Source: Candidatus Poribacteria bacterium (GTDB lineage Bacteria > Poribacteria > WGA-4E > PCPOR2b). Taken from it: a DNA stretch of 64,000 bases. The notes below the pieces were generated by a model that was not told the origin of the DNA, did no database searches, and saw nothing but the letters and a program-made list of their open reading frames with translations. The stretch's first letter is position 1. Each line of letters opens with the position of its first letter. Below, piece by piece: positions 1-64,000 of the stretch. Where the stretch lies: assembly GCA_965218095.1 (NCBI GenBank), contig OZ244587.1, positions 4,288,001-4,352,000 of the forward strand. Reading direction: 5' to 3'. The position numbers were made by a program, and so were the translations under genes.

Positions 1-18
1 ATGCATGAAGGAGGGACG

Positions 19-1035
19 ATGAGCAAGCCTAAGATTTTATACGTGCCCACATCGGGGCACACTGAAAACGTCTTCAAACCGGAAGTTTTCGCACGATTTC
101 AAGACCGGTTTGATGTAACCTTGAACGAAACCGGTTCAAACTATATGAGTGACCAGATTGCCGAACTTATTGGCGGGTTCGATGGCGTTGTGACCGGTTG
201 GGGAACCTCACCGATAACTGAAAAGGTGATGCAGCATGCAGATGCGCTCCGAATCATCGCCCATTCAGCAGGTTCGGTGAAGCGGCTCGTCGGCGAGGTT
301 TTCGATAAATACATCGTGCCGCGCCGGCTCTGTGTATTCAGCGCCAACGAAGCCATCGCTTACAATGTCGCTGAATACACAATTGGCGCGCTGATTATGA
401 CCACCCGCCGATGGGTTGACTTTATTGCACACACCCGATCGGGGAAATGGAATCCCAGCGAAGTGGCATCGAAAGTGAACTCCTTACGTGGAAGTGTCGT
501 CGGTATCGTCTCGGCAAGCAAAGTCGGACGAGAGGTGATTAAGCTCTTGGATCCCTTCAACGTGACGATATTGATCTACGATCCGTACCTTTCAGATTGG
601 GAGGCGGGAAATCTCGGTGTGGAGAAGGTTGTGCTCAATGCTCTCTTTTCCAGATCTGACCTTGTTACTGTTCATGCACCAAGCATCCCCGAAACGAACA
701 AGATGATCGGTGCGGAACAACTGAAACTGCTTCGGGATGGGACGACACTGGTCAACACTTCGCGGGGCAGCGTTATCGACCATGATGCGTTGCTGGCGGA
801 AGCGCGTACAGGTCGTATTCTCATTACCCTTGATGTCACGACCCCGGAGCCCTTGCCACCGGATAGCCCATTTCGGGGGTTGCCGAATGTTTTCGTCACG
901 CCTCATGTTTCCGGCCCCGGCGCTTACGGCTACGCCAAAATCGGTGAGATGACGCTCGCAGCTCTGGAGGATTTCTTCGCAGGTAGACTTGTCGTTGGCG
1001 CCGTCGATTTCGACAGGTTCAGTCTACTGGCATAA
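19..1035 (+). CDS. D-isomer specific 2-hydroxyacid dehydrogenase (SerA/GhrB-like)
   Basis: Motifs HSAGSV, NTSRG, LDVTTPEP and TPHVSG; GGAGG RBS before ATG19. Confidence 0.9.
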   Translation: MSKPKILYVPTSGHTENVFKPEVFARFQDRFDVTLNETGSNYMSDQIAELIGGFDGVVTGWGTSPITEKVMQHADALRIIAHSAGSVKRLVGEVFDKYIVPRRLCVFSANEAIAYNVAEYTIGALIMTTRRWVDFIAHTRSGKWNPSEVASKVNSLRGSVVGIVSASKVGREVIKLLDPFNVTILIYDPYLSDWEAGNLGVEKVVLNALFSRSDLVTVHAPSIPETNKMIGAEQLKLLRDGTTLVNTSRGSVIDHDALLAEARTGRILITLDVTTPEPLPPDSPFRGLPNVFVTPHVSGPGAYGYAKIGEMTLAALEDFFAGRLVVGAVDFDRFSLLA

Positions 1036-1092
1036 TTCTCACTTTCCGCTTGTCGAAAAAATGCTGTCAACGCCATAGTTTCCATAAACCGA

Positions 1093-1119
1093 GAGTTTTT
1101 GCACCAAACGGTGCAACTC
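1093..1119. promoter_or_regulatory. Inverted repeat, candidate enhancer for a sigma54 activator
   Basis: TTGCACC-AAAC-GGTGCAA, resembling the NtrC box TGCACC-N5-GGTGCA (N4 here), about 100 bp upstream of a sigma54 promoter. Confidence 0.4.
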
Positions 1120-1211
1120 AAAATCGCCGCCCTAAACCGATCTGGGCATTGGTGTGTCCCACCTACAATAGAGAATCCCTGATTTTTGGGGATTTTCCGG
1201 TTATGAGATGA

Positions 1212-1227
1212 TGGCATATAAATTGCG
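1212..1227 (+). promoter_or_regulatory. sigma54 -24/-12 promoter
   Basis: TGGCATATAAATTGCG fits TGGCA-N6-TTGC with exact GG-N10-GC spacing. Confidence 0.7.
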
Positions 1228-1333
1228 CTTAATCCGCACATCAGGATGCACAGGCTTTTGCATCACACGTGAGATGATGCAAGGGGTTGTCCAATCAAAA
1301 TACAAACTTAAATTCAATTGTTGGAGGTAACAA

Positions 1334-2818
1334 ATGAGTGCCAAGCAAACTTCAGGAGCTTTCATGACTTCGTTGATTCTTCACGGAATCGCGGCGTTCA
1401 TTGCGGGTGTATATCTCGTCACCCAGACACAGCAGTTCAAAGATCTCGTTGGGGCTGAAGTCCTTCAAGCGAAGGAACCCCCCAAACCCCAGGTGCGTAA
1501 ACCGGTCATCAAGCCTGTTGTCAAGCCAACGGTTCCGACCACGAGTACCGTCGTTGTTGAGCAAGTTCAAGTTCAGCCAAGAGTAACGACGGCGGCTGTT
1601 GTTCGTCCCACCTCTGTCCAACCGCAGACGGTGCTTGAATTCTCGAATAAAGTTGTTAAGCTCAATGCACCCATCAATCCCAATATTCCGAAGGTAGTCA
1701 ACCCCAATGTTCCGGTACCGCAGGTGGTGACGCACGCTGATCTGCCTGTTTCCGATGCGCCAGGTGCGCTGGCATTTTCCGCTCCCGTTGCGACAGCTCC
1801 AAGCGCTGCGCCGGCGAACATCGGTCGTGGTATTGGCGGTATCGTGCAGGTAAAGGTTGCTTTCGAGCGTCCGGCGGGGCTTGCGATGGTCGAGCATGTC
1901 GGGGCAACCCGCGACGCCTTGAGTGATGTGGTTGAGAACATCACACTGGGTAATGTTGAAGTGCCGCCGCTGCCGCGTGGTGAACCGGGTGGTACAGTGA
2001 TTGGCAAAGGTCGTGACATTCGTGGGGTGTTTCGCTTCACGCGCGTGCGCCACGCCCTTTCTGACTGGTGGGCGGATGCGTCTTCACTGAACGCATGGAC
2101 CAAGTGGCTCAATGAACGGACGAAGATCAAAACCGACATGAACGTTGAAGGCGGCGCGCTCAAATTGACCGACGCCAACCTGCAGAAATGCCCGTTGGTC
2201 TTCATGACAGGACACGATCCCGCAATGGCCAAGGGACACAACTTGTTTAATCGTGGCGGCGGTGGCGGCGGTCAAAAGATTGAGAGCAAACTTCCCGAGG
2301 CAGACGCCGCTGCATTGCGAAGATATCTTGTTGAAAAAGGTGGTTTCCTCGTCTTTGACGACTGCGGTGTGAACGCGGCGTCCCAAGGCATGCCCCGCTT
2401 GTTCCTCGCTCAGATGCGATATGTGATGCCGGAATATCAGGTGATGCGTATTCCCAACGACCACGAAGTCTACAATAACTTCTATGAAATGGGTGGACCG
2501 CCGATTGGGTTTGATATCTTCTGGTTTGGCAGCCGCCCGCCCAAGCGGAATTTCCTTGAAGGTGTTTCGATAGGTGATAATCTTTCGGTCCTGCTTGTTC
2601 GTCGTGACTATATGTGTTCGATGGAGTCGGTTAGCTTGCCCACCCGTTCCATTAAATACTCCCCCGGTGTCTATCGTTTCATGACCAATGTTGCGGTTTA
2701 CGCGCTGACACACGGTTCAATTTCAGATTACTCCGGTTATGTGCCAGAAGATCGGATAGCAAAGCAGAATCTGCCGACCAGGGCGCCAGAAGCTGCGAAA
2801 ATTGGGGCTGTTGAATAA
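1334..2818 (+). CDS. DUF4159-domain protein with TonB-like N-terminal anchor and Pro/Val-rich linker
   Basis: TM with SxxxH (SLILH), Pro-rich linker, C-terminal FMTGH / GGFLVFDDC / IPNDHEVY motifs. Confidence 0.8.
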   Translation: MSAKQTSGAFMTSLILHGIAAFIAGVYLVTQTQQFKDLVGAEVLQAKEPPKPQVRKPVIKPVVKPTVPTTSTVVVEQVQVQPRVTTAAVVRPTSVQPQTVLEFSNKVVKLNAPINPNIPKVVNPNVPVPQVVTHADLPVSDAPGALAFSAPVATAPSAAPANIGRGIGGIVQVKVAFERPAGLAMVEHVGATRDALSDVVENITLGNVEVPPLPRGEPGGTVIGKGRDIRGVFRFTRVRHALSDWWADASSLNAWTKWLNERTKIKTDMNVEGGALKLTDANLQKCPLVFMTGHDPAMAKGHNLFNRGGGGGGQKIESKLPEADAAALRRYLVEKGGFLVFDDCGVNAASQGMPRLFLAQMRYVMPEYQVMRIPNDHEVYNNFYEMGGPPIGFDIFWFGSRPPKRNFLEGVSIGDNLSVLLVRRDYMCSMESVSLPTRSIKYSPGVYRFMTNVAVYALTHGSISDYSGYVPEDRIAKQNLPTRAPEAAKIGAVE

Positions 2819-2852
2819 AGTCTGCTGATTCGGACAAGCCCTTGAATCAATC

Positions 2853-2895
2853 GAGCAAAAAAAGCAGCCAATTGTTTGGCTGCTTTTTTGTGCTC
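2853..2895. terminator. Bidirectional intrinsic terminator
   Basis: AAAAAAAGCAGCCAA-ttgt-TTGGCTGCTTTTTT between convergent genes. Confidence 0.85.
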
Positions 2896-2970
2896 ATTAT
2901 CCTTGAAAAGGTTCCAAACCCTTTCAAAGTTACGGCAGCGCATCTGTCCAAAAACTTCTGCCTTGAAGCA

Positions 2971-4434
2971 CTACTCCGTTGATGGCACTCCCTCTGCCAA
3001 GCCCGCATAGACTTTCCGTCCTTCGTGGAAAAGGTGCAGAACCTCTTCCCGCTGTTCATCTTTTGTGAACGTGCCAATCCGACGGATCCAATCCATTGAA
3101 TCGTCAATTGAACGGACAAAAAACGCTGCGGACTCCTGTGAGACTCTGTCCGGGCGTCCTGTGCCGATATAGACTGGGCTGGTGTGTGCATAGATTGCCT
3201 GTGCAAAGCTATCCCGCGCACCGCCATAGGCGCGTGCAGCAATCCAGCTATCCATCTCGATCTTGATATCAAATGCCCATTTCCCAGTCCGCACTGATAC
3301 CTCATTGAATTCCTTACATTGTGCGACACGGCCGTTGTGGATTAACTCCAGGCAATTGATTGGATAGTGCGAATCCCACGAGATCTCCCCCGATATTTTG
3401 CGAGGCGTGCCATTGGGTGAGTCGATCCATCCACCGGGCATTTTCCCATCAATATTCAGAAACAGCGCAGGGCCGTTCGTGATGAACGTATTGCCCGCCT
3501 GTAAGCCTTTCAACCAGTTCTCATAAGTAAACCCTTGATCAGTCTGAACATAGACGCGGTTGTTTGAGCAGATGAACCAATCCGTCCCGGTTGATGCAGG
3601 GAGCGGAATACCGCAGTTGAGAAGGTGATACCAGATGTCGTATTCCGGATCCATCCAGTAAGGATCAAAGAGGTTGAAGGCGTCCAGCTTGCCCAACGCC
3701 GCTGCTACGGGCGCCTCCATCCCGATTCCGTTGTGGCACCACAGAACGATTCCTCCTTGCCGTTTTGCGTCATCGCAGGCGTAGCAGAGCGGCGGATAAT
3801 CCGGATCGAAATCGCTGACGAGATCGCCGCGGCTGACAGGCTCAACCAGGTTTCGGATGCGCAAAAGCATGATATGCCCATAAGCCATGCCACCCCGGCG
3901 GTAATTGTGCCGATTCTCCTCACCAGAATCTACGAGATGATGTGCCGTTGAATAGTCGGTCATGAATCCGATCGGATACTTATTGCTTGCGTAAGGCAAC
4001 TCGCGCCGCTGAAGGATGCTGATTACTGTCACACTCAGATCGTGGACTTTCGGATCCAGTCGCAGCCGCTCGTCCGGACGAGCTTCCTTCTCACTGTAGT
4101 GCAAGTGCGTATTCCCCGGGTACCAGTGCTGTGATGGGAGGTCCGTCCACCGTTTCAGGTGTAACTCGACCTCAACAGAACCCTTTTGGGGCATTAAGAC
4201 AACTTTGCGCAAGGGTTCGTACTCCGTTCCCCGTTCGACAATGATATCTGTCGAACCCCGCGGGACATTGACGGTAAACTTCCCTGAGCTGTAGAAAAAT
4301 GGATCGCCCGGCCCAACTTTCAAAATGCTGTCAGCAGGATGGACAAAACTCCCGTTGCTTGTCAACACGTGGACTTTTGCCTCGACAAGTTCCCCTGAAA
4401 CGCTATCCCGGATGATGCCGTGTAGTGTTCCCAT
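2971..4434 (-). CDS. CehA/McbA-family (PHP-like) metallohydrolase
   Basis: GNTHLH, WCHNG, WYHLLNCG, ASTGTD and TFITNGP motifs; N-terminal carboxypeptidase-regulatory-like region. Confidence 0.8.
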   Translation of the reverse strand: MGTLHGIIRDSVSGELVEAKVHVLTSNGSFVHPADSILKVGPGDPFFYSSGKFTVNVPRGSTDIIVERGTEYEPLRKVVLMPQKGSVEVELHLKRWTDLPSQHWYPGNTHLHYSEKEARPDERLRLDPKVHDLSVTVISILQRRELPYASNKYPIGFMTDYSTAHHLVDSGEENRHNYRRGGMAYGHIMLLRIRNLVEPVSRGDLVSDFDPDYPPLCYACDDAKRQGGIVLWCHNGIGMEAPVAAALGKLDAFNLFDPYWMDPEYDIWYHLLNCGIPLPASTGTDWFICSNNRVYVQTDQGFTYENWLKGLQAGNTFITNGPALFLNIDGKMPGGWIDSPNGTPRKISGEISWDSHYPINCLELIHNGRVAQCKEFNEVSVRTGKWAFDIKIEMDSWIAARAYGGARDSFAQAIYAHTSPVYIGTGRPDRVSQESAAFFVRSIDDSMDWIRRIGTFTKDEQREEVLHLFHEGRKVYAGLAEGVPSTE

Positions 4435-4710
4435 GGAATTCCTCCTTCAGTATCGGTAATCTTCAAACTTGCTCATTCGTGGAGTACTGATTATAGCATT
4501 ACGCACCATTTCGGTCAAGCTGTGGTTAACGCGATTTTTGAAGTAAGTGCAACCTTTTCCTCATTCATGCATTCTACGTCCTAATCCAACTGTCGAGGGC
4601 CGGGATGCACCTATCAGACCAGGAATTGATGCTCCGCTATCGTGTAGAAAGCGAATCGCGTTCATCGGACGTGTCGTCGATCATGGGTGGTGGCGTGTTC
4701 AGGTGAAACG

Positions 4711-5518
4711 TTAGACTGAGTTTTTACGCACCTTGATGAGGGCACATACGCGATCGACGTCAACTTCGTTCGTTGTCACGCCATCGTGTTTGATTGATGT
4801 GCCGACGATGACGCCATCGGCATACTGCAAGATTTGGCTGAGGTTGTCGATGGTCACACCGCTTCCAGCGAAGACACTGGCTTGAGGAACTGCAGCTTTT
4901 ACAGTTCGCAGTTGATTGAGATCTGTGCCTTTACCCGTTGCGGTACCTGTCACGATCAGGACATCGGCAAGCCCACGATGATTAGGTATCCTCCGCACTC
5001 GCGAGGACATCCATTGGCGCAAGCGGCACGGCGTGTTTGACGGCGACATCGGCGAAAATTTTAACCTCGCTTCTGAGGGTCGATCGGTAGCGCAGGGTTT
5101 CATGCGCCCTTCCTTGTATAATGCCCTGATCGGTGAGCATTGCGCCGGTATGCACGTTTACGCGGATAAAATTTGCGCCTGAGACCGTCGCAATTGCCAT
5201 CGCCAATTTTGCGTCATTGCGCAGGACGTTGAGCCCAATCGGTATCTGCGGATAGTGTTCACGCATCCCGTTCGCAATGACTGTCAACCCCGCAACAATA
5301 TGGAGTTCCACGCAATCTGGAAAGAACGGCACATCGCCGTAATTCTCAATGATAACCCCGTTGATGCCATTGTTGATCAGCGTCCCTGCATCTGACAGCG
5401 CACGCGTGCAAATCTCACTGAAAAGGAGTGTTGAGCCGGGACTGCCAATCAGTGGGGGCAGATGAATCACGCCGATGATCGGTTTGGGATGACTGAAAAG
5501 GTGATTAATTCCTTGCAT
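4711..5518 (-). pseudogene. BtpA/SgcQ family protein, +1 frameshift near 4982
   Basis: IIENYGDVPF and GLNVLRND in one frame, ADVLIVTG...ADGVIVGTS in another; extra A in acc-taat-cat. Confidence 0.8.
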
Positions 5519-5553
5519 ATTGGCACTTCAAAACGGGGTTATCCATTGTGCGG

Positions 5554-5990
5554 TTATTCCGCTTCGGGCGGGTGCTCACCGGCAGCGCGGAGTACCCGTC
5601 GTAAGTTGAGCAGTTCGGAACGGTTCAGGTGTAGCTCTGCCGGCGCTCTGCCCGTCATGGTTTGCGCAACGATGCCGATAAAGTTCTCACTCCACGCAAA
5701 GTGCCTCGACCACCGTTGGCGGCGCGGGTTAAATAGCGAAACTCGACGCCCTGTCTGCGGGTCGCGGGCGTGAGTTTTGGTGTATTTATGAGCATTGCAC
5801 CACGGACACGCCCCCGCCAAATTGTCCAATGTCGTCTCTCCGCCAGCATTTCAGGGGCGGATATGTTCGCAGTGAAAGGCAGCATTGGTGAAATGGGAAG
5901 GGCAGCGACAGTATTCGCAAAGCCCAAAGGCACGCTCACTCACCTGACGACGGAGTACGACGGGAACGAACACGCTCAGAAGTCATCGTT
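5554..5990 (-). pseudogene. HNH endonuclease, frameshifted
   Basis: CEYC in the upstream frame; NLAGACPWCNAHK and LFNPRRQRWSRHF downstream. Confidence 0.75.
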
Positions 5991-6049
5991 TTCGCCTTTC
6001 AAGCCGAGCTCTGTCATGATGCCCCGCAATGTTGTCCCGCGCCGTTGTG

Positions 6050-7226
6050 CTAAAGTGTTGAGTGCTTCGAGGTGCTTGAGTTTCGCGCCTCTAACTGTTG
6101 GAGCAGCGACTGATACTCCGCGAATTCACATTCGATCAACGCTTTGTCCTCGCACTTGCAGCGCAACCGCTCATAGCGTCGTTGCTGTTCAGCAATGGGC
6201 AGACGAGAGTTTTCCTTAATTTCCGCTAACAACACTGATTCCTCTGCTGCCCCGTTCTGCTCCTGCCATTCGGTGAATTTCCATGTGAATTCGCGTAACT
6301 CGGCGGACGATAATTGCTTAATCGCATTGAGCAAGTGTTCTACGGTCAATTTCATTTACCCCCAGTTTTTCAAGGAGCGTGAGTTGACGGGGTTTGACGT
6401 GCTATATCGGTGAGAAACATTGAGAATAACTGACCGACACGATATCTCCGCTGCAAATCGGTAGCGAGAAAAAGGGAGAAAGACAGAAGCCAACCCACGC
6501 CTGAGATACAACGCGCTTTATCACCGTTATCAGCGAATCGGTCTTTATCTTGGTATTGAACGCTTTTGCCCATCAATAGCCCGACTTCTGATAAGTGATA
6601 AAGAGCAATCCGTAAGCAAGACACCCCAACAGCCATAAGAGGTTGATGCGGGATTTTGTCGGTCGTTTGAGCACAAGACTTCCAAATCCAAAGCGACTCT
6701 TGATGTCTCTAAATCCGTGTTCAATCTGCATTCTTCGCTTATAGCAGCTATATATTTCCAATCCGCTGAGGCGGTTTGAAATCAGATACATCGAGTCAAA
6801 GAAACGCTCATCGATGACGATATAGAAGTGAAGTCGAATCTGCTCGGTTCTGTGGTAGAGAATCTGCGGGTAAAAACCGGTTGAATCCATCTGTTTCAGC
6901 GTTTTGACAACGCTCGAATCCAACGTTGCTTATTACGCGCATCACAAACGGAATCTGGTGCACTTTGAGGCACTTTATCACATACTTAGCGCGGGCAAAG
7001 CCACGGTCAAATATCAACATCGGCTCACGCCTTTTGGGGGTGTTTTCCTTTCATAATACCTCCTTGCTTAAAACGGTGCTTGTTTTTAGTAAGGAGGTAT
7101 TTTACCACAGTTGACAATCCTTTCTCACACCTATCGCTGACAAAACCGCCCATGATGCGCCCCCATTAAAAACTGGGGGCAAATGAATTCTACGGTCAAT
7201 TGGGCGGGCACTTCTACAATCGGCAT
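6050..7226 (-). pseudogene. Hypothetical helical protein upstream of the HNH gene, interrupted by an IS4-family remnant
   Basis: Original start MPIVEVPAQLTVE at 7226 with RBS continues as LTVEHLLNA after the IS. Confidence 0.65.
6351..7187 (-). mobile_element. Internally deleted IS4-family element
   Basis: 20-bp TIRs TTCATTT(A/G)CCCCCAGTTTTT; 13-bp TSD TTCTACGGTCAAT at 6338-6350 and 7188-7200; transposase fragments LIFDRGF and YKRRMQIEHGFRDIK (YREK-type). Confidence 0.85.
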
Positions 7227-7380
7227 TTCAATTTCCCCTTTCCACTGTGTGTTTTTTGCAATGCTCTATTGACGAAAAACCTTGCTTCAAACCTTCGCAA
7301 GACTCACAATCCTAATTTAACCAGATTACTGTAGCATGCGCTATGCAAGAGCAACCCTGCCTTTGGGCGTCATCGTAACA

Positions 7381-9273
7381 CTACCTTTTCTGTATTCCGC
7401 TTCCTTCGATGATCACAACCCGCTGGTTCGCCTGGATATTTGTAAATCGTTCGGCATTTCCACTCAACCAGACCACTTCAAGCCAATCGACTATCTCATG
7501 CTGTCCTAATCCAAACTCGGCGATTAGGCTATTAAAAGATAAATAGCTTATACCGGCGTTGATTTCACGAAGCTGGATCAGATCGCCTGCTTTGAGCCGG
7601 ATCTTCGCACCGACAGCGTCACGGTTGCGCTTTGTGCCGGTCAGCTTCACATGCAGCCAGTTGTTGCGGTTGCCCCCATCGTTCCGTAATAAAACGGCGC
7701 GATCATGGTTGTTGATGATTACGATATCGACATCGCCGTCGTTATCGTAATCTCCAAACGCGACGCCACGCCCAACTCGTGGCGGCAGTGAGGCGATGCC
7801 GGCGATTTCGGTCGTATCAGTAAAAACGCCGTCTCCATTGTTGCGAAAAAGTTGATCTTTCTGGGCAACCAGTTTCTCACGCTGATTGAGATACGGATAC
7901 GTGTGTCCGTTGGCGACAAAAATATCGAGATGACCATCGTTGTCGTAATCGAAGAAATCCGTTCCCCAGCCGACATAGTGGATGCTTTCCTCACCAAGAA
8001 ACGCGGTGTACGATTCATCAACCAGGCGGATAGGCCTCACGCCATTCGGCCCCACTAAAACAGGGGAAAGAGACTCCTTTCGCCGCTTCGGGGTGGGATT
8101 GTCAATTGCGCTTTCTTCCTGCCACAAATTACTGTAAAGCGCATTTTCCTGATCCATCCAGTGGCTGATAAAGAAATCCACATCCCCATCCCTGTCGTAA
8201 TCCCCCACTCCCAGCCCCATCGATCCACGAACATCCGCCGCCCACGAGTCATCGCTCACATTCGTGAATGTCCCATTCCCAGTGTTGCGATACAGGGTGT
8301 TAGGAGAGAGATCGTTTGCAATATAAAGATCCAGATCGCCATCGAGATCAAAGTCCGTAAAGATGGCTTGAAAACTCCTCCCGCCTTCGGATTTGACGCG
8401 CAGATCGGCGGAGACATCGGTAAATGTGCCATTTCCGTTGTTACGATAAAGCACGTTGTCTTGAGGGGCAAAGACAACAGGGTTTAACGCGCTCGGAACA
8501 TATTGACCATACTGCTTCGACTTTTCCTGTACGGCGGCTAGCTTGCTGAGATCATATTCGATATAGTTCGGCACATAGAGATCGAGGTCGCCATCGTTAT
8601 CATAATCCGCGAATGCAGCGCCGGTGCTCCACCGCGCATCGCCGACCCCCGCGTCCGTTGTGACATCGGTAAAGATCCCATCCCCGTTATTGCGATACAT
8701 GACATTTGGACCGTAGTTGGTGACGTAGAGATCCAGATCGCCATCGTTATCGTAATCTCCAAAAACGCAACCCATGCCGAAACCTTTATCACCGATGCCG
8801 GCGCTTGCGGTGACATCAGTGAAGGTCCCTTCTCCGTTGTTGCGGTAAAGCACATTGCCGGGTGATGACTCCGTAATTGCCATGTAGAGTGGGCCCGGGT
8901 TGTTGACAATGTAGAGATCCAAATCCCCGTCATTATCGTAGTCAGCGAAGGCTGCTCCCGATCCGATATCTTCTGGATACAATCCTACCTCCGTTTTTTC
9001 TAATGACCGGAGACCACGCGAGTGGACGAAGTGAATTCCTGCTGATGCAGTGACATCTTTGAAAATGACGGTGTTCCCGGGGGAATCTGAATCTTGGGCG
9101 ACAATCGGTGTGGAGACGCAGAACGTTAGAATCAACAGAATTGCGCAGATCCAACGAAGGGGGTTGATAGCGGCGGCAACCAATTCCGCCTGGGGCGGCT
9201 CGAAACGCCCACGCTGACGACGGTCTCTGATTCCGCCATATCGAATCACGATAACTTTCAACTTTTCTGGCAT
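7381..9273 (-). CDS. CRTAC1/ASPIC-UnbV family FG-GAP repeat protein
   Basis: Many DYDNDGDLDLY repeats; C-terminal NRDAVGAKI...FGLG; start set at MPEK with RBS. Confidence 0.9.
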   Translation of the reverse strand: MPEKLKVIVIRYGGIRDRRQRGRFEPPQAELVAAAINPLRWICAILLILTFCVSTPIVAQDSDSPGNTVIFKDVTASAGIHFVHSRGLRSLEKTEVGLYPEDIGSGAAFADYDNDGDLDLYIVNNPGPLYMAITESSPGNVLYRNNGEGTFTDVTASAGIGDKGFGMGCVFGDYDNDGDLDLYVTNYGPNVMYRNNGDGIFTDVTTDAGVGDARWSTGAAFADYDNDGDLDLYVPNYIEYDLSKLAAVQEKSKQYGQYVPSALNPVVFAPQDNVLYRNNGNGTFTDVSADLRVKSEGGRSFQAIFTDFDLDGDLDLYIANDLSPNTLYRNTGNGTFTNVSDDSWAADVRGSMGLGVGDYDRDGDVDFFISHWMDQENALYSNLWQEESAIDNPTPKRRKESLSPVLVGPNGVRPIRLVDESYTAFLGEESIHYVGWGTDFFDYDNDGHLDIFVANGHTYPYLNQREKLVAQKDQLFRNNGDGVFTDTTEIAGIASLPPRVGRGVAFGDYDNDGDVDIVIINNHDRAVLLRNDGGNRNNWLHVKLTGTKRNRDAVGAKIRLKAGDLIQLREINAGISYLSFNSLIAEFGLGQHEIVDWLEVVWLSGNAERFTNIQANQRVVIIEGSGIQKR

Positions 9274-9316
9274 TTCTAATTCCTTCGGTTTGAGTAAGGA
9301 AATTCGCCCAATTCCT

Positions 9317-9535
9317 TTATTCCAATCGAATCCGCAGATCAACCAGCGTATAACTGATGTCCGTCAATAGCAAGCCCACGATATACAGAACCGAGCCCAG
9401 ATAAACCATATTGCGGACAATCGCAAAATCTTGTGCGTTGATAGCGTCGGTGGTAAAACTGCCGAGCCCTGGAATCGCGAAGAAGTTTTCCATGACAAGG
9501 CTGCCCATGAAGAGGAACGGAATTGCCAATACCAC
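9317..9535 (-). pseudogene. C-terminal fragment of an OppB/DppB ABC permease
   Basis: ENFFAIPGLG...DISYTLVDLRIR with no N-terminus. Confidence 0.8.
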
Positions 9536-9652
9536 ATTAGTTCATGGGTGTGTTGGTCGAATTACAGAATATCCCGAATTCGTCAGCTTTGTCAACGGAA
9601 AAGATGAAACCTTGTAAATTTTCATGCCCGGTAATCAAAGTTCCGAAAATGC

Positions 9653-9681
9653 TTGAATCAATTAACGGATTGTGATATACT
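9653..9681 (+). promoter_or_regulatory. sigma70 promoter of the BMC operon
   Basis: TTGAAT-17-TATACT with extended -10 TG. Confidence 0.6.
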
Positions 9682-9778
9682 GCTGTCACTTATTTGAGTT
9701 ATGCCTTGTGTAAGGAAGGTTCAGGCCCTTCAACAATTTCAATCGAGAATTGTGAATCCGGAGGTTACAATATCGAGT

Positions 9779-10111
9779 ATGGCAGGAGATGCTTTAGGTT
9801 TAGTTGAAACTAGAGGGTTCGTCGCAAGCGTCGAAGCGGCTGATGCAATGGTCAAAGCAGCAAATGTTCAGCTCATCGGGTATGAAAAGATCGGTGGGGG
9901 ATATGTGACGGTCATGGTCCGTGGCGACGTTGGGGCTGTCAAAGCGGCGACAGATGTTGGTGCAGAAGCAGCCGCGCGGGTCGGTGAAGTGATATCCGTC
10001 CATGTCATCCCAAGGCCGCATGCAGAAGTTGAATCGATTTTATCCTCTCAGGGACAGTCCGAGAACAATACATTATCTATTGAAGTCGCCGGGGAGGAAT
10101 CATTAAGTTAA
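9779..10111 (+). CDS. Bacterial microcompartment hexameric shell protein (BMC-H, PduA/EutM-like)
   Basis: ALGLVETRG...[11 protein letters not shown]...[11 protein letters not shown]...HVIPRPH. Confidence 0.95.
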
Positions 10112-10123
10112 GGAAAATAGCGC

Positions 10124-10831
10124 ATGAATGACAAGGCACTCATTGAGCTGGTCACTCATAAAGTGCTTGAGCAATTACAACAGGGTGAGCCCTGTGGTGG
10201 CTGCGCTTTACGGATGTGCGCCGCCGGGCACCGTGCATGCGACGCCGCCGTCCAACAAAAAAAGATTCCTATCGGTGTTTCGGCAAGGCATGCCCATGTC
10301 ACCCAGAAACACCTGGAAATTCTCTACGGTAAGGGGTATCAATTGACTGTTCACGCCCCTTTATACCAACCCGCCGCTTTTGCGGCGAAAGAAACGCTAA
10401 CCATCGTTGGGCGACGTATGCGGGCTATCGAAGGGGTTCGTATCCTCGGTCCCGTGAGGGACTATTCTCAGGTCGAATTGGCACGTACCGATGCGATCCG
10501 TTTGGGACTCGATCTACCGATTCGTGATTCAGGTGATATTGCCGGTTCAGCGCCGATTGTGTTAATTGGTCCCAAGGGTTCTGTTCATTTAAAAGAAGGC
10601 GCAATCTGTGCGACACGGCATATTCACATGACCCCGCAAGATGCGGAAAGCTTAGGCGTACGTAAAGGGGATCTGTTGAAAATTCGTATTCCCGGCGAAC
10701 GGGCATTGACCTTTGAAAACATTCGCCCGAAAATATCACCGAGCTATGTGCTGCAGATGCACCTGGATACGGATGATTCCAACGCTGCTGGTCTACGTGG
10801 AGGAGAAGGCGTTGAGCTGCTGAAAGATTAG
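10124..10831 (+). CDS. pduL: Phosphate propanoyl/acetyltransferase PduL with N-terminal encapsulation peptide
   Basis: GVSARHAH, RILGPVR, RHIHM and MHLDTDD motifs. Confidence 0.92.
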   Translation: MNDKALIELVTHKVLEQLQQGEPCGGCALRMCAAGHRACDAAVQQKKIPIGVSARHAHVTQKHLEILYGKGYQLTVHAPLYQPAAFAAKETLTIVGRRMRAIEGVRILGPVRDYSQVELARTDAIRLGLDLPIRDSGDIAGSAPIVLIGPKGSVHLKEGAICATRHIHMTPQDAESLGVRKGDLLKIRIPGERALTFENIRPKISPSYVLQMHLDTDDSNAAGLRGGEGVELLKD

Positions 10832-10841
10832 GGGAATCCAA

Positions 10842-11606
10842 GTGGCAATCAGTTCAGAAATCATTCGACGAATCGAGGAGGAAGTCAAGAAAGTCCTCAC
10901 ACAACGGGGAATTGCTTCAGCATCCTCCCCATCAGATCAGCGTATTCTGGCGATATTTGATGCTGCTCAAATTGATCTCGCTCGTCCATTGCAGCAGCTT
11001 GACAGGTGCATTCAACACGGCTATGTCGTCACGGCGATTTTGTCAGATCTTGCTGCCAGGCTTTTGGACATATCCCGCATTCGTTCTGTATGCGGAAACG
11101 AACGTGTTTTTGTATCCAGCGAAATTACGAACCTTCAGTCTTTCACTAAAGATTTCTTCTCCTCAATTGTTATCCTTATTTTATCTTACCCGATGGCAGC
11201 CAAACTCACCCTGGGAATGGCAGATACACCGTGTACTTACCTCATTTTTCAAGCGATGCTTCGCAGAGATAGAATCATCGCAACGTCTGATGCGTTTGAA
11301 ATCTTAGCTGAATCTGAGAGCATCTCTGAGATTTCAAAGCTCGGACAAAATTACATCAAAACCCTTTCAAACTTTGGGATTCAATTTGTGACCATGGATC
11401 GGCTCGGTGAAACAATTTTAAGCGACGATCCTATGAGTTTTAGCTCGGTGGATTCAAGGCATGGGAAAAACGTGATCAGCGCCTCGGTGATTGCCAACCT
11501 TACGCCGGGTGTGCGCGAATTTGTGTACTCGAATCCGGCGATTATCACGCCGCTTGCACATGATTTGGCAGTCCAAAAGGGCATCCGACTCGTGGCAAAG
11601 GATTAA
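10842..11606 (+). CDS. BMC-associated flavoprotein-like protein with encapsulation peptide
   Basis: N-terminal amphipathic helix EIIRRIEEEVKKVL; AAKLTLGMADT; C-terminal IITPLAHD motif. Confidence 0.65.
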   Translation: MAISSEIIRRIEEEVKKVLTQRGIASASSPSDQRILAIFDAAQIDLARPLQQLDRCIQHGYVVTAILSDLAARLLDISRIRSVCGNERVFVSSEITNLQSFTKDFFSSIVILILSYPMAAKLTLGMADTPCTYLIFQAMLRRDRIIATSDAFEILAESESISEISKLGQNYIKTLSNFGIQFVTMDRLGETILSDDPMSFSSVDSRHGKNVISASVIANLTPGVREFVYSNPAIITPLAHDLAVQKGIRLVAKD

Positions 11607-11757
11607 AATCAGCGAACTTATGAATTCTTTTACGTTTCACGTATCCCGCAAGCAGGTATCACTTTTGCTACAGCATCGTATCACCGTTGATACATTTGGA
11701 TGCAATCCACGCCAAATCGCTTTATCGTCGTGTATCAATCGCCGATTGGCTCAGTTA

Positions 11758-11773
11758 TGGCATCTAAATTGCT
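11758..11773 (+). promoter_or_regulatory. sigma54 -24/-12 promoter
   Basis: TGGCATCTAAATTGCT, 14/16 identical to the 1212 site. Confidence 0.7.
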
Positions 11774-11922
11774 TACAGTATATATTCTGAGTTATTGGTG
11801 AATAACGCACAATTTCAAGTTCGCTCATGCACAGTCATTACCATGAGCGAACTCCTTACATCATATGAGCGGATGGCTAAAATCAGTTTTGCAAGTAAAT
11901 CACACATTCAGGAGGGTTTGTC

Positions 11923-13530
11923 ATGAAATTCCACATCCAGGTTGTTATTTTACTCGTGCTAACAATCTTCTTCTTGACATTATTAACAAATGTTGCCCAG
12001 GCAGACCATGAATATGATTACCTTTCAGATCGCCTGAGTCGTGAACATCGGGATGCAGGCGATGTTGAGGACTGGATCGAGCGAGGCAATGCGACTGTTA
12101 CCGCAAGCCCTCGTTTTGAAGATGGTATACGCTTGGCGGCGTGGGCAAGCGGATCGGATAAGAAGGGAAACTACGAATTTGCAATAGCCAGTGCGATTTA
12201 TCTCTTTGAAATTCCTCGACAGGCTCAGTACATCGAGATTCTGGTGCGCTACCGAGGGGAACCTCACAAATCGGACTTTGAGGATTATGAGGAAATTGCT
12301 GGTCGCGTTTGGATCCGCAATACCAAACGTGAATATTCCCGCCGGCGCTATGATGACGAGAATGAGGAGGAAACACTATACGGCAATACCTTCGTTTTGC
12401 GCGCAAAGCGCCGATCAGAGACAATAAAAATTGCAACGGCAGGGCATGTCGATAACGATCTACTTGAGATGCACATTGTTGCTGAAGATGGTGAACAGCT
12501 TGGCATAGAGTATATTGATGTTTCAACCTACCGACGACAGCCTGACGTCCGTGTCGTTCATCGTTATGCTCGAGATTATCGGTGGCGCCCCTGGCATAGA
12601 TATACTTATCTATACTTTTACGATGGTCCATTTTACTACTGTACCGATTTGGGTTACTATATTCGATGGAGTTATCCGATTTATGACCATCACTACCTCT
12701 CTATTCGCTACGCTTACGGCGACTACCTCCATCATTACTATCGCCGCTACCCCGATCACTACTATCGTTCCTATTCCAACAATGTGCATGTCCATGTTGA
12801 TAACGCTGTTAAAACGCAACGACGACTCAATCGCTGGACAGCGACACATGAAACCACCCGACGCGAATATACGCGAAGTCGATTGTCAACAACCTCATCA
12901 AAAACGAACAAAGCAAATGTACAGACCCGTGTTCGCTCATTAATTAGAGAAAACCGTCGGGAACCAGTTCTTGCTGATCGAGTTATCCAACGCGCTACTG
13001 TTTCTCGCAAACGGAGACGAATCGATGCAGAAGTTGAACTGAATACGGCAATAAAGGGGCAACGCGATTTCTCACGTTCCATTGATGACGCATCCACACG
13101 ATCCTACCGCGCAACTCAGGAGATACTAAAACACAAGCGGTATTCATCTGGCCGAAGGGATATGCGATCAAGGACAGAATCCCGTCTCTACCCCTACGAT
13201 CGTTTTCAGCTTTCTACAAAACAGAAGCGTTATTCATCTGACCAGGAGGATACCCGATCAAATGCTGAACGTCGTGCACGTCTCTATAATCGTTCGCGAT
13301 CTTCGGCAAGTCGACCGAGTGCAGCGCCTTCACGCAGCCAATCTCCAGGTTTAAGCAGCGGTACAAACAAACGCAAGCACTCATCTTCTTCCTCCTCACA
13401 CCGCCAAAAATCAACAACCCCGCAGGCACCGCAGGCAAGCTCAAGTTCATCCAGCCAGAGTGACGATGACGAAGAAAAAGATCGCAACCGCAATACCACA
13501 AGGACACAAAAACGTAAGCGAAGAAATTAG
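11923..13530 (+). CDS. Secreted hypothetical protein with a Tyr/His-rich segment and an Arg/Ser-rich disordered tail
   Basis: Signal peptide ending AQA; RBS GGAGG; own terminator. Confidence 0.75.
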   Translation: MKFHIQVVILLVLTIFFLTLLTNVAQADHEYDYLSDRLSREHRDAGDVEDWIERGNATVTASPRFEDGIRLAAWASGSDKKGNYEFAIASAIYLFEIPRQAQYIEILVRYRGEPHKSDFEDYEEIAGRVWIRNTKREYSRRRYDDENEEETLYGNTFVLRAKRRSETIKIATAGHVDNDLLEMHIVAEDGEQLGIEYIDVSTYRRQPDVRVVHRYARDYRWRPWHRYTYLYFYDGPFYYCTDLGYYIRWSYPIYDHHYLSIRYAYGDYLHHYYRRYPDHYYRSYSNNVHVHVDNAVKTQRRLNRWTATHETTRREYTRSRLSTTSSKTNKANVQTRVRSLIRENRREPVLADRVIQRATVSRKRRRIDAEVELNTAIKGQRDFSRSIDDASTRSYRATQEILKHKRYSSGRRDMRSRTESRLYPYDRFQLSTKQKRYSSDQEDTRSNAERRARLYNRSRSSASRPSAAPSRSQSPGLSSGTNKRKHSSSSSSHRQKSTTPQAPQASSSSSSQSDDDEEKDRNRNTTRTQKRKRRN

Positions 13531-13550
13531 GCATCACTCGCAACCAACTT

Positions 13551-13588
13551 AAAACAGCTAAAGAGAATTTCTCTTTAGCTGTTTTTTT
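13551..13588 (+). terminator. Intrinsic terminator
   Basis: AAAACAGCTAAAGAGA-att-TCTCTTTAGCTGTTTTTTT. Confidence 0.9.
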
Positions 13589-13608
13589 ATGAAAAGATCA
13601 CTTTTCTG

Positions 13609-13637
13609 TTGACAAGACCTTCGAGTTTTGCTATTAT
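13609..13637 (+). promoter_or_regulatory. sigma70 promoter, originally of the 15219 gene
   Basis: TTGACA-17-TATTAT with extended -10 TG. Confidence 0.7.
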
Positions 13638-13651
13638 AACCTGAGTTGCTA

Positions 13652-14349
13652 GGTTCTGTTGACATTTGAGTATAAGGTTGTGGCATAATAGAAGAATGAT
13701 GCCAATAACCTTACCCGATGACCAATGGAAAAAGATATACTCGTTTCTTCTAACTTGTCCCAACATCTATGTTGGCAACGAAGCGACAACACGCCGCTTT
13801 ATCGAAACTGTTCTCTGGGCGACCCGTAGCGGGGCTCAATGGCGGATTCTGCCAGACACCTATGGTAAATCGAACACCCTCTACAAGCGGTTTGCTCGGT
13901 GGTGCGACAAAGGGGTCTTCACACAGATGCACCACCACTTCGCCGCCGACCCCGATATCGAGTCGCTTATTGTGGACAGTACAATCATTCGAGCGCACCC
14001 GTCTGCGGCGGGTGCCGAAAAAAAAGGGTGGCACTGAAAACCAAGCGTTAGGTCGGTCTCGCGGGGGATTCAGTACAAAAATTCACATCACCGTTGACGG
14101 CCTGGGTAATCCACTAAGAATTCATCTGACACCCGGTCAAAGAAACGACATAGCGGAAGCAGAAGCGTTGATACTTGGATATAAAAGCGAGTATGTGATT
14201 GGAGACAAGGGATATGACTCCGACAATTTTATCGCGGTTATTGAGGCGAATGGAGCGATTGCGGTGATACCGCCAAAAAGTCATCGTGTGGATCAAAGAG
14301 ATTACGACAAACATCTGTACAAAGAGAGACATCTGGTTGAATGTTTCAT
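13652..14349 (+). mobile_element. IS5-family (IS427-like) copy 1, 3'-truncated by copy 2
   Basis: TIR GGTTCTGTTGACATTT; orfA 13696-14037 and orfB with [13 protein letters not shown] / GDKGYD. Confidence 0.92.
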
Positions 14350-14351
14350 TA

Positions 14352-15172
14352 GGTTCTGTTGACATTTGAGTATAAGGTTGTGGCATAATAGAAGAATGAC
14401 GCCAATAACCTTACCTGATGAACAATGGAATAAGATATACCGGTTTCTTCTAAGCTGTCCCACCATCTATGTTGGCGACGAAGCTGCTACACGCCGCTTC
14501 GTCGAAGCGGTTCTCTGAGTGACTCGTAGCGGGGCTCAATGGAGACTTCTACCAGACACCTATGGCAAATGGAACACCCTCTACAAGCGTTTTGCTCGAT
14601 GGTGCGACAAAGGTATCTTCACACAGATGCACCCCCACTTCGCCTCTGACCCCGATATCGAGTCGCTTATTGTGGACAGTACCATCTGCCGCGCTCACCC
14701 GTCTGCGGCGGGCGCCTTAAAAAAAACGGTGGGACTGAAAACCAAGCATTAGGTCGGTCTCGGGGCGGTTTCAGTACAAAAATTCACATCACAGTTGACG
14801 GACTAGGCAATCCGCTAAGAATTCATCTGACACCCGGTCAGAGACATGACATAACTGAGGCGGAAGGGTTGATAATCGGATATAACAGTGAATATGTGAT
14901 TGGAGACTAAGGGGTACGATTCGGACGCTTTTATCGCGGTTATTGAGGCAAATGGAGCGATTGCGGTGATACCGCCAAAAAGTCATCGTGTTGACCAAAG
15001 AACGTATGACAAACACTTATACAAAGAAAGACATCGGGTTAAATGTTTCATCAACAAGATAAAATGGTATCGTCGTATCTTCTCTCGGTTTGAGAAGCTA
15101 GCTGTCCGTTATTTTGGATTTCTCAGCTTTGTCTCCACTCTTATATGGCTCCCTTGAAATGTCAACAGAACC
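14352..15172 (+). mobile_element. IS5-family copy 2, degenerate
   Basis: Both TIRs; TGA at 14516-14518 and a frameshift near 14908. Confidence 0.92.
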
Positions 15173-15218
15173 TAGCAACTTGGGTTAGTATATCTTTCTT
15201 AAGGAGAGGTATAAGCAT

Positions 15219-15770
15219 TTGGCAAGATCTCAAGTGAAGTTATTTGTAATGACGCTATTGATTTCTGTTTTGTGCTTACTTTTTTTGGGGCAAGTCAGTT
15301 CGGCACAGTCAGACGAAGATCTTCACCTTGTTTCACCAATTGGTGCTGTTGCGCGTTCTGCTATCCTGCCTGGTTGGGGACAGTTCTATGCGCATAGCCG
15401 CTTTCAAGGCACTTCTTCCATGATTGGGACAAGCGGGCTTCTTATTGGTGCTTTGATTGCTCACCAATCCTTTCAAGATGTTTATAATAACGCGTATGTT
15501 CCGATAGCTCTAAACGCCCCGGATTCTCCAGAAGCCGCTTTCCAATACAATCGAGCGAATCAACGTTTTAAGCTTCGGCAGTTTTTCCTTTTTGCGGTGG
15601 TCGGTGTGTGGGCGTACAGTGTTATTGATTCCTACGTTGGCGCGAATTTGTACAACGCAACAACAAAAGCCAATCAACTCATCGACGATGCAAAACGGAT
15701 CGAAAAATTGAGTGTGCAACTTGAGGTAACTCCAACCCAACTTCATCTTGGTATTGTCAAATTCTTTTGA
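15219..15770 (+). CDS. DUF5683-like membrane/secreted protein
   Basis: Signal peptide; AVARSAILPGWGQFY and WAYSVIDSY motifs. Confidence 0.7.
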   Translation: MARSQVKLFVMTLLISVLCLLFLGQVSSAQSDEDLHLVSPIGAVARSAILPGWGQFYAHSRFQGTSSMIGTSGLLIGALIAHQSFQDVYNNAYVPIALNAPDSPEAAFQYNRANQRFKLRQFFLFAVVGVWAYSVIDSYVGANLYNATTKANQLIDDAKRIEKLSVQLEVTPTQLHLGIVKFF

Positions 15771-15812
15771 AAGGCTAGTGAACACAGCTTGGTTTATGGA
15801 GGTGTTTCATCC

Positions 15813-16391
15813 ATGTTAAAGATGTTTGCCAAAACAGCCGGCTTTTTGCTAATTTTGAGTTTTCTTTCAAATTGTGGAGATGTTCAGAATTTCAATACGC
15901 CCAAACAAGGAGAGACGATAGCAATCAATCGGGTTTTGAAAAATTGGCGCGAGGGTTATCAGAATGAAGATATCGAAATGTATATGAGTGCCTTCTGGGA
16001 AGAAGGATTCCTTTACACTTCGGATATGGGAACAGATAACGATCAAACAGATGACCTTGTTTTCGATGATATTCGAGACGAAAGAGATGCTGCGATTCGC
16101 GTTTTTAATAGATTCCAGGATATCGACATCGAGCTTTCTGAACCACCGGACGTGCAATTTTTGGGAGATCGGACACGAGCAGAGGTCAGAAACCATTATC
16201 GAATCGAAGGGTTTGTTGCCGACGGTGAATCTCTCGACGGAGGATTTACAGGATGGTTCGCAGAAGGAGATAATGTATTTACCCTTGAGCTCAGGACGAA
16301 CAGCAAGACAGGGAAGAAAGAATGGCGCATCACTGAGTGGCTTGATGAAGCGTTTAGCATAGAAGAGATCGAGGCTTCCAATAACCTCTAA
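15813..16391 (+). CDS. Acidic lipoprotein with probable SnoaL/NTF2-like fold
   Basis: Lipobox-like LSNC; WREGYQNEDIEMYMSAF and C-terminal WRITEW. Confidence 0.65.
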   Translation: MLKMFAKTAGFLLILSFLSNCGDVQNFNTPKQGETIAINRVLKNWREGYQNEDIEMYMSAFWEEGFLYTSDMGTDNDQTDDLVFDDIRDERDAAIRVFNRFQDIDIELSEPPDVQFLGDRTRAEVRNHYRIEGFVADGESLDGGFTGWFAEGDNVFTLELRTNSKTGKKEWRITEWLDEAFSIEEIEASNNL

Positions 16392-16496
16392 TTTTTCGGT
16401 CTTCAACACAAGCGTTGCTGGCAGGAATTCCATCCCGTCGGCAACTGGCCTTTCTTTGCTTATACTTGTCAACGGCATAAGTTGTGCTTCTCGGTT

Positions 16497-16560
16497 GTCA
16501 TCTTGAGCGAAGCGCAAAGATTCTCCGTGCTGAGATTTTTGTGCTTCGTTCAGATCGAAC
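16497..16560. repeat. Degenerate REP-like palindromic element
   Basis: GTCATCTTGAGCGAAGC...GCTTCGTTCAGAT. Confidence 0.5.
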
Positions 16561-16599
16561 ATATTGTTTCTTATTGCACCAACGAAGGGAGTAGCGGTT

Positions 16600-17950
16600 T
16601 CTTTGATTAATTCACCGCCAAGCAGAGGCAGCGCCAGGTAATTACTCCCTGGCTGATCTCTGTTTTTCTCCATCTGGTACTTGTGATTATCGTAGCATTG
16701 ACAATCAAGAATCAGATCGTGGAGATTGACGCCATCATCATTGAGTGAGTCGAATTGCCAGCGCAGTCGATGCATAAAGTCGAAAAACCGCTCGTCAATC
16801 GCATTCAGCCTAAAGTGGTGCTCAATCGATCTCTGAGACTGAGAAATCAGCCTAAACTCCACATCTCTTCGCCACCACAGATTGCAGAGATCGCTCGTGA
16901 ATCGCTAACACCCATTCGGCGCGATGTCGACTTTTCTCCAAAATTGCCGGACACCATCACGGCGCCGGTGATGACCGCCGCTAAAGCGTCAGCAGGTCGA
17001 CGTGATTTCGTTCTCGCATCGTCTACAGTGTCCTCGCCTGATGTCAGAACCGACGGAGGAATATTGACCAATCGTCTCCCTGCTCCGGGCCGGGGAAAGC
17101 CGCAATCAAATGCTATTGCTTCGATTGTTAAATCGACAGATGCAACCGATTCCGCGGATCTCTCCGCGGATCGTTTTACGAATCTCATCATGGTTCCCGA
17201 AAACAAACTAGGGGCAGTCCTCGTTGGTGAAAGAATGGATGTCCAAGGGCATATTTGGCTTAAATATTCGCTTTCCGATTGGTGGCAGGATCCGACAGCA
17301 ATACCGAGCTTCATGAAGTGGCTTGCTGAACATACACGTCTTCGCGCCGACATGAAATTTGCGGGGGGGCTTCGCATGACTGATTCGCGTATTCTCGACG
17401 CCCCCATTATTTTCATGACGGGGCACGACAAGGACATTGTTGTTGGGCGCAGTCTCGCTAAAGGTGGGCCATTGACCGATTCGTTCTCGGCAGAGGAGCG
17501 GATGGCTTTGCGGAAATACATCGTTGAACGGGGCGGGATGCTCTTTTTCGACGATTGTAGGTTTAATGGATTGTTCGCCGCTCAGGTTGCTGATGAACTT
17601 CAACAGATATTTCCCGAGTATCCACTTGAAAATATCCCGCACAGCCATGAAATTTACCAGATCTACTACTAGCTTCCCATTCCCCCAACCGGCGGTGATG
17701 TCTTTTGGGGGCTGAGAATAATCCGAAGGCTTCCAAATTCAAATATCAAAAAGGTATCACGATTGGACATCGGCTAGCTGTGATTTACAACCGCAAGGAC
17801 TATATGTGTGCGATGGAAACGATGGAGATTCAAAGCCGGATGATGTTGAGGTTGCGCCGATCGACGGATGTGCATCGGTTCATGACGAATCTGCTCGTCT
17901 ATGCGATGAAGCACGGTGGGAATACGGATAGATCTGCTTACAAATCCTAG
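16600..17950 (+). pseudogene. Second TonB-anchor/DUF4159 paralogue, disrupted
   Basis: TM WLISVFLHLVLV; stops at 16746 (TGA) and 17670 (TAG); frameshift near 17710; similar to the 1334 protein (SDWW, FMTGHD, FFDDC, DYMC, RFMTN). Confidence 0.8.
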
Positions 17951-18204
17951 TACAGGAAAATGAACCATCTCCCAGATTTTGTTATCAGCTTGAGTTTTTT
18001 ACCGATTTGGGTTCTGCGTTTATCGTGAGTTTGGATTGACCCAAAATTTGCATGGCTTCCATCTTGATACTGCTTATCCAATCGCTATTTAGCCTGCCCA
18101 TACCTTCCGCCAGCCTTTTTCAAAATGTCCTGTCCGGCGATGTTGACCACAACGAAGTGGAAACGGTCGGCCGACGTTTCTTCTCAGAATCTATGTTAGC
18201 ATTA

Positions 18205-19024
18205 GGTTCTGTTGACATTTGAGTATAAGGTTGTGGCATAATAGAAGAATGATGCCAATAACCTTACCCGATGACCAATGGAAAAAGATATACTCGTTTC
18301 TTCTAACTTGTCCCAACATCTATGTTGGCAACGAAGCAACAACACGCCGCTTTATCGAAGCTGTTCTCTGGGCGACCCATAGCGGTGCTCAATGGAGACT
18401 TCTGCCAGACACCTATGGTAAATCGAACACCCTCTATAAGCGTTTTGCTCGGTGGTGCGACAAAGGGGGCTTCACACAGATCCACCACCACTTCGCCGCC
18501 GACCCCGATATCGAGTCGCTTATTGTGGACAGTACAATCATTCGAGCGCACCCGTCTGCGGCGGGTGCCGAAAAAAAAGGGTGGCACTGAAAACCAAGCG
18601 TTAGGTCGCTCTCGCGGGGGATTCAGTACAAAAATTCACATCACAGTTGACGGCCTGGGTAATCCACTAAGAATACATCTGACGCCCGGTCAAAGAAACG
18701 ACATAGCGGAAGCAGAAGCGTTTATACTTGGATATAAAAGTGAGTATGTGATTGGAGACAAGGGATATGACTCCGACAATTTTATCGCGGTTATTGAGGC
18801 GAATGGAGCGATTGCGGTGATACCGCCAAAAAGTCATCGTGTGGATCAAAGAGATTACGACAAACATCTGTACAAAGAGAGACATCTGGTTGAATGTTTC
18901 ATTAACAAGATAAAATGGTATCGCCGCATCTTCTCTCGGTTCGAGAAGTTAGCTATCCGTTATTTTGGATTTCTCAGCTTTGTCGCCACTCTTATTATGG
19001 CTCCCTTGAAATGTCAACAGAACC
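18205..19024 (+). mobile_element. IS5-family copy 3
   Basis: Both TIRs, TA duplication, orfA/orfB; 1-nt insertion near the 3' end of orfB. Confidence 0.93.
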
Positions 19025-19181
19025 TAGTACAAGATCGATTAATCCATTTACGGACGACCATTTTTCGTGCAGAAGATAATCTTTACTCAGATTAATCCAC
19101 GATATAGAAGAGATTAATTGTGATCTCATTTGATCTGAAAGGAGTGTCGTCTCAATGTGAAGAATTTAATAGAAAAAACAC

Positions 19182-19210
19182 TTGACAGAAAATTGCAGAA
19201 GTGGTATCTT
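19182..19210 (+). promoter_or_regulatory. sigma70 promoter upstream of the large barrel gene
   Basis: TTGACA-17-TATCTT with AT-rich UP element. Confidence 0.6.
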
Positions 19211-19270
19211 AAAGGTTACTTTTTTTGAGGTATAAATTTATTAAAAAAAAGCATTGACCAAATACAGTTA

Positions 19271-19395
19271 GGAGTTACGCACTTCAAATTGAACAAACCG
19301 TATTATGCCTGCATTTCGAATCCTGAATCCAGAACAAGATGCAAGATACAGGATGCAGACATAGCTTGAGTCTGTAGAATTAGTTGCGTAAGTCC
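19271..19395. mobile_element. MITE-like element
   Basis: TA|GGAGTTACGCA...TGCGTAAGTCC|TA; a further end GGACTTACGCA at 53081. Confidence 0.55.
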
Positions 19396-19631
19396 TATAC
19401 AGGTTAAACCTGAGTTTTTTCGCCTTTTTAATGAATCCTTTTTAAAGGAGGTTACGATATGTTGTACTACTGACGCAAGTTGAAATAGGTGCGGGATCGA
19501 TAAATGGTCAAAAATTTGACAATTGCAGTCAATTCCCAAATTGTTCAACTTGATTCTTGATGAACCTGATTACGAAAGTTTTATACCTTAACTTTTACAT
19601 CAAGTAATTTATGATTTCCTCAAGGAGGCAA

Positions 19632-22600
19632 ATGAAAATAATGCAGGTTTCAAAACACTCACCTGATGTGTTGTTTATTGTAGCCGGGTTAATAGGCTGT
19701 TTCGTGCTTTATGGATGCGCCACAACCAGCCTTGGTCCACAGGAACCGCTTTTACCAACAGTCGAAGGGCAAGCGCATTTTTCGGCTCGCTTCCAATTAG
19801 AAGAAGAACCACAATTCTTCTATGACTTGTTCGGTAAAGAACTCCTCGAAGGTAATGAAGTTTACAATTACCGTGAACAGAAACAGTTTGATAGGAACGG
19901 AGAACTGATTGTGGGTTGGACCGGTCAGCTTGATAGTGAAAGGTTCTCCGCACAGTTAGACCGTCAGATCCTAACTGAAGATAACTTCCGTGGTAGATTT
20001 ACACAGTTCGCAATCGGGGACAACATGCGTATTAAACCCGCAACGCTATTTCCGAATCGATATATCATCCACAAGACGGAATTCGATGGTTTCCGGTGGG
20101 ATATTTCTTTCTCACAAGAACGTCACCTTTTTACCTTGTTGAATTCGCGTATTTCTAACCCGGTACAGTTGTCTGATGCAGCAGCGAACCTTGCACCAAC
20201 GCTTGGTCGCCGGAACGGTTTGAGCGACGATGTCGGTCTTCGTCATATTGAGAATGCCCGCTTGATCGGATTCCGCGCGCAAGGGTTGCTGGGAGATGTG
20301 TTCCGCGTCGGATTCACCTACGTCAATCTCCACAAAGAACACCCAGAAAGAGTTGAGAATCCTCTGTTCGGCGGCACGGTGGCGAATACGCCTCCGGAGC
20401 GTATCGTTATTGTCTTCCGCGACGATTCACCGGAAGATAATCACGTTGACATCTTAGAGCACGACCTTGAGAGACCCGAACACGTAAGATTTATTCAGGG
20501 CGGGGTCGGCGTTGCAGTTAAGGGGCTAAAGGTGCATCTTGTCACACAACCCCTTGGCGGTTTTCCTGAGCAGGGTCCTGACCGTCCGCCGGGACGTGAG
20601 CGCACGAGAACGATTCCAGTTTTTCTCGACGCTATTACTGCCGTAGAGGGTAGCAATGACCCCCGTGAGACCCCTGATGGCTACAAAATTGTCGAGGGGT
20701 TCGATAAAATGCAGTACGTATTAGACTTTAACGATCCTGACCCGCTTAGTACTGCGGACGAACCGATCGACCCCCGAACAGTAAAGTCAATCGAGTTTGA
20801 GATGGACGTTGCAGGCGACTATAATATCGCTTTCATCGGATTTAGCGAAGCAAACAAGTCAGAGGATCCGCTAGGGGCAGAATGGATTAAAACCGAGGAC
20901 GGTCATATCGAAATGCCTTACCGTGATGTGATTGAAGCCCCCGGCAATTATGGTCAATCAGACCACTATACGGATAACAGGGCAGCGCTTCGCGATGCCC
21001 CAAGTAGATGGAAGGATGAAGGGAAACCGCGTAAGATTCGGTATCGCTATGGTGCGGCACGTGCTGGAGTGATGTATGGTCTTGATCTTGAAGGAACTCT
21101 GTTTAATACCTTTGTCCGTGCGCATTACTCGATTAATGGCAAATTTAAGCAGTATCCAACCATTCCCAAAGACCAAGTTGGTTTCAGCCGGACGAATCCT
21201 GAAATTGAAGGGGCTAGCATCACCATAGATGAGCGCGAAACCCTGGACGATGGGGTTACACCTAACCCTACCTTCCGAGTCGCCCTGGATGCCAATGGTA
21301 TCCCGACATACTCTGTAACGGAGGGAGAAAGATTTGAAGCCAAGTTAAATGGGAATCCGGATAGTGACGGAGAGATGGGCCGTGAAACAGCGTGGTTTAT
21401 TAACCTCAAGCAGCGTTTCGGCAAGATCTTCCTCGAAGAGACTGTCTACCACATTGATCCGGGTTACACGACAACCTATCATAACTTCGGTGCAAACGAC
21501 TCAAGGGATGCGACCTATTCTCTTGAACGAACTCCTGAATCTGGTGCGGAAATCCTTCCGTATGATCAAATCGATTATCAACTTGTCGAAGACGATGATG
21601 ACGACGACGACTGGCCAGATAGCATCGATTTTGACGGCGTCCTGCCGCAAGCCGATGACCGTGACCAGAATGGCATCCTCGATTTCCAAGAAGACTTCCT
21701 CATCTTTGAGGCAGATCCACCGGTTTTTGAAGATCTCCTTGACCTGAATAACAACGGGATTGTTGATTCATTAGAAGATGATTTTGAACCGCAATATGAG
21801 TACGGTATCGACCGCGAAGGATACCATATCGCCGCTAGCTACGACTTACTCGAGAACTTGACCGTCAAACTGGGCTGGTTAAACGAAAGCGAGATTTCCA
21901 GCCGGCGGAAAAATAATTCAAAATACATTCATCTTATTTATCAGCGCGACATTCCAGATTTTGGAACGATTCTGTTCCAGAATCGTTTGCTCCGCGTTGA
22001 GGATGATATTCCGGAGTACTCGATTACCTTGCGCCCCGGTGAACTGGCTACCGTGCAACAAAGTGATGCACTTGACTTCTTCAACGCGCGAGTGAATCTG
22101 ACAAGCATCCAGTTTCTTTACACTGCGATTCCAAACTTGCAACTTGAAACGAAGCTCCTCGTTGACTGGCGGAAGCAGTTGGAACCGGATCCCGAGGAAG
22201 CGATTGCGAAGGATTTTCCGCAAGATGACATAACATTAGAGAAGGATGATCGCGTCGATTTCATGGTGCCGGACGAGCAGGTGCGTGCGGATGGTGAGAA
22301 GCGCGCATCCCCGTTCTATCCGGATCATGGGCTTAACCCACTAGATCCAGAAGATACCGGCTTAATCTATAATCCAGATAACTGGATACCCCGCCGTTAT
22401 ACGGAAAAGACTGTCCGTAACCAGGTCACCATTATCAAAGCTAGATATGAAATTCCATTAGGCGATTTGCCAGGGGTTGACAAAATTGGTGAAGATTTAA
22501 CACTGACACCGATGGTTAAATATATCTGGACTCGGGCCTTCGATCGCGCCGCTGAGAAGATTGGCGAGGTACTTAATCCCACTCTATTTGTTCCTGACTC

Positions 22601-22961
22601 TCCGGAGGTAGTCGAATATCTGCGATTTAACCGGCGGAGTCGTGAGGATGTTATGGGCGTTCGTTTGGATTATCAGTTCACCCAAAGAGTCAATATCCTC
22701 GGTGGTTTCCAGTACCGTAAATTTACCAACCGAGATCAGAATATCAAAAGCTATCTAACCACTCCAGCGTTTGTGGATGCAGATCTTCCGATCCTGTTCC
22801 GTCCAGACATACGGACACGTATCTTTGAAGTTCAGGCAATCAACCGTGGTGAATGGCTTGGTTTCAATATTGTCATTCTCGCCGGTTTCAGAAGAACCAC
22901 AATCTTGCTTGAGCACACGACAAGTAATACGACGTTCGTTCGAGCAATGATGGGATTCTAA
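19632..22961 (+). CDS. Large putative outer-membrane beta-barrel lipoprotein with Ca-binding DxDxDG-like loops
   Basis: Lipobox LYGC; amphipathic strands; DDDDDDDWPD, DRDQNGILD and DLNNNGIVD; terminal strand ending in Phe; RBS AAGGAGG. Confidence 0.7.
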   Translation: MKIMQVSKHSPDVLFIVAGLIGCFVLYGCATTSLGPQEPLLPTVEGQAHFSARFQLEEEPQFFYDLFGKELLEGNEVYNYREQKQFDRNGELIVGWTGQLDSERFSAQLDRQILTEDNFRGRFTQFAIGDNMRIKPATLFPNRYIIHKTEFDGFRWDISFSQERHLFTLLNSRISNPVQLSDAAANLAPTLGRRNGLSDDVGLRHIENARLIGFRAQGLLGDVFRVGFTYVNLHKEHPERVENPLFGGTVANTPPERIVIVFRDDSPEDNHVDILEHDLERPEHVRFIQGGVGVAVKGLKVHLVTQPLGGFPEQGPDRPPGRERTRTIPVFLDAITAVEGSNDPRETPDGYKIVEGFDKMQYVLDFNDPDPLSTADEPIDPRTVKSIEFEMDVAGDYNIAFIGFSEANKSEDPLGAEWIKTEDGHIEMPYRDVIEAPGNYGQSDHYTDNRAALRDAPSRWKDEGKPRKIRYRYGAARAGVMYGLDLEGTLFNTFVRAHYSINGKFKQYPTIPKDQVGFSRTNPEIEGASITIDERETLDDGVTPNPTFRVALDANGIPTYSVTEGERFEAKLNGNPDSDGEMGRETAWFINLKQRFGKIFLEETVYHIDPGYTTTYHNFGANDSRDATYSLERTPESGAEILPYDQIDYQLVEDDDDDDDWPDSIDFDGVLPQADDRDQNGILDFQEDFLIFEADPPVFEDLLDLNNNGIVDSLEDDFEPQYEYGIDREGYHIAASYDLLENLTVKLGWLNESEISSRRKNNSKYIHLIYQRDIPDFGTILFQNRLLRVEDDIPEYSITLRPGELATVQQSDALDFFNARVNLTSIQFLYTAIPNLQLETKLLVDWRKQLEPDPEEAIAKDFPQDDITLEKDDRVDFMVPDEQVRADGEKRASPFYPDHGLNPLDPEDTGLIYNPDNWIPRRYTEKTVRNQVTIIKARYEIPLGDLPGVDKIGEDLTLTPMVKYIWTRAFDRAAEKIGEVLNPTLFVPDSPEVVEYLRFNRRSREDVMGVRLDYQFTQRVNILGGFQYRKFTNRDQNIKSYLTTPAFVDADLPILFRPDIRTRIFEVQAINRGEWLGFNIVILAGFRRTTILLEHTTSNTTFVRAMMGF

Positions 22962-22962
22962 C

Positions 22963-23004
22963 AAAAAAAAGAGCACCGAGCATTTTTATGCTTGGTGCTC
23001 TTTT
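22963..23004 (+). terminator. Intrinsic terminator
   Basis: AAAAGAGCACCGAGCA-tttta-TGCTTGGTGCTCTTTT. Confidence 0.85.
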
Positions 23005-23310
23005 AGATTTTACCGAAACTTTCAAAAAACGAAGGTGTTTATAAAGCTAGGATTTCGCATTGTATTCATATACGACAGCGGGCTTTGGTCGCAGTTCTGA
23101 ACGAAAGTTCAGGCTCAAAGTTCAAGTCCGTTGAACCGGGCTAAGGTCTCTACGTTTAGTTAGCTTGAGTAGAGATGTAACTCTTACGTCTCTACGTCTC
23201 GAATTGAAAGTTGAAGTGAAGTTTCGTTGTAGCACTAAGGAGATGTCTGATTCAGACACGCTCTTCAGAATTTTTAACCTGAGATGTCAGAACTCCAATA
23301 GGAGGAAAAT

Positions 23311-24297
23311 ATGAAACGCGTGAGTTTAACCTTAATCTTATCTAGCCTATTGATTGTTTACGGCGCGGTTGCATTTGCCCAGGATACAATCGGTACGGTG
23401 CGTGGCAACGTCGTAGATACCACAACGGCACAAACCCCAATTGCTGATGTCCGAGTCGTTATTGTTGGCACTGATGGCTCAGAGAAGGAAGGTATGACAG
23501 ATGACGCTGGTGAATATGAAATATCCGGTGTGTCCCCGGGTCGTTATCTGCTTAGTATTTACAAAAACGCCTACAAGGAACGAATGGGTAAACCTGTCAC
23601 CGTTGTCGCTGGAGGCGATCACTACGTGCCGATGAAAATGACCAAAAAGGACACTATCGTCAGTTTCTTCCAAAAGTTTGGGCTTGTTTTCTGGCCGCTT
23701 CTCCTCTGTTCTGTGGCTGCGTTGACCTTCATTATTGAACGTCTCTTTACTTTTGTAAGGAGCCGCTCCAAGCTCGGAACAGAACAGTTCATGGCAAATA
23801 TCACCGATTCTCTGCGTAATGATAACATTATGGAAGCGGTTTCAACCTGCGAAGAGGCAGGCGGTCCGCTCGCAAACGTTCTGAAAGCAGGCTTGTTGAG
23901 ATATAGCCAGGCCCAGATTGAAGAGCGGGAGATTACGAAAGAAGAGGTACAGGAAGCGATTCAAGAAGCGGGCCTCCTTGAAATTCCTGAACTTGAACGA
24001 AACACACCTGTGATTAGTACAGTCGCGGTTATCTCTCCTTTGTTTGGTCTCCTCGGTACTGTGATGGGTATGATTAGCGCATTTACCACGATTGCGTTAG
24101 AAGGCACTGGTGACCCACAGGCGCTTGCCGGTGGTATTTCTCAAGCATTGCTAACTACTGCTGGTGGCTTAACTGTTGCCATTCCTTGCATTATTTTCGC
24201 CCAGATCTTTGAGAGCTGGGTCAACCGATTTGTGCTTGAGATTGAGCAGGTTTCGACGGAAATCGTAAACCAACTGATCCTTGGTCAATCAACATAA
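23311..24297 (+). CDS. exbB: MotA/TolQ/ExbB proton channel with N-terminal carboxypeptidase-regulatory-like domain
   Basis: Signal peptide AFA; GTVRGNVVD...PGRY domain; PLFGLLGTVMGMI and ALLTTAGGL. Confidence 0.9.
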   Translation: MKRVSLTLILSSLLIVYGAVAFAQDTIGTVRGNVVDTTTAQTPIADVRVVIVGTDGSEKEGMTDDAGEYEISGVSPGRYLLSIYKNAYKERMGKPVTVVAGGDHYVPMKMTKKDTIVSFFQKFGLVFWPLLLCSVAALTFIIERLFTFVRSRSKLGTEQFMANITDSLRNDNIMEAVSTCEEAGGPLANVLKAGLLRYSQAQIEEREITKEEVQEAIQEAGLLEIPELERNTPVISTVAVISPLFGLLGTVMGMISAFTTIALEGTGDPQALAGGISQALLTTAGGLTVAIPCIIFAQIFESWVNRFVLEIEQVSTEIVNQLILGQST

Positions 24298-24368
24298 AGA
24301 CTTCACTGCTCTCCCTGCCAACTCATAAAGTGGCAGAGAGAGCTATCATGAACAGGAGGTAGTCGAAG

Positions 24369-24815
24369 ATGGCAGATCCGAGAGAACCCGGTGGCGTGAC
24401 ACGGCTTGCCGCTAGGGATAGGAGAGGGCCTAAACTCGATATGGCTCCGATGATTGACTGTGTGTTTCTGCTTCTGATTTTCTTCATGGTTTCGACCAGT
24501 TTCGCACCGATGCCTGGTATCCGTGTTCAATTACCCCCTCCGGGCAAACCGAGCCCCAATAAACCGAAGGGGCTCATTGTAAGGATTGCTAACCCTGAAG
24601 GGGCTCAGAAATTTGGCACAATGATCTTGAGTGACGAGATTGTCAACATCAACCAGATGTTTAGCGAATTTATCCATGCTCCTGAAGAGATCAAGAATAT
24701 GCTAATCATCCAGTCAGAACGGGATGTTTTGCATGAGCAGATTATTAGTGTGATGGATATTGCCAAGCAAGCAGGTATAGACAAAGTTGGCTTTGCAGTA
24801 GTGGCAAGGGAATAA
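24369..24815 (+). CDS. exbD: ExbD/TolR family protein
   Basis: APMIDCVFLLLIFFMV with conserved Asp; VMDIAKQAG. Confidence 0.9.
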   Translation: MADPREPGGVTRLAARDRRGPKLDMAPMIDCVFLLLIFFMVSTSFAPMPGIRVQLPPPGKPSPNKPKGLIVRIANPEGAQKFGTMILSDEIVNINQMFSEFIHAPEEIKNMLIIQSERDVLHEQIISVMDIAKQAGIDKVGFAVVARE

Positions 24816-24829
24816 CAAAGGAGGATACG

Positions 24830-25252
24830 ATGGCTATGCAATTTAGGCGGATAAAAGGTGGGGAGCGAGAGCAAGCCCTGATGATGGAACCAATGATTGA
24901 TTGTGTGTTTTTGCTATTGATCTTCTTTATGGTATCGGCGGTTATGCGCGTTCCTCCACCTTTTACAATTACTCTGCCAGAGTCAGCTACGAAGCACGAT
25001 TTCCCTCGAAAAAAATTCAACCTCTATATCAGCCCAGATGGAAGGGTTTCCTTTGATGATCTGGAAATGCTTACGCTAGACGACATGGAAATGTTCCTGT
25101 CAGCAAAAGAGAGTCAAATTAGTACACTCATTATCAAGGCTGATAGACGCGCCAAACACGGCGTCGTTATTGATGTCATGGAACGTGCGAAACGTCGATT
25201 TAGTAAACCAGAAGGTCAGGAGATTGCTTTAGCAGTTTCAGAGGACGAGTAA
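24830..25252 (+). CDS. exbD: ExbD/TolR family protein (second)
   Basis: PMIDCVFLLLIFFMV; IIKADRRAKHG. Confidence 0.9.
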   Translation: MAMQFRRIKGGEREQALMMEPMIDCVFLLLIFFMVSAVMRVPPPFTITLPESATKHDFPRKKFNLYISPDGRVSFDDLEMLTLDDMEMFLSAKESQISTLIIKADRRAKHGVVIDVMERAKRRFSKPEGQEIALAVSEDE

Positions 25253-25286
25253 ACGCTCAATTGATTTTTAGAGTCCCAATTTCATT

Positions 25287-25313
25287 AAAGGCAGCCAGTG
25301 TGCTGCCTTTTTT
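25287..25313 (+). terminator. Intrinsic terminator
   Basis: AAAGGCAGC-cagtgt-GCTGCCTTTTTT. Confidence 0.8.
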
Positions 25314-25404
25314 ATTTTCCTTGCAATCCTGCCTGATACAAGGAGACAGGTATGACTCATGTGAAAAATAAGTGCAGAATAACGAAGATAATAGGACATT
25401 TCAG

Positions 25405-26742
25405 ATGAATGAACGCGAAAAGATCCTCATTGTTGACGATGAACCCGATACCATCCTCATCTTACGAGATCGCCTTGAGATGGACGGTTACGAGGTTGTC
25501 ACTGCCACTGATGGACATGAAGCTCTTGTGCTGATCGATCAGGACTTACCGGATCTGGTGCTTCTGGACATTCAAATGCCACGCATGGACGGATTGGAAA
25601 CCCTTGCGCACATCCATCAAAAATACCCCGGTTTACTCGTGCTCATGTTGACGGCGCATGGAACGATCCAACGCGCTGTCGAGACAACGAAGCGCGGGAC
25701 TTACGATTTTTTGGAGAAACCCTTCCAACCAGAACATATTAAACAGAAGGTCGATCAGGCATTAGAGCATCAGCGCACAACTGAACACAGTGCCAGAGAT
25801 GAGCTCATTCACAGCTATGAAGAGATCGTGGGCGAAAGTCCGCGCATCCTTGAAGTCTTGAAGATCATCGAAAAAGTTTCGGATACTAACTCGACGGTGC
25901 TGATCCAAGGGGAAAGCGGAACGGGAAAAGAGTTGGTTGCTCGTGCACTCCATCGAAATAGTTCGCGCAGAAATAAAGAGATGGTTGTGGTGAATTGTGC
26001 CGCAATTCCAGATCACCTTTTAGAAAGCGAACTCTTTGGACACGAGCGTGGCGCTTTCACTGGAGCGACCTATCAAAAGATTGGAAAGTTTGAACGTGCA
26101 CACGGCAGTACCCTATTTCTCGACGAGGTCGGAGATATGTCAATTGAACTGCAAGCCAAGTTGTTACGTGCCTTGCAGGAAGGGGAAATCGAGCACCTTG
26201 GCGGGACAAAGATGATTCATGTTGACACCCGAATCATTGCGGCAACTAATCAGGATCTGCGCCAGTCCATTGAAACCGGAGCATTCCGTCAAGACCTCTA
26301 CTACCGTCTGAATATGATTCCGATTCACCTACCCCCACTGCGCGGACGCCGGGAGGATATCTTGATATTAGCTGAGTATTTTCTGCGAAAACATGGCCAA
26401 GCCCACAATCAACCGGTACGACTAATTAGCCAGAAGGCAAGAGACCTCCTCATGCAATACAACTGGCCTGGCAATGCGCGAGAACTGGAATATTTCATCC
26501 TACGAGCCGTCCTTTTTGCTGAGGGCGATGCGATCCTTCCAAAACACCTCCCCGAAGAAATCCAACCCGCGACGCAGGATTTCGCTTCGCACAACATGAC
26601 AATGAAGGAAATGGAGAAAGAGTTGATCCTCAAGACCCTTGAGCGGATGGCGGGCAATCGCACGCAAACGGCACAGGTTTTGGGGATTAGCTTGCGTTCC
26701 TTGCAGTATAAACTGAAGAGTTATGCAGAAGAGGCAAGGTAG
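25405..26742 (+). CDS. sigma54-dependent response regulator (NtrC/AtoC family)
   Basis: Receiver domain, GESGTGKE, intact GAFTGA, LFLDEVG and Fis-type HTH. Confidence 0.95.
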   Translation: MNEREKILIVDDEPDTILILRDRLEMDGYEVVTATDGHEALVLIDQDLPDLVLLDIQMPRMDGLETLAHIHQKYPGLLVLMLTAHGTIQRAVETTKRGTYDFLEKPFQPEHIKQKVDQALEHQRTTEHSARDELIHSYEEIVGESPRILEVLKIIEKVSDTNSTVLIQGESGTGKELVARALHRNSSRRNKEMVVVNCAAIPDHLLESELFGHERGAFTGATYQKIGKFERAHGSTLFLDEVGDMSIELQAKLLRALQEGEIEHLGGTKMIHVDTRIIAATNQDLRQSIETGAFRQDLYYRLNMIPIHLPPLRGRREDILILAEYFLRKHGQAHNQPVRLISQKARDLLMQYNWPGNARELEYFILRAVLFAEGDAILPKHLPEEIQPATQDFASHNMTMKEMEKELILKTLERMAGNRTQTAQVLGISLRSLQYKLKSYAEEAR

Positions 26743-26823
26743 GGTAAAATAGGATAACGAAACAGAAAGATCGTTGATTTTCCAGTGACTTCATCAGCTC
26801 AACGTTTGTACGACGAGGTAACC

Positions 26824-27107
26824 ATGAACGTCGATCCTGAAATTGTTGAACTCCGAAATTTAGTGAAACAAACCACTGAACTTGTCAACCAAAATGCGAA
26901 GGATCATGCGCACTTGCGTGGCACTTTCGGGCAGATAGACAACCGCATCAATGGTCTAGTTCAATCTGTTGATAACCACTTTGGACAGATAGGGGAGCGG
27001 ATATCGGGAGTTGAGAGCCAACTTAACACTCAACTGCGCTGGATTATTGGACGATGGCGCCAATGTATATGGCACTGATTGTCCTGGTTGTGAAGACATT
27101 TTTCTGA
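26824..27107 (+). pseudogene. Small coiled-coil protein with C-terminal TM (DUF1640-like), frameshifted
   Basis: RWIIG followed by MALIVLVVKTFF in a shifted frame. Confidence 0.5.
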
Positions 27108-27157
27108 TAGAAATGAGCCAACTCTGATCTTCGATTCGAGTTTCACTCACAGATGCT

Positions 27158-30100
27158 ATGAAAGCTGACCTCGCTATCGCTCAAATTTTCATTGGGTTAC
27201 TCATCGCAATCGCCGCACTTATCATCGGCATTTTTATGTGTCGGCGTGGAGTGCGGACAAGAGATCTCAAACTCCGGGTAAAAGCATACCCCATCTGGAT
27301 TGGGGGCGGTTGCCTGACTATTTTACTAGGTTCTGTTGACATTTGAGTATAAGGTTGTGGCATAATAGAAGAATGACGCCAATAACCTTACCTGATGAAC
27401 AATGGAATAAGATATACCGGTTTCTTCTAAGCTGTCTCACCATCTAGCTGCTAAGCTGCTACACGCCGCTTCGTCGAAGCCGTTCTGTGGGTGACTCGTA
27501 GCGGCGCTCAATGGAGACTTCTACCAGACACCTATGGCAAATGGAACACCCGCTACAAGCGGTTTGCTCGATGGTGCGACAAAGGTATCTTCACACAGAT
27601 GCACCACCACTTCGCCTCTGACCCCGATATCGAGTCGCTTATTGTGGACAGTACCATCTGCCGCGCTCACCCGTCTGCGGCGGGCACCTTAAAAAGCTGG
27701 TGCCTTAAAAGCATTAGGTCGGTCTCGGGGCGGTTTCAGTACAAAAATTCACATCACCGTTGACGGACTAGGCAATCCCCTAAGAATTCATCTGACACCC
27801 GGTCAGAGACATGACATAACTGAGGCAGAAGGGTTGATAATCGGATATAATAGTGAATATGTGATTGGAGACAAGGGGTACGATTCGGACGCTTTTATCG
27901 CCGTTATTGAGGCGAATGGAGCGATTGCGGTGATACCGCCCAAAAGTCATCGTGTTGACCAAAGAACGTATGACAAACACTTATACAAAGAGAGACATCG
28001 GGTTGAATGTTTCATCAACAAGATAAAATGGTATCGTCGTATCTTCTCTCGGTTTGAGAAGCTAGCTGTCCGTTATTTTGGATTTCTCAGCTTTGTCGCC
28101 ACTCTTATATGGCTCCCTTGAAATGTCAACAGAACCTAGTCTGGCCTGCCATGGCTTATCTCTATACGGAACATCTCTGGTTCGAGAGTGTTGGATATGA
28201 CAATATTTTTTGGAAGCTCCTGAAAATACGGTGGGGCAGCTTTGCCAAATTTGCCCTCATCGCAATTGGGTTTATGGGATTGAATCTCTTCATCGGCGAT
28301 CGGCTCTGTCCGGTATCAAGCGAATTTGCTCGGTGGACTCGCGAGCGCACAATACGATTCTATCAAGGGATTCTAATCTTAATCCTTCTCGCCGGGTGCT
28401 TCCTTTCGGCACCCATGATGCTCCTCTGGGACGATTTCCTCCGCTACGACAATCGCGCGTTGACCGGCGCAATAGAACCCATTTTCCAAAAGGACATCGG
28501 TTTTTACCTCTTTACATTTCCGATCTATCGTTGGGTGAGTTTGTGGCTGAAAGCTCTGCTATGGGTAAACCTGCTTGTGGTTGGGCTTCTGTACAATTTT
28601 TATCACCGTCGCGACCCGCAGACGATGGCAAAAGTTGAACACCGTTTAGTTTTCCACGCCTCTGTTCTATGGCTGATGTTACTTGGCGTCTCACTCTGGC
28701 GGAGCCAAATCAATATCTGGAATGTCTTGTACACTGTGCTCGCACGCCTTGGGGGCTGGGCCGTGTCAACGGTATGGGGTACGTCGATGACAAGCTGATT
28801 GGTGCTTATCACCTCTACATGGTGTGCCTCATTGGGGTCGGCAGCCTCATTCTTCTTAATCTCTTATGGCGGAAACGGGTAATCTGGTATTCAGTAATCG
28901 TGGCTTGGGGAGCGAGCTATCTGATTCTGATCCAAATCTATCCGCTTTTCGTCCACTGGATGTAAGTCCGTCCAAATTCACTGACGGCAGAAGTGCGATT
29001 CCTTGGTAAGCATATCGAATCAACCCGTCAAGCATTCGGATTGGATCAGATTGAGGAAAGAGATCACATCAAGGGGGCTGCCACGCGCGAAATGATTAGC
29101 CGGAATACTGAAATCAAAGAGAATATTCAGTTGTGGGATCGGCGGGTGCTTTATGAGGTGCTAATGGATCAGCAATTCATTGAGCGATACTATCGATTTC
29201 ATCCCTATACCGATGTTGATCGATATTGGGTGAACGGTCAGTATCGGCAGGTACTGACCGCCGCCAGAGAGATCGCGAAATTATCCGAAGCGCAGGACTG
29301 GGTGAATCAGAAACTCAAGTATACTCACGGATATGGCGTTTGTGTTGTCCCCGTGAATGAATTCATGGAAGAAGACGCCAATCCAAATTTCTGGGTTAAG
29401 GGTATTTACCCGATGGAAAGCACTTATCCTGAACTTGCTGTGACACACCCCCAAATCTACTACGGTGAGTTGACGAAAGACTATGTTATTGTAAACACAA
29501 AGCAGAAGGAGATAAATCCGAAAGGTGAGCAGTACCAAGGATCTGGAGGTATCAAAATTGGCAGTTGGTTCAGACGGCTCTGCTTCGGAACCCGATTTGA
29601 TTTCTGGCGCGTGCTGCTTTCCACAGATCCCACTCCAGAAAGCAAGGTGCTCTTCTGGCGAAAGATTGGGACCCGCAACCCAGGCTCCTCCAAAACAGTA
29701 GGAGATCGAATTTCACACATTGCGCCCTTTCTCAAATATGATCCCGATCCCTATATCGTGATTGGAGATGACGGGCAGCTCTGGTGGATTGTCGATACTT
29801 ATATCACGAGTCGCAGCTACCCCAATGCAAAGACCTCTGTTGATGAGACCAACCTTAAAAAAAACCCGCTTTACTCTGAACCCACTTTTGATCGCTTTAA
29901 CTATATTCGCAACCCCGCCGTCGCTATTGTCAACGCCTACAGTGGCAAAGTCAATTTTTACTTTACCAAAGCCAATGAACCGATTACGGACGCCTATCAG
30001 AAAACCTTTTCGAATCTCTTCAAGAGCAAAGATCAAATTCCAGCAGGATTGCAAAATCACCTCCGATACCCCGATTATCTGACACGCATCCAGGCAGAGA

Positions 30101-30891
30101 TGTATGCGGATTATCATGTACAGGAGGCGGAGATTTTTTACCCCGGATCCGACAGATGGAATATTCCCCAGGAAAAATACTATTCATCGTATCAAACGAT
30201 AGTGCCCTACTATGCCATGCTCAAGTTACCGGGAGAGAACACACCAGAGTTTGTGAATATGGTTCCTTTTTCACCACTGCCACCACAACAAGAGGGCAAC
30301 CTACAACAGGAGGGCCGGCTCATGAATGCCTAGCTTGTCGCCCGCAGTGACGCAGAGTATTACGGAAAATTGGTTGTCTATACGCTGCCCAAGAAGGAGA
30401 CGGTTATCGGCCCGACCCGGGTCGAAGGCAGGATAGAAACAGAATTATCGGAAAAACTGACGCTCTGGAACCAACAAGGGACGACGGTGATTCGGGGCAA
30501 TTTGCTGGTGATTCCTCTCGCCAATACCCTGTTTTATGTGGAACCGATCTATCTCAAGCCAGAAAATATTGATCGTCCCAGTCTAACGGTTGTAGCAGTT
30601 CAAGCAGGAGCGGAGTTTGCCTACGCAGACACCTTTGATGAAGCCCTGCAAAAGATCTTCGGTATTGGGATTAGGGTTGAATCGGAGGCGGGAACAACGG
30701 ACGAAGCCACAGCAGAGCTACTGCTAACCCTGGATCAATTAATCGAACAGGCGAATCAAAACCTTGAATTGTATTTGGGGCTAACCGGGAGGGGCGAATT
30801 CGAGAAAGCGGCTCAGGCGTTAATGGATCTGAAGCACAACTTAAAGGCGCTGGAGTCGGGGCAATACCGGAAGAAAGCAGAAAAAACGTAA
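27158..30891 (+). pseudogene. UPF0182 family membrane protein, IS-interrupted and decayed
   Basis: LWFESVGY, DIGFYLF, DVDRY, YTHGYG, IRGNLLVIP and YVEPIY; IS at 27329; frameshift near 28740; stops at 28963 and 30331. Confidence 0.9.
27329..28136 (+). mobile_element. IS5-family copy 4, degenerate
   Basis: Both TIRs; inserted in CTAG; small deletions near 27447 and 27700. Confidence 0.92.
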
Positions 30892-30942
30892 GTTGGGTCG
30901 AGCAAGCAGCGAATTTATCCCTTCAGTCAGTGGAATTTATAT

Positions 30943-33516
30943 TTACACGAAACACGTTTCACGTTTCGCATCGGCATCCAGGAGCGAAACAACCCCTCGA
31001 TTGCCATCAACGCGCAGGCGCTGTCCGGATTGGATGCGTCTGGTCGCCGCGGTGACGTTGACCACCGCAGGGATGCCATACTCTCGTGCGACGACAGCGC
31101 CGTGCGACAGCATACCACCACGTTCCATCACCAGTGCAGCGGCGTGAAGAAAAAGCGGCGTCCACCCCACATCCGTCGAAGGACAGACAAGGATATAATC
31201 TTTGCTGGTGACCTTTGCATCGGCTGCATCTAGGAGGACATACGCCTCACCGATAGCGACGCCAACTGATGCGCCAAGCCCCTGAATCTCGTCTTTTGTC
31301 TCAATCAATGGCGGTTCGCCGATGCGGTTCAAGGCGTCACTATAAATGACGTCCGGCAGTTCAATGCGCAATAATCGGGCGCGTTTTGCTTTGCGCTCCC
31401 CAATCACCGATCGAAGGTCTTCTCTCTGGGTGAGTAGATGCAACTCGTCAGGTGTGAGATAAAAGATACCGCCGTCAAGCTGATAGCGTCGATCGAGTTC
31501 CAGCAACGCTTGTCGGATAAGCTCATAACCGAGCATGAGATAGAATTTCGCTGTCTCTCGGAAGGGCATATACCGTTGGACGAAGTCAAGGGCGCTATCA
31601 ATCTGTTTTCGGAATCCAGCAGTTTTGCCTGCCGGCACCTCCGCCAATTTTCTTTCCGCTTCTTCCCGCTTCGCCCTTTGTGCTTCAAGATGTGTCGCCG
31701 GATTCGCATCAGGATTGGCTCGGAACGACGCAATGATCTGCTGGATATAGGAAGGGTCTTCACGCCAACGCGGCTGCGCGAGCTCAAATTCGCCGGCGGT
31801 GCGGTGGCCATACCGGTCCAGAAAGTTTTCCAGCGCAAGCTGGTCCTGTGCGACTGCCCACATCTTCAGATTGGTTTCAACCGTGAGGTCGTCTTCAACT
31901 TCCGCTTCGTGGAATCCTCGCGCAGCGGGACATGTAATCAGTAATCTGGCGAGATCTTTCGCCTCCTCCTCACCAAAACACTTTTGGAGGCTAGTTTCCA
32001 ACCGCTGATAAGAAAAGCCTGCAAACACGGTCGCTTTGAGCGCGTCCTTCGCAAATTCGTTGAGAGTCTTCTCCCGCCATTCGTAGAATTTGGCAATCAC
32101 CTGTTGATCAGATAGATCTTCAAGCGAAATCTGTTGCTGGGTCTGTACATACCGTTCAAATGCTGGAAAGATTTCTGCGGTGAGGATTTTATCAAAATCT
32201 TTACGCATACGCCATTGTTTCAGTTCAGCAGCGATTGCCTTAACGGTGTAGTAAGGGAATTTGAACCAAAACGAAGCATTACTGCGTCTGACGTTTGGGG
32301 TAGGTTGTGGATAAATTGCCTTTTGCGGGTCACGCTTGAGTTGTTCAAAGTCGTGTTCAAACAGAAAACCGCGGAAATTGAATTCGACTTCTCGGCTCAG
32401 GTTGAAGTAGAGGCGCCCACAGATCAGATCCAGCACGCCCTCCTTATCGAACCGGCGGCTGGGCAGGAACCCCAATTCACGACAGGCCATCCCAAATCCG
32501 CCTCGTCCTGACATAAATTCCTTCACGATTGCCCATGTCATCGGCAGTGGGGCAGGCAGGACTTCTGATAGATTGTATCGGCTCCAGACCGTCCCGCCTT
32601 CATCGGCTTTCTTTTCGAGGGCTTCAATCTCCTGGCAACGCAACTGCTCGATCTCCGCTGCGTCTGTGAGTGTCGTGATCGGTCGGGCCTGGAGCAGATG
32701 GAATTGTGCATCGGCGATCGTCCATTCGATATCTTGTGGTGCGCCATAAAATTCTTCAACCTGCAGGCCGATTTCGGCGAGTTCGGTGACTTGCCCGCGT
32801 CGCAGGCTTGGAATATCCCGTTGACCGATTGGCACGGTTTGGAGCCCTTCATGCGTGATCATTTTGCGTTTGGTTACGATGGTCTCCCTGATAAGCGTGA
32901 AGGTTTCCCGCGAGACAATAAAGTGATCGGGCATGACTTCGCCGGAGACGACCGATTCGCCCAACCCCCAGTTCGATTCGACGACGAGTTCATCCCCTCC
33001 GGTTGGGTTGCGTGTGAACATCACACCGGAAACTTCGGAATCAATCATCACCTGAACCACAACAGCCATCGCTAACTGTGCGTCATCGATTTCGTGGTCA
33101 CGGCGGTAGGCAATTGCGCGTTTTGACCACAGCGACCCCCAACACGCTTTGATTTTTTCCAATAACTCAGATTCCCCGGAAACATTCAGAAATGTATCCT
33201 GCTGTCCGGCAAAGCTCACGTCGGGCAGATCCTCTGCGGTGGCAGATGAGCGAACTGCAACGCTGTCTGCGCCCAATTGGTGATAAGCTGTCAAAATCTC
33301 CGATGGGAGCCCCTCCGGCAGTGTGACGGCTTGAACAGCTTTGCGCCCCGGCGCGTCAACTGCTTCGACAGCGGTACGATAGGCGTCTGTTGTCACGCAA
33401 AAACCGGGCGGCGCCACAAACCCCGCCTTTGTTAGCTTAGCGAGATTCAGCCCTTTCCCACCGACGAGGGGAAGGTCGCTATCATCGATTTCTGCAAAAT
33501 GTTTTATCCATGCCAT
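30943..33516 (-). CDS. PEP-synthase-like phosphotransferase (rifampin phosphotransferase architecture)
   Basis: GGKGLNL, AVRSSATAED, WGLGE, QARPIT and C-terminal swivel SHGAVVARE. Confidence 0.85.
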   Translation of the reverse strand: MAWIKHFAEIDDSDLPLVGGKGLNLAKLTKAGFVAPPGFCVTTDAYRTAVEAVDAPGRKAVQAVTLPEGLPSEILTAYHQLGADSVAVRSSATAEDLPDVSFAGQQDTFLNVSGESELLEKIKACWGSLWSKRAIAYRRDHEIDDAQLAMAVVVQVMIDSEVSGVMFTRNPTGGDELVVESNWGLGESVVSGEVMPDHFIVSRETFTLIRETIVTKRKMITHEGLQTVPIGQRDIPSLRRGQVTELAEIGLQVEEFYGAPQDIEWTIADAQFHLLQARPITTLTDAAEIEQLRCQEIEALEKKADEGGTVWSRYNLSEVLPAPLPMTWAIVKEFMSGRGGFGMACRELGFLPSRRFDKEGVLDLICGRLYFNLSREVEFNFRGFLFEHDFEQLKRDPQKAIYPQPTPNVRRSNASFWFKFPYYTVKAIAAELKQWRMRKDFDKILTAEIFPAFERYVQTQQQISLEDLSDQQVIAKFYEWREKTLNEFAKDALKATVFAGFSYQRLETSLQKCFGEEEAKDLARLLITCPAARGFHEAEVEDDLTVETNLKMWAVAQDQLALENFLDRYGHRTAGEFELAQPRWREDPSYIQQIIASFRANPDANPATHLEAQRAKREEAERKLAEVPAGKTAGFRKQIDSALDFVQRYMPFRETAKFYLMLGYELIRQALLELDRRYQLDGGIFYLTPDELHLLTQREDLRSVIGERKAKRARLLRIELPDVIYSDALNRIGEPPLIETKDEIQGLGASVGVAIGEAYVLLDAADAKVTSKDYILVCPSTDVGWTPLFLHAAALVMERGGMLSHGAVVAREYGIPAVVNVTAATRRIQSGQRLRVDGNRGVVSLLDADAKRETCFV

Positions 33517-33662
33517 AGCGTTATTGGTATAATGCGTAATAGAGGCCCAGGGATACAGGGATTCAGGCATGCCGAAATTGCAAGGCATCCTTGCACCCCT
33601 GAATCTTTGTATCCTTGTTTTTTTCTGAATAAGGACATCCATCAACCTTCAACTTTCAATTT

Positions 33663-34715
33663 TCAATTCCCTTGTTGCTCTGGAAACGGAGCGCGGATAT
33701 CGTAACGTCCTTCGACAAACACAGGTAGGGTGCCGCCTTCAACCATCAGATCCAGTGGATTGGGGCGTGTGGTTAGGGGAAACTTGACAACATCCTTGAT
33801 TCGCAAGGATTCATAGATTGCCATCAAGATCGCCATTGTGGTGGCGGCGTGTCTCCCCGCGTTGCGATGCTCCTCGATCTCCCCATCAAGCCACGCGATC
33901 ATCTCCTGATACTGATTCGGTTCACCCTGACGCGGCGTGATGGTCTGCCAACCAGCCACCTTGCTATTGAGTAATTCAATTGCGCCATCTTCGCCGTGCC
34001 TGAGTTGCCCATCACTCCCGTAAACGGCATCGTCGCCAAGTCCAGGCTCAGGAAGATCACTCTCGTAAATTCCGCGAATCCCCCCTTCAAAGCAGATCTC
34101 ACCCATACACAGATCTTCGCAGCGGACACGGCGTTCCCACCTATCTGTCTTACGAGACGTCTGTCCGATCAGCCACAACGGCTCCGGATCGCCGAGGATA
34201 TAGCGCATTTGGTCAATCTTGTGGGTGCCGCGATTGAGCAAGCCATGCCTATCACGGCGCAGCATCACCTGCGGTTCGCCGATAGCCCCTTCTTGAATAA
34301 GCTGTCGCGCTTCACAATTCTGGGGTGTAAAACGCTGTTGATGCCCGATAGCCAACTTCGTCCCACTCTTTTCGCAGGCAGCCATCATATCCTTCGCTTC
34401 GCCATAGGAGGCGCTCATCGGCTTCTCACCGAGAATGCCCGATACGCCTGCTTCCGTGGCAATCAGCGTGAGTTCTGCACGAACGCTCTGCCACGTTGTG
34501 ATACTCACGATATCCAACATCTCTTTTTCAAACATTTCGTGGATGTCGGTATAATGTGTGGGGAGTGAAAACTCCTCCGCCAATCTTGCGGCGGCTTCTA
34601 CGTTCATATCTGCTGTGGTCACCACTTGAGCACGACCGGTGCTTGGCCAAGCATTGGCATGAGATCTCCCCATCCCACCACAACCAATAATTCCGACACG
34701 GTATGTTTTTGCCAT
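33663..34715 (-). CDS. Gfo/Idh/MocA oxidoreductase
   Basis: IIGCGGMG and EKP motifs. Confidence 0.9.
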   Translation of the reverse strand: MAKTYRVGIIGCGGMGRSHANAWPSTGRAQVVTTADMNVEAAARLAEEFSLPTHYTDIHEMFEKEMLDIVSITTWQSVRAELTLIATEAGVSGILGEKPMSASYGEAKDMMAACEKSGTKLAIGHQQRFTPQNCEARQLIQEGAIGEPQVMLRRDRHGLLNRGTHKIDQMRYILGDPEPLWLIGQTSRKTDRWERRVRCEDLCMGEICFEGGIRGIYESDLPEPGLGDDAVYGSDGQLRHGEDGAIELLNSKVAGWQTITPRQGEPNQYQEMIAWLDGEIEEHRNAGRHAATTMAILMAIYESLRIKDVVKFPLTTRPNPLDLMVEGGTLPVFVEGRYDIRAPFPEQQGN

Positions 34716-34974
34716 AACCTTAATCTCTCCTTAAAAACCGGGGGCAAATTGTACGCGATTCTTTGCACTGAATAAGCAATTCTATGATAGCATCACCCCA
34801 TTATACCAAATTCGACGTTGCGAATCAATTATAAAGCATTCCTTGATCGGGGGCATTTCGTGGGCTCTTGAGTCGTGGACATTGAGTTTCTAACATTTTC
34901 CTTCACCCTCTTCAGCATTCCTCCCCTCGAAGGAGATTACTATTACTCATAAGCCTGCAAACCCCCATGGGGAG

Positions 34975-35049
34975 CGGACCTCTCCCTCTCGGTTTCGGTC
35001 TCCCCTTCGCTTCGGAGGGGCTGGGGGAGGTCAGGCCGGGGGAGAGGTC
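34975..35049. repeat. GC-rich palindromic intergenic repeat
   Basis: GACCTCTCCC...CCCCTTCGCTTCGGAGGGG...GGGAGAGGTC; a related element lies at 60721-60778. Confidence 0.5.
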
Positions 35050-35102
35050 AAAACCGAAACAGGAAAATTGTTGACATAAAATTCAAGGGATGCTAAACTA
35101 TT

Positions 35103-35165
35103 TTGCGTATTGCGTATTGCGTATTGCGTATTGCGTATTGCGTATTGCGTATTGCGTATTGCGTA
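35103..35165. repeat. Heptamer tandem repeat (TTGCGTA)x9
   Basis: Counted directly. Confidence 0.97.
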
Positions 35166-35240
35166 AAACAGAAGTGAGGCGGTTCTTTTACGTTTTACGT
35201 GCTTCATCGAAAACATGATGAAAACGAGATGAGGTGAAAT

Positions 35241-36128
35241 ATGAAAAGATTACCCCTCGGCCCGCTATACTATGAATTCAGTCGCCATAATGAGCCGCGC
35301 TTGCGAATTGAGCCGGGCGAGACGGTATTTGTAGAGGCAGAGGACGCATTCTCGGGCCAGATCCGCACCAACGCCGACCGGCGGGATAAGACCAAAAAAC
35401 CTTACGGCAATCCGCAAACGGGCCCGATCTGGATCAAGAACGCCGAGCCAGGGGATGCTCTGGCGGTCAAGATTGAAGAAATCCGTCCGAGCAGCGGCCA
35501 ATGCGCCACGCGCACCTCCGACCCCAAACAGCTTGCTGAGTGACTGGGCGCCGATTGTCCGCACGGCGTGCATGTCTGTCCTATCCACGACGGCAAAATC
35601 TACTGGAGCAACAAGATCGCTATTCCCTACGCCCCCATGTTGGGTTGCATTGGGACGGCACCGGATACTGGCGTACCGACAACCGGGCCGGCGGGCCCAC
35701 ACGGCGGGAATATGGACATCATTGAGACTTGCCCTGGCACCATTGTCTACCTACCGGTGTTCGTTCCGGGCGGATATTTATACCTGGGAGACGCCCACGC
35801 CGCGATGGGACATGGAGAACTTTCGGCTTCTGGACTGGAAATGCCTTCGGAGACGGTGATTACCGTCGACCTGATCAAGGATAAAAACCTGCTGGGGCCG
35901 CGAATCGAATCCCCCACAGAGATCATGACAATCGCCACAGGGTATCCGATGGAACGATCGACGGCTCAGGCTTATGCGTGGTTAATCCTGTGGATGGAAG
36001 AGGAATATGGTTGGGATCGCTGGAAGGCCTATGACATCTTGACCCATGTTGGCCAGATCTTGGTCGGCTACTATCAAATTGGGGCCGTGGCTGCCAAGAT
36101 TGCCAAAAGGTATCTGAAAAGGGATTGA
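35241..36128 (+). pseudogene. Acetamidase/formamidase family, in-frame TGA at 35541
   Basis: NPQTGPI, GGNMD and GDAHAAMGHGE; same frame on both sides of the stop. Confidence 0.85.
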
Positions 36129-36327
36129 AATCGAAAGACAAGCGTGAAAGCCCTATTGGACGGTCAGTCAGTTTCTCAGCAAGTTGTGACCGAAAGCGTT
36201 TCGCTAGAATTGCGAGGTAAGATTATGGCTACAGTATCAGTCAAAGATAAATACGTTGAGGTATTAACAGCCTTTGTCGATTGGCTGAAAGCAAACATTC
36301 AACCTATATCCAGATGAGGTGATAAGT

Positions 36328-37038
36328 ATGTACGGACAAAATGGACGAATTGGCCTGTTAGTACCGTCGGTCAACACTGTGGTTGAACCGGAGTTCGGAC
36401 GATTAGTTCCGGATGGCATGGGCGTTTACGCGGCACGAATGCGCAACAGTCGGTCGGACGTGGACGACTCCAAGGCGATGCTTCAACATGTTGAACGCGC
36501 CGCCGATGAACTCAGCAGCGCGCATGTAGACGTGATTGCCTTCGCGTGCACCGCCAGCAGTTTCGTGGAGGGCGTTGAGGGCGAAATCGAATTGCGAGAC
36601 CGTATGGAGCGGGCAGGGCAGACAAAGGCGGTGACGACGTCCGGTTCCGTTGCAGCGGCGCTACGGATGCTCGGCATTCGCCGTGTCGTGGTTGCCACGC
36701 CTTACCTGGACCAACTCAACGTCCTAGAGAAGGGTTTTCTGGAAGACGAAGGGGTTGAAATCCTCTTGATATCTGGCATGGGCATCGTCGATGCATTCAG
36801 CATTGGAAAGGTGACGCCGCAAGAGACTTACGAGTTTGCCCGCCGTGTCTGGCGGGATGACGCCGATGGGATGTTTATCAGTTGCACTAACTTGCGCACC
36901 ATTGATGTGCTGGCAAGGCTGGAAGATGAGCTCGGAAAGCCGGTTGTTTCCAGCAATTCGGCGACGTGCTGGGGGTGCTTGCGGGCGTTGGGATGTCAGG
37001 AGACGATTGAAGGATATGGTCGGCTTTTGGTATCTTGA
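36328..37038 (+). CDS. Maleate isomerase / Asp-Glu racemase family
   Basis: VPSVNTVVE, ACTASS, TPY and SCTNL. Confidence 0.88.
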   Translation: MYGQNGRIGLLVPSVNTVVEPEFGRLVPDGMGVYAARMRNSRSDVDDSKAMLQHVERAADELSSAHVDVIAFACTASSFVEGVEGEIELRDRMERAGQTKAVTTSGSVAAALRMLGIRRVVVATPYLDQLNVLEKGFLEDEGVEILLISGMGIVDAFSIGKVTPQETYEFARRVWRDDADGMFISCTNLRTIDVLARLEDELGKPVVSSNSATCWGCLRALGCQETIEGYGRLLVS

Positions 37039-37093
37039 TTAGGATTCAAGATGCAAGATTTATAAAATAAGTTTCGAAAGGATATAACAAATT

Positions 37094-37327
37094 ATGGGAA
37101 CAATCCGTTTTACATGGTGGGACCTTCAAAACTTCTTTGATACTGATATCGCTCGATAATTGGTAGCGAGTCGCGGTCTTTTGACCGGATCCGGGTTGAG
37201 TTTGGATCTGGATAGCGTTGACATCTTTCGTGATGCCTTGGTGGCGACGGGGAGTGGAAGGCCCCGCGCTTTCAGGAAAAACACAAGGAAGGGAACGTCC
37301 GACCATTTACCGCTGATAAGGTATTGA
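37094..37327 (+). pseudogene. Endonuclease/exonuclease/phosphatase remnant, internally deleted
   Basis: N-terminal WWDLQNFFDT joined to C-terminal VASRGLL...SDHLPL. Confidence 0.55.
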
Positions 37328-37408
37328 GGCTATCCACCGATGGCTGACGCGATTGACTCATGATCCAAACCTTAGTACAACACCACCAAGTATGAGAGGG
37401 AGACAAGT

Positions 37409-38176
37409 ATGAAGTTGTCCGATGAACAGGTGAATCAGTTTTGGGAAGGTGGATTCCTCATTGTGGAGAATTTGCTTGATGAGGATGAGGTCGCTACGCT
37501 CCTGGCGCGCGCCGAATGGGTGGCGAGCGGGAATGCTTCCCACATCCCGACAACGCAACTCCAGGTGGAGCCTCGCGTGGTCGAAGGAGAGGTTCAGGCA
37601 GAGACCTACGCCGATTCCCTGCGGAAGATGGGTCACCTCGCGTTCTACGACGAGGGCTTTCAAAACCACGCCCGCAACCCGAAGATTCTGGACATCATCG
37701 AATCCCTGCTGGGGCCCGATATCAAGCTCTATCAAGACCAACTCTTTATGAAGCCGCCACGAATCGGCTCCCGGCAACGTTACCATCAGGATATGCCGCT
37801 CGGCTTCTACATTGACCCACCCGAATTGGTGACCTGCTGGGTGGCGCTCACCAATTCGACAATCGAGAATGGGTGCGTCTGGATGCTGCCGGGTACTCAT
37901 AAGTTTGGCATTACTGAAAAGTCGGTATGGGCGAAATACGAGCAGATGTCGGTTGAAGGGCGTCTGCCCGAGGAACGTCCGCTGGAAATGAAGGCGGGCG
38001 ATTGCAGCTTTCACCACGGTTTAATCATCCACAGCAGCCGCCCCAACCTGACAAATCAACGGCGACGCGGCTATGCGACGCACTATGTCAGCGCCCACTG
38101 TCGATATACAGGCCCGCCCGAAAGAGAAAACGATGCGATGCTTATGCGGGGCAGGTCAATACCAAGGTGCATCTAA
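37409..38176 (+). CDS. Phytanoyl-CoA dioxygenase (PhyH) family
   Basis: HQD, ENGCVWMLPGTH and HSSRPN. Confidence 0.92.
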   Translation: MKLSDEQVNQFWEGGFLIVENLLDEDEVATLLARAEWVASGNASHIPTTQLQVEPRVVEGEVQAETYADSLRKMGHLAFYDEGFQNHARNPKILDIIESLLGPDIKLYQDQLFMKPPRIGSRQRYHQDMPLGFYIDPPELVTCWVALTNSTIENGCVWMLPGTHKFGITEKSVWAKYEQMSVEGRLPEERPLEMKAGDCSFHHGLIIHSSRPNLTNQRRRGYATHYVSAHCRYTGPPERENDAMLMRGRSIPRCI

Positions 38177-38209
38177 AAAACGGCGGAGGCGGCGAGACCG
38201 GGATGGATT

Positions 38210-38556
38210 ATGATGAATCTTGAGATAGTGGAAGGCAATCTTCTCGATCAAGACGTTGATGTAATCGTGAACACCTGGAGCCGTAATATCATTCCCTGGT
38301 GGCTTCTCCTGCCACAAGGCGTGTCAGGCGCGATTAAAAAACACGCGGGTTATGGGCCCTTTCGGGAACTTCGCAAACGCGGTTCCATTCTGCTTGGTCA
38401 AGCCGTTATGACTGAGGCCGGAAAACTCCCTCATAAACCATTATTTACGTTGCGGGAATCAATATGCTGTAGCGTGCGAGTGAACACTCCATCCATGATT
38501 CAGTCAAGAACGCCCTGGTGGTTGCGAAAGAGTGGGATTTCGATTATATCTCGTAA
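38210..38556 (+). pseudogene. Macro domain protein, frameshifted
   Basis: DVIVN...GVSGAI; continuation IIYVAGINML*RAS in a shifted frame. Confidence 0.75.
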
Positions 38557-38616
38557 ATTGAAAACGAGTTAAGCCTATCTTCATAGAGAGAATTGGCAGA
38601 AGGAGGTCGATAAATA

Positions 38617-39540
38617 GTGCGTTATCCGCAAGCGGTGCTTGTGTCCTGCGAGATACCGTGGGACGAAAACGAGAACTTGATGGAAGATGTGTTTCGAATG
38701 GAAGTTCAGCACACCCTCAAAGCGGGGTTCAACCATTTATACATCTTTGGCACAGCCGGTGAGGGCCACGCGGTTAATACGGCCCGCTTTCAACAGATTG
38801 TCCAGATTTTCTACGAAGAAACATGTGGTCCGGATGTCCACCCGATGGTTGGGGCGATCGGTCTGTCCACGGCGAATATTGCCGAGCGTGTGGGTTTCGC
38901 TCATGACGTTGGCTTTCGCACGTTTCAAACCGTCCTGCCGAGTTGGGGAGCACTGAACGATGCCGAGTTGATGACCTTCTTCAAAGATCTATGCAGCACG
39001 TTCCCTGACTCGCAGTTTTTGCACTACAACTTGCCGCGTGCCAAGCGTGTCCTCGGCGGCGCAGAGTATCGGCGATTAATCGACGCCGTGCCCAACCTCG
39101 TGGCGACGAAGACGACCAGCGGAGGTCTGCCTGGAGCAGGCGATCTGATGCGCCATGCGTCCGAGCTCCAACACTTCTTCGGCGAATGGAACTTTCCGCA
39201 CGGCTGCATGTTCGGCGAATGTTCGCTGCTGGCGTCCTTTGGGCCAATGACGCCCCACAAGACGCGGGAGTATTTTGAAGCGGGTCGGGCGCGACAAATC
39301 GAAAGGCTCTTTCAGTTGCAACACGACTTTCACAGGGTAAGCATGGATGTCCTTAGCCCAGTGCGGGATAAGGAACGGATAGACGGCGCTTATGACAAAA
39401 TCATTGTACGCTTGGGTGGCCTGGAAGAAATGCCCTTGCACTTGCTCTCGCCGTATCAGAACTTCACAGAAGCGGAGTATCAAGCCTGCAAGCGGATACT
39501 CCATGAAAAGTACCCAGAGTGGGTTCGGAGGGAATCATGA
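38617..39540 (+). CDS. DHDPS/NAL-family class I aldolase
   Basis: GTAGEG, HYNLP and Schiff-base Lys in VATKTTSG. Confidence 0.85.
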   Translation: MRYPQAVLVSCEIPWDENENLMEDVFRMEVQHTLKAGFNHLYIFGTAGEGHAVNTARFQQIVQIFYEETCGPDVHPMVGAIGLSTANIAERVGFAHDVGFRTFQTVLPSWGALNDAELMTFFKDLCSTFPDSQFLHYNLPRAKRVLGGAEYRRLIDAVPNLVATKTTSGGLPGAGDLMRHASELQHFFGEWNFPHGCMFGECSLLASFGPMTPHKTREYFEAGRARQIERLFQLQHDFHRVSMDVLSPVRDKERIDGAYDKIIVRLGGLEEMPLHLLSPYQNFTEAEYQACKRILHEKYPEWVRRES

Positions 39541-40295
39541 CATCACTCAATTTCAAACCGAGAACACCTGTTTTTGACGCCAATGTTCGAGTGGGCGATC
39601 TACGAGAGGAACCATCTCCTTGCCGCAGCCGGGACGAATTGCTGGCTGAAATGGATAGGCATGGAGTGGAACGGGCGCTCGTTTACCACGCCCAGGCCGA
39701 AACCATCAGCTCCATTGACGGCAATTGCTACCTGGAAGCGTGGTTGGGCGATGATGGACGCACCTACCCCCAGTGGCTGGTTATGCCCACAGCCGATTCT
39801 CTCGCCCAGATTCAGAGGCTTCACGCCGGGGGGAAAGTTCAGTGCGTGCGGTTGTACGATACCCGGCCGGTAGGACTGCCCTTCCGCCCCTGGGCTTACG
39901 ATACCCTCCTTTCGTGGTTAAGCGATGCCCGTATCCCAGCCTGGGTGTCCCTGCCGGAGGCCGCCCCCGATGAATTGGTAACAACGCTCCGGGCTTACCC
40001 CGATCTCGTAACGGTTTTGGTGGGAGCGCATTACACTCATACCCTGTGGGTACGGCCAATCTTAGCCGCTTTGCCCAATGCTCACCTGGAGTTGAGCCGT
40101 TATGAACCGATCGGCGAGGTAGAAGCCTTGTGCGATGAGTTTGGGGTAGAGCGGTTGGTCTACGGTTCGTGGTATTCGCGCTACGCGATGGGAACGATGT
40201 TGTTTTATCTGTACCACACCAACCTGAACGATGCCGAATTGGCGTTGGTTTGTGCGGGCAACCTTGAGCGTATTTTACCAAGAGGAACACAATGA
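39537..40295 (+). CDS. Amidohydrolase-fold protein lacking metal ligands
   Basis: Amidohydro_2 pattern, but DANVR in place of DxHxH and YGSWY in place of FGSD. Confidence 0.75.
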   Translation: MTSLNFKPRTPVFDANVRVGDLREEPSPCRSRDELLAEMDRHGVERALVYHAQAETISSIDGNCYLEAWLGDDGRTYPQWLVMPTADSLAQIQRLHAGGKVQCVRLYDTRPVGLPFRPWAYDTLLSWLSDARIPAWVSLPEAAPDELVTTLRAYPDLVTVLVGAHYTHTLWVRPILAALPNAHLELSRYEPIGEVEALCDEFGVERLVYGSWYSRYAMGTMLFYLYHTNLNDAELALVCAGNLERILPRGTQ

Positions 40296-41041
40296 TTGAA
40301 GGAACCCAGGTCATCGACTTCCACGGGCATGTCGGCCGCTGGGACCAATACGGTATGATAGATGATCCGTACCTGATGCTCCGCGCCATGGACTCCGCCG
40401 GAATCGACAAATCCTGCCTTTTCAACATCTTCCACCCTGATGGTACAACGGGCAACGACCTGCTCGCCCGTTTTGTGGCGCAGCATCCGGATCGTTTCAT
40501 CGGCTTTGCCTACGTCTCACCGACCCTGCCGGAGCGCATGATACCCGAGCTAGAACGCGCGATTGACGGACTAAAATTTCCCGCCATCAAGCTCTATCCC
40601 CCCTATGCACCTTGGCCGTTCAACCAACCGCAGTGGCAGCCCATCTACGAATTTGCGAACGAGCGCGGACTCGCTGTTCTCTTTCATACTGATGGAGGCG
40701 AGTTAAGCCGCCCCCGGTATCTGAGCGAGATCGCGCCGCAGTATCCAAACGCCAAGTTTGTTTCCGGGCATTCCGGCAACGTTGCTGAACCCCGAGCCGA
40801 AGCCATCGCTGCGGCGCAGGCGCACCCCAACGTCTATCTCGAAACCTGCTCGACCTATCGCACCCCTGGCGTGATTGAGCAATTGGTGAATGAAGCGGGC
40901 GCCGACCAGGTGCTGTTTGGGTCTGATACACCCTTGATGGACCCGCGTCCCCAAATCGGTAAGATCATCACCGCTGATATTTCTGATGAAGCCAAGCGAC
41001 AGATCTTAGGTGACAACGCTCGGCGGTTATTGGGAATTTAA
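40292..41041 (+). CDS. Amidohydrolase 2 family
   Basis: IDFHGH, FHT, GHSG and LFGSDTP. Confidence 0.9.
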   Translation: MIEGTQVIDFHGHVGRWDQYGMIDDPYLMLRAMDSAGIDKSCLFNIFHPDGTTGNDLLARFVAQHPDRFIGFAYVSPTLPERMIPELERAIDGLKFPAIKLYPPYAPWPFNQPQWQPIYEFANERGLAVLFHTDGGELSRPRYLSEIAPQYPNAKFVSGHSGNVAEPRAEAIAAAQAHPNVYLETCSTYRTPGVIEQLVNEAGADQVLFGSDTPLMDPRPQIGKIITADISDEAKRQILGDNARRLLGI

Positions 41042-41208
41042 CCCGAGATTTGCTACCTTTGACGAGATTGGCTCATTTTCTAAACTGATGCCCCTCAAAT
41101 CCGAGACGGCTGGAAGGAAAGGAAGGAAGAAACGGGCGTTGCGCCGTTTTCTTCCGCTTGACCGACAATCTACCAACACTCGTATTTCCGTTAAACTGGA
41201 GGGTTTCG

Positions 41209-41880
41209 ATGAAAGAAAGCATTAATTTCAAAGTCGGTGATGTTGTTTCCGTTAAACCTGACGTGGAAGATCCGGATTTGGGGATTAACATCGAAGGCTG
41301 GCAAGGCAGGATTTCAGAAATTCGCCGGGAAACCAACATTATCGCTGTGGATTGGGATAGTGTGACATTGAAAAATATGGCAAATTCAGTCATTGATAAA
41401 TGTGAAGAAGAGGGGTTTAGACTGGAGTAAAATACACTTTGAGCCTACGGAGGTTGAGTTATCCACCCCCAGAGACACGGCAGAAGATGTTGCTAGGATA
41501 ATTGACAAACTTGAGGCAGAACACGCCTAGAGTCATTTGGGAAAAGAGGGCAGACGTATCCAAGCTATTAGCCGATATTGACCCTGATGATGAATGGGCG
41601 GTTTTTGAAGCGTGGGAAGCACATCTGCGTAGGGTAAGTTTTGAGTTTCTCCTTTGAAGCTGAAGTCGCTGAATTTCAAGAGCGAGGCCCCCTCCAATCA
41701 GGAGACCGTGTCACTGTGCAGGGAATTACAGACGTAGACGATTTGTATGGTGTCCTCATTAAAATCAAACATAAGCACAGGACGTATCATTTTCCGCTTT
41801 GCGACTTGGAAGTCACAGATCACAACTCCCCGAATTACGATTTTCTTCGGGCGTATGTTGTTTGGTTTGCGAATCGGTAA
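41209..41880 (+). pseudogene. Calcium-binding (CcbP-like) domain protein, disrupted
   Basis: GWQGRI and DDLYGV...FPLCDLE...YVVWFANR; frameshifts and TAG at 41528. Confidence 0.7.
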
Positions 41881-41901
41881 TCCGAAGAAAGGAAGGCGAC
41901 A

Positions 41902-43026
41902 ATGATTATTGACTCCCACGTATATTGCTTTGAACCGGCGGACAGCCCACGCGGCTATGTGAGCAGCGAGGAACACCTCAAGTGGGTCCAGGCGGCGCAT
42001 GCGGTGCACCATCAACCGGCGTTCCGGATTCGAGACCGGGCCTCTGGCCCATCAGACGTCCTTGCTCCAGAAGGACGTCGCGATTTAGCCAAACTTCCTG
42101 ATGTGAAGTTTCGTATCAATCACCCACGCGGCAGAGTGGTCTGGAATTACGAAGGCGAGGAATACACGAAACATTTCTATCCACCGAATTTGCGAAATTG
42201 CGAATTCACGCCTTTCAGTTTGGATTGTGAGATGGATTATGCGGGCGTGGATATGGCGCTGCTCCACACAAACCCGATGTTGGGTCGAGACAGCGCATAC
42301 CAGGCGGAATGCGTGGATCGGTTTCCAGACCGCTTTCGCTCAATGACGCATGTGGATGAATGGCGTATCCGTGATGAAATGGACGCCGTCATTGACGAGA
42401 TCAACACCGCCATCACCGTCCACGGGTTACACGCAATCAAGTTCAATCCGCTGACTTATATGGTAAGCCCCGACCCTTGGGACGATGGCGCCTACCGCCC
42501 ATTTTGGGAGGCAGCGACAGCCCTCAACGTCCCGATATTCTTCACGCTCGGTACGGGGCCGGAGGCGGAGCACCGGACGCTTTCTGATGCTGAACAGCGA
42601 GAAGGCTATCTTAATGAACTGCGCATCCTGATGCGATGGATGGGGCGCTACCCGGAGGCTGTGTGCAGCATTACCCACGGCTTTCCCTGGCGTGCATTTC
42701 TGGATGGGGAGGGAATCACGCTTCCGGATGCCATCTGGGAGCCATTCCAGAATCCCAACCTCAACCTGGAGGTGTGCTTCCCCGTCCGGCTGGGGGACAT
42801 TTTCGATTATCCCTACCGTGAGGTTTGGCCGACCCTTGAAGCAATGGTTGAGCGCGTCGGTGCAGACCACCTGCTTTGGGGAACGGACATGCCGTTCCAA
42901 AACCGTTTCTGCACGTACCGCCAGTCACGCAACTGGACCGAGAAATACTGTAGTTTCCTCAGCCAGGAAGATCTGGTGATGATCATGGGGGGGACTGTAG
43001 GGTGCATCCTCGGGCTTAACGGATGA
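41902..43026 (+). CDS. Amidohydrolase 2 family
   Basis: IIDSH, THG and LLWGTDMP. Confidence 0.85.
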   Translation: MIIDSHVYCFEPADSPRGYVSSEEHLKWVQAAHAVHHQPAFRIRDRASGPSDVLAPEGRRDLAKLPDVKFRINHPRGRVVWNYEGEEYTKHFYPPNLRNCEFTPFSLDCEMDYAGVDMALLHTNPMLGRDSAYQAECVDRFPDRFRSMTHVDEWRIRDEMDAVIDEINTAITVHGLHAIKFNPLTYMVSPDPWDDGAYRPFWEAATALNVPIFFTLGTGPEAEHRTLSDAEQREGYLNELRILMRWMGRYPEAVCSITHGFPWRAFLDGEGITLPDAIWEPFQNPNLNLEVCFPVRLGDIFDYPYREVWPTLEAMVERVGADHLLWGTDMPFQNRFCTYRQSRNWTEKYCSFLSQEDLVMIMGGTVGCILGLNG

Positions 43027-43115
43027 CGCAAAGTGGAGCAACCTGATATGGAGGTGGTCCGCTACGGAAGCTGGCTGAATATAGTTATGCGGATTTCCTC
43101 ACGAGGAAGTCTAAA

Positions 43116-44681
43116 ATGGAACCTGTCACTTCCTATCTGCTGAGATACCGATTTTTCCTCTTATCCCTGATTCTTTCCGTGTTTATGGTTTTTCATACCG
43201 TAAATGGGCAGTGGATCGGTGACTTTTGGGAGCACAGTGCAGTGGTTCGGGAGTTGGGGACTCACCCGTTTTCCCCGAAGCATCCGCAACTCCTACTCGA
43301 CGCGCCGCATGCCTTCTATTCCCCCTACACTTTGGCGGTGGGTTGCGTTTCAAGCGTTCTGCGGCTATCCCCCGTGGCGACGCTTTCTCTGTTTAGTATT
43401 TTCAACCTCCTGCTTTTCTTATTCTCCCTGAGACTTTTTGTTCTGTTACTATTGGATAGTGAAGCAACGGCGTTTTACACGCTGCTGTTCACACTGCTTC
43501 TGTGGGGCGGCGCCGTATGGGGGTATAGCGACCTTTTCCATTTGAAAGCCTGCGCCTATATCCGGCCTTATCCATCCAGGTTTGCAATCTCTCTCGCGTT
43601 AATAGGACTTTCGATGTATGTTTTACACGCCAGAAGTGGAAACCGATTGTGGCTCATTCCCGTTGTCGTGGTTAATGTCGTTGTGATGCTAACGCACCCG
43701 CTCACTTTCAATCTAATGGTTGTAGGAGTTGTTTCGTTATCTCTCGGACTACGCCGCCTCCCCTCAGTTGATTATGGGTTACTCGCAGGTGTTTTCATTC
43801 TTTCCTTATTGGTTGCTGCCGCCTGGCCATATTTCCCGTTTGTTAAGCTTGTTTTGTCCGATTCGGAAGTATACCACCTGAGTAATCGCGGGATATATAG
43901 TCACGTCATTAAGAGTATATACCCCGCTTTTATCGGCATTCCGCTATTGATGCTCCAGATCAGATCGAATTGGCGGGCCCCCTTAGGATTTATGTTTTTA
44001 GGGCTGTGTCTGATCTATACCTATGGGGCTGTGTTCGAGAAATGGAGTTACGGTCACGTCATGACACACATCGTCCTGGTATTGCACATAGCTATTGCAG
44101 ACGCTGTGTCCCGAATCGAATCGAAGTTAGTATTTCGTCAGATTCCCGCCTCAGTCATCCGATTTGCCTATTGTTGTCTGATCCTCATAATCACAGTCGC
44201 TTTCTCATTCAAGCTCATCATTCAACCTGCTATTTTGAAGCCTGAAATTCGGTCTGAATTACGACCGGCTGTTACCTTTGCTCTACCAGGCTGCCCAAAT
44301 ACTTATGATCAGTATCTATTTCTTTCGCAATATACCCGGCAATATGATGTTGTGTTATCAGATAAAAATACTAGTTGGGTCGTACCAAGTTTCGGAGGGA
44401 AGGTCGTTGCGGCTCTACATCCTTTAGCTTTCGTTCCCGATCATGACATAAGAATGAAGGATTTGGAACGTTTCTTTCGTGAGACAACTCCTCATCGTGA
44501 TCGATTAGAGATTATTCGGAAGTATCAAGCCAAGTTCCTGCTACTCAATAAGGCGCTTGTTCCGATGTGGGAAACGATGATGCATGCGTTTCAACCTTCA
44601 GGTCGTGTTGTATTTCATAATGACCAATTCGTACTGATTTCTCTGGATGCCTTGAATGAAAGCCCTCGATATTCTGAGTAA
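43116..44681 (+). CDS. Polytopic membrane protein, possible GT-C glycosyltransferase
   Basis: About 11-12 TMs; GDFWEH in the first loop; soluble C-terminal domain. Confidence 0.55.
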   Translation: MEPVTSYLLRYRFFLLSLILSVFMVFHTVNGQWIGDFWEHSAVVRELGTHPFSPKHPQLLLDAPHAFYSPYTLAVGCVSSVLRLSPVATLSLFSIFNLLLFLFSLRLFVLLLLDSEATAFYTLLFTLLLWGGAVWGYSDLFHLKACAYIRPYPSRFAISLALIGLSMYVLHARSGNRLWLIPVVVVNVVVMLTHPLTFNLMVVGVVSLSLGLRRLPSVDYGLLAGVFILSLLVAAAWPYFPFVKLVLSDSEVYHLSNRGIYSHVIKSIYPAFIGIPLLMLQIRSNWRAPLGFMFLGLCLIYTYGAVFEKWSYGHVMTHIVLVLHIAIADAVSRIESKLVFRQIPASVIRFAYCCLILIITVAFSFKLIIQPAILKPEIRSELRPAVTFALPGCPNTYDQYLFLSQYTRQYDVVLSDKNTSWVVPSFGGKVVAALHPLAFVPDHDIRMKDLERFFRETTPHRDRLEIIRKYQAKFLLLNKALVPMWETMMHAFQPSGRVVFHNDQFVLISLDALNESPRYSE

Positions 44682-44784
44682 ATAGTTCGTCTCAGGCCAT
44701 GCTTTGTCGTGCCTCGTGATTCGTCGCAGTTGAATGGACAGTTTATCAGCAGTCTAATTCACCATAATACCGTCTACTTCTCAG

Positions 44785-46959
44785 TTGAGCCCCGATAGAT
44801 CGGGCGCCCGAGTTGAGTCCGCCAATTCAGACTTATTACGTTTTATGCTTTACGTTTTACGCATCACGCATCACGCATCACACAGTTCGTTTTACCCAAT
44901 CTTCGTCTCTCTCTTAATTCTCTTGTCGGTTTGGCGTTGCGACCAGATTCATGCCGAAGAGACGCCAGAGCCAATACAACTCGAAGAGATCACCGTGACG
45001 CCGGGAAAGTTCACCATTCAAGGTGGAACGGGAGCAAGGCTGTCACTGTCGAAGAAGGAGATTAATCTGTTTCCCCTGATCGATAATGATGTCGCCCGCG
45101 CCGCACAGATCTTCCCCGGCGTAACCTCCAACGATTTCAGTGCTAGGTTCAATCTGCGGGGCGGCGAGAAGGACGAAATCCTTGTACGATTGGACGGGAT
45201 GGAGTTATTTGAGCCATATCACCTGCAAGACTTCGGTGGAGCGATTTCCATCATCGATCTGGGGCTGGTACGCCGCGTGGATCTGCTGATGGGCGGTTTC
45301 CCCGCAACGTATGGCGATAAAATGTCGGGGGTGTTCGACATTACCACGAAAGCGGGGAGTCGGGAGGGATTCTCCGTGAATCTGGGCATAGATTTGATCA
45401 ACGCACATGCGCTGCTAGAAGGGCCCCTATTGGACAAAGGCTCATGGCTCGTCTCAGCGCGACGCGGCTATGTAGATCTCATCCTCGCATTGATAGATGC
45501 AGACGAAGACATCAAGCCGCAGTATGCAGATCTCTACGGCAAGATTACCTATGATCTGACCGAGAAAGATCAACTCACCCTCAACACACTTTACGCTTGG
45601 GATGACAACTTCATCAATGAGGATGATGACGAAGACGATCTCGATTCGACCTATCAGAACGCGATGATCTGGACGAAGTGGCGTCATTTCTACAGCGAGG
45701 CGATCTGGTCGGATCTGTTCATCTTCAACGGCTTGGCGACCCGAGAGCGCCGGGAAGGGATTGATGGGGTCGATACACGGAATTTTGGTTTCCTCGGCGC
45801 AAAAGGGGAGTTGACCGCGCGCTTGCTAAACGCGCACACGATTCGTGGCGGATTGGAATGGCGTTGGTCCGTGGCGGAGTACGATTATTCTGTTCCCAGA
45901 CATCAGCAGGTCACGACACAGTTTATCTTGAACCGTTGTGAACTTTGCGACTTTACGCATAGAATTTCGGCAGAAGTTGATGATCGAGGCTGGGAGGTCA
46001 AGGGATACCTGCAAGATGAATGGCAACTTCATCCCAGGCTGGCAATCAACATCGGCGGACGCTATCTGTTCCAGGATTATCGCCGTAGCGAAGTCCAGAA
46101 GTACGAGTTTGGCCCACGGGTCGCACTAGCTGTGAAGCCAATCGAAAACCTCGTGCTGCGTGGCGTGTGGGGGCTTTACCATCAGCCAATCGATCTGATG
46201 ACGATTGCTGTCGAAGACGGCACTGACGACGTTGGTAGGGCAGCGAAGGCAGCGCACTACGTTGTCGGTGCAGAGTATGCTTCTGATGGGAACTTTATGA
46301 TCCGCGCCGAAGGGTATTACAAAAAGCTGGAGAACCTCACAGGTCAGATTCAGGATTTCGGCAGGGGGGCGCAGATTATAGCACCCGCGGATTCGGGAGA
46401 TGTGAAAGGTTTCGATCTTTTCATGAGTAGTGCGCTATCAGATCGGTTGACGGGGAGCGTGGGTTATGCCTTCTCAATCACAAAAGCAAGAGAGGATAAT
46501 CCGCGGTTTAATCCGCCGTTGTTCGGCAAGGAATTTTATCGTGATTTTGATCAACGCCACACAACTGCCCTCAACGGCAGTTATCGGATCTCGCCGAGTT
46601 TGCATTTGCACGTCGTCTGGCGTTTTCACACCGGCAACCCCACAACGCATCTGGAGCATACCCTTATTCAGGCTTCCGATGGCAACTTGGTCTGTAAACG
46701 GGGATTTGGCGAGTACAACGCCGAACGCTTGCCAGCATATCATAGTCTCGACCTGCGACTCACGAAAACGAGCGAGTACAAAAGCTGGACACTCAACTGG
46801 TACGTTCAGATACTAAACCTTTACAACCGATCCAACGTTCATGAACGTGCATTCGACATCGTCCGTGATGAGGATACCAATGCCCTAATCAACTGTGAAG
46901 TGAGTAATGAGCCGCTTTTTCCGATTCTCCCAACGTTGGGTGTGAGTGCGACATTTTAG
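44785..46959 (+). CDS. TonB-dependent receptor (start uncertain)
   Basis: LEEITVT TonB box; plug NLRGG...LDG and GGFPATYG; RLPAYHSLDLR; NLYNR; terminal Phe. Confidence 0.92.
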   Translation: MSPDRSGARVESANSDLLRFMLYVLRITHHASHSSFYPIFVSLLILLSVWRCDQIHAEETPEPIQLEEITVTPGKFTIQGGTGARLSLSKKEINLFPLIDNDVARAAQIFPGVTSNDFSARFNLRGGEKDEILVRLDGMELFEPYHLQDFGGAISIIDLGLVRRVDLLMGGFPATYGDKMSGVFDITTKAGSREGFSVNLGIDLINAHALLEGPLLDKGSWLVSARRGYVDLILALIDADEDIKPQYADLYGKITYDLTEKDQLTLNTLYAWDDNFINEDDDEDDLDSTYQNAMIWTKWRHFYSEAIWSDLFIFNGLATRERREGIDGVDTRNFGFLGAKGELTARLLNAHTIRGGLEWRWSVAEYDYSVPRHQQVTTQFILNRCELCDFTHRISAEVDDRGWEVKGYLQDEWQLHPRLAINIGGRYLFQDYRRSEVQKYEFGPRVALAVKPIENLVLRGVWGLYHQPIDLMTIAVEDGTDDVGRAAKAAHYVVGAEYASDGNFMIRAEGYYKKLENLTGQIQDFGRGAQIIAPADSGDVKGFDLFMSSALSDRLTGSVGYAFSITKAREDNPRFNPPLFGKEFYRDFDQRHTTALNGSYRISPSLHLHVVWRFHTGNPTTHLEHTLIQASDGNLVCKRGFGEYNAERLPAYHSLDLRLTKTSEYKSWTLNWYVQILNLYNRSNVHERAFDIVRDEDTNALINCEVSNEPLFPILPTLGVSATF

Positions 46960-46995
46960 CGGCAGCCGAACATGATGATTCATGCGTATAATCCC

Positions 46996-47025
46996 TTGAC
47001 ATTCCCCAATTACTTTGATTATAAT
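46996..47025 (+). promoter_or_regulatory. sigma70 promoter
   Basis: TTGACA-18-TATAAT. Confidence 0.7.
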
Positions 47026-47137
47026 TGAAGCGTTACTCCGGGTAATGTCAGTTACTTGTATCAACCATTTTATGACAACTTGCTATCATCATTTGGACTT
47101 ATTATCTCTTTCATCATGATATTCAAGGAGAAAGCCG

Positions 47138-47581
47138 ATGCTGAACGGTATCAAAAAAGCGCTGCAAGATCTTTTCGATAAAAACCCGAAATATTCGACC
47201 AAAAGAGATTTGCCCAGAGCTGTACCGAGCGCCGAAGAGGCAATTCTCCCTTTCAACCCTGCCGAATATGCAATCCAACCTCACAGTCTCAAGCGTTTGA
47301 TGGATGAAGGGAATGATCTTATTTTATTAGATGTGCGCGAAGAGAGGGAGTATCAGACTGTCCATCTCGATGGTGCGAAGTGGATTCCCCTGAGAGAGCT
47401 GCCGCAGCGGGCATTGGCACTGAACCCTTACGCCGAAATCATTGTTTACTGCCATAAAGGAATGCGCAGCTTAGATGCGGCTTATCTTCTGCAACAGCTT
47501 GGATTCAAGCGGGTCAAAAGCCTGGTTGGCGGAATCGATCGATGGGCGAGAGAAATTGACACCGGCCTCCAGCGATATTAA
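47138..47581 (+). CDS. Rhodanese-like sulfurtransferase
   Basis: LLDVRE, YCHKGMRS and GGIDRW. Confidence 0.92.
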   Translation: MLNGIKKALQDLFDKNPKYSTKRDLPRAVPSAEEAILPFNPAEYAIQPHSLKRLMDEGNDLILLDVREEREYQTVHLDGAKWIPLRELPQRALALNPYAEIIVYCHKGMRSLDAAYLLQQLGFKRVKSLVGGIDRWAREIDTGLQRY

Positions 47582-47851
47582 TCCTTCCGATTACCCTGAT
47601 TGACTGACAAAAGTCGCTTCCGTATAGATGCAAACAGGAGGGATGTAACTTTCCAAAAACTGGAAAATATGATAACCTTCATAGAAAGTGGGAGGGCTCA
47701 AAATCCGGTCGGCGATTTTTTGGTGTTTGGAAAGTGTCAACCGAACTCAGCCCGAAAATGAACCACTCCAATTCTTCTTCGTTTTACCACCTAAACGGTT
47801 ACGGAAAATCCTTCCGAAGACAGGTGACCACAGGATGCGGCTCAAAATCCT

Positions 47852-49657
47852 ATGACGGTTTTCGTAGTACGGTTTGACCGAAGTTTAGAGGAAATGCCAA
47901 TGAATGTTACTGGAAAAGCTGAGATGATCGTCGAATTTTATACCACCCTCAACGGCGTCTATGCGGTTGAGGAAACGGCTCATGTTGTCATCGCTGTGCG
48001 AGATGGTCGTGCCCATTATCCCGTTGAGGGTGGTCGGGTGAACCTGGAAATCAACACGGCCACCGGTGAAATTCATAAGCGCGAGGGCCCCACCGATATG
48101 GATGGCAGGGCGTGGTTCGAGTTCGACTTTGACCGAGGCACGAATGGGCTCGGGGTTTACCAGGCCAAAGTGGCCGTTTCTAAAGACGGCTACGTTGACG
48201 AGACGACCGCGGGGAAATTAGAGATGCGGAGCAACCCCAAAGCGCCGGATGTGGAAAAATATCTGTTCTTAGATGACTTCATTGTCGAGAACCACGAAAG
48301 TGTGTTCTTTTGCGTAAACAGACCATCTAAGTTTGAGGGCAATCCTATACTCAAACCCGACAATCCTTGGGAAACAAAAGACGTGAGTATGCCCTCCGTC
48401 ATCTTCGACGAAGACGAGGGGATCTTCAAGATGTGGTATCGCACCGTTGTGTCATACAATTAGCCGCCGTGGGAAAAATACATCTGCTGCTACGCCACCT
48501 CGAAAAACGGGATTCATTGGGAGAAACCCACCCTCGGACTGGCTGACTTTGATGGTTCGAAGGAGAACAACATTGTCCCCGATGGCCCCTCGGCGGTTTT
48601 CAAGGACCCGGACGAGCCTCGGGCGGAGAGGCGCTACAAGGGAAGCCGCTTTGTGTAGGGGTTAGGCCCATGCATTCACTTCTCGCCCGATGGCCTGAGG
48701 TGGGAAGAATATCCCTGGAACCCAATTCCGCTTGAGACCGGGGATGATTTCCGCATCATTCGCCACTGGGGCAAATACATCGCTTGGACGAAGAGTTCAT
48801 CTGACAACGTAACAACTGTTCAGGGTATGCAAGCGGGGAAACGCGCCATGTCCGTGAGCGAGAGTCGAGACCTGATTCATTGGGCAGCGCCGGTACAAAT
48901 CCTTCGAGCTGATGAGGCCGATCCACCCGGAACGCAGCCCTACTCCATGACTGCCCATTGGTACGGCAGCCATTATGTGGGTCTGGTCAGCATAATAAGG
49001 GATCCGGGCGCCGAGACCGAAGACATTAGACTTGCCACAAGTCGCGATGGGGTTAACTGGAAATGGGTGGGAGATCGGTCGGCTTTCCTGCCCCTGGGGC
49101 AGAAAGGAGATTGGGACCGCGGGATGCTGTTCCCGAACCCGAGCGTTCCTTTTATCATTCGGGGAAACGAAATGTTGATTTATTACTGTGCCTACAGCAA
49201 CAGCCACGGCATGAAAGTCATGTTCAATGACGGGCGCACCGGATGGCTCGGTTCGGCGCGCAACTCCGCAATCGGACTGGCAAAGTTGCGCCTCGACGGA
49301 TTTGTCTCCGTCGAGGCGGGTGATTCTCCCGGAACGCTGACCACGAAGTCGTTTTTCTTACACGGGAACGAGGTCTTTATCAATGCGGCGTGCAAAGGTG
49401 AGATCAGAGTCGGGCTCCTCGACCCAGAAGCCCGGGCGGTGGAAGGTTTCTTGGTAGATGATTGTGAACCGATAACTTGCGACCAGGTGGAACATCCTGT
49501 CAGGTGGAAAGCGGGCGCTGATTTGAGCCGGTTAATGGGCCGCCGCGTGAAAGTGATGTTCAAACTGAAAGACGCGAAGCTCTATTCTTTCAGCACCAGG
49601 TGTTCACAAAGAGCGCGAAAGATTGTGGGCGAGTTGGCGAGTAGCTACCAGAACTAA
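47852..49657 (+). pseudogene. Five-bladed beta-propeller glycoside hydrolase-like protein with two in-frame TAG codons
   Basis: NPILKPDNPWE, FKMWY, YATSKNGIHWEKP and LRLDGF; TAG at 48461 and 48656 in one frame. Confidence 0.75.
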
Positions 49658-49715
49658 CTTGACAATGTTAAATTACCGCTTTAGTAGATAACACTTAGGA
49701 GAAGTCATAACCAAA

Positions 49716-50591
49716 ATGTCCAGATTCGTCACAGTTGCTGCTCTTTCGATTCCACGCATCAAGTGGGATAAGGAAGCCGCATACCGAAAAGCCGAGGAAA
49801 TGATACGCGAGGCTGCGGAGCGCGGCGCCCATATCATTTGTACGACCGAGTGCTTCCTTGATGGCTACGTCATTCTGGATGAAGGTTTAACCCTGGGGCG
49901 TTACCGAACTGCGGCTGAACCGATACCCAACGGTGAATACGCACGCCGCCTCCTTAATCTCGCCCGTGAGTTGAAAATATACCTCGTTGCCGGCCTCGCG
50001 GAGGTAATAGCAGACAAGATCTATAATTCGGCCGTGCTGATAAGTCCGGCAGGAGAGGTGATCGGCAAGCACCACAAGGTGCGCTCCGTCGGTTCATCAC
50101 AAGCGGAAACTCTGAACACTCCAGGGGACCATTTCTCGGTGTTCGAGACGCCTTTGGGAAAGGTCGGCATGATGATCTGCGCAGATCGCAAGATGTTGGA
50201 GCTTCACCGCCTGCTGGCGCTGCAAGGGACCGAACTGGCCCTTATTCCGTCTGCAGGAGGGTTCGGCGAAGTGAATGAAATGATCCTTCGGATGAATGCG
50301 AGAGAGAATCTGATGTTTGTGGTGCATTCCAATGTGTGGAGCTGTGTGATGATCGATCCCCGTGGTCAGGTGATAGCCCGATCGGAAGAAATAGGCAGGG
50401 TCACGCTACAGGAGATAAACCTGGACGAAGTGCCCAAAGGCCGTTTCGACAAGCTGCGCGAAACGCTGTTTCCCATTTGCCGTGCCTTGATGGAGGAGTT
50501 AGAGAATAGCCAACTAGGTTCTGTTGACATTTCAAGGGAGCCATATAAGAGTGGAGACAAAGCTGAGAAATCCAAAATAACGGACAGCTAG
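49716..50591 (+). CDS. Carbon-nitrogen hydrolase (nitrilase superfamily); last codons replaced by IS sequence
   Basis: E-K-C triad (TTEC, HHK, MICAD). Confidence 0.88.
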   Translation: MSRFVTVAALSIPRIKWDKEAAYRKAEEMIREAAERGAHIICTTECFLDGYVILDEGLTLGRYRTAAEPIPNGEYARRLLNLARELKIYLVAGLAEVIADKIYNSAVLISPAGEVIGKHHKVRSVGSSQAETLNTPGDHFSVFETPLGKVGMMICADRKMLELHRLLALQGTELALIPSAGGFGEVNEMILRMNARENLMFVVHSNVWSCVMIDPRGQVIARSEEIGRVTLQEINLDEVPKGRFDKLRETLFPICRALMEELENSQLGSVDISREPYKSGDKAEKSKITDS

Positions 50592-51336
50592 TTTCTCAAA
50601 CCGAGAGAAGATACGACGATACCATTTTATCTTGTTGATGAAACATTCAACCCGATGTCTCTCTTTGTATAAGCGTTTGTCATACGTTCTTTGGTCAACA
50701 CGATGACTTTTGGGCGGTATCACCGCAATCGCTCCCTTCGCCTCAATAACGGCGATAAAAGCGTCTGAATCGTACCCCTTGTCTCCAATCACATATTCAC
50801 TGTTATATCCGATTATCAACCCTTCCGCCTCAGTTATGTCATGTCTCTGACCGGGGGTCAGATGAATTCTTAGGGGATTGCCTAGTCCGTCAACGGTGAT
50901 GTGAATTTTTGTGCTGAAACCGCCCCGAGAGCGACCTAATGCTTGGTTTTCAGTGCCACCCTTTTTTTTAAGGCGCCCGCCGCAGACGGGTGAGCGCGGC
51001 AGATGGTACTGTCCACAATAAGCGACTCGATATCGGGGTCGGCGGCGAAGTGGTGGTGCATCTGTGTGAAGGCCCCTTTGTCGCACCACCGTGCAAACCG
51101 CTTATAGAGGGTGTTCGATTTACCATAGGTGTCTGGCAGAATCCGCCATTGAGCCCCGCTACGGGTCGCCCAGAGAACAGTTTCGATAAAGCGGCGTGTT
51201 GTCGCTTCGTTGCTAACATAGATGGTGGGACAAGTTAGAAGAAACGAGTATATCTTTTTCCATTGGTCATCGGGTAAGGTTATTGGCATCATTCTTCTAT
51301 TATGCCACAACCTTATACTCAAATGTCAACAGAACC
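50517..51336 (-). mobile_element. IS5-family copy 5, apparently intact
   Basis: Both TIRs, TA duplication, orfA/orfB joined by -1 at A AAA AAG. Confidence 0.95.
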
Positions 51337-51406
51337 TAGCAACTTGCGTTAGTATATAGTACCTCGACCAACCTAATTTTGACGGGTCGGAGGTGAGAGA
51401 ATCAAC

Positions 51407-52531
51407 CTAACCCTCCTCATCTCGCCATTGCTGCAAGGGATGGGTTCGATCTTTGAGTGGAAATGGGACACGCCCGCCGCGTCGATGAGATTCCCACGAG
51501 CCGTGAATCATCTCCAGCGACGCTCGTCCCTCCCGACCGGACGAAATCGGATCGGCGTCCGGGGAATTTGGTTCGAGCAACGAGCGGATGATGCGAGACT
51601 GAAGCACGCGATTGATGGCTCGGGTTTCCAGATGCTGACCGGTTATCTGATCTTCTTCAGGTAGCGAAACCGGCTTCCACTGATGCCCCTCCACAGGAGT
51701 CATAAATTCTCCGTGGTGAATAAACATCACGGTGGCTACACTTCGACGCAAGGCAATTCGTCCGTTTGTGCCGATGAGGTCTAAGCCGTAAGCCTTATCA
51801 TTTGCAACCAATTCTGCTAAAAAGTCGCAATCGGCGTGGAGCCCGTTGACAAATTCAAACGAACAGAATGCCCGTTCACCGATGACAAGCCCTGCATCGC
51901 GGTCACGGGGGTTGACCTCCTGACTATGTTTGATGTCCTGAACGGCAGCTTCACGGCCCGCCGCAGTGATATGCGCAGCAGCCCAACCCACATCTCCCCC
52001 CAAGTTGTGAACCCAATCAAAAAGGTGCGTCCCCATCTCCATCATCGCGTTGCCTGATTTGCGCCCACCTTTTTCGTAAGCACGTATCAAGAAGACCTCA
52101 CCGATTTCCCCGTGGGCAATCAACCCTTTCACATAAGCGTTGTATGCGCTGGCACGTTTCTGATGATTAATGGACAATCGCACGCCGGCTTCGTCGCACA
52201 CCGCAACCATCTCATCCGCTTCCTGAAGCGTCATGGCCATTGGTTTTTCGCAGAACACATGGCATCCGTGTGCTGCTGCGGCAAGCGTTGTCGCATGGTG
52301 TTGCGGTGCCTGCGTTGAAATCACGACGAGGTCTAGCTTCTCCCGCTCAAACATCTCATGATAATCTGTATAGAGGGCTGGCACGCCATACGTCCCCTGG
52401 AACGCTTGCAGGGCTTCCTCACGAATATCGCACAAAGCGACCAGATTTACAAGGTCATCCTTGACAAGCGTATTGGCGTGGTCTTTTCCCTTTCCACCGC
52501 ACCCGATCAGCGCGGCTCGATATTTTGCCAT
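51407..52531 (-). CDS. Gfo/Idh/MocA oxidoreductase
   Basis: IGCGGKG, FCEKPM and GTHLFD. Confidence 0.9.
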   Translation of the reverse strand: MAKYRAALIGCGGKGKDHANTLVKDDLVNLVALCDIREEALQAFQGTYGVPALYTDYHEMFEREKLDLVVISTQAPQHHATTLAAAAHGCHVFCEKPMAMTLQEADEMVAVCDEAGVRLSINHQKRASAYNAYVKGLIAHGEIGEVFLIRAYEKGGRKSGNAMMEMGTHLFDWVHNLGGDVGWAAAHITAAGREAAVQDIKHSQEVNPRDRDAGLVIGERAFCSFEFVNGLHADCDFLAELVANDKAYGLDLIGTNGRIALRRSVATVMFIHHGEFMTPVEGHQWKPVSLPEEDQITGQHLETRAINRVLQSRIIRSLLEPNSPDADPISSGREGRASLEMIHGSWESHRRGGRVPFPLKDRTHPLQQWRDEEG

Positions 52532-52547
52532 TGATTTCTCCTCCTTT

Positions 52548-53058
52548 TTAGGTGCTTTCAGTATCTAAATCTATTTGCCCCTCACCACGCTCATAATAAT
52601 GGTGAACATCACGTTGTGGGAAAGGAATGGTGATGTTGTGTTCACGGAACTTCCGATCTCGCAACACCAATCGTAAGTATTTAGATAGGGGGGACCGCCC
52701 CGATCACCACTGCCAAAAACCAAAGAAGTTTGGTGAGGCTCAATTCGGTCTGTCCAACTGGAATTGAGTAGTTCAGGACGCGCTCCAACAGCGTGAGGTC
52801 AATGCCGAGGACCGTGAGCCCAAAAACCAGCCCAAAGGCAAGCACAATGAGGAAGACAAGCCAGAGAATACGCTCTTGGGCATGCTCATCTATTTCTAAT
52901 CGTGCGATGAACGGACGCAAGAGCCGGCGCAAAAACCGGGTAGCTATCAGAAATAAGATAAAAATGAGTAGAAATTGAATGACGTTAAGCAGGTTGATTG
53001 TTGTTCCTGCTAACGGTTCTCTAAATAGCCGATCGAACCATAGAATCAAATCATCCAT
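52548..53058 (-). pseudogene. MscS mechanosensitive channel remnant, internally deleted
   Basis: N-terminal TMs joined out of frame to the C-terminal ITIPFPQRDVH. Confidence 0.75.
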
Positions 53059-53439
53059 TCCTCTCCTCCTACACTTGTTAGGACTTACGCACTTTGGATT
53101 TTGGAGACTGAAAGCGGACAGCTCGGTACGGGTATTATACCAAAGTGGGCGAGCAGGCGAGCAGGCGAGTGGGGGAGCGAGGGGATATGCGGGAATCCCG
53201 TTCTCCCGCTTTCTCGTTTTTTTGTCCTCTCATCCTGCCGTTCGATGAGCCTGTCGAATCATCAGTTTCAAAGCGTAAGTCCTGCTTGTCTTTTCACAGT
53301 ATGATCTGCTTGAGCGGTTTCGCACTCAGTCAAGAGCGTTTTGGCCTCTTCAAAAACGACGTCGCCTGCCATCACAACCGAGCGAGCGGCATGAGCCACT
53401 GGTTTTAGCCGCCATTCCGGCTTTGTGTGAGACCTGCCT

Positions 53440-54561
53440 TTAACGCTTCACAAAGCGAGCGGGTGAGAAAATCTTCATTGGCTTATCCCAATGCCCGTCT
53501 ACTATCAGTTCTTTGATAATTTTTGCGGTAATCGGACTGCCGGTGATGCCCATCGTAAAGTGCCCGGTTGCCACAGCGACATTTTCCCATTCAGGGAGTG
53601 CGCCAATCACCGGGAGACCATCCGCGCAGAAGGGTCGCAAGCCGGACCACATCCGATTGATGCGCCCATCACGCAAACGCGGCACCACAGCAGAACCCCT
53701 TTCCAGTATGTCAGCGACGCCTTCGGGGGTATTGCGTTTATCAAAGCCGACATGTTCAATCGTCGCCCCAACGTAGAACGAACCGTCTGCTTTTGGGATA
53801 ACCGTCCCTTTGCTGGAATTGATGGGGCGTTGGAGTAGACGCTCAATGGTTGTAACAGCCAACATCTGTCCACGCGACGGGGCAACGGGAATGGTAATGT
53901 CCAACGCTTCGCAGAAGGTCCGGCTCCATGCCCCCATTGCTATCACCAGATGTCCTGCTGCAATCTCTCCTTCGTTGGTTTGGAGGGCGGAGAAACGCCG
54001 GCCAGACCTGCCAATGCCGGTGGCAAGACATCCCTCAAGAACACGTGCTTTTCGGAGGGAAGCGGCTCTCGCCAGCGCCAAAACCAGACGGCCATTATTG
54101 ATGTATGCCTCATCGTGGGAAAAGATGCCGCCACAAACCGTTGGCGCCAGTTCGGGTTCAAGGGAATGTATCTCCGCTTTGTCCAGCCATGTCATCGCCA
54201 TCCCAAACATTTTCTGCCATATTTGGAAGCGCGCAAATACCTCTGCCTCCTCCGCCTCGCTTGTGGAAATCCTGAGAATTCCAGAGGTGATATGTTCCAC
54301 ATCGATTCCCGTTTCCTGTTGGAGCGCCGGTACGAATGAGGGAAACATCCGTGTCGAAGCTAGGTGAAGATCGAAGAGCTCCCGCTTCTCCGCCGCCATG
54401 TGTAAGGGCACCAGTAGCCCCGCAGCCGCGCTGGAAGCCTCCGCTCCGACCTGACCTTTCTCCACGACGACAACCTCAAGTCCCGCCTTCGAGAGCTCGT
54501 AAGCAATGAAACACCCAATAACGCCACCGCCAACCACAACCACATCCACTGTTTGATTCAT
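53440..54561 (-). CDS. thiO: Glycine oxidase ThiO / DAO family
   Basis: GGGVIG, ASSAAAG, RGQ, WSGLRP and ATGH. Confidence 0.75.
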   Translation of the reverse strand: MNQTVDVVVVGGGVIGCFIAYELSKAGLEVVVVEKGQVGAEASSAAAGLLVPLHMAAEKRELFDLHLASTRMFPSFVPALQQETGIDVEHITSGILRISTSEAEEAEVFARFQIWQKMFGMAMTWLDKAEIHSLEPELAPTVCGGIFSHDEAYINNGRLVLALARAASLRKARVLEGCLATGIGRSGRRFSALQTNEGEIAAGHLVIAMGAWSRTFCEALDITIPVAPSRGQMLAVTTIERLLQRPINSSKGTVIPKADGSFYVGATIEHVGFDKRNTPEGVADILERGSAVVPRLRDGRINRMWSGLRPFCADGLPVIGALPEWENVAVATGHFTMGITGSPITAKIIKELIVDGHWDKPMKIFSPARFVKR

Positions 54562-54742
54562 CTGCCTCTCCTTCTGTTACGATAATCGCCATCTGCAAAA
54601 TCTCGGAATGAGTAGTTTTAGGCTTTTTACATTTTTTGCTTGATATATCTTGTGCCTTTTTGTTAGGATGTTTTACGTTACATGCTTACATATATGCTAA
54701 GATACTTTAACCTGAAAAAGTTAGGTGGTGAGAAAAATAAAG

Positions 54743-55072
54743 ATGTTGAGAAAACGCTTTTTAACCTTACTTTTGTTGGTTGTTTTACTTTCATGTGATA
54801 AAAGGGATAAGCAAACTGATGAGATTCCGGTATACCAACTTGAGGCTTTTGTAAGGACTGAAGGTGAAGCAATGACGACTCGGGTAGGGCGGATAGTGAA
54901 TGGTGATTATGAGGATGCGAAAGGCCTCTGTGATGATATTCGTGATGAACGGATAGCATTTGACAAAAAGATGAAGAAGGCTTTGGGTTTGACAGTACCT
55001 GGTTATAACGCTTGGATGTATCTACACGACGATCAAACTGCAAAAATTCCTGCAATGAAGTTACAAACGTAA
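54743..55072 (+). CDS. Hypothetical lipoprotein, low GC
   Basis: Lipobox LLSC. Confidence 0.55.
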   Translation: MLRKRFLTLLLLVVLLSCDKRDKQTDEIPVYQLEAFVRTEGEAMTTRVGRIVNGDYEDAKGLCDDIRDERIAFDKKMKKALGLTVPGYNAWMYLHDDQTAKIPAMKLQT

Positions 55073-55639
55073 GTATCATGATGCTGTTTGGAAACTAGAA
55101 AAGCGGTGTTATGCTTTCCTTAAAAATAAGAAGTGATGGGAGAATCTCATAATTCTCACAATTTATGAAGGTTGTATGATGGTTAGGATAGCTAAGCCTT
55201 CTAATTCCTTAGATGAAATTCGAGATCTTCTGAAAGAAGCTGTTGAAATTGGATAATGTAGTATTTTACGCTACAAAAAAATTATAAGCCCACATCTAAG
55301 TAACCCCCAAAATCTTACACATTATATGCTATTCATTATCTCACATTGCAACGAACTTTGCAATGTTGAAAATGTTCTGATACAAATTCCCCACGAGAAA
55401 AAACAGGTTGAATTTCGGTGTTATCGGTCGTAAACTTTGCGATGAAATGATTCGGCGATACATTCACCCCAAAACTACCAATCGAAAGGAGGTGGCTCTA
55501 CTCAATCGTCGGCAAACCCGTGAGTATTTGCCGACGACTCATACTTGAAGTCTGTCTGGACCTGTTTTTTCTGGGTCAGCCCCTCGGCAAACTCGATTGA
55601 GCCCATGCGTGGGGAATTTGTAATGTTCTGAGTTTTTTA

Positions 55640-55668
55640 TTGACTTAATTTCTCCCCTGCGCTACACT
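55640..55668 (+). promoter_or_regulatory. sigma70 promoter
   Basis: TTGACT-17-TACACT. Confidence 0.55.
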
Positions 55669-55747
55669 ATTAAAGATTCGCACGCGGAACAAGCAGCCGG
55701 CTTGCCCTGCAATTCAATCTGCCACAATACCGGAAGGAGAATGAACC

Positions 55748-56383
55748 ATGTCCTTCTTGAGAAAAAGCTGGGCATTCACAATTGCTCTGGTCATTTTGCT
55801 TGGCATCGGAGCATTCACGCTATACAGCACCAGCAAAAAAACCGACCCGATAAGGGTCTATGAGTTACCGGGGTCAAGTTCTCGCAGTGCTGTTGCGTCG
55901 CAAGTGGCACAGGTCAGAACGCCACCCGGTGCATCGACGCAAGAGAACTGGCTCCGCAACGACAACGTTGCCACGACGCTAAATCCTCCAACTGATGTAC
56001 CGGCGGAAGAGAACTTGGCAGAAACCGTTCAGGTCGCACAACACAACAGCGACACCCGCTCGGGGGATGACCCAACCTTCTCTCACTCGAATCCTGTGCC
56101 GCGCGAAGCTATAGAAGACGCAAGGCGTGATTTGGAATGGTTCGACGCTTCAGATAAGTATTATGAAAAATTCTCGGTACTTGATGCGGAATTTGATAAA
56201 TTGCAAGAAGAGTTTCATTCACTTATGTCCCGTGATTTAGACCAAACCCTTCGTGATTTGGCTGACCCTTCTTATTTACCTAGGCTGAAGGCTTGGCAGG
56301 CCAAAATGGAGGCTTGGGAGAAAAAGGACGAGGAATTGTATCGAGAAAAACCAGTTCGTCCAATTCCCACCCACATACACTAA
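55748..56383 (+). CDS. Hypothetical membrane-anchored protein
   Basis: RBS AAGGAG; N-terminal TM; helical C-terminus. Confidence 0.7.
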   Translation: MSFLRKSWAFTIALVILLGIGAFTLYSTSKKTDPIRVYELPGSSSRSAVASQVAQVRTPPGASTQENWLRNDNVATTLNPPTDVPAEENLAETVQVAQHNSDTRSGDDPTFSHSNPVPREAIEDARRDLEWFDASDKYYEKFSVLDAEFDKLQEEFHSLMSRDLDQTLRDLADPSYLPRLKAWQAKMEAWEKKDEELYREKPVRPIPTHIH

Positions 56384-56439
56384 GCCGAAGTCTATTTATG
56401 AAAGGAGTCAACTCATTTTTCATTTCATTTGCTTCCGTC

Positions 56440-56720
56440 TTAACCCATTCTGCTTGATCCATCGAGTTGCCAGTTCCCCTTGATGGCATAGATATTGATT
56501 TGTTGACTCGAAGCAACCGTCAGAATCTCCATACACTCCAGCATTGACCGCCCCAACCGAGATAACTCGCTGACGATTATATGATCACCAACTTGTAAAT
56601 CCTTAATCACACCTCCAATCTTTCGTTTTCTACAACTGACCCGTCCACTGACAATCTCTTCCACCCAAACGACCTGCCCCAGTTTTTTCTCGTTCGCAAA
56701 GAGCAGAATCTCTGCTTTAT
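56440..56720 (-). pseudogene. Serine recombinase (resolvase) fragment
   Basis: GDHIIVSELSRLGRS. Confidence 0.8.
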
Positions 56721-57128
56721 GTACTTACCCCCATTGTCTAGACAAATGTTGGGCAAAACTTGCTCTGTGGATGGAGAAAAACGCACTCACATCTCTGAAA
56801 ATTCGTGTCCAACAAAATTTCTTCTGGATGTTTGCGCTATTTTAGCTTATAATACTTCCGAGAAATAATGTCAAGAGGGTTTAGCGCGACGATTAAAGCC
56901 AATTGGAGGGCATGAGAACGCTTGAATTTCTGTTCTCGTTGCCACTGTTTCTCAAACGAAAATAACTCACGATGGAGTTTCTCTGTGGGACTACAACGGA
57001 GTATCTCACAGCGTTCACAGGTAATCATGTCATTTCCAAATGAAATGGCGTAAATAACAACTCAGAGACAACGGTGTTATCTGACAGATGCCCTGGCTTC
57101 TCAAACCCCATGATGAAAAGAGAAGAAA

Positions 57129-57555
57129 ATGGCGCGAGCGGAACATGATGATACTGTCAAGGCACACTGACTGGTACACTGGAAGATGGCACCGTGTTCG
57201 ATTCATCGATGAACCGTGAACCACTAGAATTTACAATCGGTGAGGGGAAGCCAATCCCCGGGTTTGAACAAGTGGTTCTTAGGATGAGTCCTAGCGAGTC
57301 AAACACCGAAACGGTGTCAGTTTCCCAGGTATACGGCCCACACCGGGAAAATGGTACTGGAGGTTGATAGAGAACAGATACCGCTAGACCTGAAACCCGG
57401 AAGTCGGTCAGCAATTACAAGTTTGCCGCGAGAATGGATAGACAATCCAGGTTGTGGTTACTGATGTTTCTGAATTGAAGGTAACATTAGATGCCAATCA
57501 TCCGCTGGCGGGAAAAGATCTCATTTTCCAGATTCAACTTCTTGAGATTACTTAG
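57129..57555 (+). pseudogene. FKBP-type PPIase (SlyD/FkpB-like), multiple frameshifts
   Basis: GTLEDGTVFDSS, PLEFTIGEG and [11 protein letters not shown] across frames. Confidence 0.85.
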
Positions 57556-57664
57556 ACGCCTCATCTATACCATGAGGCCCACCGAAATCAATCCTGGGCT
57601 TGCTTTGCGAAGCCCAGAAACGTTTGCAAATTTTGAACAACATCTTTTGAGAGAGGAAATTCAG

Positions 57665-57976
57665 ATGAATATTTATGTCGGTAATCTGTCATTTGATGCT
57701 ACGGATGAGGACTTGCAAGAGGCTTTTAAAGCCTTCGGACAGGTTGAATCCGCTCAAGTGATTCAAGACAACTACAGTGGACGATCCAGAGGATTTGGAT
57801 TCGTCGAAATGCCTGACAAGGAAGAAGCAGAGGCGGCGATTTCCCAGTTAGATGGAACAGAGTTAATGGGACGGGCTCTGAAAGTAAATGAGGCCCGCCC
57901 TCGTTCTCAGCGCCGCGATCGAGGCAGAGGAGGAGGAGGAGGAAGAGGTCGGAATGATGACCGCAACAGATGGTAA
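57665..57976 (+). CDS. RRM RNA-binding protein with Gly/Arg tail
   Basis: RNP2 IYVGNL and RNP1 RGFGFVEM. Confidence 0.95.
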   Translation: MNIYVGNLSFDATDEDLQEAFKAFGQVESAQVIQDNYSGRSRGFGFVEMPDKEEAEAAISQLDGTELMGRALKVNEARPRSQRRDRGRGGGGGRGRNDDRNRW

Positions 57977-58002
57977 ATGATGCTTTGGCTCGATAAGTTT
58001 AT

Positions 58003-58043
58003 AAAAGAAGCACCGGGTGATATCATCCACCCGGTGCTTTTTT
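58003..58043 (+). terminator. Intrinsic terminator
   Basis: AAGCACCGGGTG...CACCCGGTGCTTTTTT. Confidence 0.88.
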
Positions 58044-58410
58044 AGTTCGATACGTTGTTTAGCCTGCTTTCCCAGGACAGACTGACCGTAACTTCACGTC
58101 TCAGCCGTGAGGATTCATAGAGCCAATCAAAAATCCCGTTAGTGTACAGGAAGGTGTCCCCAAGAATGGGAGAGGGACGTTCTTCACGGATGGCTCTCAC
58201 GAATTGCTTGATTTCATAACAATATCTGTGCTTCCTTCCGGAAGTTCAGCCGGTGTGACATCCTGTAAATTGCTGTATTCCCCGTGCGATAGACGAAGCT
58301 TCGGTTCTGAATCGAAGGGAAAGATTTCAACAACTCCACGGCTGCCAGCAATCCTCATTTGCCATTAATCCGGGAAATTATACTGCGGACGGTCACAAAT
58401 GACGCTTTCG
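58042..58410 (-). pseudogene. C-terminal remnant of a Gfo/Idh/MocA oxidoreductase
   Basis: YEIKQFVRAIREERPSP...LYESSRLRREV. Confidence 0.5.
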
Positions 58411-58630
58411 TCGCCTGAATCCCCGATGGATCGGGATTTCGCTTCACTCAACTTGCATCTGGCATTGATACAGGATTCAAGATGCAAAATGGTGGTGGTG
58501 TAAGTTATGACCTATCGTAGTATAGTACGCGTCCGAGAATCGGATACACTCTACGATTTTTATCTGTCTCAGGGAAAATGGGTAACATTATTCTGACCAT
58601 TGCACAATCTTGGAAAAAATGAGGAACATC

Positions 58631-59185
58631 ATGACTACAAAGTTAGAAACAGCAACACTCGGCACCGGATGTTTCTGGTGCGTCGAAGCCATTTTTCAAG
58701 ATCTCCAGGGCATACATGAGGTGGTTTCCGGATATGCAGGTGGCACAGTTGAGAATCCGACCTATCAACAGGTTTGCACTGGCACGACCGGTCATGTGGA
58801 AGTCGTGCAGATGACTTTTGAGCCCCAGGTCACTTCATTTGAAGACTTGCTATATGTTTTCTGGCGAACCCATGACCCAACGACCTTGAACCGGCAAGGC
58901 GGCGACGTTGGAACTCAATACCGTTCTGTGATTTTTTATCACAGTAAGCAACAGAAAGCCATCGCAGAAAAATCCAAAAAGGAAACAGATACTTCAGGAT
59001 TATGGCCGAATCCCATCGTCACGGAGATTGAGCCTTTTCCCCATTTTTACCCGGGAGAGACATATCACCAGAATTATTATCGGCTGAATCCCTATCAGCC
59101 ATATTGCCGGTTGGTGATTGACCCTAAAGTTCGGAAATTCAAGAAAGCGTTTCGGGATAAGCTCAAAGATGAGGCGCCCAAATAA
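58631..59185 (+). CDS. msrA: Peptide-methionine (S)-S-oxide reductase
   Basis: GCFWC, HDPT, QYRS and YHQNY. Confidence 0.96.
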   Translation: MTTKLETATLGTGCFWCVEAIFQDLQGIHEVVSGYAGGTVENPTYQQVCTGTTGHVEVVQMTFEPQVTSFEDLLYVFWRTHDPTTLNRQGGDVGTQYRSVIFYHSKQQKAIAEKSKKETDTSGLWPNPIVTEIEPFPHFYPGETYHQNYYRLNPYQPYCRLVIDPKVRKFKKAFRDKLKDEAPK

Positions 59186-59496
59186 GTGAGGAGGGCACCC
59201 TGATTGACTGACAAAACTCGGTCGGATCGATGTCATGGCTCGTTTTATCCGATTTCTCATGCGTTGTGAAAGATGGAAGCCAGGGAGCGAGGGAGCGTGG
59301 AGGCGGGCAAGGGCGAACCTCACAGGATCGCTCTCTCACATATTGGTCTGAATCCCGATCCTATCGGGGCTCGCCCCCTCTGTTGTTTGACAAGCCCCCG
59401 ATGAAGCATTGGGAGCAAAGTGAGTTATGATGCGTATCAAAAGTCACACAAATGTTAGGATGCACTTTCTTTTGACATGAGCCAACCTTTTCAAAG

Positions 59497-60603
59497 TTAA
59501 AAATGCTGCGCCGGCTCAAGCCGTGTTTCACCTATTGTCCGGTCAAATAAATGCACCTTGGTCGGGGTAAAACGAACAGCGATGTGTTCGCCGCGGTCAA
59601 TGCGAGCGTCAGGGTGCGTGCGTGCTTTGAAAGTCGTTCCGTTCAATTTCAATGTCAGAAATAGGTCGCTGCCCAACGGTTCACGTACCACAACGATGGC
59701 GTGGGCAGTAGGTGAGTCGTCAGGCAATACCTCAATATCCTCCGGGCGAATGCCAAGCTGTACTTCGGCGGAAGGGTTTGCGATTAGGCGCTGTGCGGTT
59801 TCCGGCGTAAATTCACAAGCAAATCCTGCGCCTTTCACCCGCCACTGCCCACTTCCATCGTCCTGTAACTCTCCCTCAAAGAAATTCATCGGTGGACTCC
59901 CGACGAAACCAGCAATGAACACATTGGCGGGCTGGTTGTAAATTTCTTCAGGCGTGGCCAGTTGTTGTAGCTTCCCCTTATTAAGTACCGCAATCCGATC
60001 CGACATGATGAGCGATTCAGCCTGGTCGTGGGTGATATAGACGAATGTCTTTTCTAGCTCGACATGCAGCCGCTTGAGTTCAGTGCGCATAGTCACGCGC
60101 AATTTGGCATCGAGGTTCGAGAGAGGTTCGTCAAGCAGGAACACCCGTGGATCGCAGCCGATCGCACGTGCCAGTGCCACCCGTTGTCGCTGCCCACCGC
60201 TGAGTTCACGTGGCTTCCGTTTGAGCAGGTGGTCAATCTCCACTGCCTTTGCCGCCTCCTGCACGCGACGCTCAATCTCATCGCCCGGCATGCGACGCAT
60301 CCGCAAGCCAAAGGCGATGTTATCGTAAACCCGCATGTGTGGGTATAACGCGTAGGTTTGAAAGACCATCGCTATATCGCGTTGCTCCGGTGCCACGTCA
60401 GTTACATTGTCGGTGTCGAAAAACACCTGTCCGTTTGTCGGTGCTTCGAGCCCCGCAATGATGTTCAGCATCGTGGTTTTGCCACAGCCTGACGGCCCCA
60501 GCAAAGTCAGAAACTCGCGGTCTGCAATTTCCAGTGTCAGGCCGTCCACCGCAACGATGTCCCCGAAATGTTTTGTGAGGTGTTCAAGAACAACTTTTGC
60601 CAC
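59497..60603 (-). CDS. Sugar ABC transporter ATP-binding protein (MalK/UgpC-like)
   Basis: GPSGCGKT, LSGGQRQR, DEPLSNLD and TOBE tail. Confidence 0.95.
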   Translation of the reverse strand: MAKVVLEHLTKHFGDIVAVDGLTLEIADREFLTLLGPSGCGKTTMLNIIAGLEAPTNGQVFFDTDNVTDVAPEQRDIAMVFQTYALYPHMRVYDNIAFGLRMRRMPGDEIERRVQEAAKAVEIDHLLKRKPRELSGGQRQRVALARAIGCDPRVFLLDEPLSNLDAKLRVTMRTELKRLHVELEKTFVYITHDQAESLIMSDRIAVLNKGKLQQLATPEEIYNQPANVFIAGFVGSPPMNFFEGELQDDGSGQWRVKGAGFACEFTPETAQRLIANPSAEVQLGIRPEDIEVLPDDSPTAHAIVVVREPLGSDLFLTLKLNGTTFKARTHPDARIDRGEHIAVRFTPTKVHLFDRTIGETRLEPAQHF

Positions 60604-61033
60604 GAAATTTATCCTCTCCCTTGAGAAATCTTAGTCCCTGGTACACTGTGAAATGTGTTCTGACCTATTCCCGCTTCTGGTAGGATCCGGATATGGGAAC
60701 GGGGAAAGGCAATGGATCCACCCTCACCCCCAACCCTCTCCCGTCGTCAAGGGTTCAGGGGCGGACAAGAGGAGAGGGAATGAATGCTCGCTTTCCTGCT
60801 CGTTCCGAAGCTCCCCGATAGATCGGGGCAGGTCCGCCTCGCGGACTCTTGGAACGAAGCTGTGCTCGTCCGATTGCTTTGAATCCTCGATGCTTCATCG
60901 GGATCTGATCGGACTTCGCTCCAACCTGTTTCGGAACGTCATTCAGGAAGCTCTACTTCCCCACTGCGAAGTGGAGCTTCGCCAACGCCGGTTCCCAATT
61001 TACCAAAGTCAAACTATCAGCCATTTATAAAAA

Positions 61034-62329
61034 TTAGGATTCACTGCTTAGCAGGCAGAACCCATGACTCCTCCTGATACCGATTAATGGCGTCTGCATC
61101 ACCCAGGATCGACAGGAAATACGACTGTAGTAAGGCGCCTCCCAGGCCATACCCGTAATGCGTCTGCCATTGAATGGGGACTTCTGCAAGATGAAGATGA
61201 AAGTACCAGTTAAAGGTGCTGATACCATTGGCGCCGTCGTTGTACAAATCCATCGCAAGCTGGCAAATCTCGTCCTTGTAGCGTTGCAATTTTGCTGTAT
61301 CATTGACTTCGATGGGCCCCTTGTACGGGTCCATCTCCCCCAGCTAGGCAGCGGGAACAGGGTCGGATAGATAACGACTGCCTTATCCCTCGCTAATGCG
61401 GCAAACTCGGACGTCTTTGGCGGTCCAGGCCATCTGGGCCAGAACAAGGAGGGACAAACATAATCCACCCATTCTGCTTCAATCTAGGTCGTCACATCCA
61501 ACCCGAGATCTCTACAAGAGATGTCGGTTCTCACGTTTCCGCCCGGATACTCGGTCCCTGGTGCATCCGCCAGAGATGGGCCAACTCGCACTTCCAGAAG
61601 CAATTTCTTTTGCCCCTTTACCCGCGCTGTTTCATCCAACATTTGGTAGGTCTCCCTGACCATCTTCGTTAAGATTAGGTAGTTCTCATGAGGGCTCGAG
61701 ATCATGTGAGTCCAACGATGGAAGTCAAATTCAATTCCATCAATGTCGTACCGCTCGGCGACCTCGGTAAAGATCTTCAGCCGATGCTCGTAGACCTCTG
61801 GAATGGCGGGGTCTAGCGCGCCGGTGTTAGGAATCAACCATTCCGGATGTGCACGCCCAAAATCAGATAGCTTCCAGGTGTGATTGTACCAGCCCTCCGG
61901 ATTCATGCGATAACTGTCCACAATTGGTACGTTGCGTTCGCGGCAGGCTTCGATCGTCAGGGTGAAAGGATCTGTTCCCGATTCGCGCAATTTAATCATG
62001 AAATTGCGTTGACGGATTGCCCTATCATCTTCTACATCAGGTGTGCCGTGGACAAGCGCCGTCGTTTCGACGATGTGCTTGTCAAACGTGTTCTCCACTT
62101 CGGTGGGATAAAGAACCGCTTCGGGCAAGCCCGCGTTCTGGGCGAAAACGCCCGGCTTTGCGTCCAGGATGGCGGTAACCGTTCGCCGGTAATCTTCGGT
62201 GGTACTATTGCTGCCATCCATCCCACAAAGGATGTTATTACTGTCGTTATTAAAAATTGTGCCGAACTTCTTGTTATCCACGAGGACATCTCCCGTTTGA
62301 TGCCATATTGAAAGCGAGTTCCGATCCAC
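61034..62329 (-). pseudogene. GHL10-like TIM-barrel glycoside hydrolase, frameshifted
   Basis: NNDS, SYRMN, HPEW, YDIDGIEFDF and GISTFN in three frames. Confidence 0.7.
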
Positions 62330-62386
62330 TGCAACGAGTTGTTATACCCACTCGATTTTGAAATGACATTATCGGGCAGTTCTATG

Positions 62387-62620
62387 TCATTCTGTGCCGC
62401 TGCCGTTGGGAGCTTCAGAACAGGCTCCCTGTCCAAGCAGTTCCTTCCGTACCTTGGCAACGCAGAGGTCTCTCAGGGGTATCCCCTCCTTAACTGCCAC
62501 GGCGGCTACTACCCACGCCGCTTGCCCTACGGCCGCGGTCATCCCTTGATAGCGCAGCACAGAATAGTCCGGCTGGCCGGTTACCAAAATGCCGTCCAAT
62601 CCCTTGGGTATCAGGCTCCT
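62387..62620 (-). pseudogene. C-terminal fragment of an FAD-dependent oxidoreductase
   Basis: DGILVTG...GQAA...LLGQGA. Confidence 0.6.
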
Positions 62621-62754
62621 GTAGGGAAGTTGCCATCCTCCGGGTGCCTTCCGAGCTTTTCATCCTTTGACGTGCCTCAACCGAATCATCATTGCTTGAG
62701 TTTCGTGAAGCTTTCCACAGCATAGTGTAATTTGGATTTCTATGTGCAAATCGC

Positions 62755-63521
62755 CTACACCAGCCTCCAACGGATGAGAACGAAGCGAGTTTTGCCAATC
62801 ATGAGTTTTTTTTCTAGGGGACCTGTGTACGAGCCGACGAAGATCAGCATCTCCTCCCCGTTAAGGGTGATAGTGAAAGCGTAGCTAGCAGCACTGCCGT
62901 GACAGAGATAGTAGACTTCGTCTTCCCAGGTCTGTCCACCGTCGAGGCTTACCATGGCTCGGCCGCTGGCCAACTCCCTTGGATAGCGGTGGTCGTGGAC
63001 CACCACCACTCGGTCTTCGGAGAGGCCCACCGCCGAGCCAAAACACTGGCCGAAAACAGTGGTCAACTGCCTCAGATTTCTCCACGTCAGACCATCATCC
63101 GCCGAGTCGGCGAGGAAAACATGCTTGTAGGGAAACAGGCTCCTGAAGGTGGCGGTGCCTGTGCGCTCAAAGAGGTCTGGAGGGTTCCCAGGCAGCCTCG
63201 GTCGCTGATAACGGATGACCACCAGCAATTTGCTGGAGGGTAAGGCTGCGATGTTGGTCTCAACGGAGCACCAATCACCCAAGATAGAACGGTATGGGAA
63301 GGTGCGTCCACCATCCTTAGAACGGGAAGCGTACAGGGTGTTCTTACCCGAGATTACGGTGCTCCAATCTTCGCTGATCCGTGCCTCGCTGCTCTGGATA
63401 GGTAGCAGCAACGTGCCGTCTTCAAGTCGAGTCATGCTCCAACTATCGGCTTTCTTGAATGATGTGATGTCAATCTTGCCGATCTGCTCCCAAGTCTTGC
63501 CGTCGTTGTCAGAGTCCCAAC
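62755..63521 (-). pseudogene. Sialidase/BNR Asp-box protein, interrupted by IS5
   Basis: SDNDGKTW, SKDGGRTF, SADDGLTW and SLDGGQTW. Confidence 0.85.
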
Positions 63522-63523
63522 TA

Positions 63524-64000
63524 GGTTCTGTTGACATTTGAGTATAAGGTTGTGGCATAATAGAAGAATGACGCCAATAACCTTACCTGATGAACAATGG
63601 AATAAGATATACCGATTTCTTCTTAGCTGTCCCACCATCTATGTTGGCGACGAAGCTGCTACACGCCGCTTTATCGAAGCGGTTCTCTGGGCGACCCGTA
63701 GTGGTGCTCAATGGAGACTTCTGCCAGACACCTATGGTAAATCGAACACCCTCTATAAGCGGTTTGCTCGGTGGTGCGACAAAGGGGGCTTCACACAGAT
63801 CCACCACCACTTCGCCGCCGACCCCGATATCGAGTCGCTTATTGTGGACAGTACAATCATTCGAGCGCACCCGTGTGCGGCGGGTGCCGAAAAAAAAGGG
63901 TGGCACTGAAAACCAAGCGTTAGGTCGCTCTCGCAGGGGATTCAGTACAAAAATTCACATCACCGTTGACGGCCTGGGTAATCCACTAAGAATACATCTG
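63524..64000 (+). mobile_element. IS5-family copy 6 (runs off the window)
   Basis: Left TIR after CTA; orfA and start of orfB. Confidence 0.93.

What the first reader, a model, noticed from the sequence alone, without database searches (positions are those of the whole stretch)
15219..25252. Candidate non-canonical Ton-like envelope machine: ExbB-ExbD-ExbD, giant lipidated barrel and TonB-anchored DUF4159
Seen: a co-directional run of a DUF5683-like protein, an NTF2-like lipoprotein, a TonB-anchor/DUF4159 gene (broken), a 1,110-aa barrel-like lipoprotein, exbB and two exbD genes. No TonB_C or TolA/TolB/Pal gene is present in the window. Known: ExbBD/TolQR motors pass proton-motive force to a partner through a TM carrying the SxxxH motif. 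Inference: the DUF4159 proteins are the transducers and the large barrel is the energised outer-membrane partner, giving an undescribed import, export or assembly system. A terminator and an IS separate the genes, so this is a neighbourhood rather than one operon.
Basis: partly seen in the sequence, partly recalled or inferred. Interest (0 to 1): 0.75.

Follow-up and report, generated by a model that had tools for sequence, protein, structure and literature searches.

The report
Poribacteria Ton motor beside giant barrel
In a group of sponge-dwelling bacteria, the genes for a proton-driven envelope motor sit right after the gene for a very large, heavily expressed, unstudied outer-membrane barrel protein, but the proposed linker gene next to them is a dead recent insertion, so a dedicated new machine is possible but not shown.

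Summary
The genes are there as described; the source is Candidatus Poribacteria, and the block is the published 'BMC-A region'. Barrel-exbB-exbD-exbD order holds in 40 of 53 GTDB loci; the rest are one truncated contig and a 12-member paralog clade without the motor. DUF4159 occurs in 0 of 53 loci: here it is a decayed insertion in front of a wrecked wzz/wzc gene, the usual occupant (29 of 36). In strain 3G this is the only annotated ExbBD, alongside 6 TonB_C and 5 TonB-dependent receptor genes elsewhere, so it is most likely the shared motor, not a TonB-less one. Two things look undescribed: a lipidated ~26-strand barrel, weakly SlpA-like, with no plug, ranked 53rd of 4,769 transcripts in 3G; and TonB-like proteins (SxxxH helix, Pro-rich linker) capped by DUF4159, with one DUF4159 gene ranked 2nd. 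That the motor drives the barrel is unproven: a terminator-like hairpin separates them in 40 of 40 loci. Boldest open reading: an SprA-independent export or anchoring route for T9SS-type tail proteins (about 12%).

The parts
9782..13530 (+). Upstream half of the conserved BMC-A block: BMC shell protein, PduL, 254-aa Eut-type hypothetical, 535-aa secreted protein with Tyr-rich middle and Arg/Ser-rich tail
   Evidence: Pfam; NCBIfam weak TIGR02536; found in 34, 35, 33 and 36 of 53 loci
13649..15175 (+). Tandem IS5-type copies between the 535-aa gene and DUF5683, after a strong hairpin at 13551-13585
   Evidence: Repeats; hairpin z -6.7
15219..15770 (+). DUF5683 membrane protein, conserved member of the block
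   Evidence: Pfam E 2.6e-11; 36 of 53 loci
15813..16391 (+). Lipoprotein, possibly NTF2-like, conserved member of the block
   Evidence: Cds6_C E 0.078; Cys-Gly-Asp after a hydrophobic stretch in the 34 homologues listed; 36 of 53 loci
16611..17950 (+). Pseudogene of an SxxxH-helix / Pro-rich linker / DUF4159 protein; lineage-specific insertion
   Evidence: no DUF4159 hit in 53 loci; no DNA match of this stretch in L001-L008
17977..19083 (+). Remnant of the wzz/wzc-like gene that normally fills this slot (pieces 17977-18201 and 19021-19083)
   Evidence: tblastn E down to 1e-15 with 29 of the 30 slot ORFs; slot gene annotated
18203..19026 (+). IS5-type element inserted in the wzz/wzc remnant
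   Evidence: Terminal inverted repeats; DDE domains
19182..19210 (+). Sigma70-like promoter candidate for the barrel gene
   Evidence: 10 of 12; overall count no higher than shuffles; stretch conserved in L001-L008
19632..22961 (+). 1,109-aa lipidated outer-membrane barrel, about 25-26 strands, with an inserted beta domain (237-474) and a conserved Asp-rich loop (609-727)
   Evidence: AlphaFold; fold searches; strand analysis; lipobox
22967..23004 (+). Terminator-like hairpin between barrel and exbB
   Evidence: -27.5 kcal/mol, z -8.2; hairpin of -15 or better in 40 of 40 loci against 6 of 40 shuffles
23311..24297 (+). ExbB/TolQ with signal peptide and periplasmic CarboxypepD_reg (Ig-like) extension
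   Evidence: Pfam; pore threonines T250 and T283 invariant in 24 sequences
24369..24815 (+). ExbD/TolR copy 1
   Evidence: Pfam; transmembrane Asp30 invariant in 24 sequences
24830..25252 (+). ExbD/TolR copy 2, followed by a terminator-like hairpin at 25287-25310
   Evidence: Pfam; Asp24 invariant in 24 sequences
1334..2818 (+). Intact SxxxH / linker / DUF4159 paralog, not part of the conserved block
   Evidence: Pfam; S13 and H17 invariant in 46 sequences; model
44785..46959 (+). Ordinary TonB-dependent receptor, a likely client of the same motor through a canonical TonB
   Evidence: Plug E 1.4e-7, barrel E 5.5e-15

Best explanation
This is a conserved cluster of core envelope genes, not one dedicated machine. 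exbB-exbD-exbD encodes the main, probably only, Ton-type proton motor of Poribacteria (shown: genes and conserved pore residues; inferred from known ExbBD motors: 5:2 assembly, ExbD heterodimer). It is shared by transducers encoded elsewhere: canonical TonB_C proteins that open TonB-dependent receptors, and probably a family of TonB-like proteins that dock by an SxxxH helix, cross the periplasm on a Pro-rich linker and end in a DUF4159 domain with an unknown target (shown: layout; inferred: motor binding). The 1,109-aa protein is a separately terminated, abundant, lipid-anchored giant barrel whose large loops face outward or fill the pore and probably bind calcium; it most likely acts as the major outer-membrane channel or scaffold, like SlpA but without a cell-wall tether (shown: model; inferred: role). 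The DUF4159 gene at this spot is a chance insertion that has decayed.
For: DUF4159 in 0 of 53 loci, wzz/wzc in the slot in 29 of 36 and its remnant still visible here. Strain 3G table: 1 exbB, 2 exbD, 6 TonB_C, 5 TonB-dependent receptor, 6 DUF4159 genes; a receptor in this window. Motor genes at 2,062-3,802 FPKM against 914 FPKM summed over the six TonB_C genes, while one DUF4159 gene reaches 26,392, which fits further clients. Hairpin after the barrel in 40 of 40 loci; Jahn 2016 reports zero read coverage flanking the three motor genes. Best fold matches SlpA and porins; PF21620 SlpA_C precomputed on 11 of 120 distant relatives. Cytoplasmic BMC and PduL genes are conserved in the same block (34 and 35 of the 36 loci with upstream sequence), so synteny here does not imply one pathway.
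Against: Barrel-exbB adjacency is kept in 40 of 40 main-class loci across the whole phylum sample while flanks change, and expression levels match, which is what a functional pair would show. SlpA similarity is weak: Z 14.1, rmsd 9.2 over 422 residues, within about 1 of ordinary porins; the window protein itself has no Pfam hit. Only Ser and His of the SHLS motif are kept and the D-box-like stretch LVGAEVL fits the published pattern only loosely. Gene counts come from one single-cell genome annotated in 2016. I could not see the sequence of the hyper-expressed DUF4159 gene, so its SxxxH helix is unverified, and it appears to be first on its contig.
Confidence: 0.5

Rival explanations
1. One reading: the barrel is an energised, loop-gated importer or assembly channel, opened by ExbBDD through SxxxH-DUF4159 transducers encoded elsewhere.
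For: 40 of 40 adjacency and matched high expression; highly conserved Asp-rich loop that could fill the lumen (occupancy 0.87 in distant relatives); distant phyla carry several ~30% identical paralogs per genome, as transporter families do (two AB1505 locus tags); vWA-capped transducers as precedent.
Against: No DUF4159 linkage (0 of 53); no N-terminal plug, and the large loops fall on the outer side by strand parity; separate terminator-like hairpin; paralog clade without the motor.
Confidence: 0.2
2. The barrel is the outer-membrane outlet or surface anchor of a polysaccharide made with the neighbouring Wzz/Wzc co-polymerase, like AlgE, PelB or Wzi.
For: wzz/wzc directly precedes the barrel in 29 of 36 loci; SLBB/Poly_export genes follow exbD in L019 and L045; Wzi and AlgE appear among fold hits at Z about 12.
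Against: wzz/wzc is absent in 7 loci and wrecked in this window while the barrel stays intact; in 3G it is expressed 20 times lower, 118 against 2,363 FPKM.
Confidence: 0.13
3. The barrel exports or anchors proteins with a T9SS type A tail in a lineage without SprA, with ExbBDD replacing the GldLM motor.
For: 11 of 12 paralog-clade barrels directly abut a same-strand WD40 gene of a family carrying the T9SS tail (TIGR04183 31.6 bits, cut-off 23), six with gaps of 52-103 nt and no hairpin; 3G lists 40 FlgD_ig rows, a C25 peptidase with the tail and 2 UPF0164 proteins but no SprA_N or PorP; Kamke 2014 found no Por structural genes.
Against: The paralog clade is one event and tail-bearing genes are common in these genomes; tail motif in 0 of the other 41 loci; about 26 strands with loops is small for folded double propellers (inference); 30-fold higher expression than BamA; absence of SprA rests on an old annotation of one genome.
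Confidence: 0.12
4. Published proposal (Jahn 2016): the motor imports vitamin B12 for a propanediol microcompartment encoded in the same block.
For: BMC and PduL synteny; authors localised BMC shell and ExbD at the membrane.
Against: No receptor or TonB in the conserved block; in 3G the motor is the only one annotated and is expressed about ten times above PduL, so it is not BMC-specific.
Confidence: 0.05

Closest known systems
Poribacteria BMC-A region (Kamke 2014 PMC3909097; Jahn 2016 PMC5087111)
   Same: Same genes in the same order; 3G contig 3.4 is locus L032.
   Different: Here wzz/wzc is wrecked and a DUF4159 pseudogene and IS elements are inserted. In the passages and tables I read, the 3,402-nt gene is only a hypothetical protein.
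Ton system ExbB-ExbD-TonB, including long ExbB of Serratia (bioRxiv 2021.04.21.440815)
   Same: MotA_ExbB and ExbD domains, conserved Asp and Thr; periplasmic extension on ExbB.
   Different: Two different ExbDs; Ig-like extension; no adjacent tonB; Gln where E. coli ExbB has Glu176 (position recalled); all NCBIfam equivalog scores below cut-off.
vWA force transducers (Williams-Jones 2025, PMC12204202)
   Same: SxxxH helix, Pro-rich disordered linker, non-TonB C-terminal domain; motor with a pair of different TolR/ExbD.
   Different: C-terminal domain is DUF4159 (best fold hit Hoch_4089, 4i66, E 1.9e-9, then ThuA-like); genes are not next to the motor.
SlpA/OmpM of Deinococcus-Thermus (PMC9388160; PDB 8agd, 7zgx, 8ae1)
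   Same: Very large, abundant barrel with big acidic insertions; top fold hit; partial SlpA_C match in distant relatives.
   Different: No SLH domain or coiled coil; N-terminal lipid anchor instead; probably fewer strands; about 12% identity.
Type IX secretion system
   Same: Tail-bearing cargo and PorU-like and UPF0164 genes occur in Poribacteria; cargo genes abut the paralog barrel.
   Different: Barrel is half the length of SprA; the motor is ExbBD, not GldLM.

Membership tests
ExbBD/TolQR motor | MotA_ExbB and ExbD domains with conserved transmembrane Asp and pore Thr | tested here: met
ExbBD/TolQR motor | 5:2 assembly and proton-driven activity | not testable with these tools
   Needs structure or assay
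Tol-Pal system | tolA, tolB, pal beside tolQR | tested here: not met
   None in the window or among conserved neighbours in 40 loci; 0 TolB_N in the 3G table
TonB/TolA-type transducer (DUF4159 proteins) | N-terminal helix with SxxxH | tested here: met
   118 of 120, the other two N-terminally truncated; S13, H17 invariant. Downstream Leu and Ser of SHLS are not kept
TonB/TolA-type transducer (DUF4159 proteins) | Pro-rich disordered periplasmic linker | tested here: met
   25 Pro in 180 residues; pLDDT under 50 over 42-237
TonB/TolA-type transducer (DUF4159 proteins) | D-box bound by ExbD | tested here: inconclusive
   LVGAEVL-type stretch at His+21 to +27 fits the published pattern loosely
TonB/TolA-type transducer (DUF4159 proteins) | TonB_C or vWA C-terminal domain | tested here: not met
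   DUF4159 instead
TonB/TolA-type transducer (DUF4159 proteins) | Gene next to the motor | tested here: not met
   0 of 53 loci
TonB-dependent transporter (barrel) | N-terminal plug domain before a 22-strand barrel | tested here: not met
   First strands begin at residues 61-70, about 35 after the lipid Cys; no Plug hit
SlpA/OmpM (barrel) | N-terminal SLH domain and coiled coil | tested here: not met
   Lipoprotein signal and short linker only; no Pfam hit
SlpA/OmpM (barrel) | SlpA-type 28-30 strand barrel | tested here: inconclusive
   Z 14.1, rmsd 9.2, 422 aligned, tied with porins; SlpA_C hit in 11 of 16 scanned proteins, mostly chosen for that label, 1 above cut-off; 25-26 strands counted from DSSP
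SlpA/OmpM (barrel) | Homotrimer | not testable with these tools
   Exceeds the complex-prediction size limit
T9SS translocon SprA (barrel) | About 2,300 residues, SprA_N domains | tested here: not met
   1,109 aa, no Pfam or NCBIfam hit
T9SS translocon SprA (barrel) | Handles type A tail cargo | tested here: inconclusive
   Adjacency only, in one clade
LptD or BamA (barrel) | Periplasmic jelly-roll or POTRA domains | tested here: not met
   No such N-terminal domain in the model; 3G has separate COG1452 and YaeT genes

The most novel reading that the evidence does not exclude
Poribacteria export or surface-anchor their many T9SS-tail proteins without SprA or GldLM: this lipidated giant barrel is the outer-membrane channel, and the neighbouring ExbB-ExbD-ExbD motor drives it through SxxxH-DUF4159 transducers, a Ton-powered protein export route.
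Probability: 0.12. Interest if true: 0.9.

Novelty: new variant of a known kind. Interest (0 to 1): 0.55.

Why it matters
Poribacteria are dominant, uncultured sponge symbionts with a poorly known envelope. This pins down two candidates for its main parts: an unnamed family of giant barrels (at least 595 proteins, also in Latescibacterota, Gemmatimonadota and Ignavibacteriales) and DUF4159-capped TonB-like proteins, which would extend the short list of motor-coupled transducers and give DUF4159 a first functional setting. It also offers a testable candidate for the export route of T9SS-tail proteins that Kamke 2014 left open. The specific claim of a DUF4159-barrel-motor locus is wrong for the DUF4159 gene.

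Tried and rejected
Complex prediction of the two ExbD periplasmic domains with DUF4159-protein residues 26-70 gave no answer (score 0.02, mark 0.32) and is used neither way. Barrel complexes exceed the 1,000-residue limit and were not run. No useful PDB sequence relative for the barrel or the DUF4159 protein (best E 0.083). Atlas: only unnamed clusters, DUF6029 a weak lead at 0.88; nothing for the inserted domain. No plasmid match for a distant barrel or the DUF4159 protein. Cluster look-up for ten distant barrels could not be made. The one genome scan returned only the best 53 loci out of 335 confirmed stretches, all Poribacteria or unlabelled, so gene context in other phyla is unchecked; metagenome and viral contigs were closed. 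LptD, ushers, SprA and TonB-dependent receptors appear in the fold lists only as generic barrel matches. The promoter/terminator scan gave counts no higher than shuffles and missed the barrel hairpin. An IQ-TREE run did not finish; the tree is FastTree only, with long outgroup branches, so no root is claimed. Rejected: RhoGEF label of Jahn 2016 (COG5422), which belongs to the 1,596-nt gene matching the 535-aa low-complexity protein, not the barrel. Rejected: sequencing error as cause of the broken DUF4159 gene, since four lesions lie in 1.3 kb beside an intact 3.3-kb gene.
Full report
Source and observation. The 1,109-aa protein has 351 relatives among 7,998 scored candidates; the best 120 are 69-82% identical and those with names are Candidatus Poribacteria. 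All listed genes are present at the stated coordinates. The DUF4159 gene at ~16611-17950 has an SVFLH helix, two in-frame stops, a frameshift and no start codon; read with X at the stops it matches the intact 1334 family in both helix region and domain. No TonB_C, TolA, TolB or Pal was found in 72 window frames, but a TonB-dependent receptor lies at 44785-46959.

The region is published. Kamke 2014 (PMC3909097; passages, supplement hits, Text S1 whole) defined 'BMC group A'. Jahn 2016 (PMC5087111; passages, table rows) found exbB and both exbD highly expressed as their own transcript and proposed B12 import. In their table of 4,769 genes of strain 3G, exbB ranks 30 (3,802 FPKM), the exbDs 46 and 64, the barrel gene 53 (2,363 FPKM), and a DUF4159 gene on another contig ranks 2 (26,392 FPKM). 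The table has 1 exbB, 2 exbD, 6 TonB_C, 5 TonB-dependent receptor and 6 DUF4159 genes. This is one single-cell genome with 2016 annotation, and I did not see the sequence of the rank-2 gene.

Neighbourhood. One GTDB scan gave 53 loci, the best of 335 confirmed stretches. exbB and both exbD follow the barrel in 40 of 53; one locus is a truncated contig and 12 form a paralog clade. Of the 36 loci with upstream sequence, 36 have the 535-aa gene, DUF5683 and the lipoprotein, 35 PduL, 34 the BMC shell. The slot before the barrel holds wzz/wzc in 29 of 36 and nothing in 7. DUF4159 was found in 0 of 53. In the window a wzz/wzc remnant survives on both sides of the IS, and the DUF4159 stretch has no counterpart in the eight closest loci, so it is a late insertion that has decayed. 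A strong hairpin follows the barrel in 40 of 40 motor-linked loci against 6 of 40 shuffles. Because cytoplasmic BMC genes share the synteny, adjacency alone is weak evidence of a shared pathway; against that, barrel-motor adjacency never breaks in the main class.

The barrel. AlphaFold on 98 sequences gave pLDDT 78, pTM 0.82. With the C-terminal Phe taken as periplasmic (established barrel rule), the large loops, including the inserted domain 237-474 and the Asp-rich loop 609-727 (37 acidic, 3 basic residues), face outward or fold into the pore; calcium binding is inferred from DxDxNG-type motifs. There is no N-terminal plug. The lipobox is in 53 of 53 loci, while the 68 distant relatives show no convincing one (2 pattern hits). 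Top fold hits are Deinococcus SlpA (Foldseek E 2.8e-9; Z 14.1, rmsd 9.2, 422 aligned), with porins within about 1 Z. SlpA_C is precomputed on 11 of 120 distant relatives and covers about 90-100 residues matching strands near 470-620. SlpA has pore insertions with metal sites and is thought a scaffold (PMC9388160, passages), but needs SLH and coiled coil, which are absent here. The wider family (274 representatives at E up to 0.001; 595 of 8,000 candidates) includes Latescibacterota, Gemmatimonadota and Ignavibacteriales, with two 31%-identical paralogs under one locus prefix.

The DUF4159 proteins. 118 of 120 homologues carry SxxxH, invariant in a 46-row alignment. The model, of low overall confidence (pLDDT 46), shows helix, disordered 190-residue linker and an alpha/beta domain matching Hoch_4089; Pfam places DUF4159 in a clan with ThuA and GATase-like entries (PMC4702930, one passage). 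A D-box-like stretch sits at about the right distance but fits the pattern of PMC10907165 (passages) loosely. Williams-Jones 2025 (PMC12204202; first part, passages and section 8) describe the same layout with vWA and do not contain 'DUF' or 'Poribacter'. DUF4159 occurs in one paper of the library. Searches showed no paper describing the barrel or these transducers; I saw only listings for most hits, and subscription journals are not covered. A periplasmic extension on ExbB has precedent in Serratia (bioRxiv 2021.04.21.440815, abstract only).

The export lead. In the paralog clade 11 of 12 barrels abut a same-strand WD40 gene of a family with a T9SS type A tail; the tail motif is in 10 of these 12 loci and 0 of the other 41. 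3G lists 40 FlgD_ig rows, a tail-bearing C25 peptidase and two UPF0164 proteins but no SprA_N or PorP. This is one evolutionary event in genomes rich in such genes, so I give it 0.12.

Verdict. Shown: a conserved barrel-motor neighbourhood, a new giant lipidated barrel family, TonB-like DUF4159 proteins, and that the local DUF4159 gene is incidental. Inferred: the motor is shared; DUF4159 proteins are among its clients; the barrel is a major channel or scaffold. Not shown: any physical link between motor and barrel. New variant of known kinds; interest 0.55.

Noticed in passing
window 11923-13530: Conserved secreted 535-aa protein: globular N-terminal part, Tyr-rich middle, long Arg/Ser-rich tail; no Pfam hit; 36 of 53 loci; 883 FPKM in 3G, where it was mislabelled RhoGEF-like.
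   Followed up: partly
strain 3G gene 2265143785 (Jahn 2016 table): A DUF4159 gene is the second most expressed of 4,769 genes; followed by an ECF sigma factor and four ABC-2 permease genes with low expression. Sequence not seen.
   Followed up: partly
L041-L044, L046-L053: Paralog barrel clade amid arrays of WD40 proteins with T9SS tails, small lipoproteins, LamG and TolB-like propellers.
   Followed up: yes
window 44785-46959: TonB-dependent receptor without an adjacent tonB.
   Followed up: partly
window 13649-15175, 18203-19026, ~27450-28120, ~50530-51325: Several copies of one IS5-type element, some degraded, one tandem; a different DDE transposase piece at 6573-6923.
   Followed up: partly
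window 28109-30891 and 4711-5518: UPF0182 gene in three or more pieces just after an IS; BtpA gene split in two frames. The window holds several decayed genes.
   Followed up: no
window 24308-24343: Stable hairpin between exbB and the first exbD (z -4.8) without a U tail; may stabilise exbB mRNA and help set a 5:1:1 ratio (exbB is the highest of the three in 3G).
   Followed up: partly
L019:15500-19400, L045:6909-10220: Large SLBB/Poly_export (Wza-like) gene directly after exbD in two deep-branching loci.
   Followed up: partly
window 25372-26742: NtrC-type regulator after exbD, shared only with the seven closest loci; glutamate synthase is the usual neighbour elsewhere.
   Followed up: partly
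window 1334-2818: The same 6,350,489-nt contig length is listed for three DUF4159 clusters (P0271, P0273, P0380), suggesting several intact paralogs in this genome.
   Followed up: no
strain 3G gene 2265146261: An OmpA/MotB-domain gene is expressed at 2,032 FPKM, the same level as the motor; a possible cell-wall tether partner.
   Followed up: no
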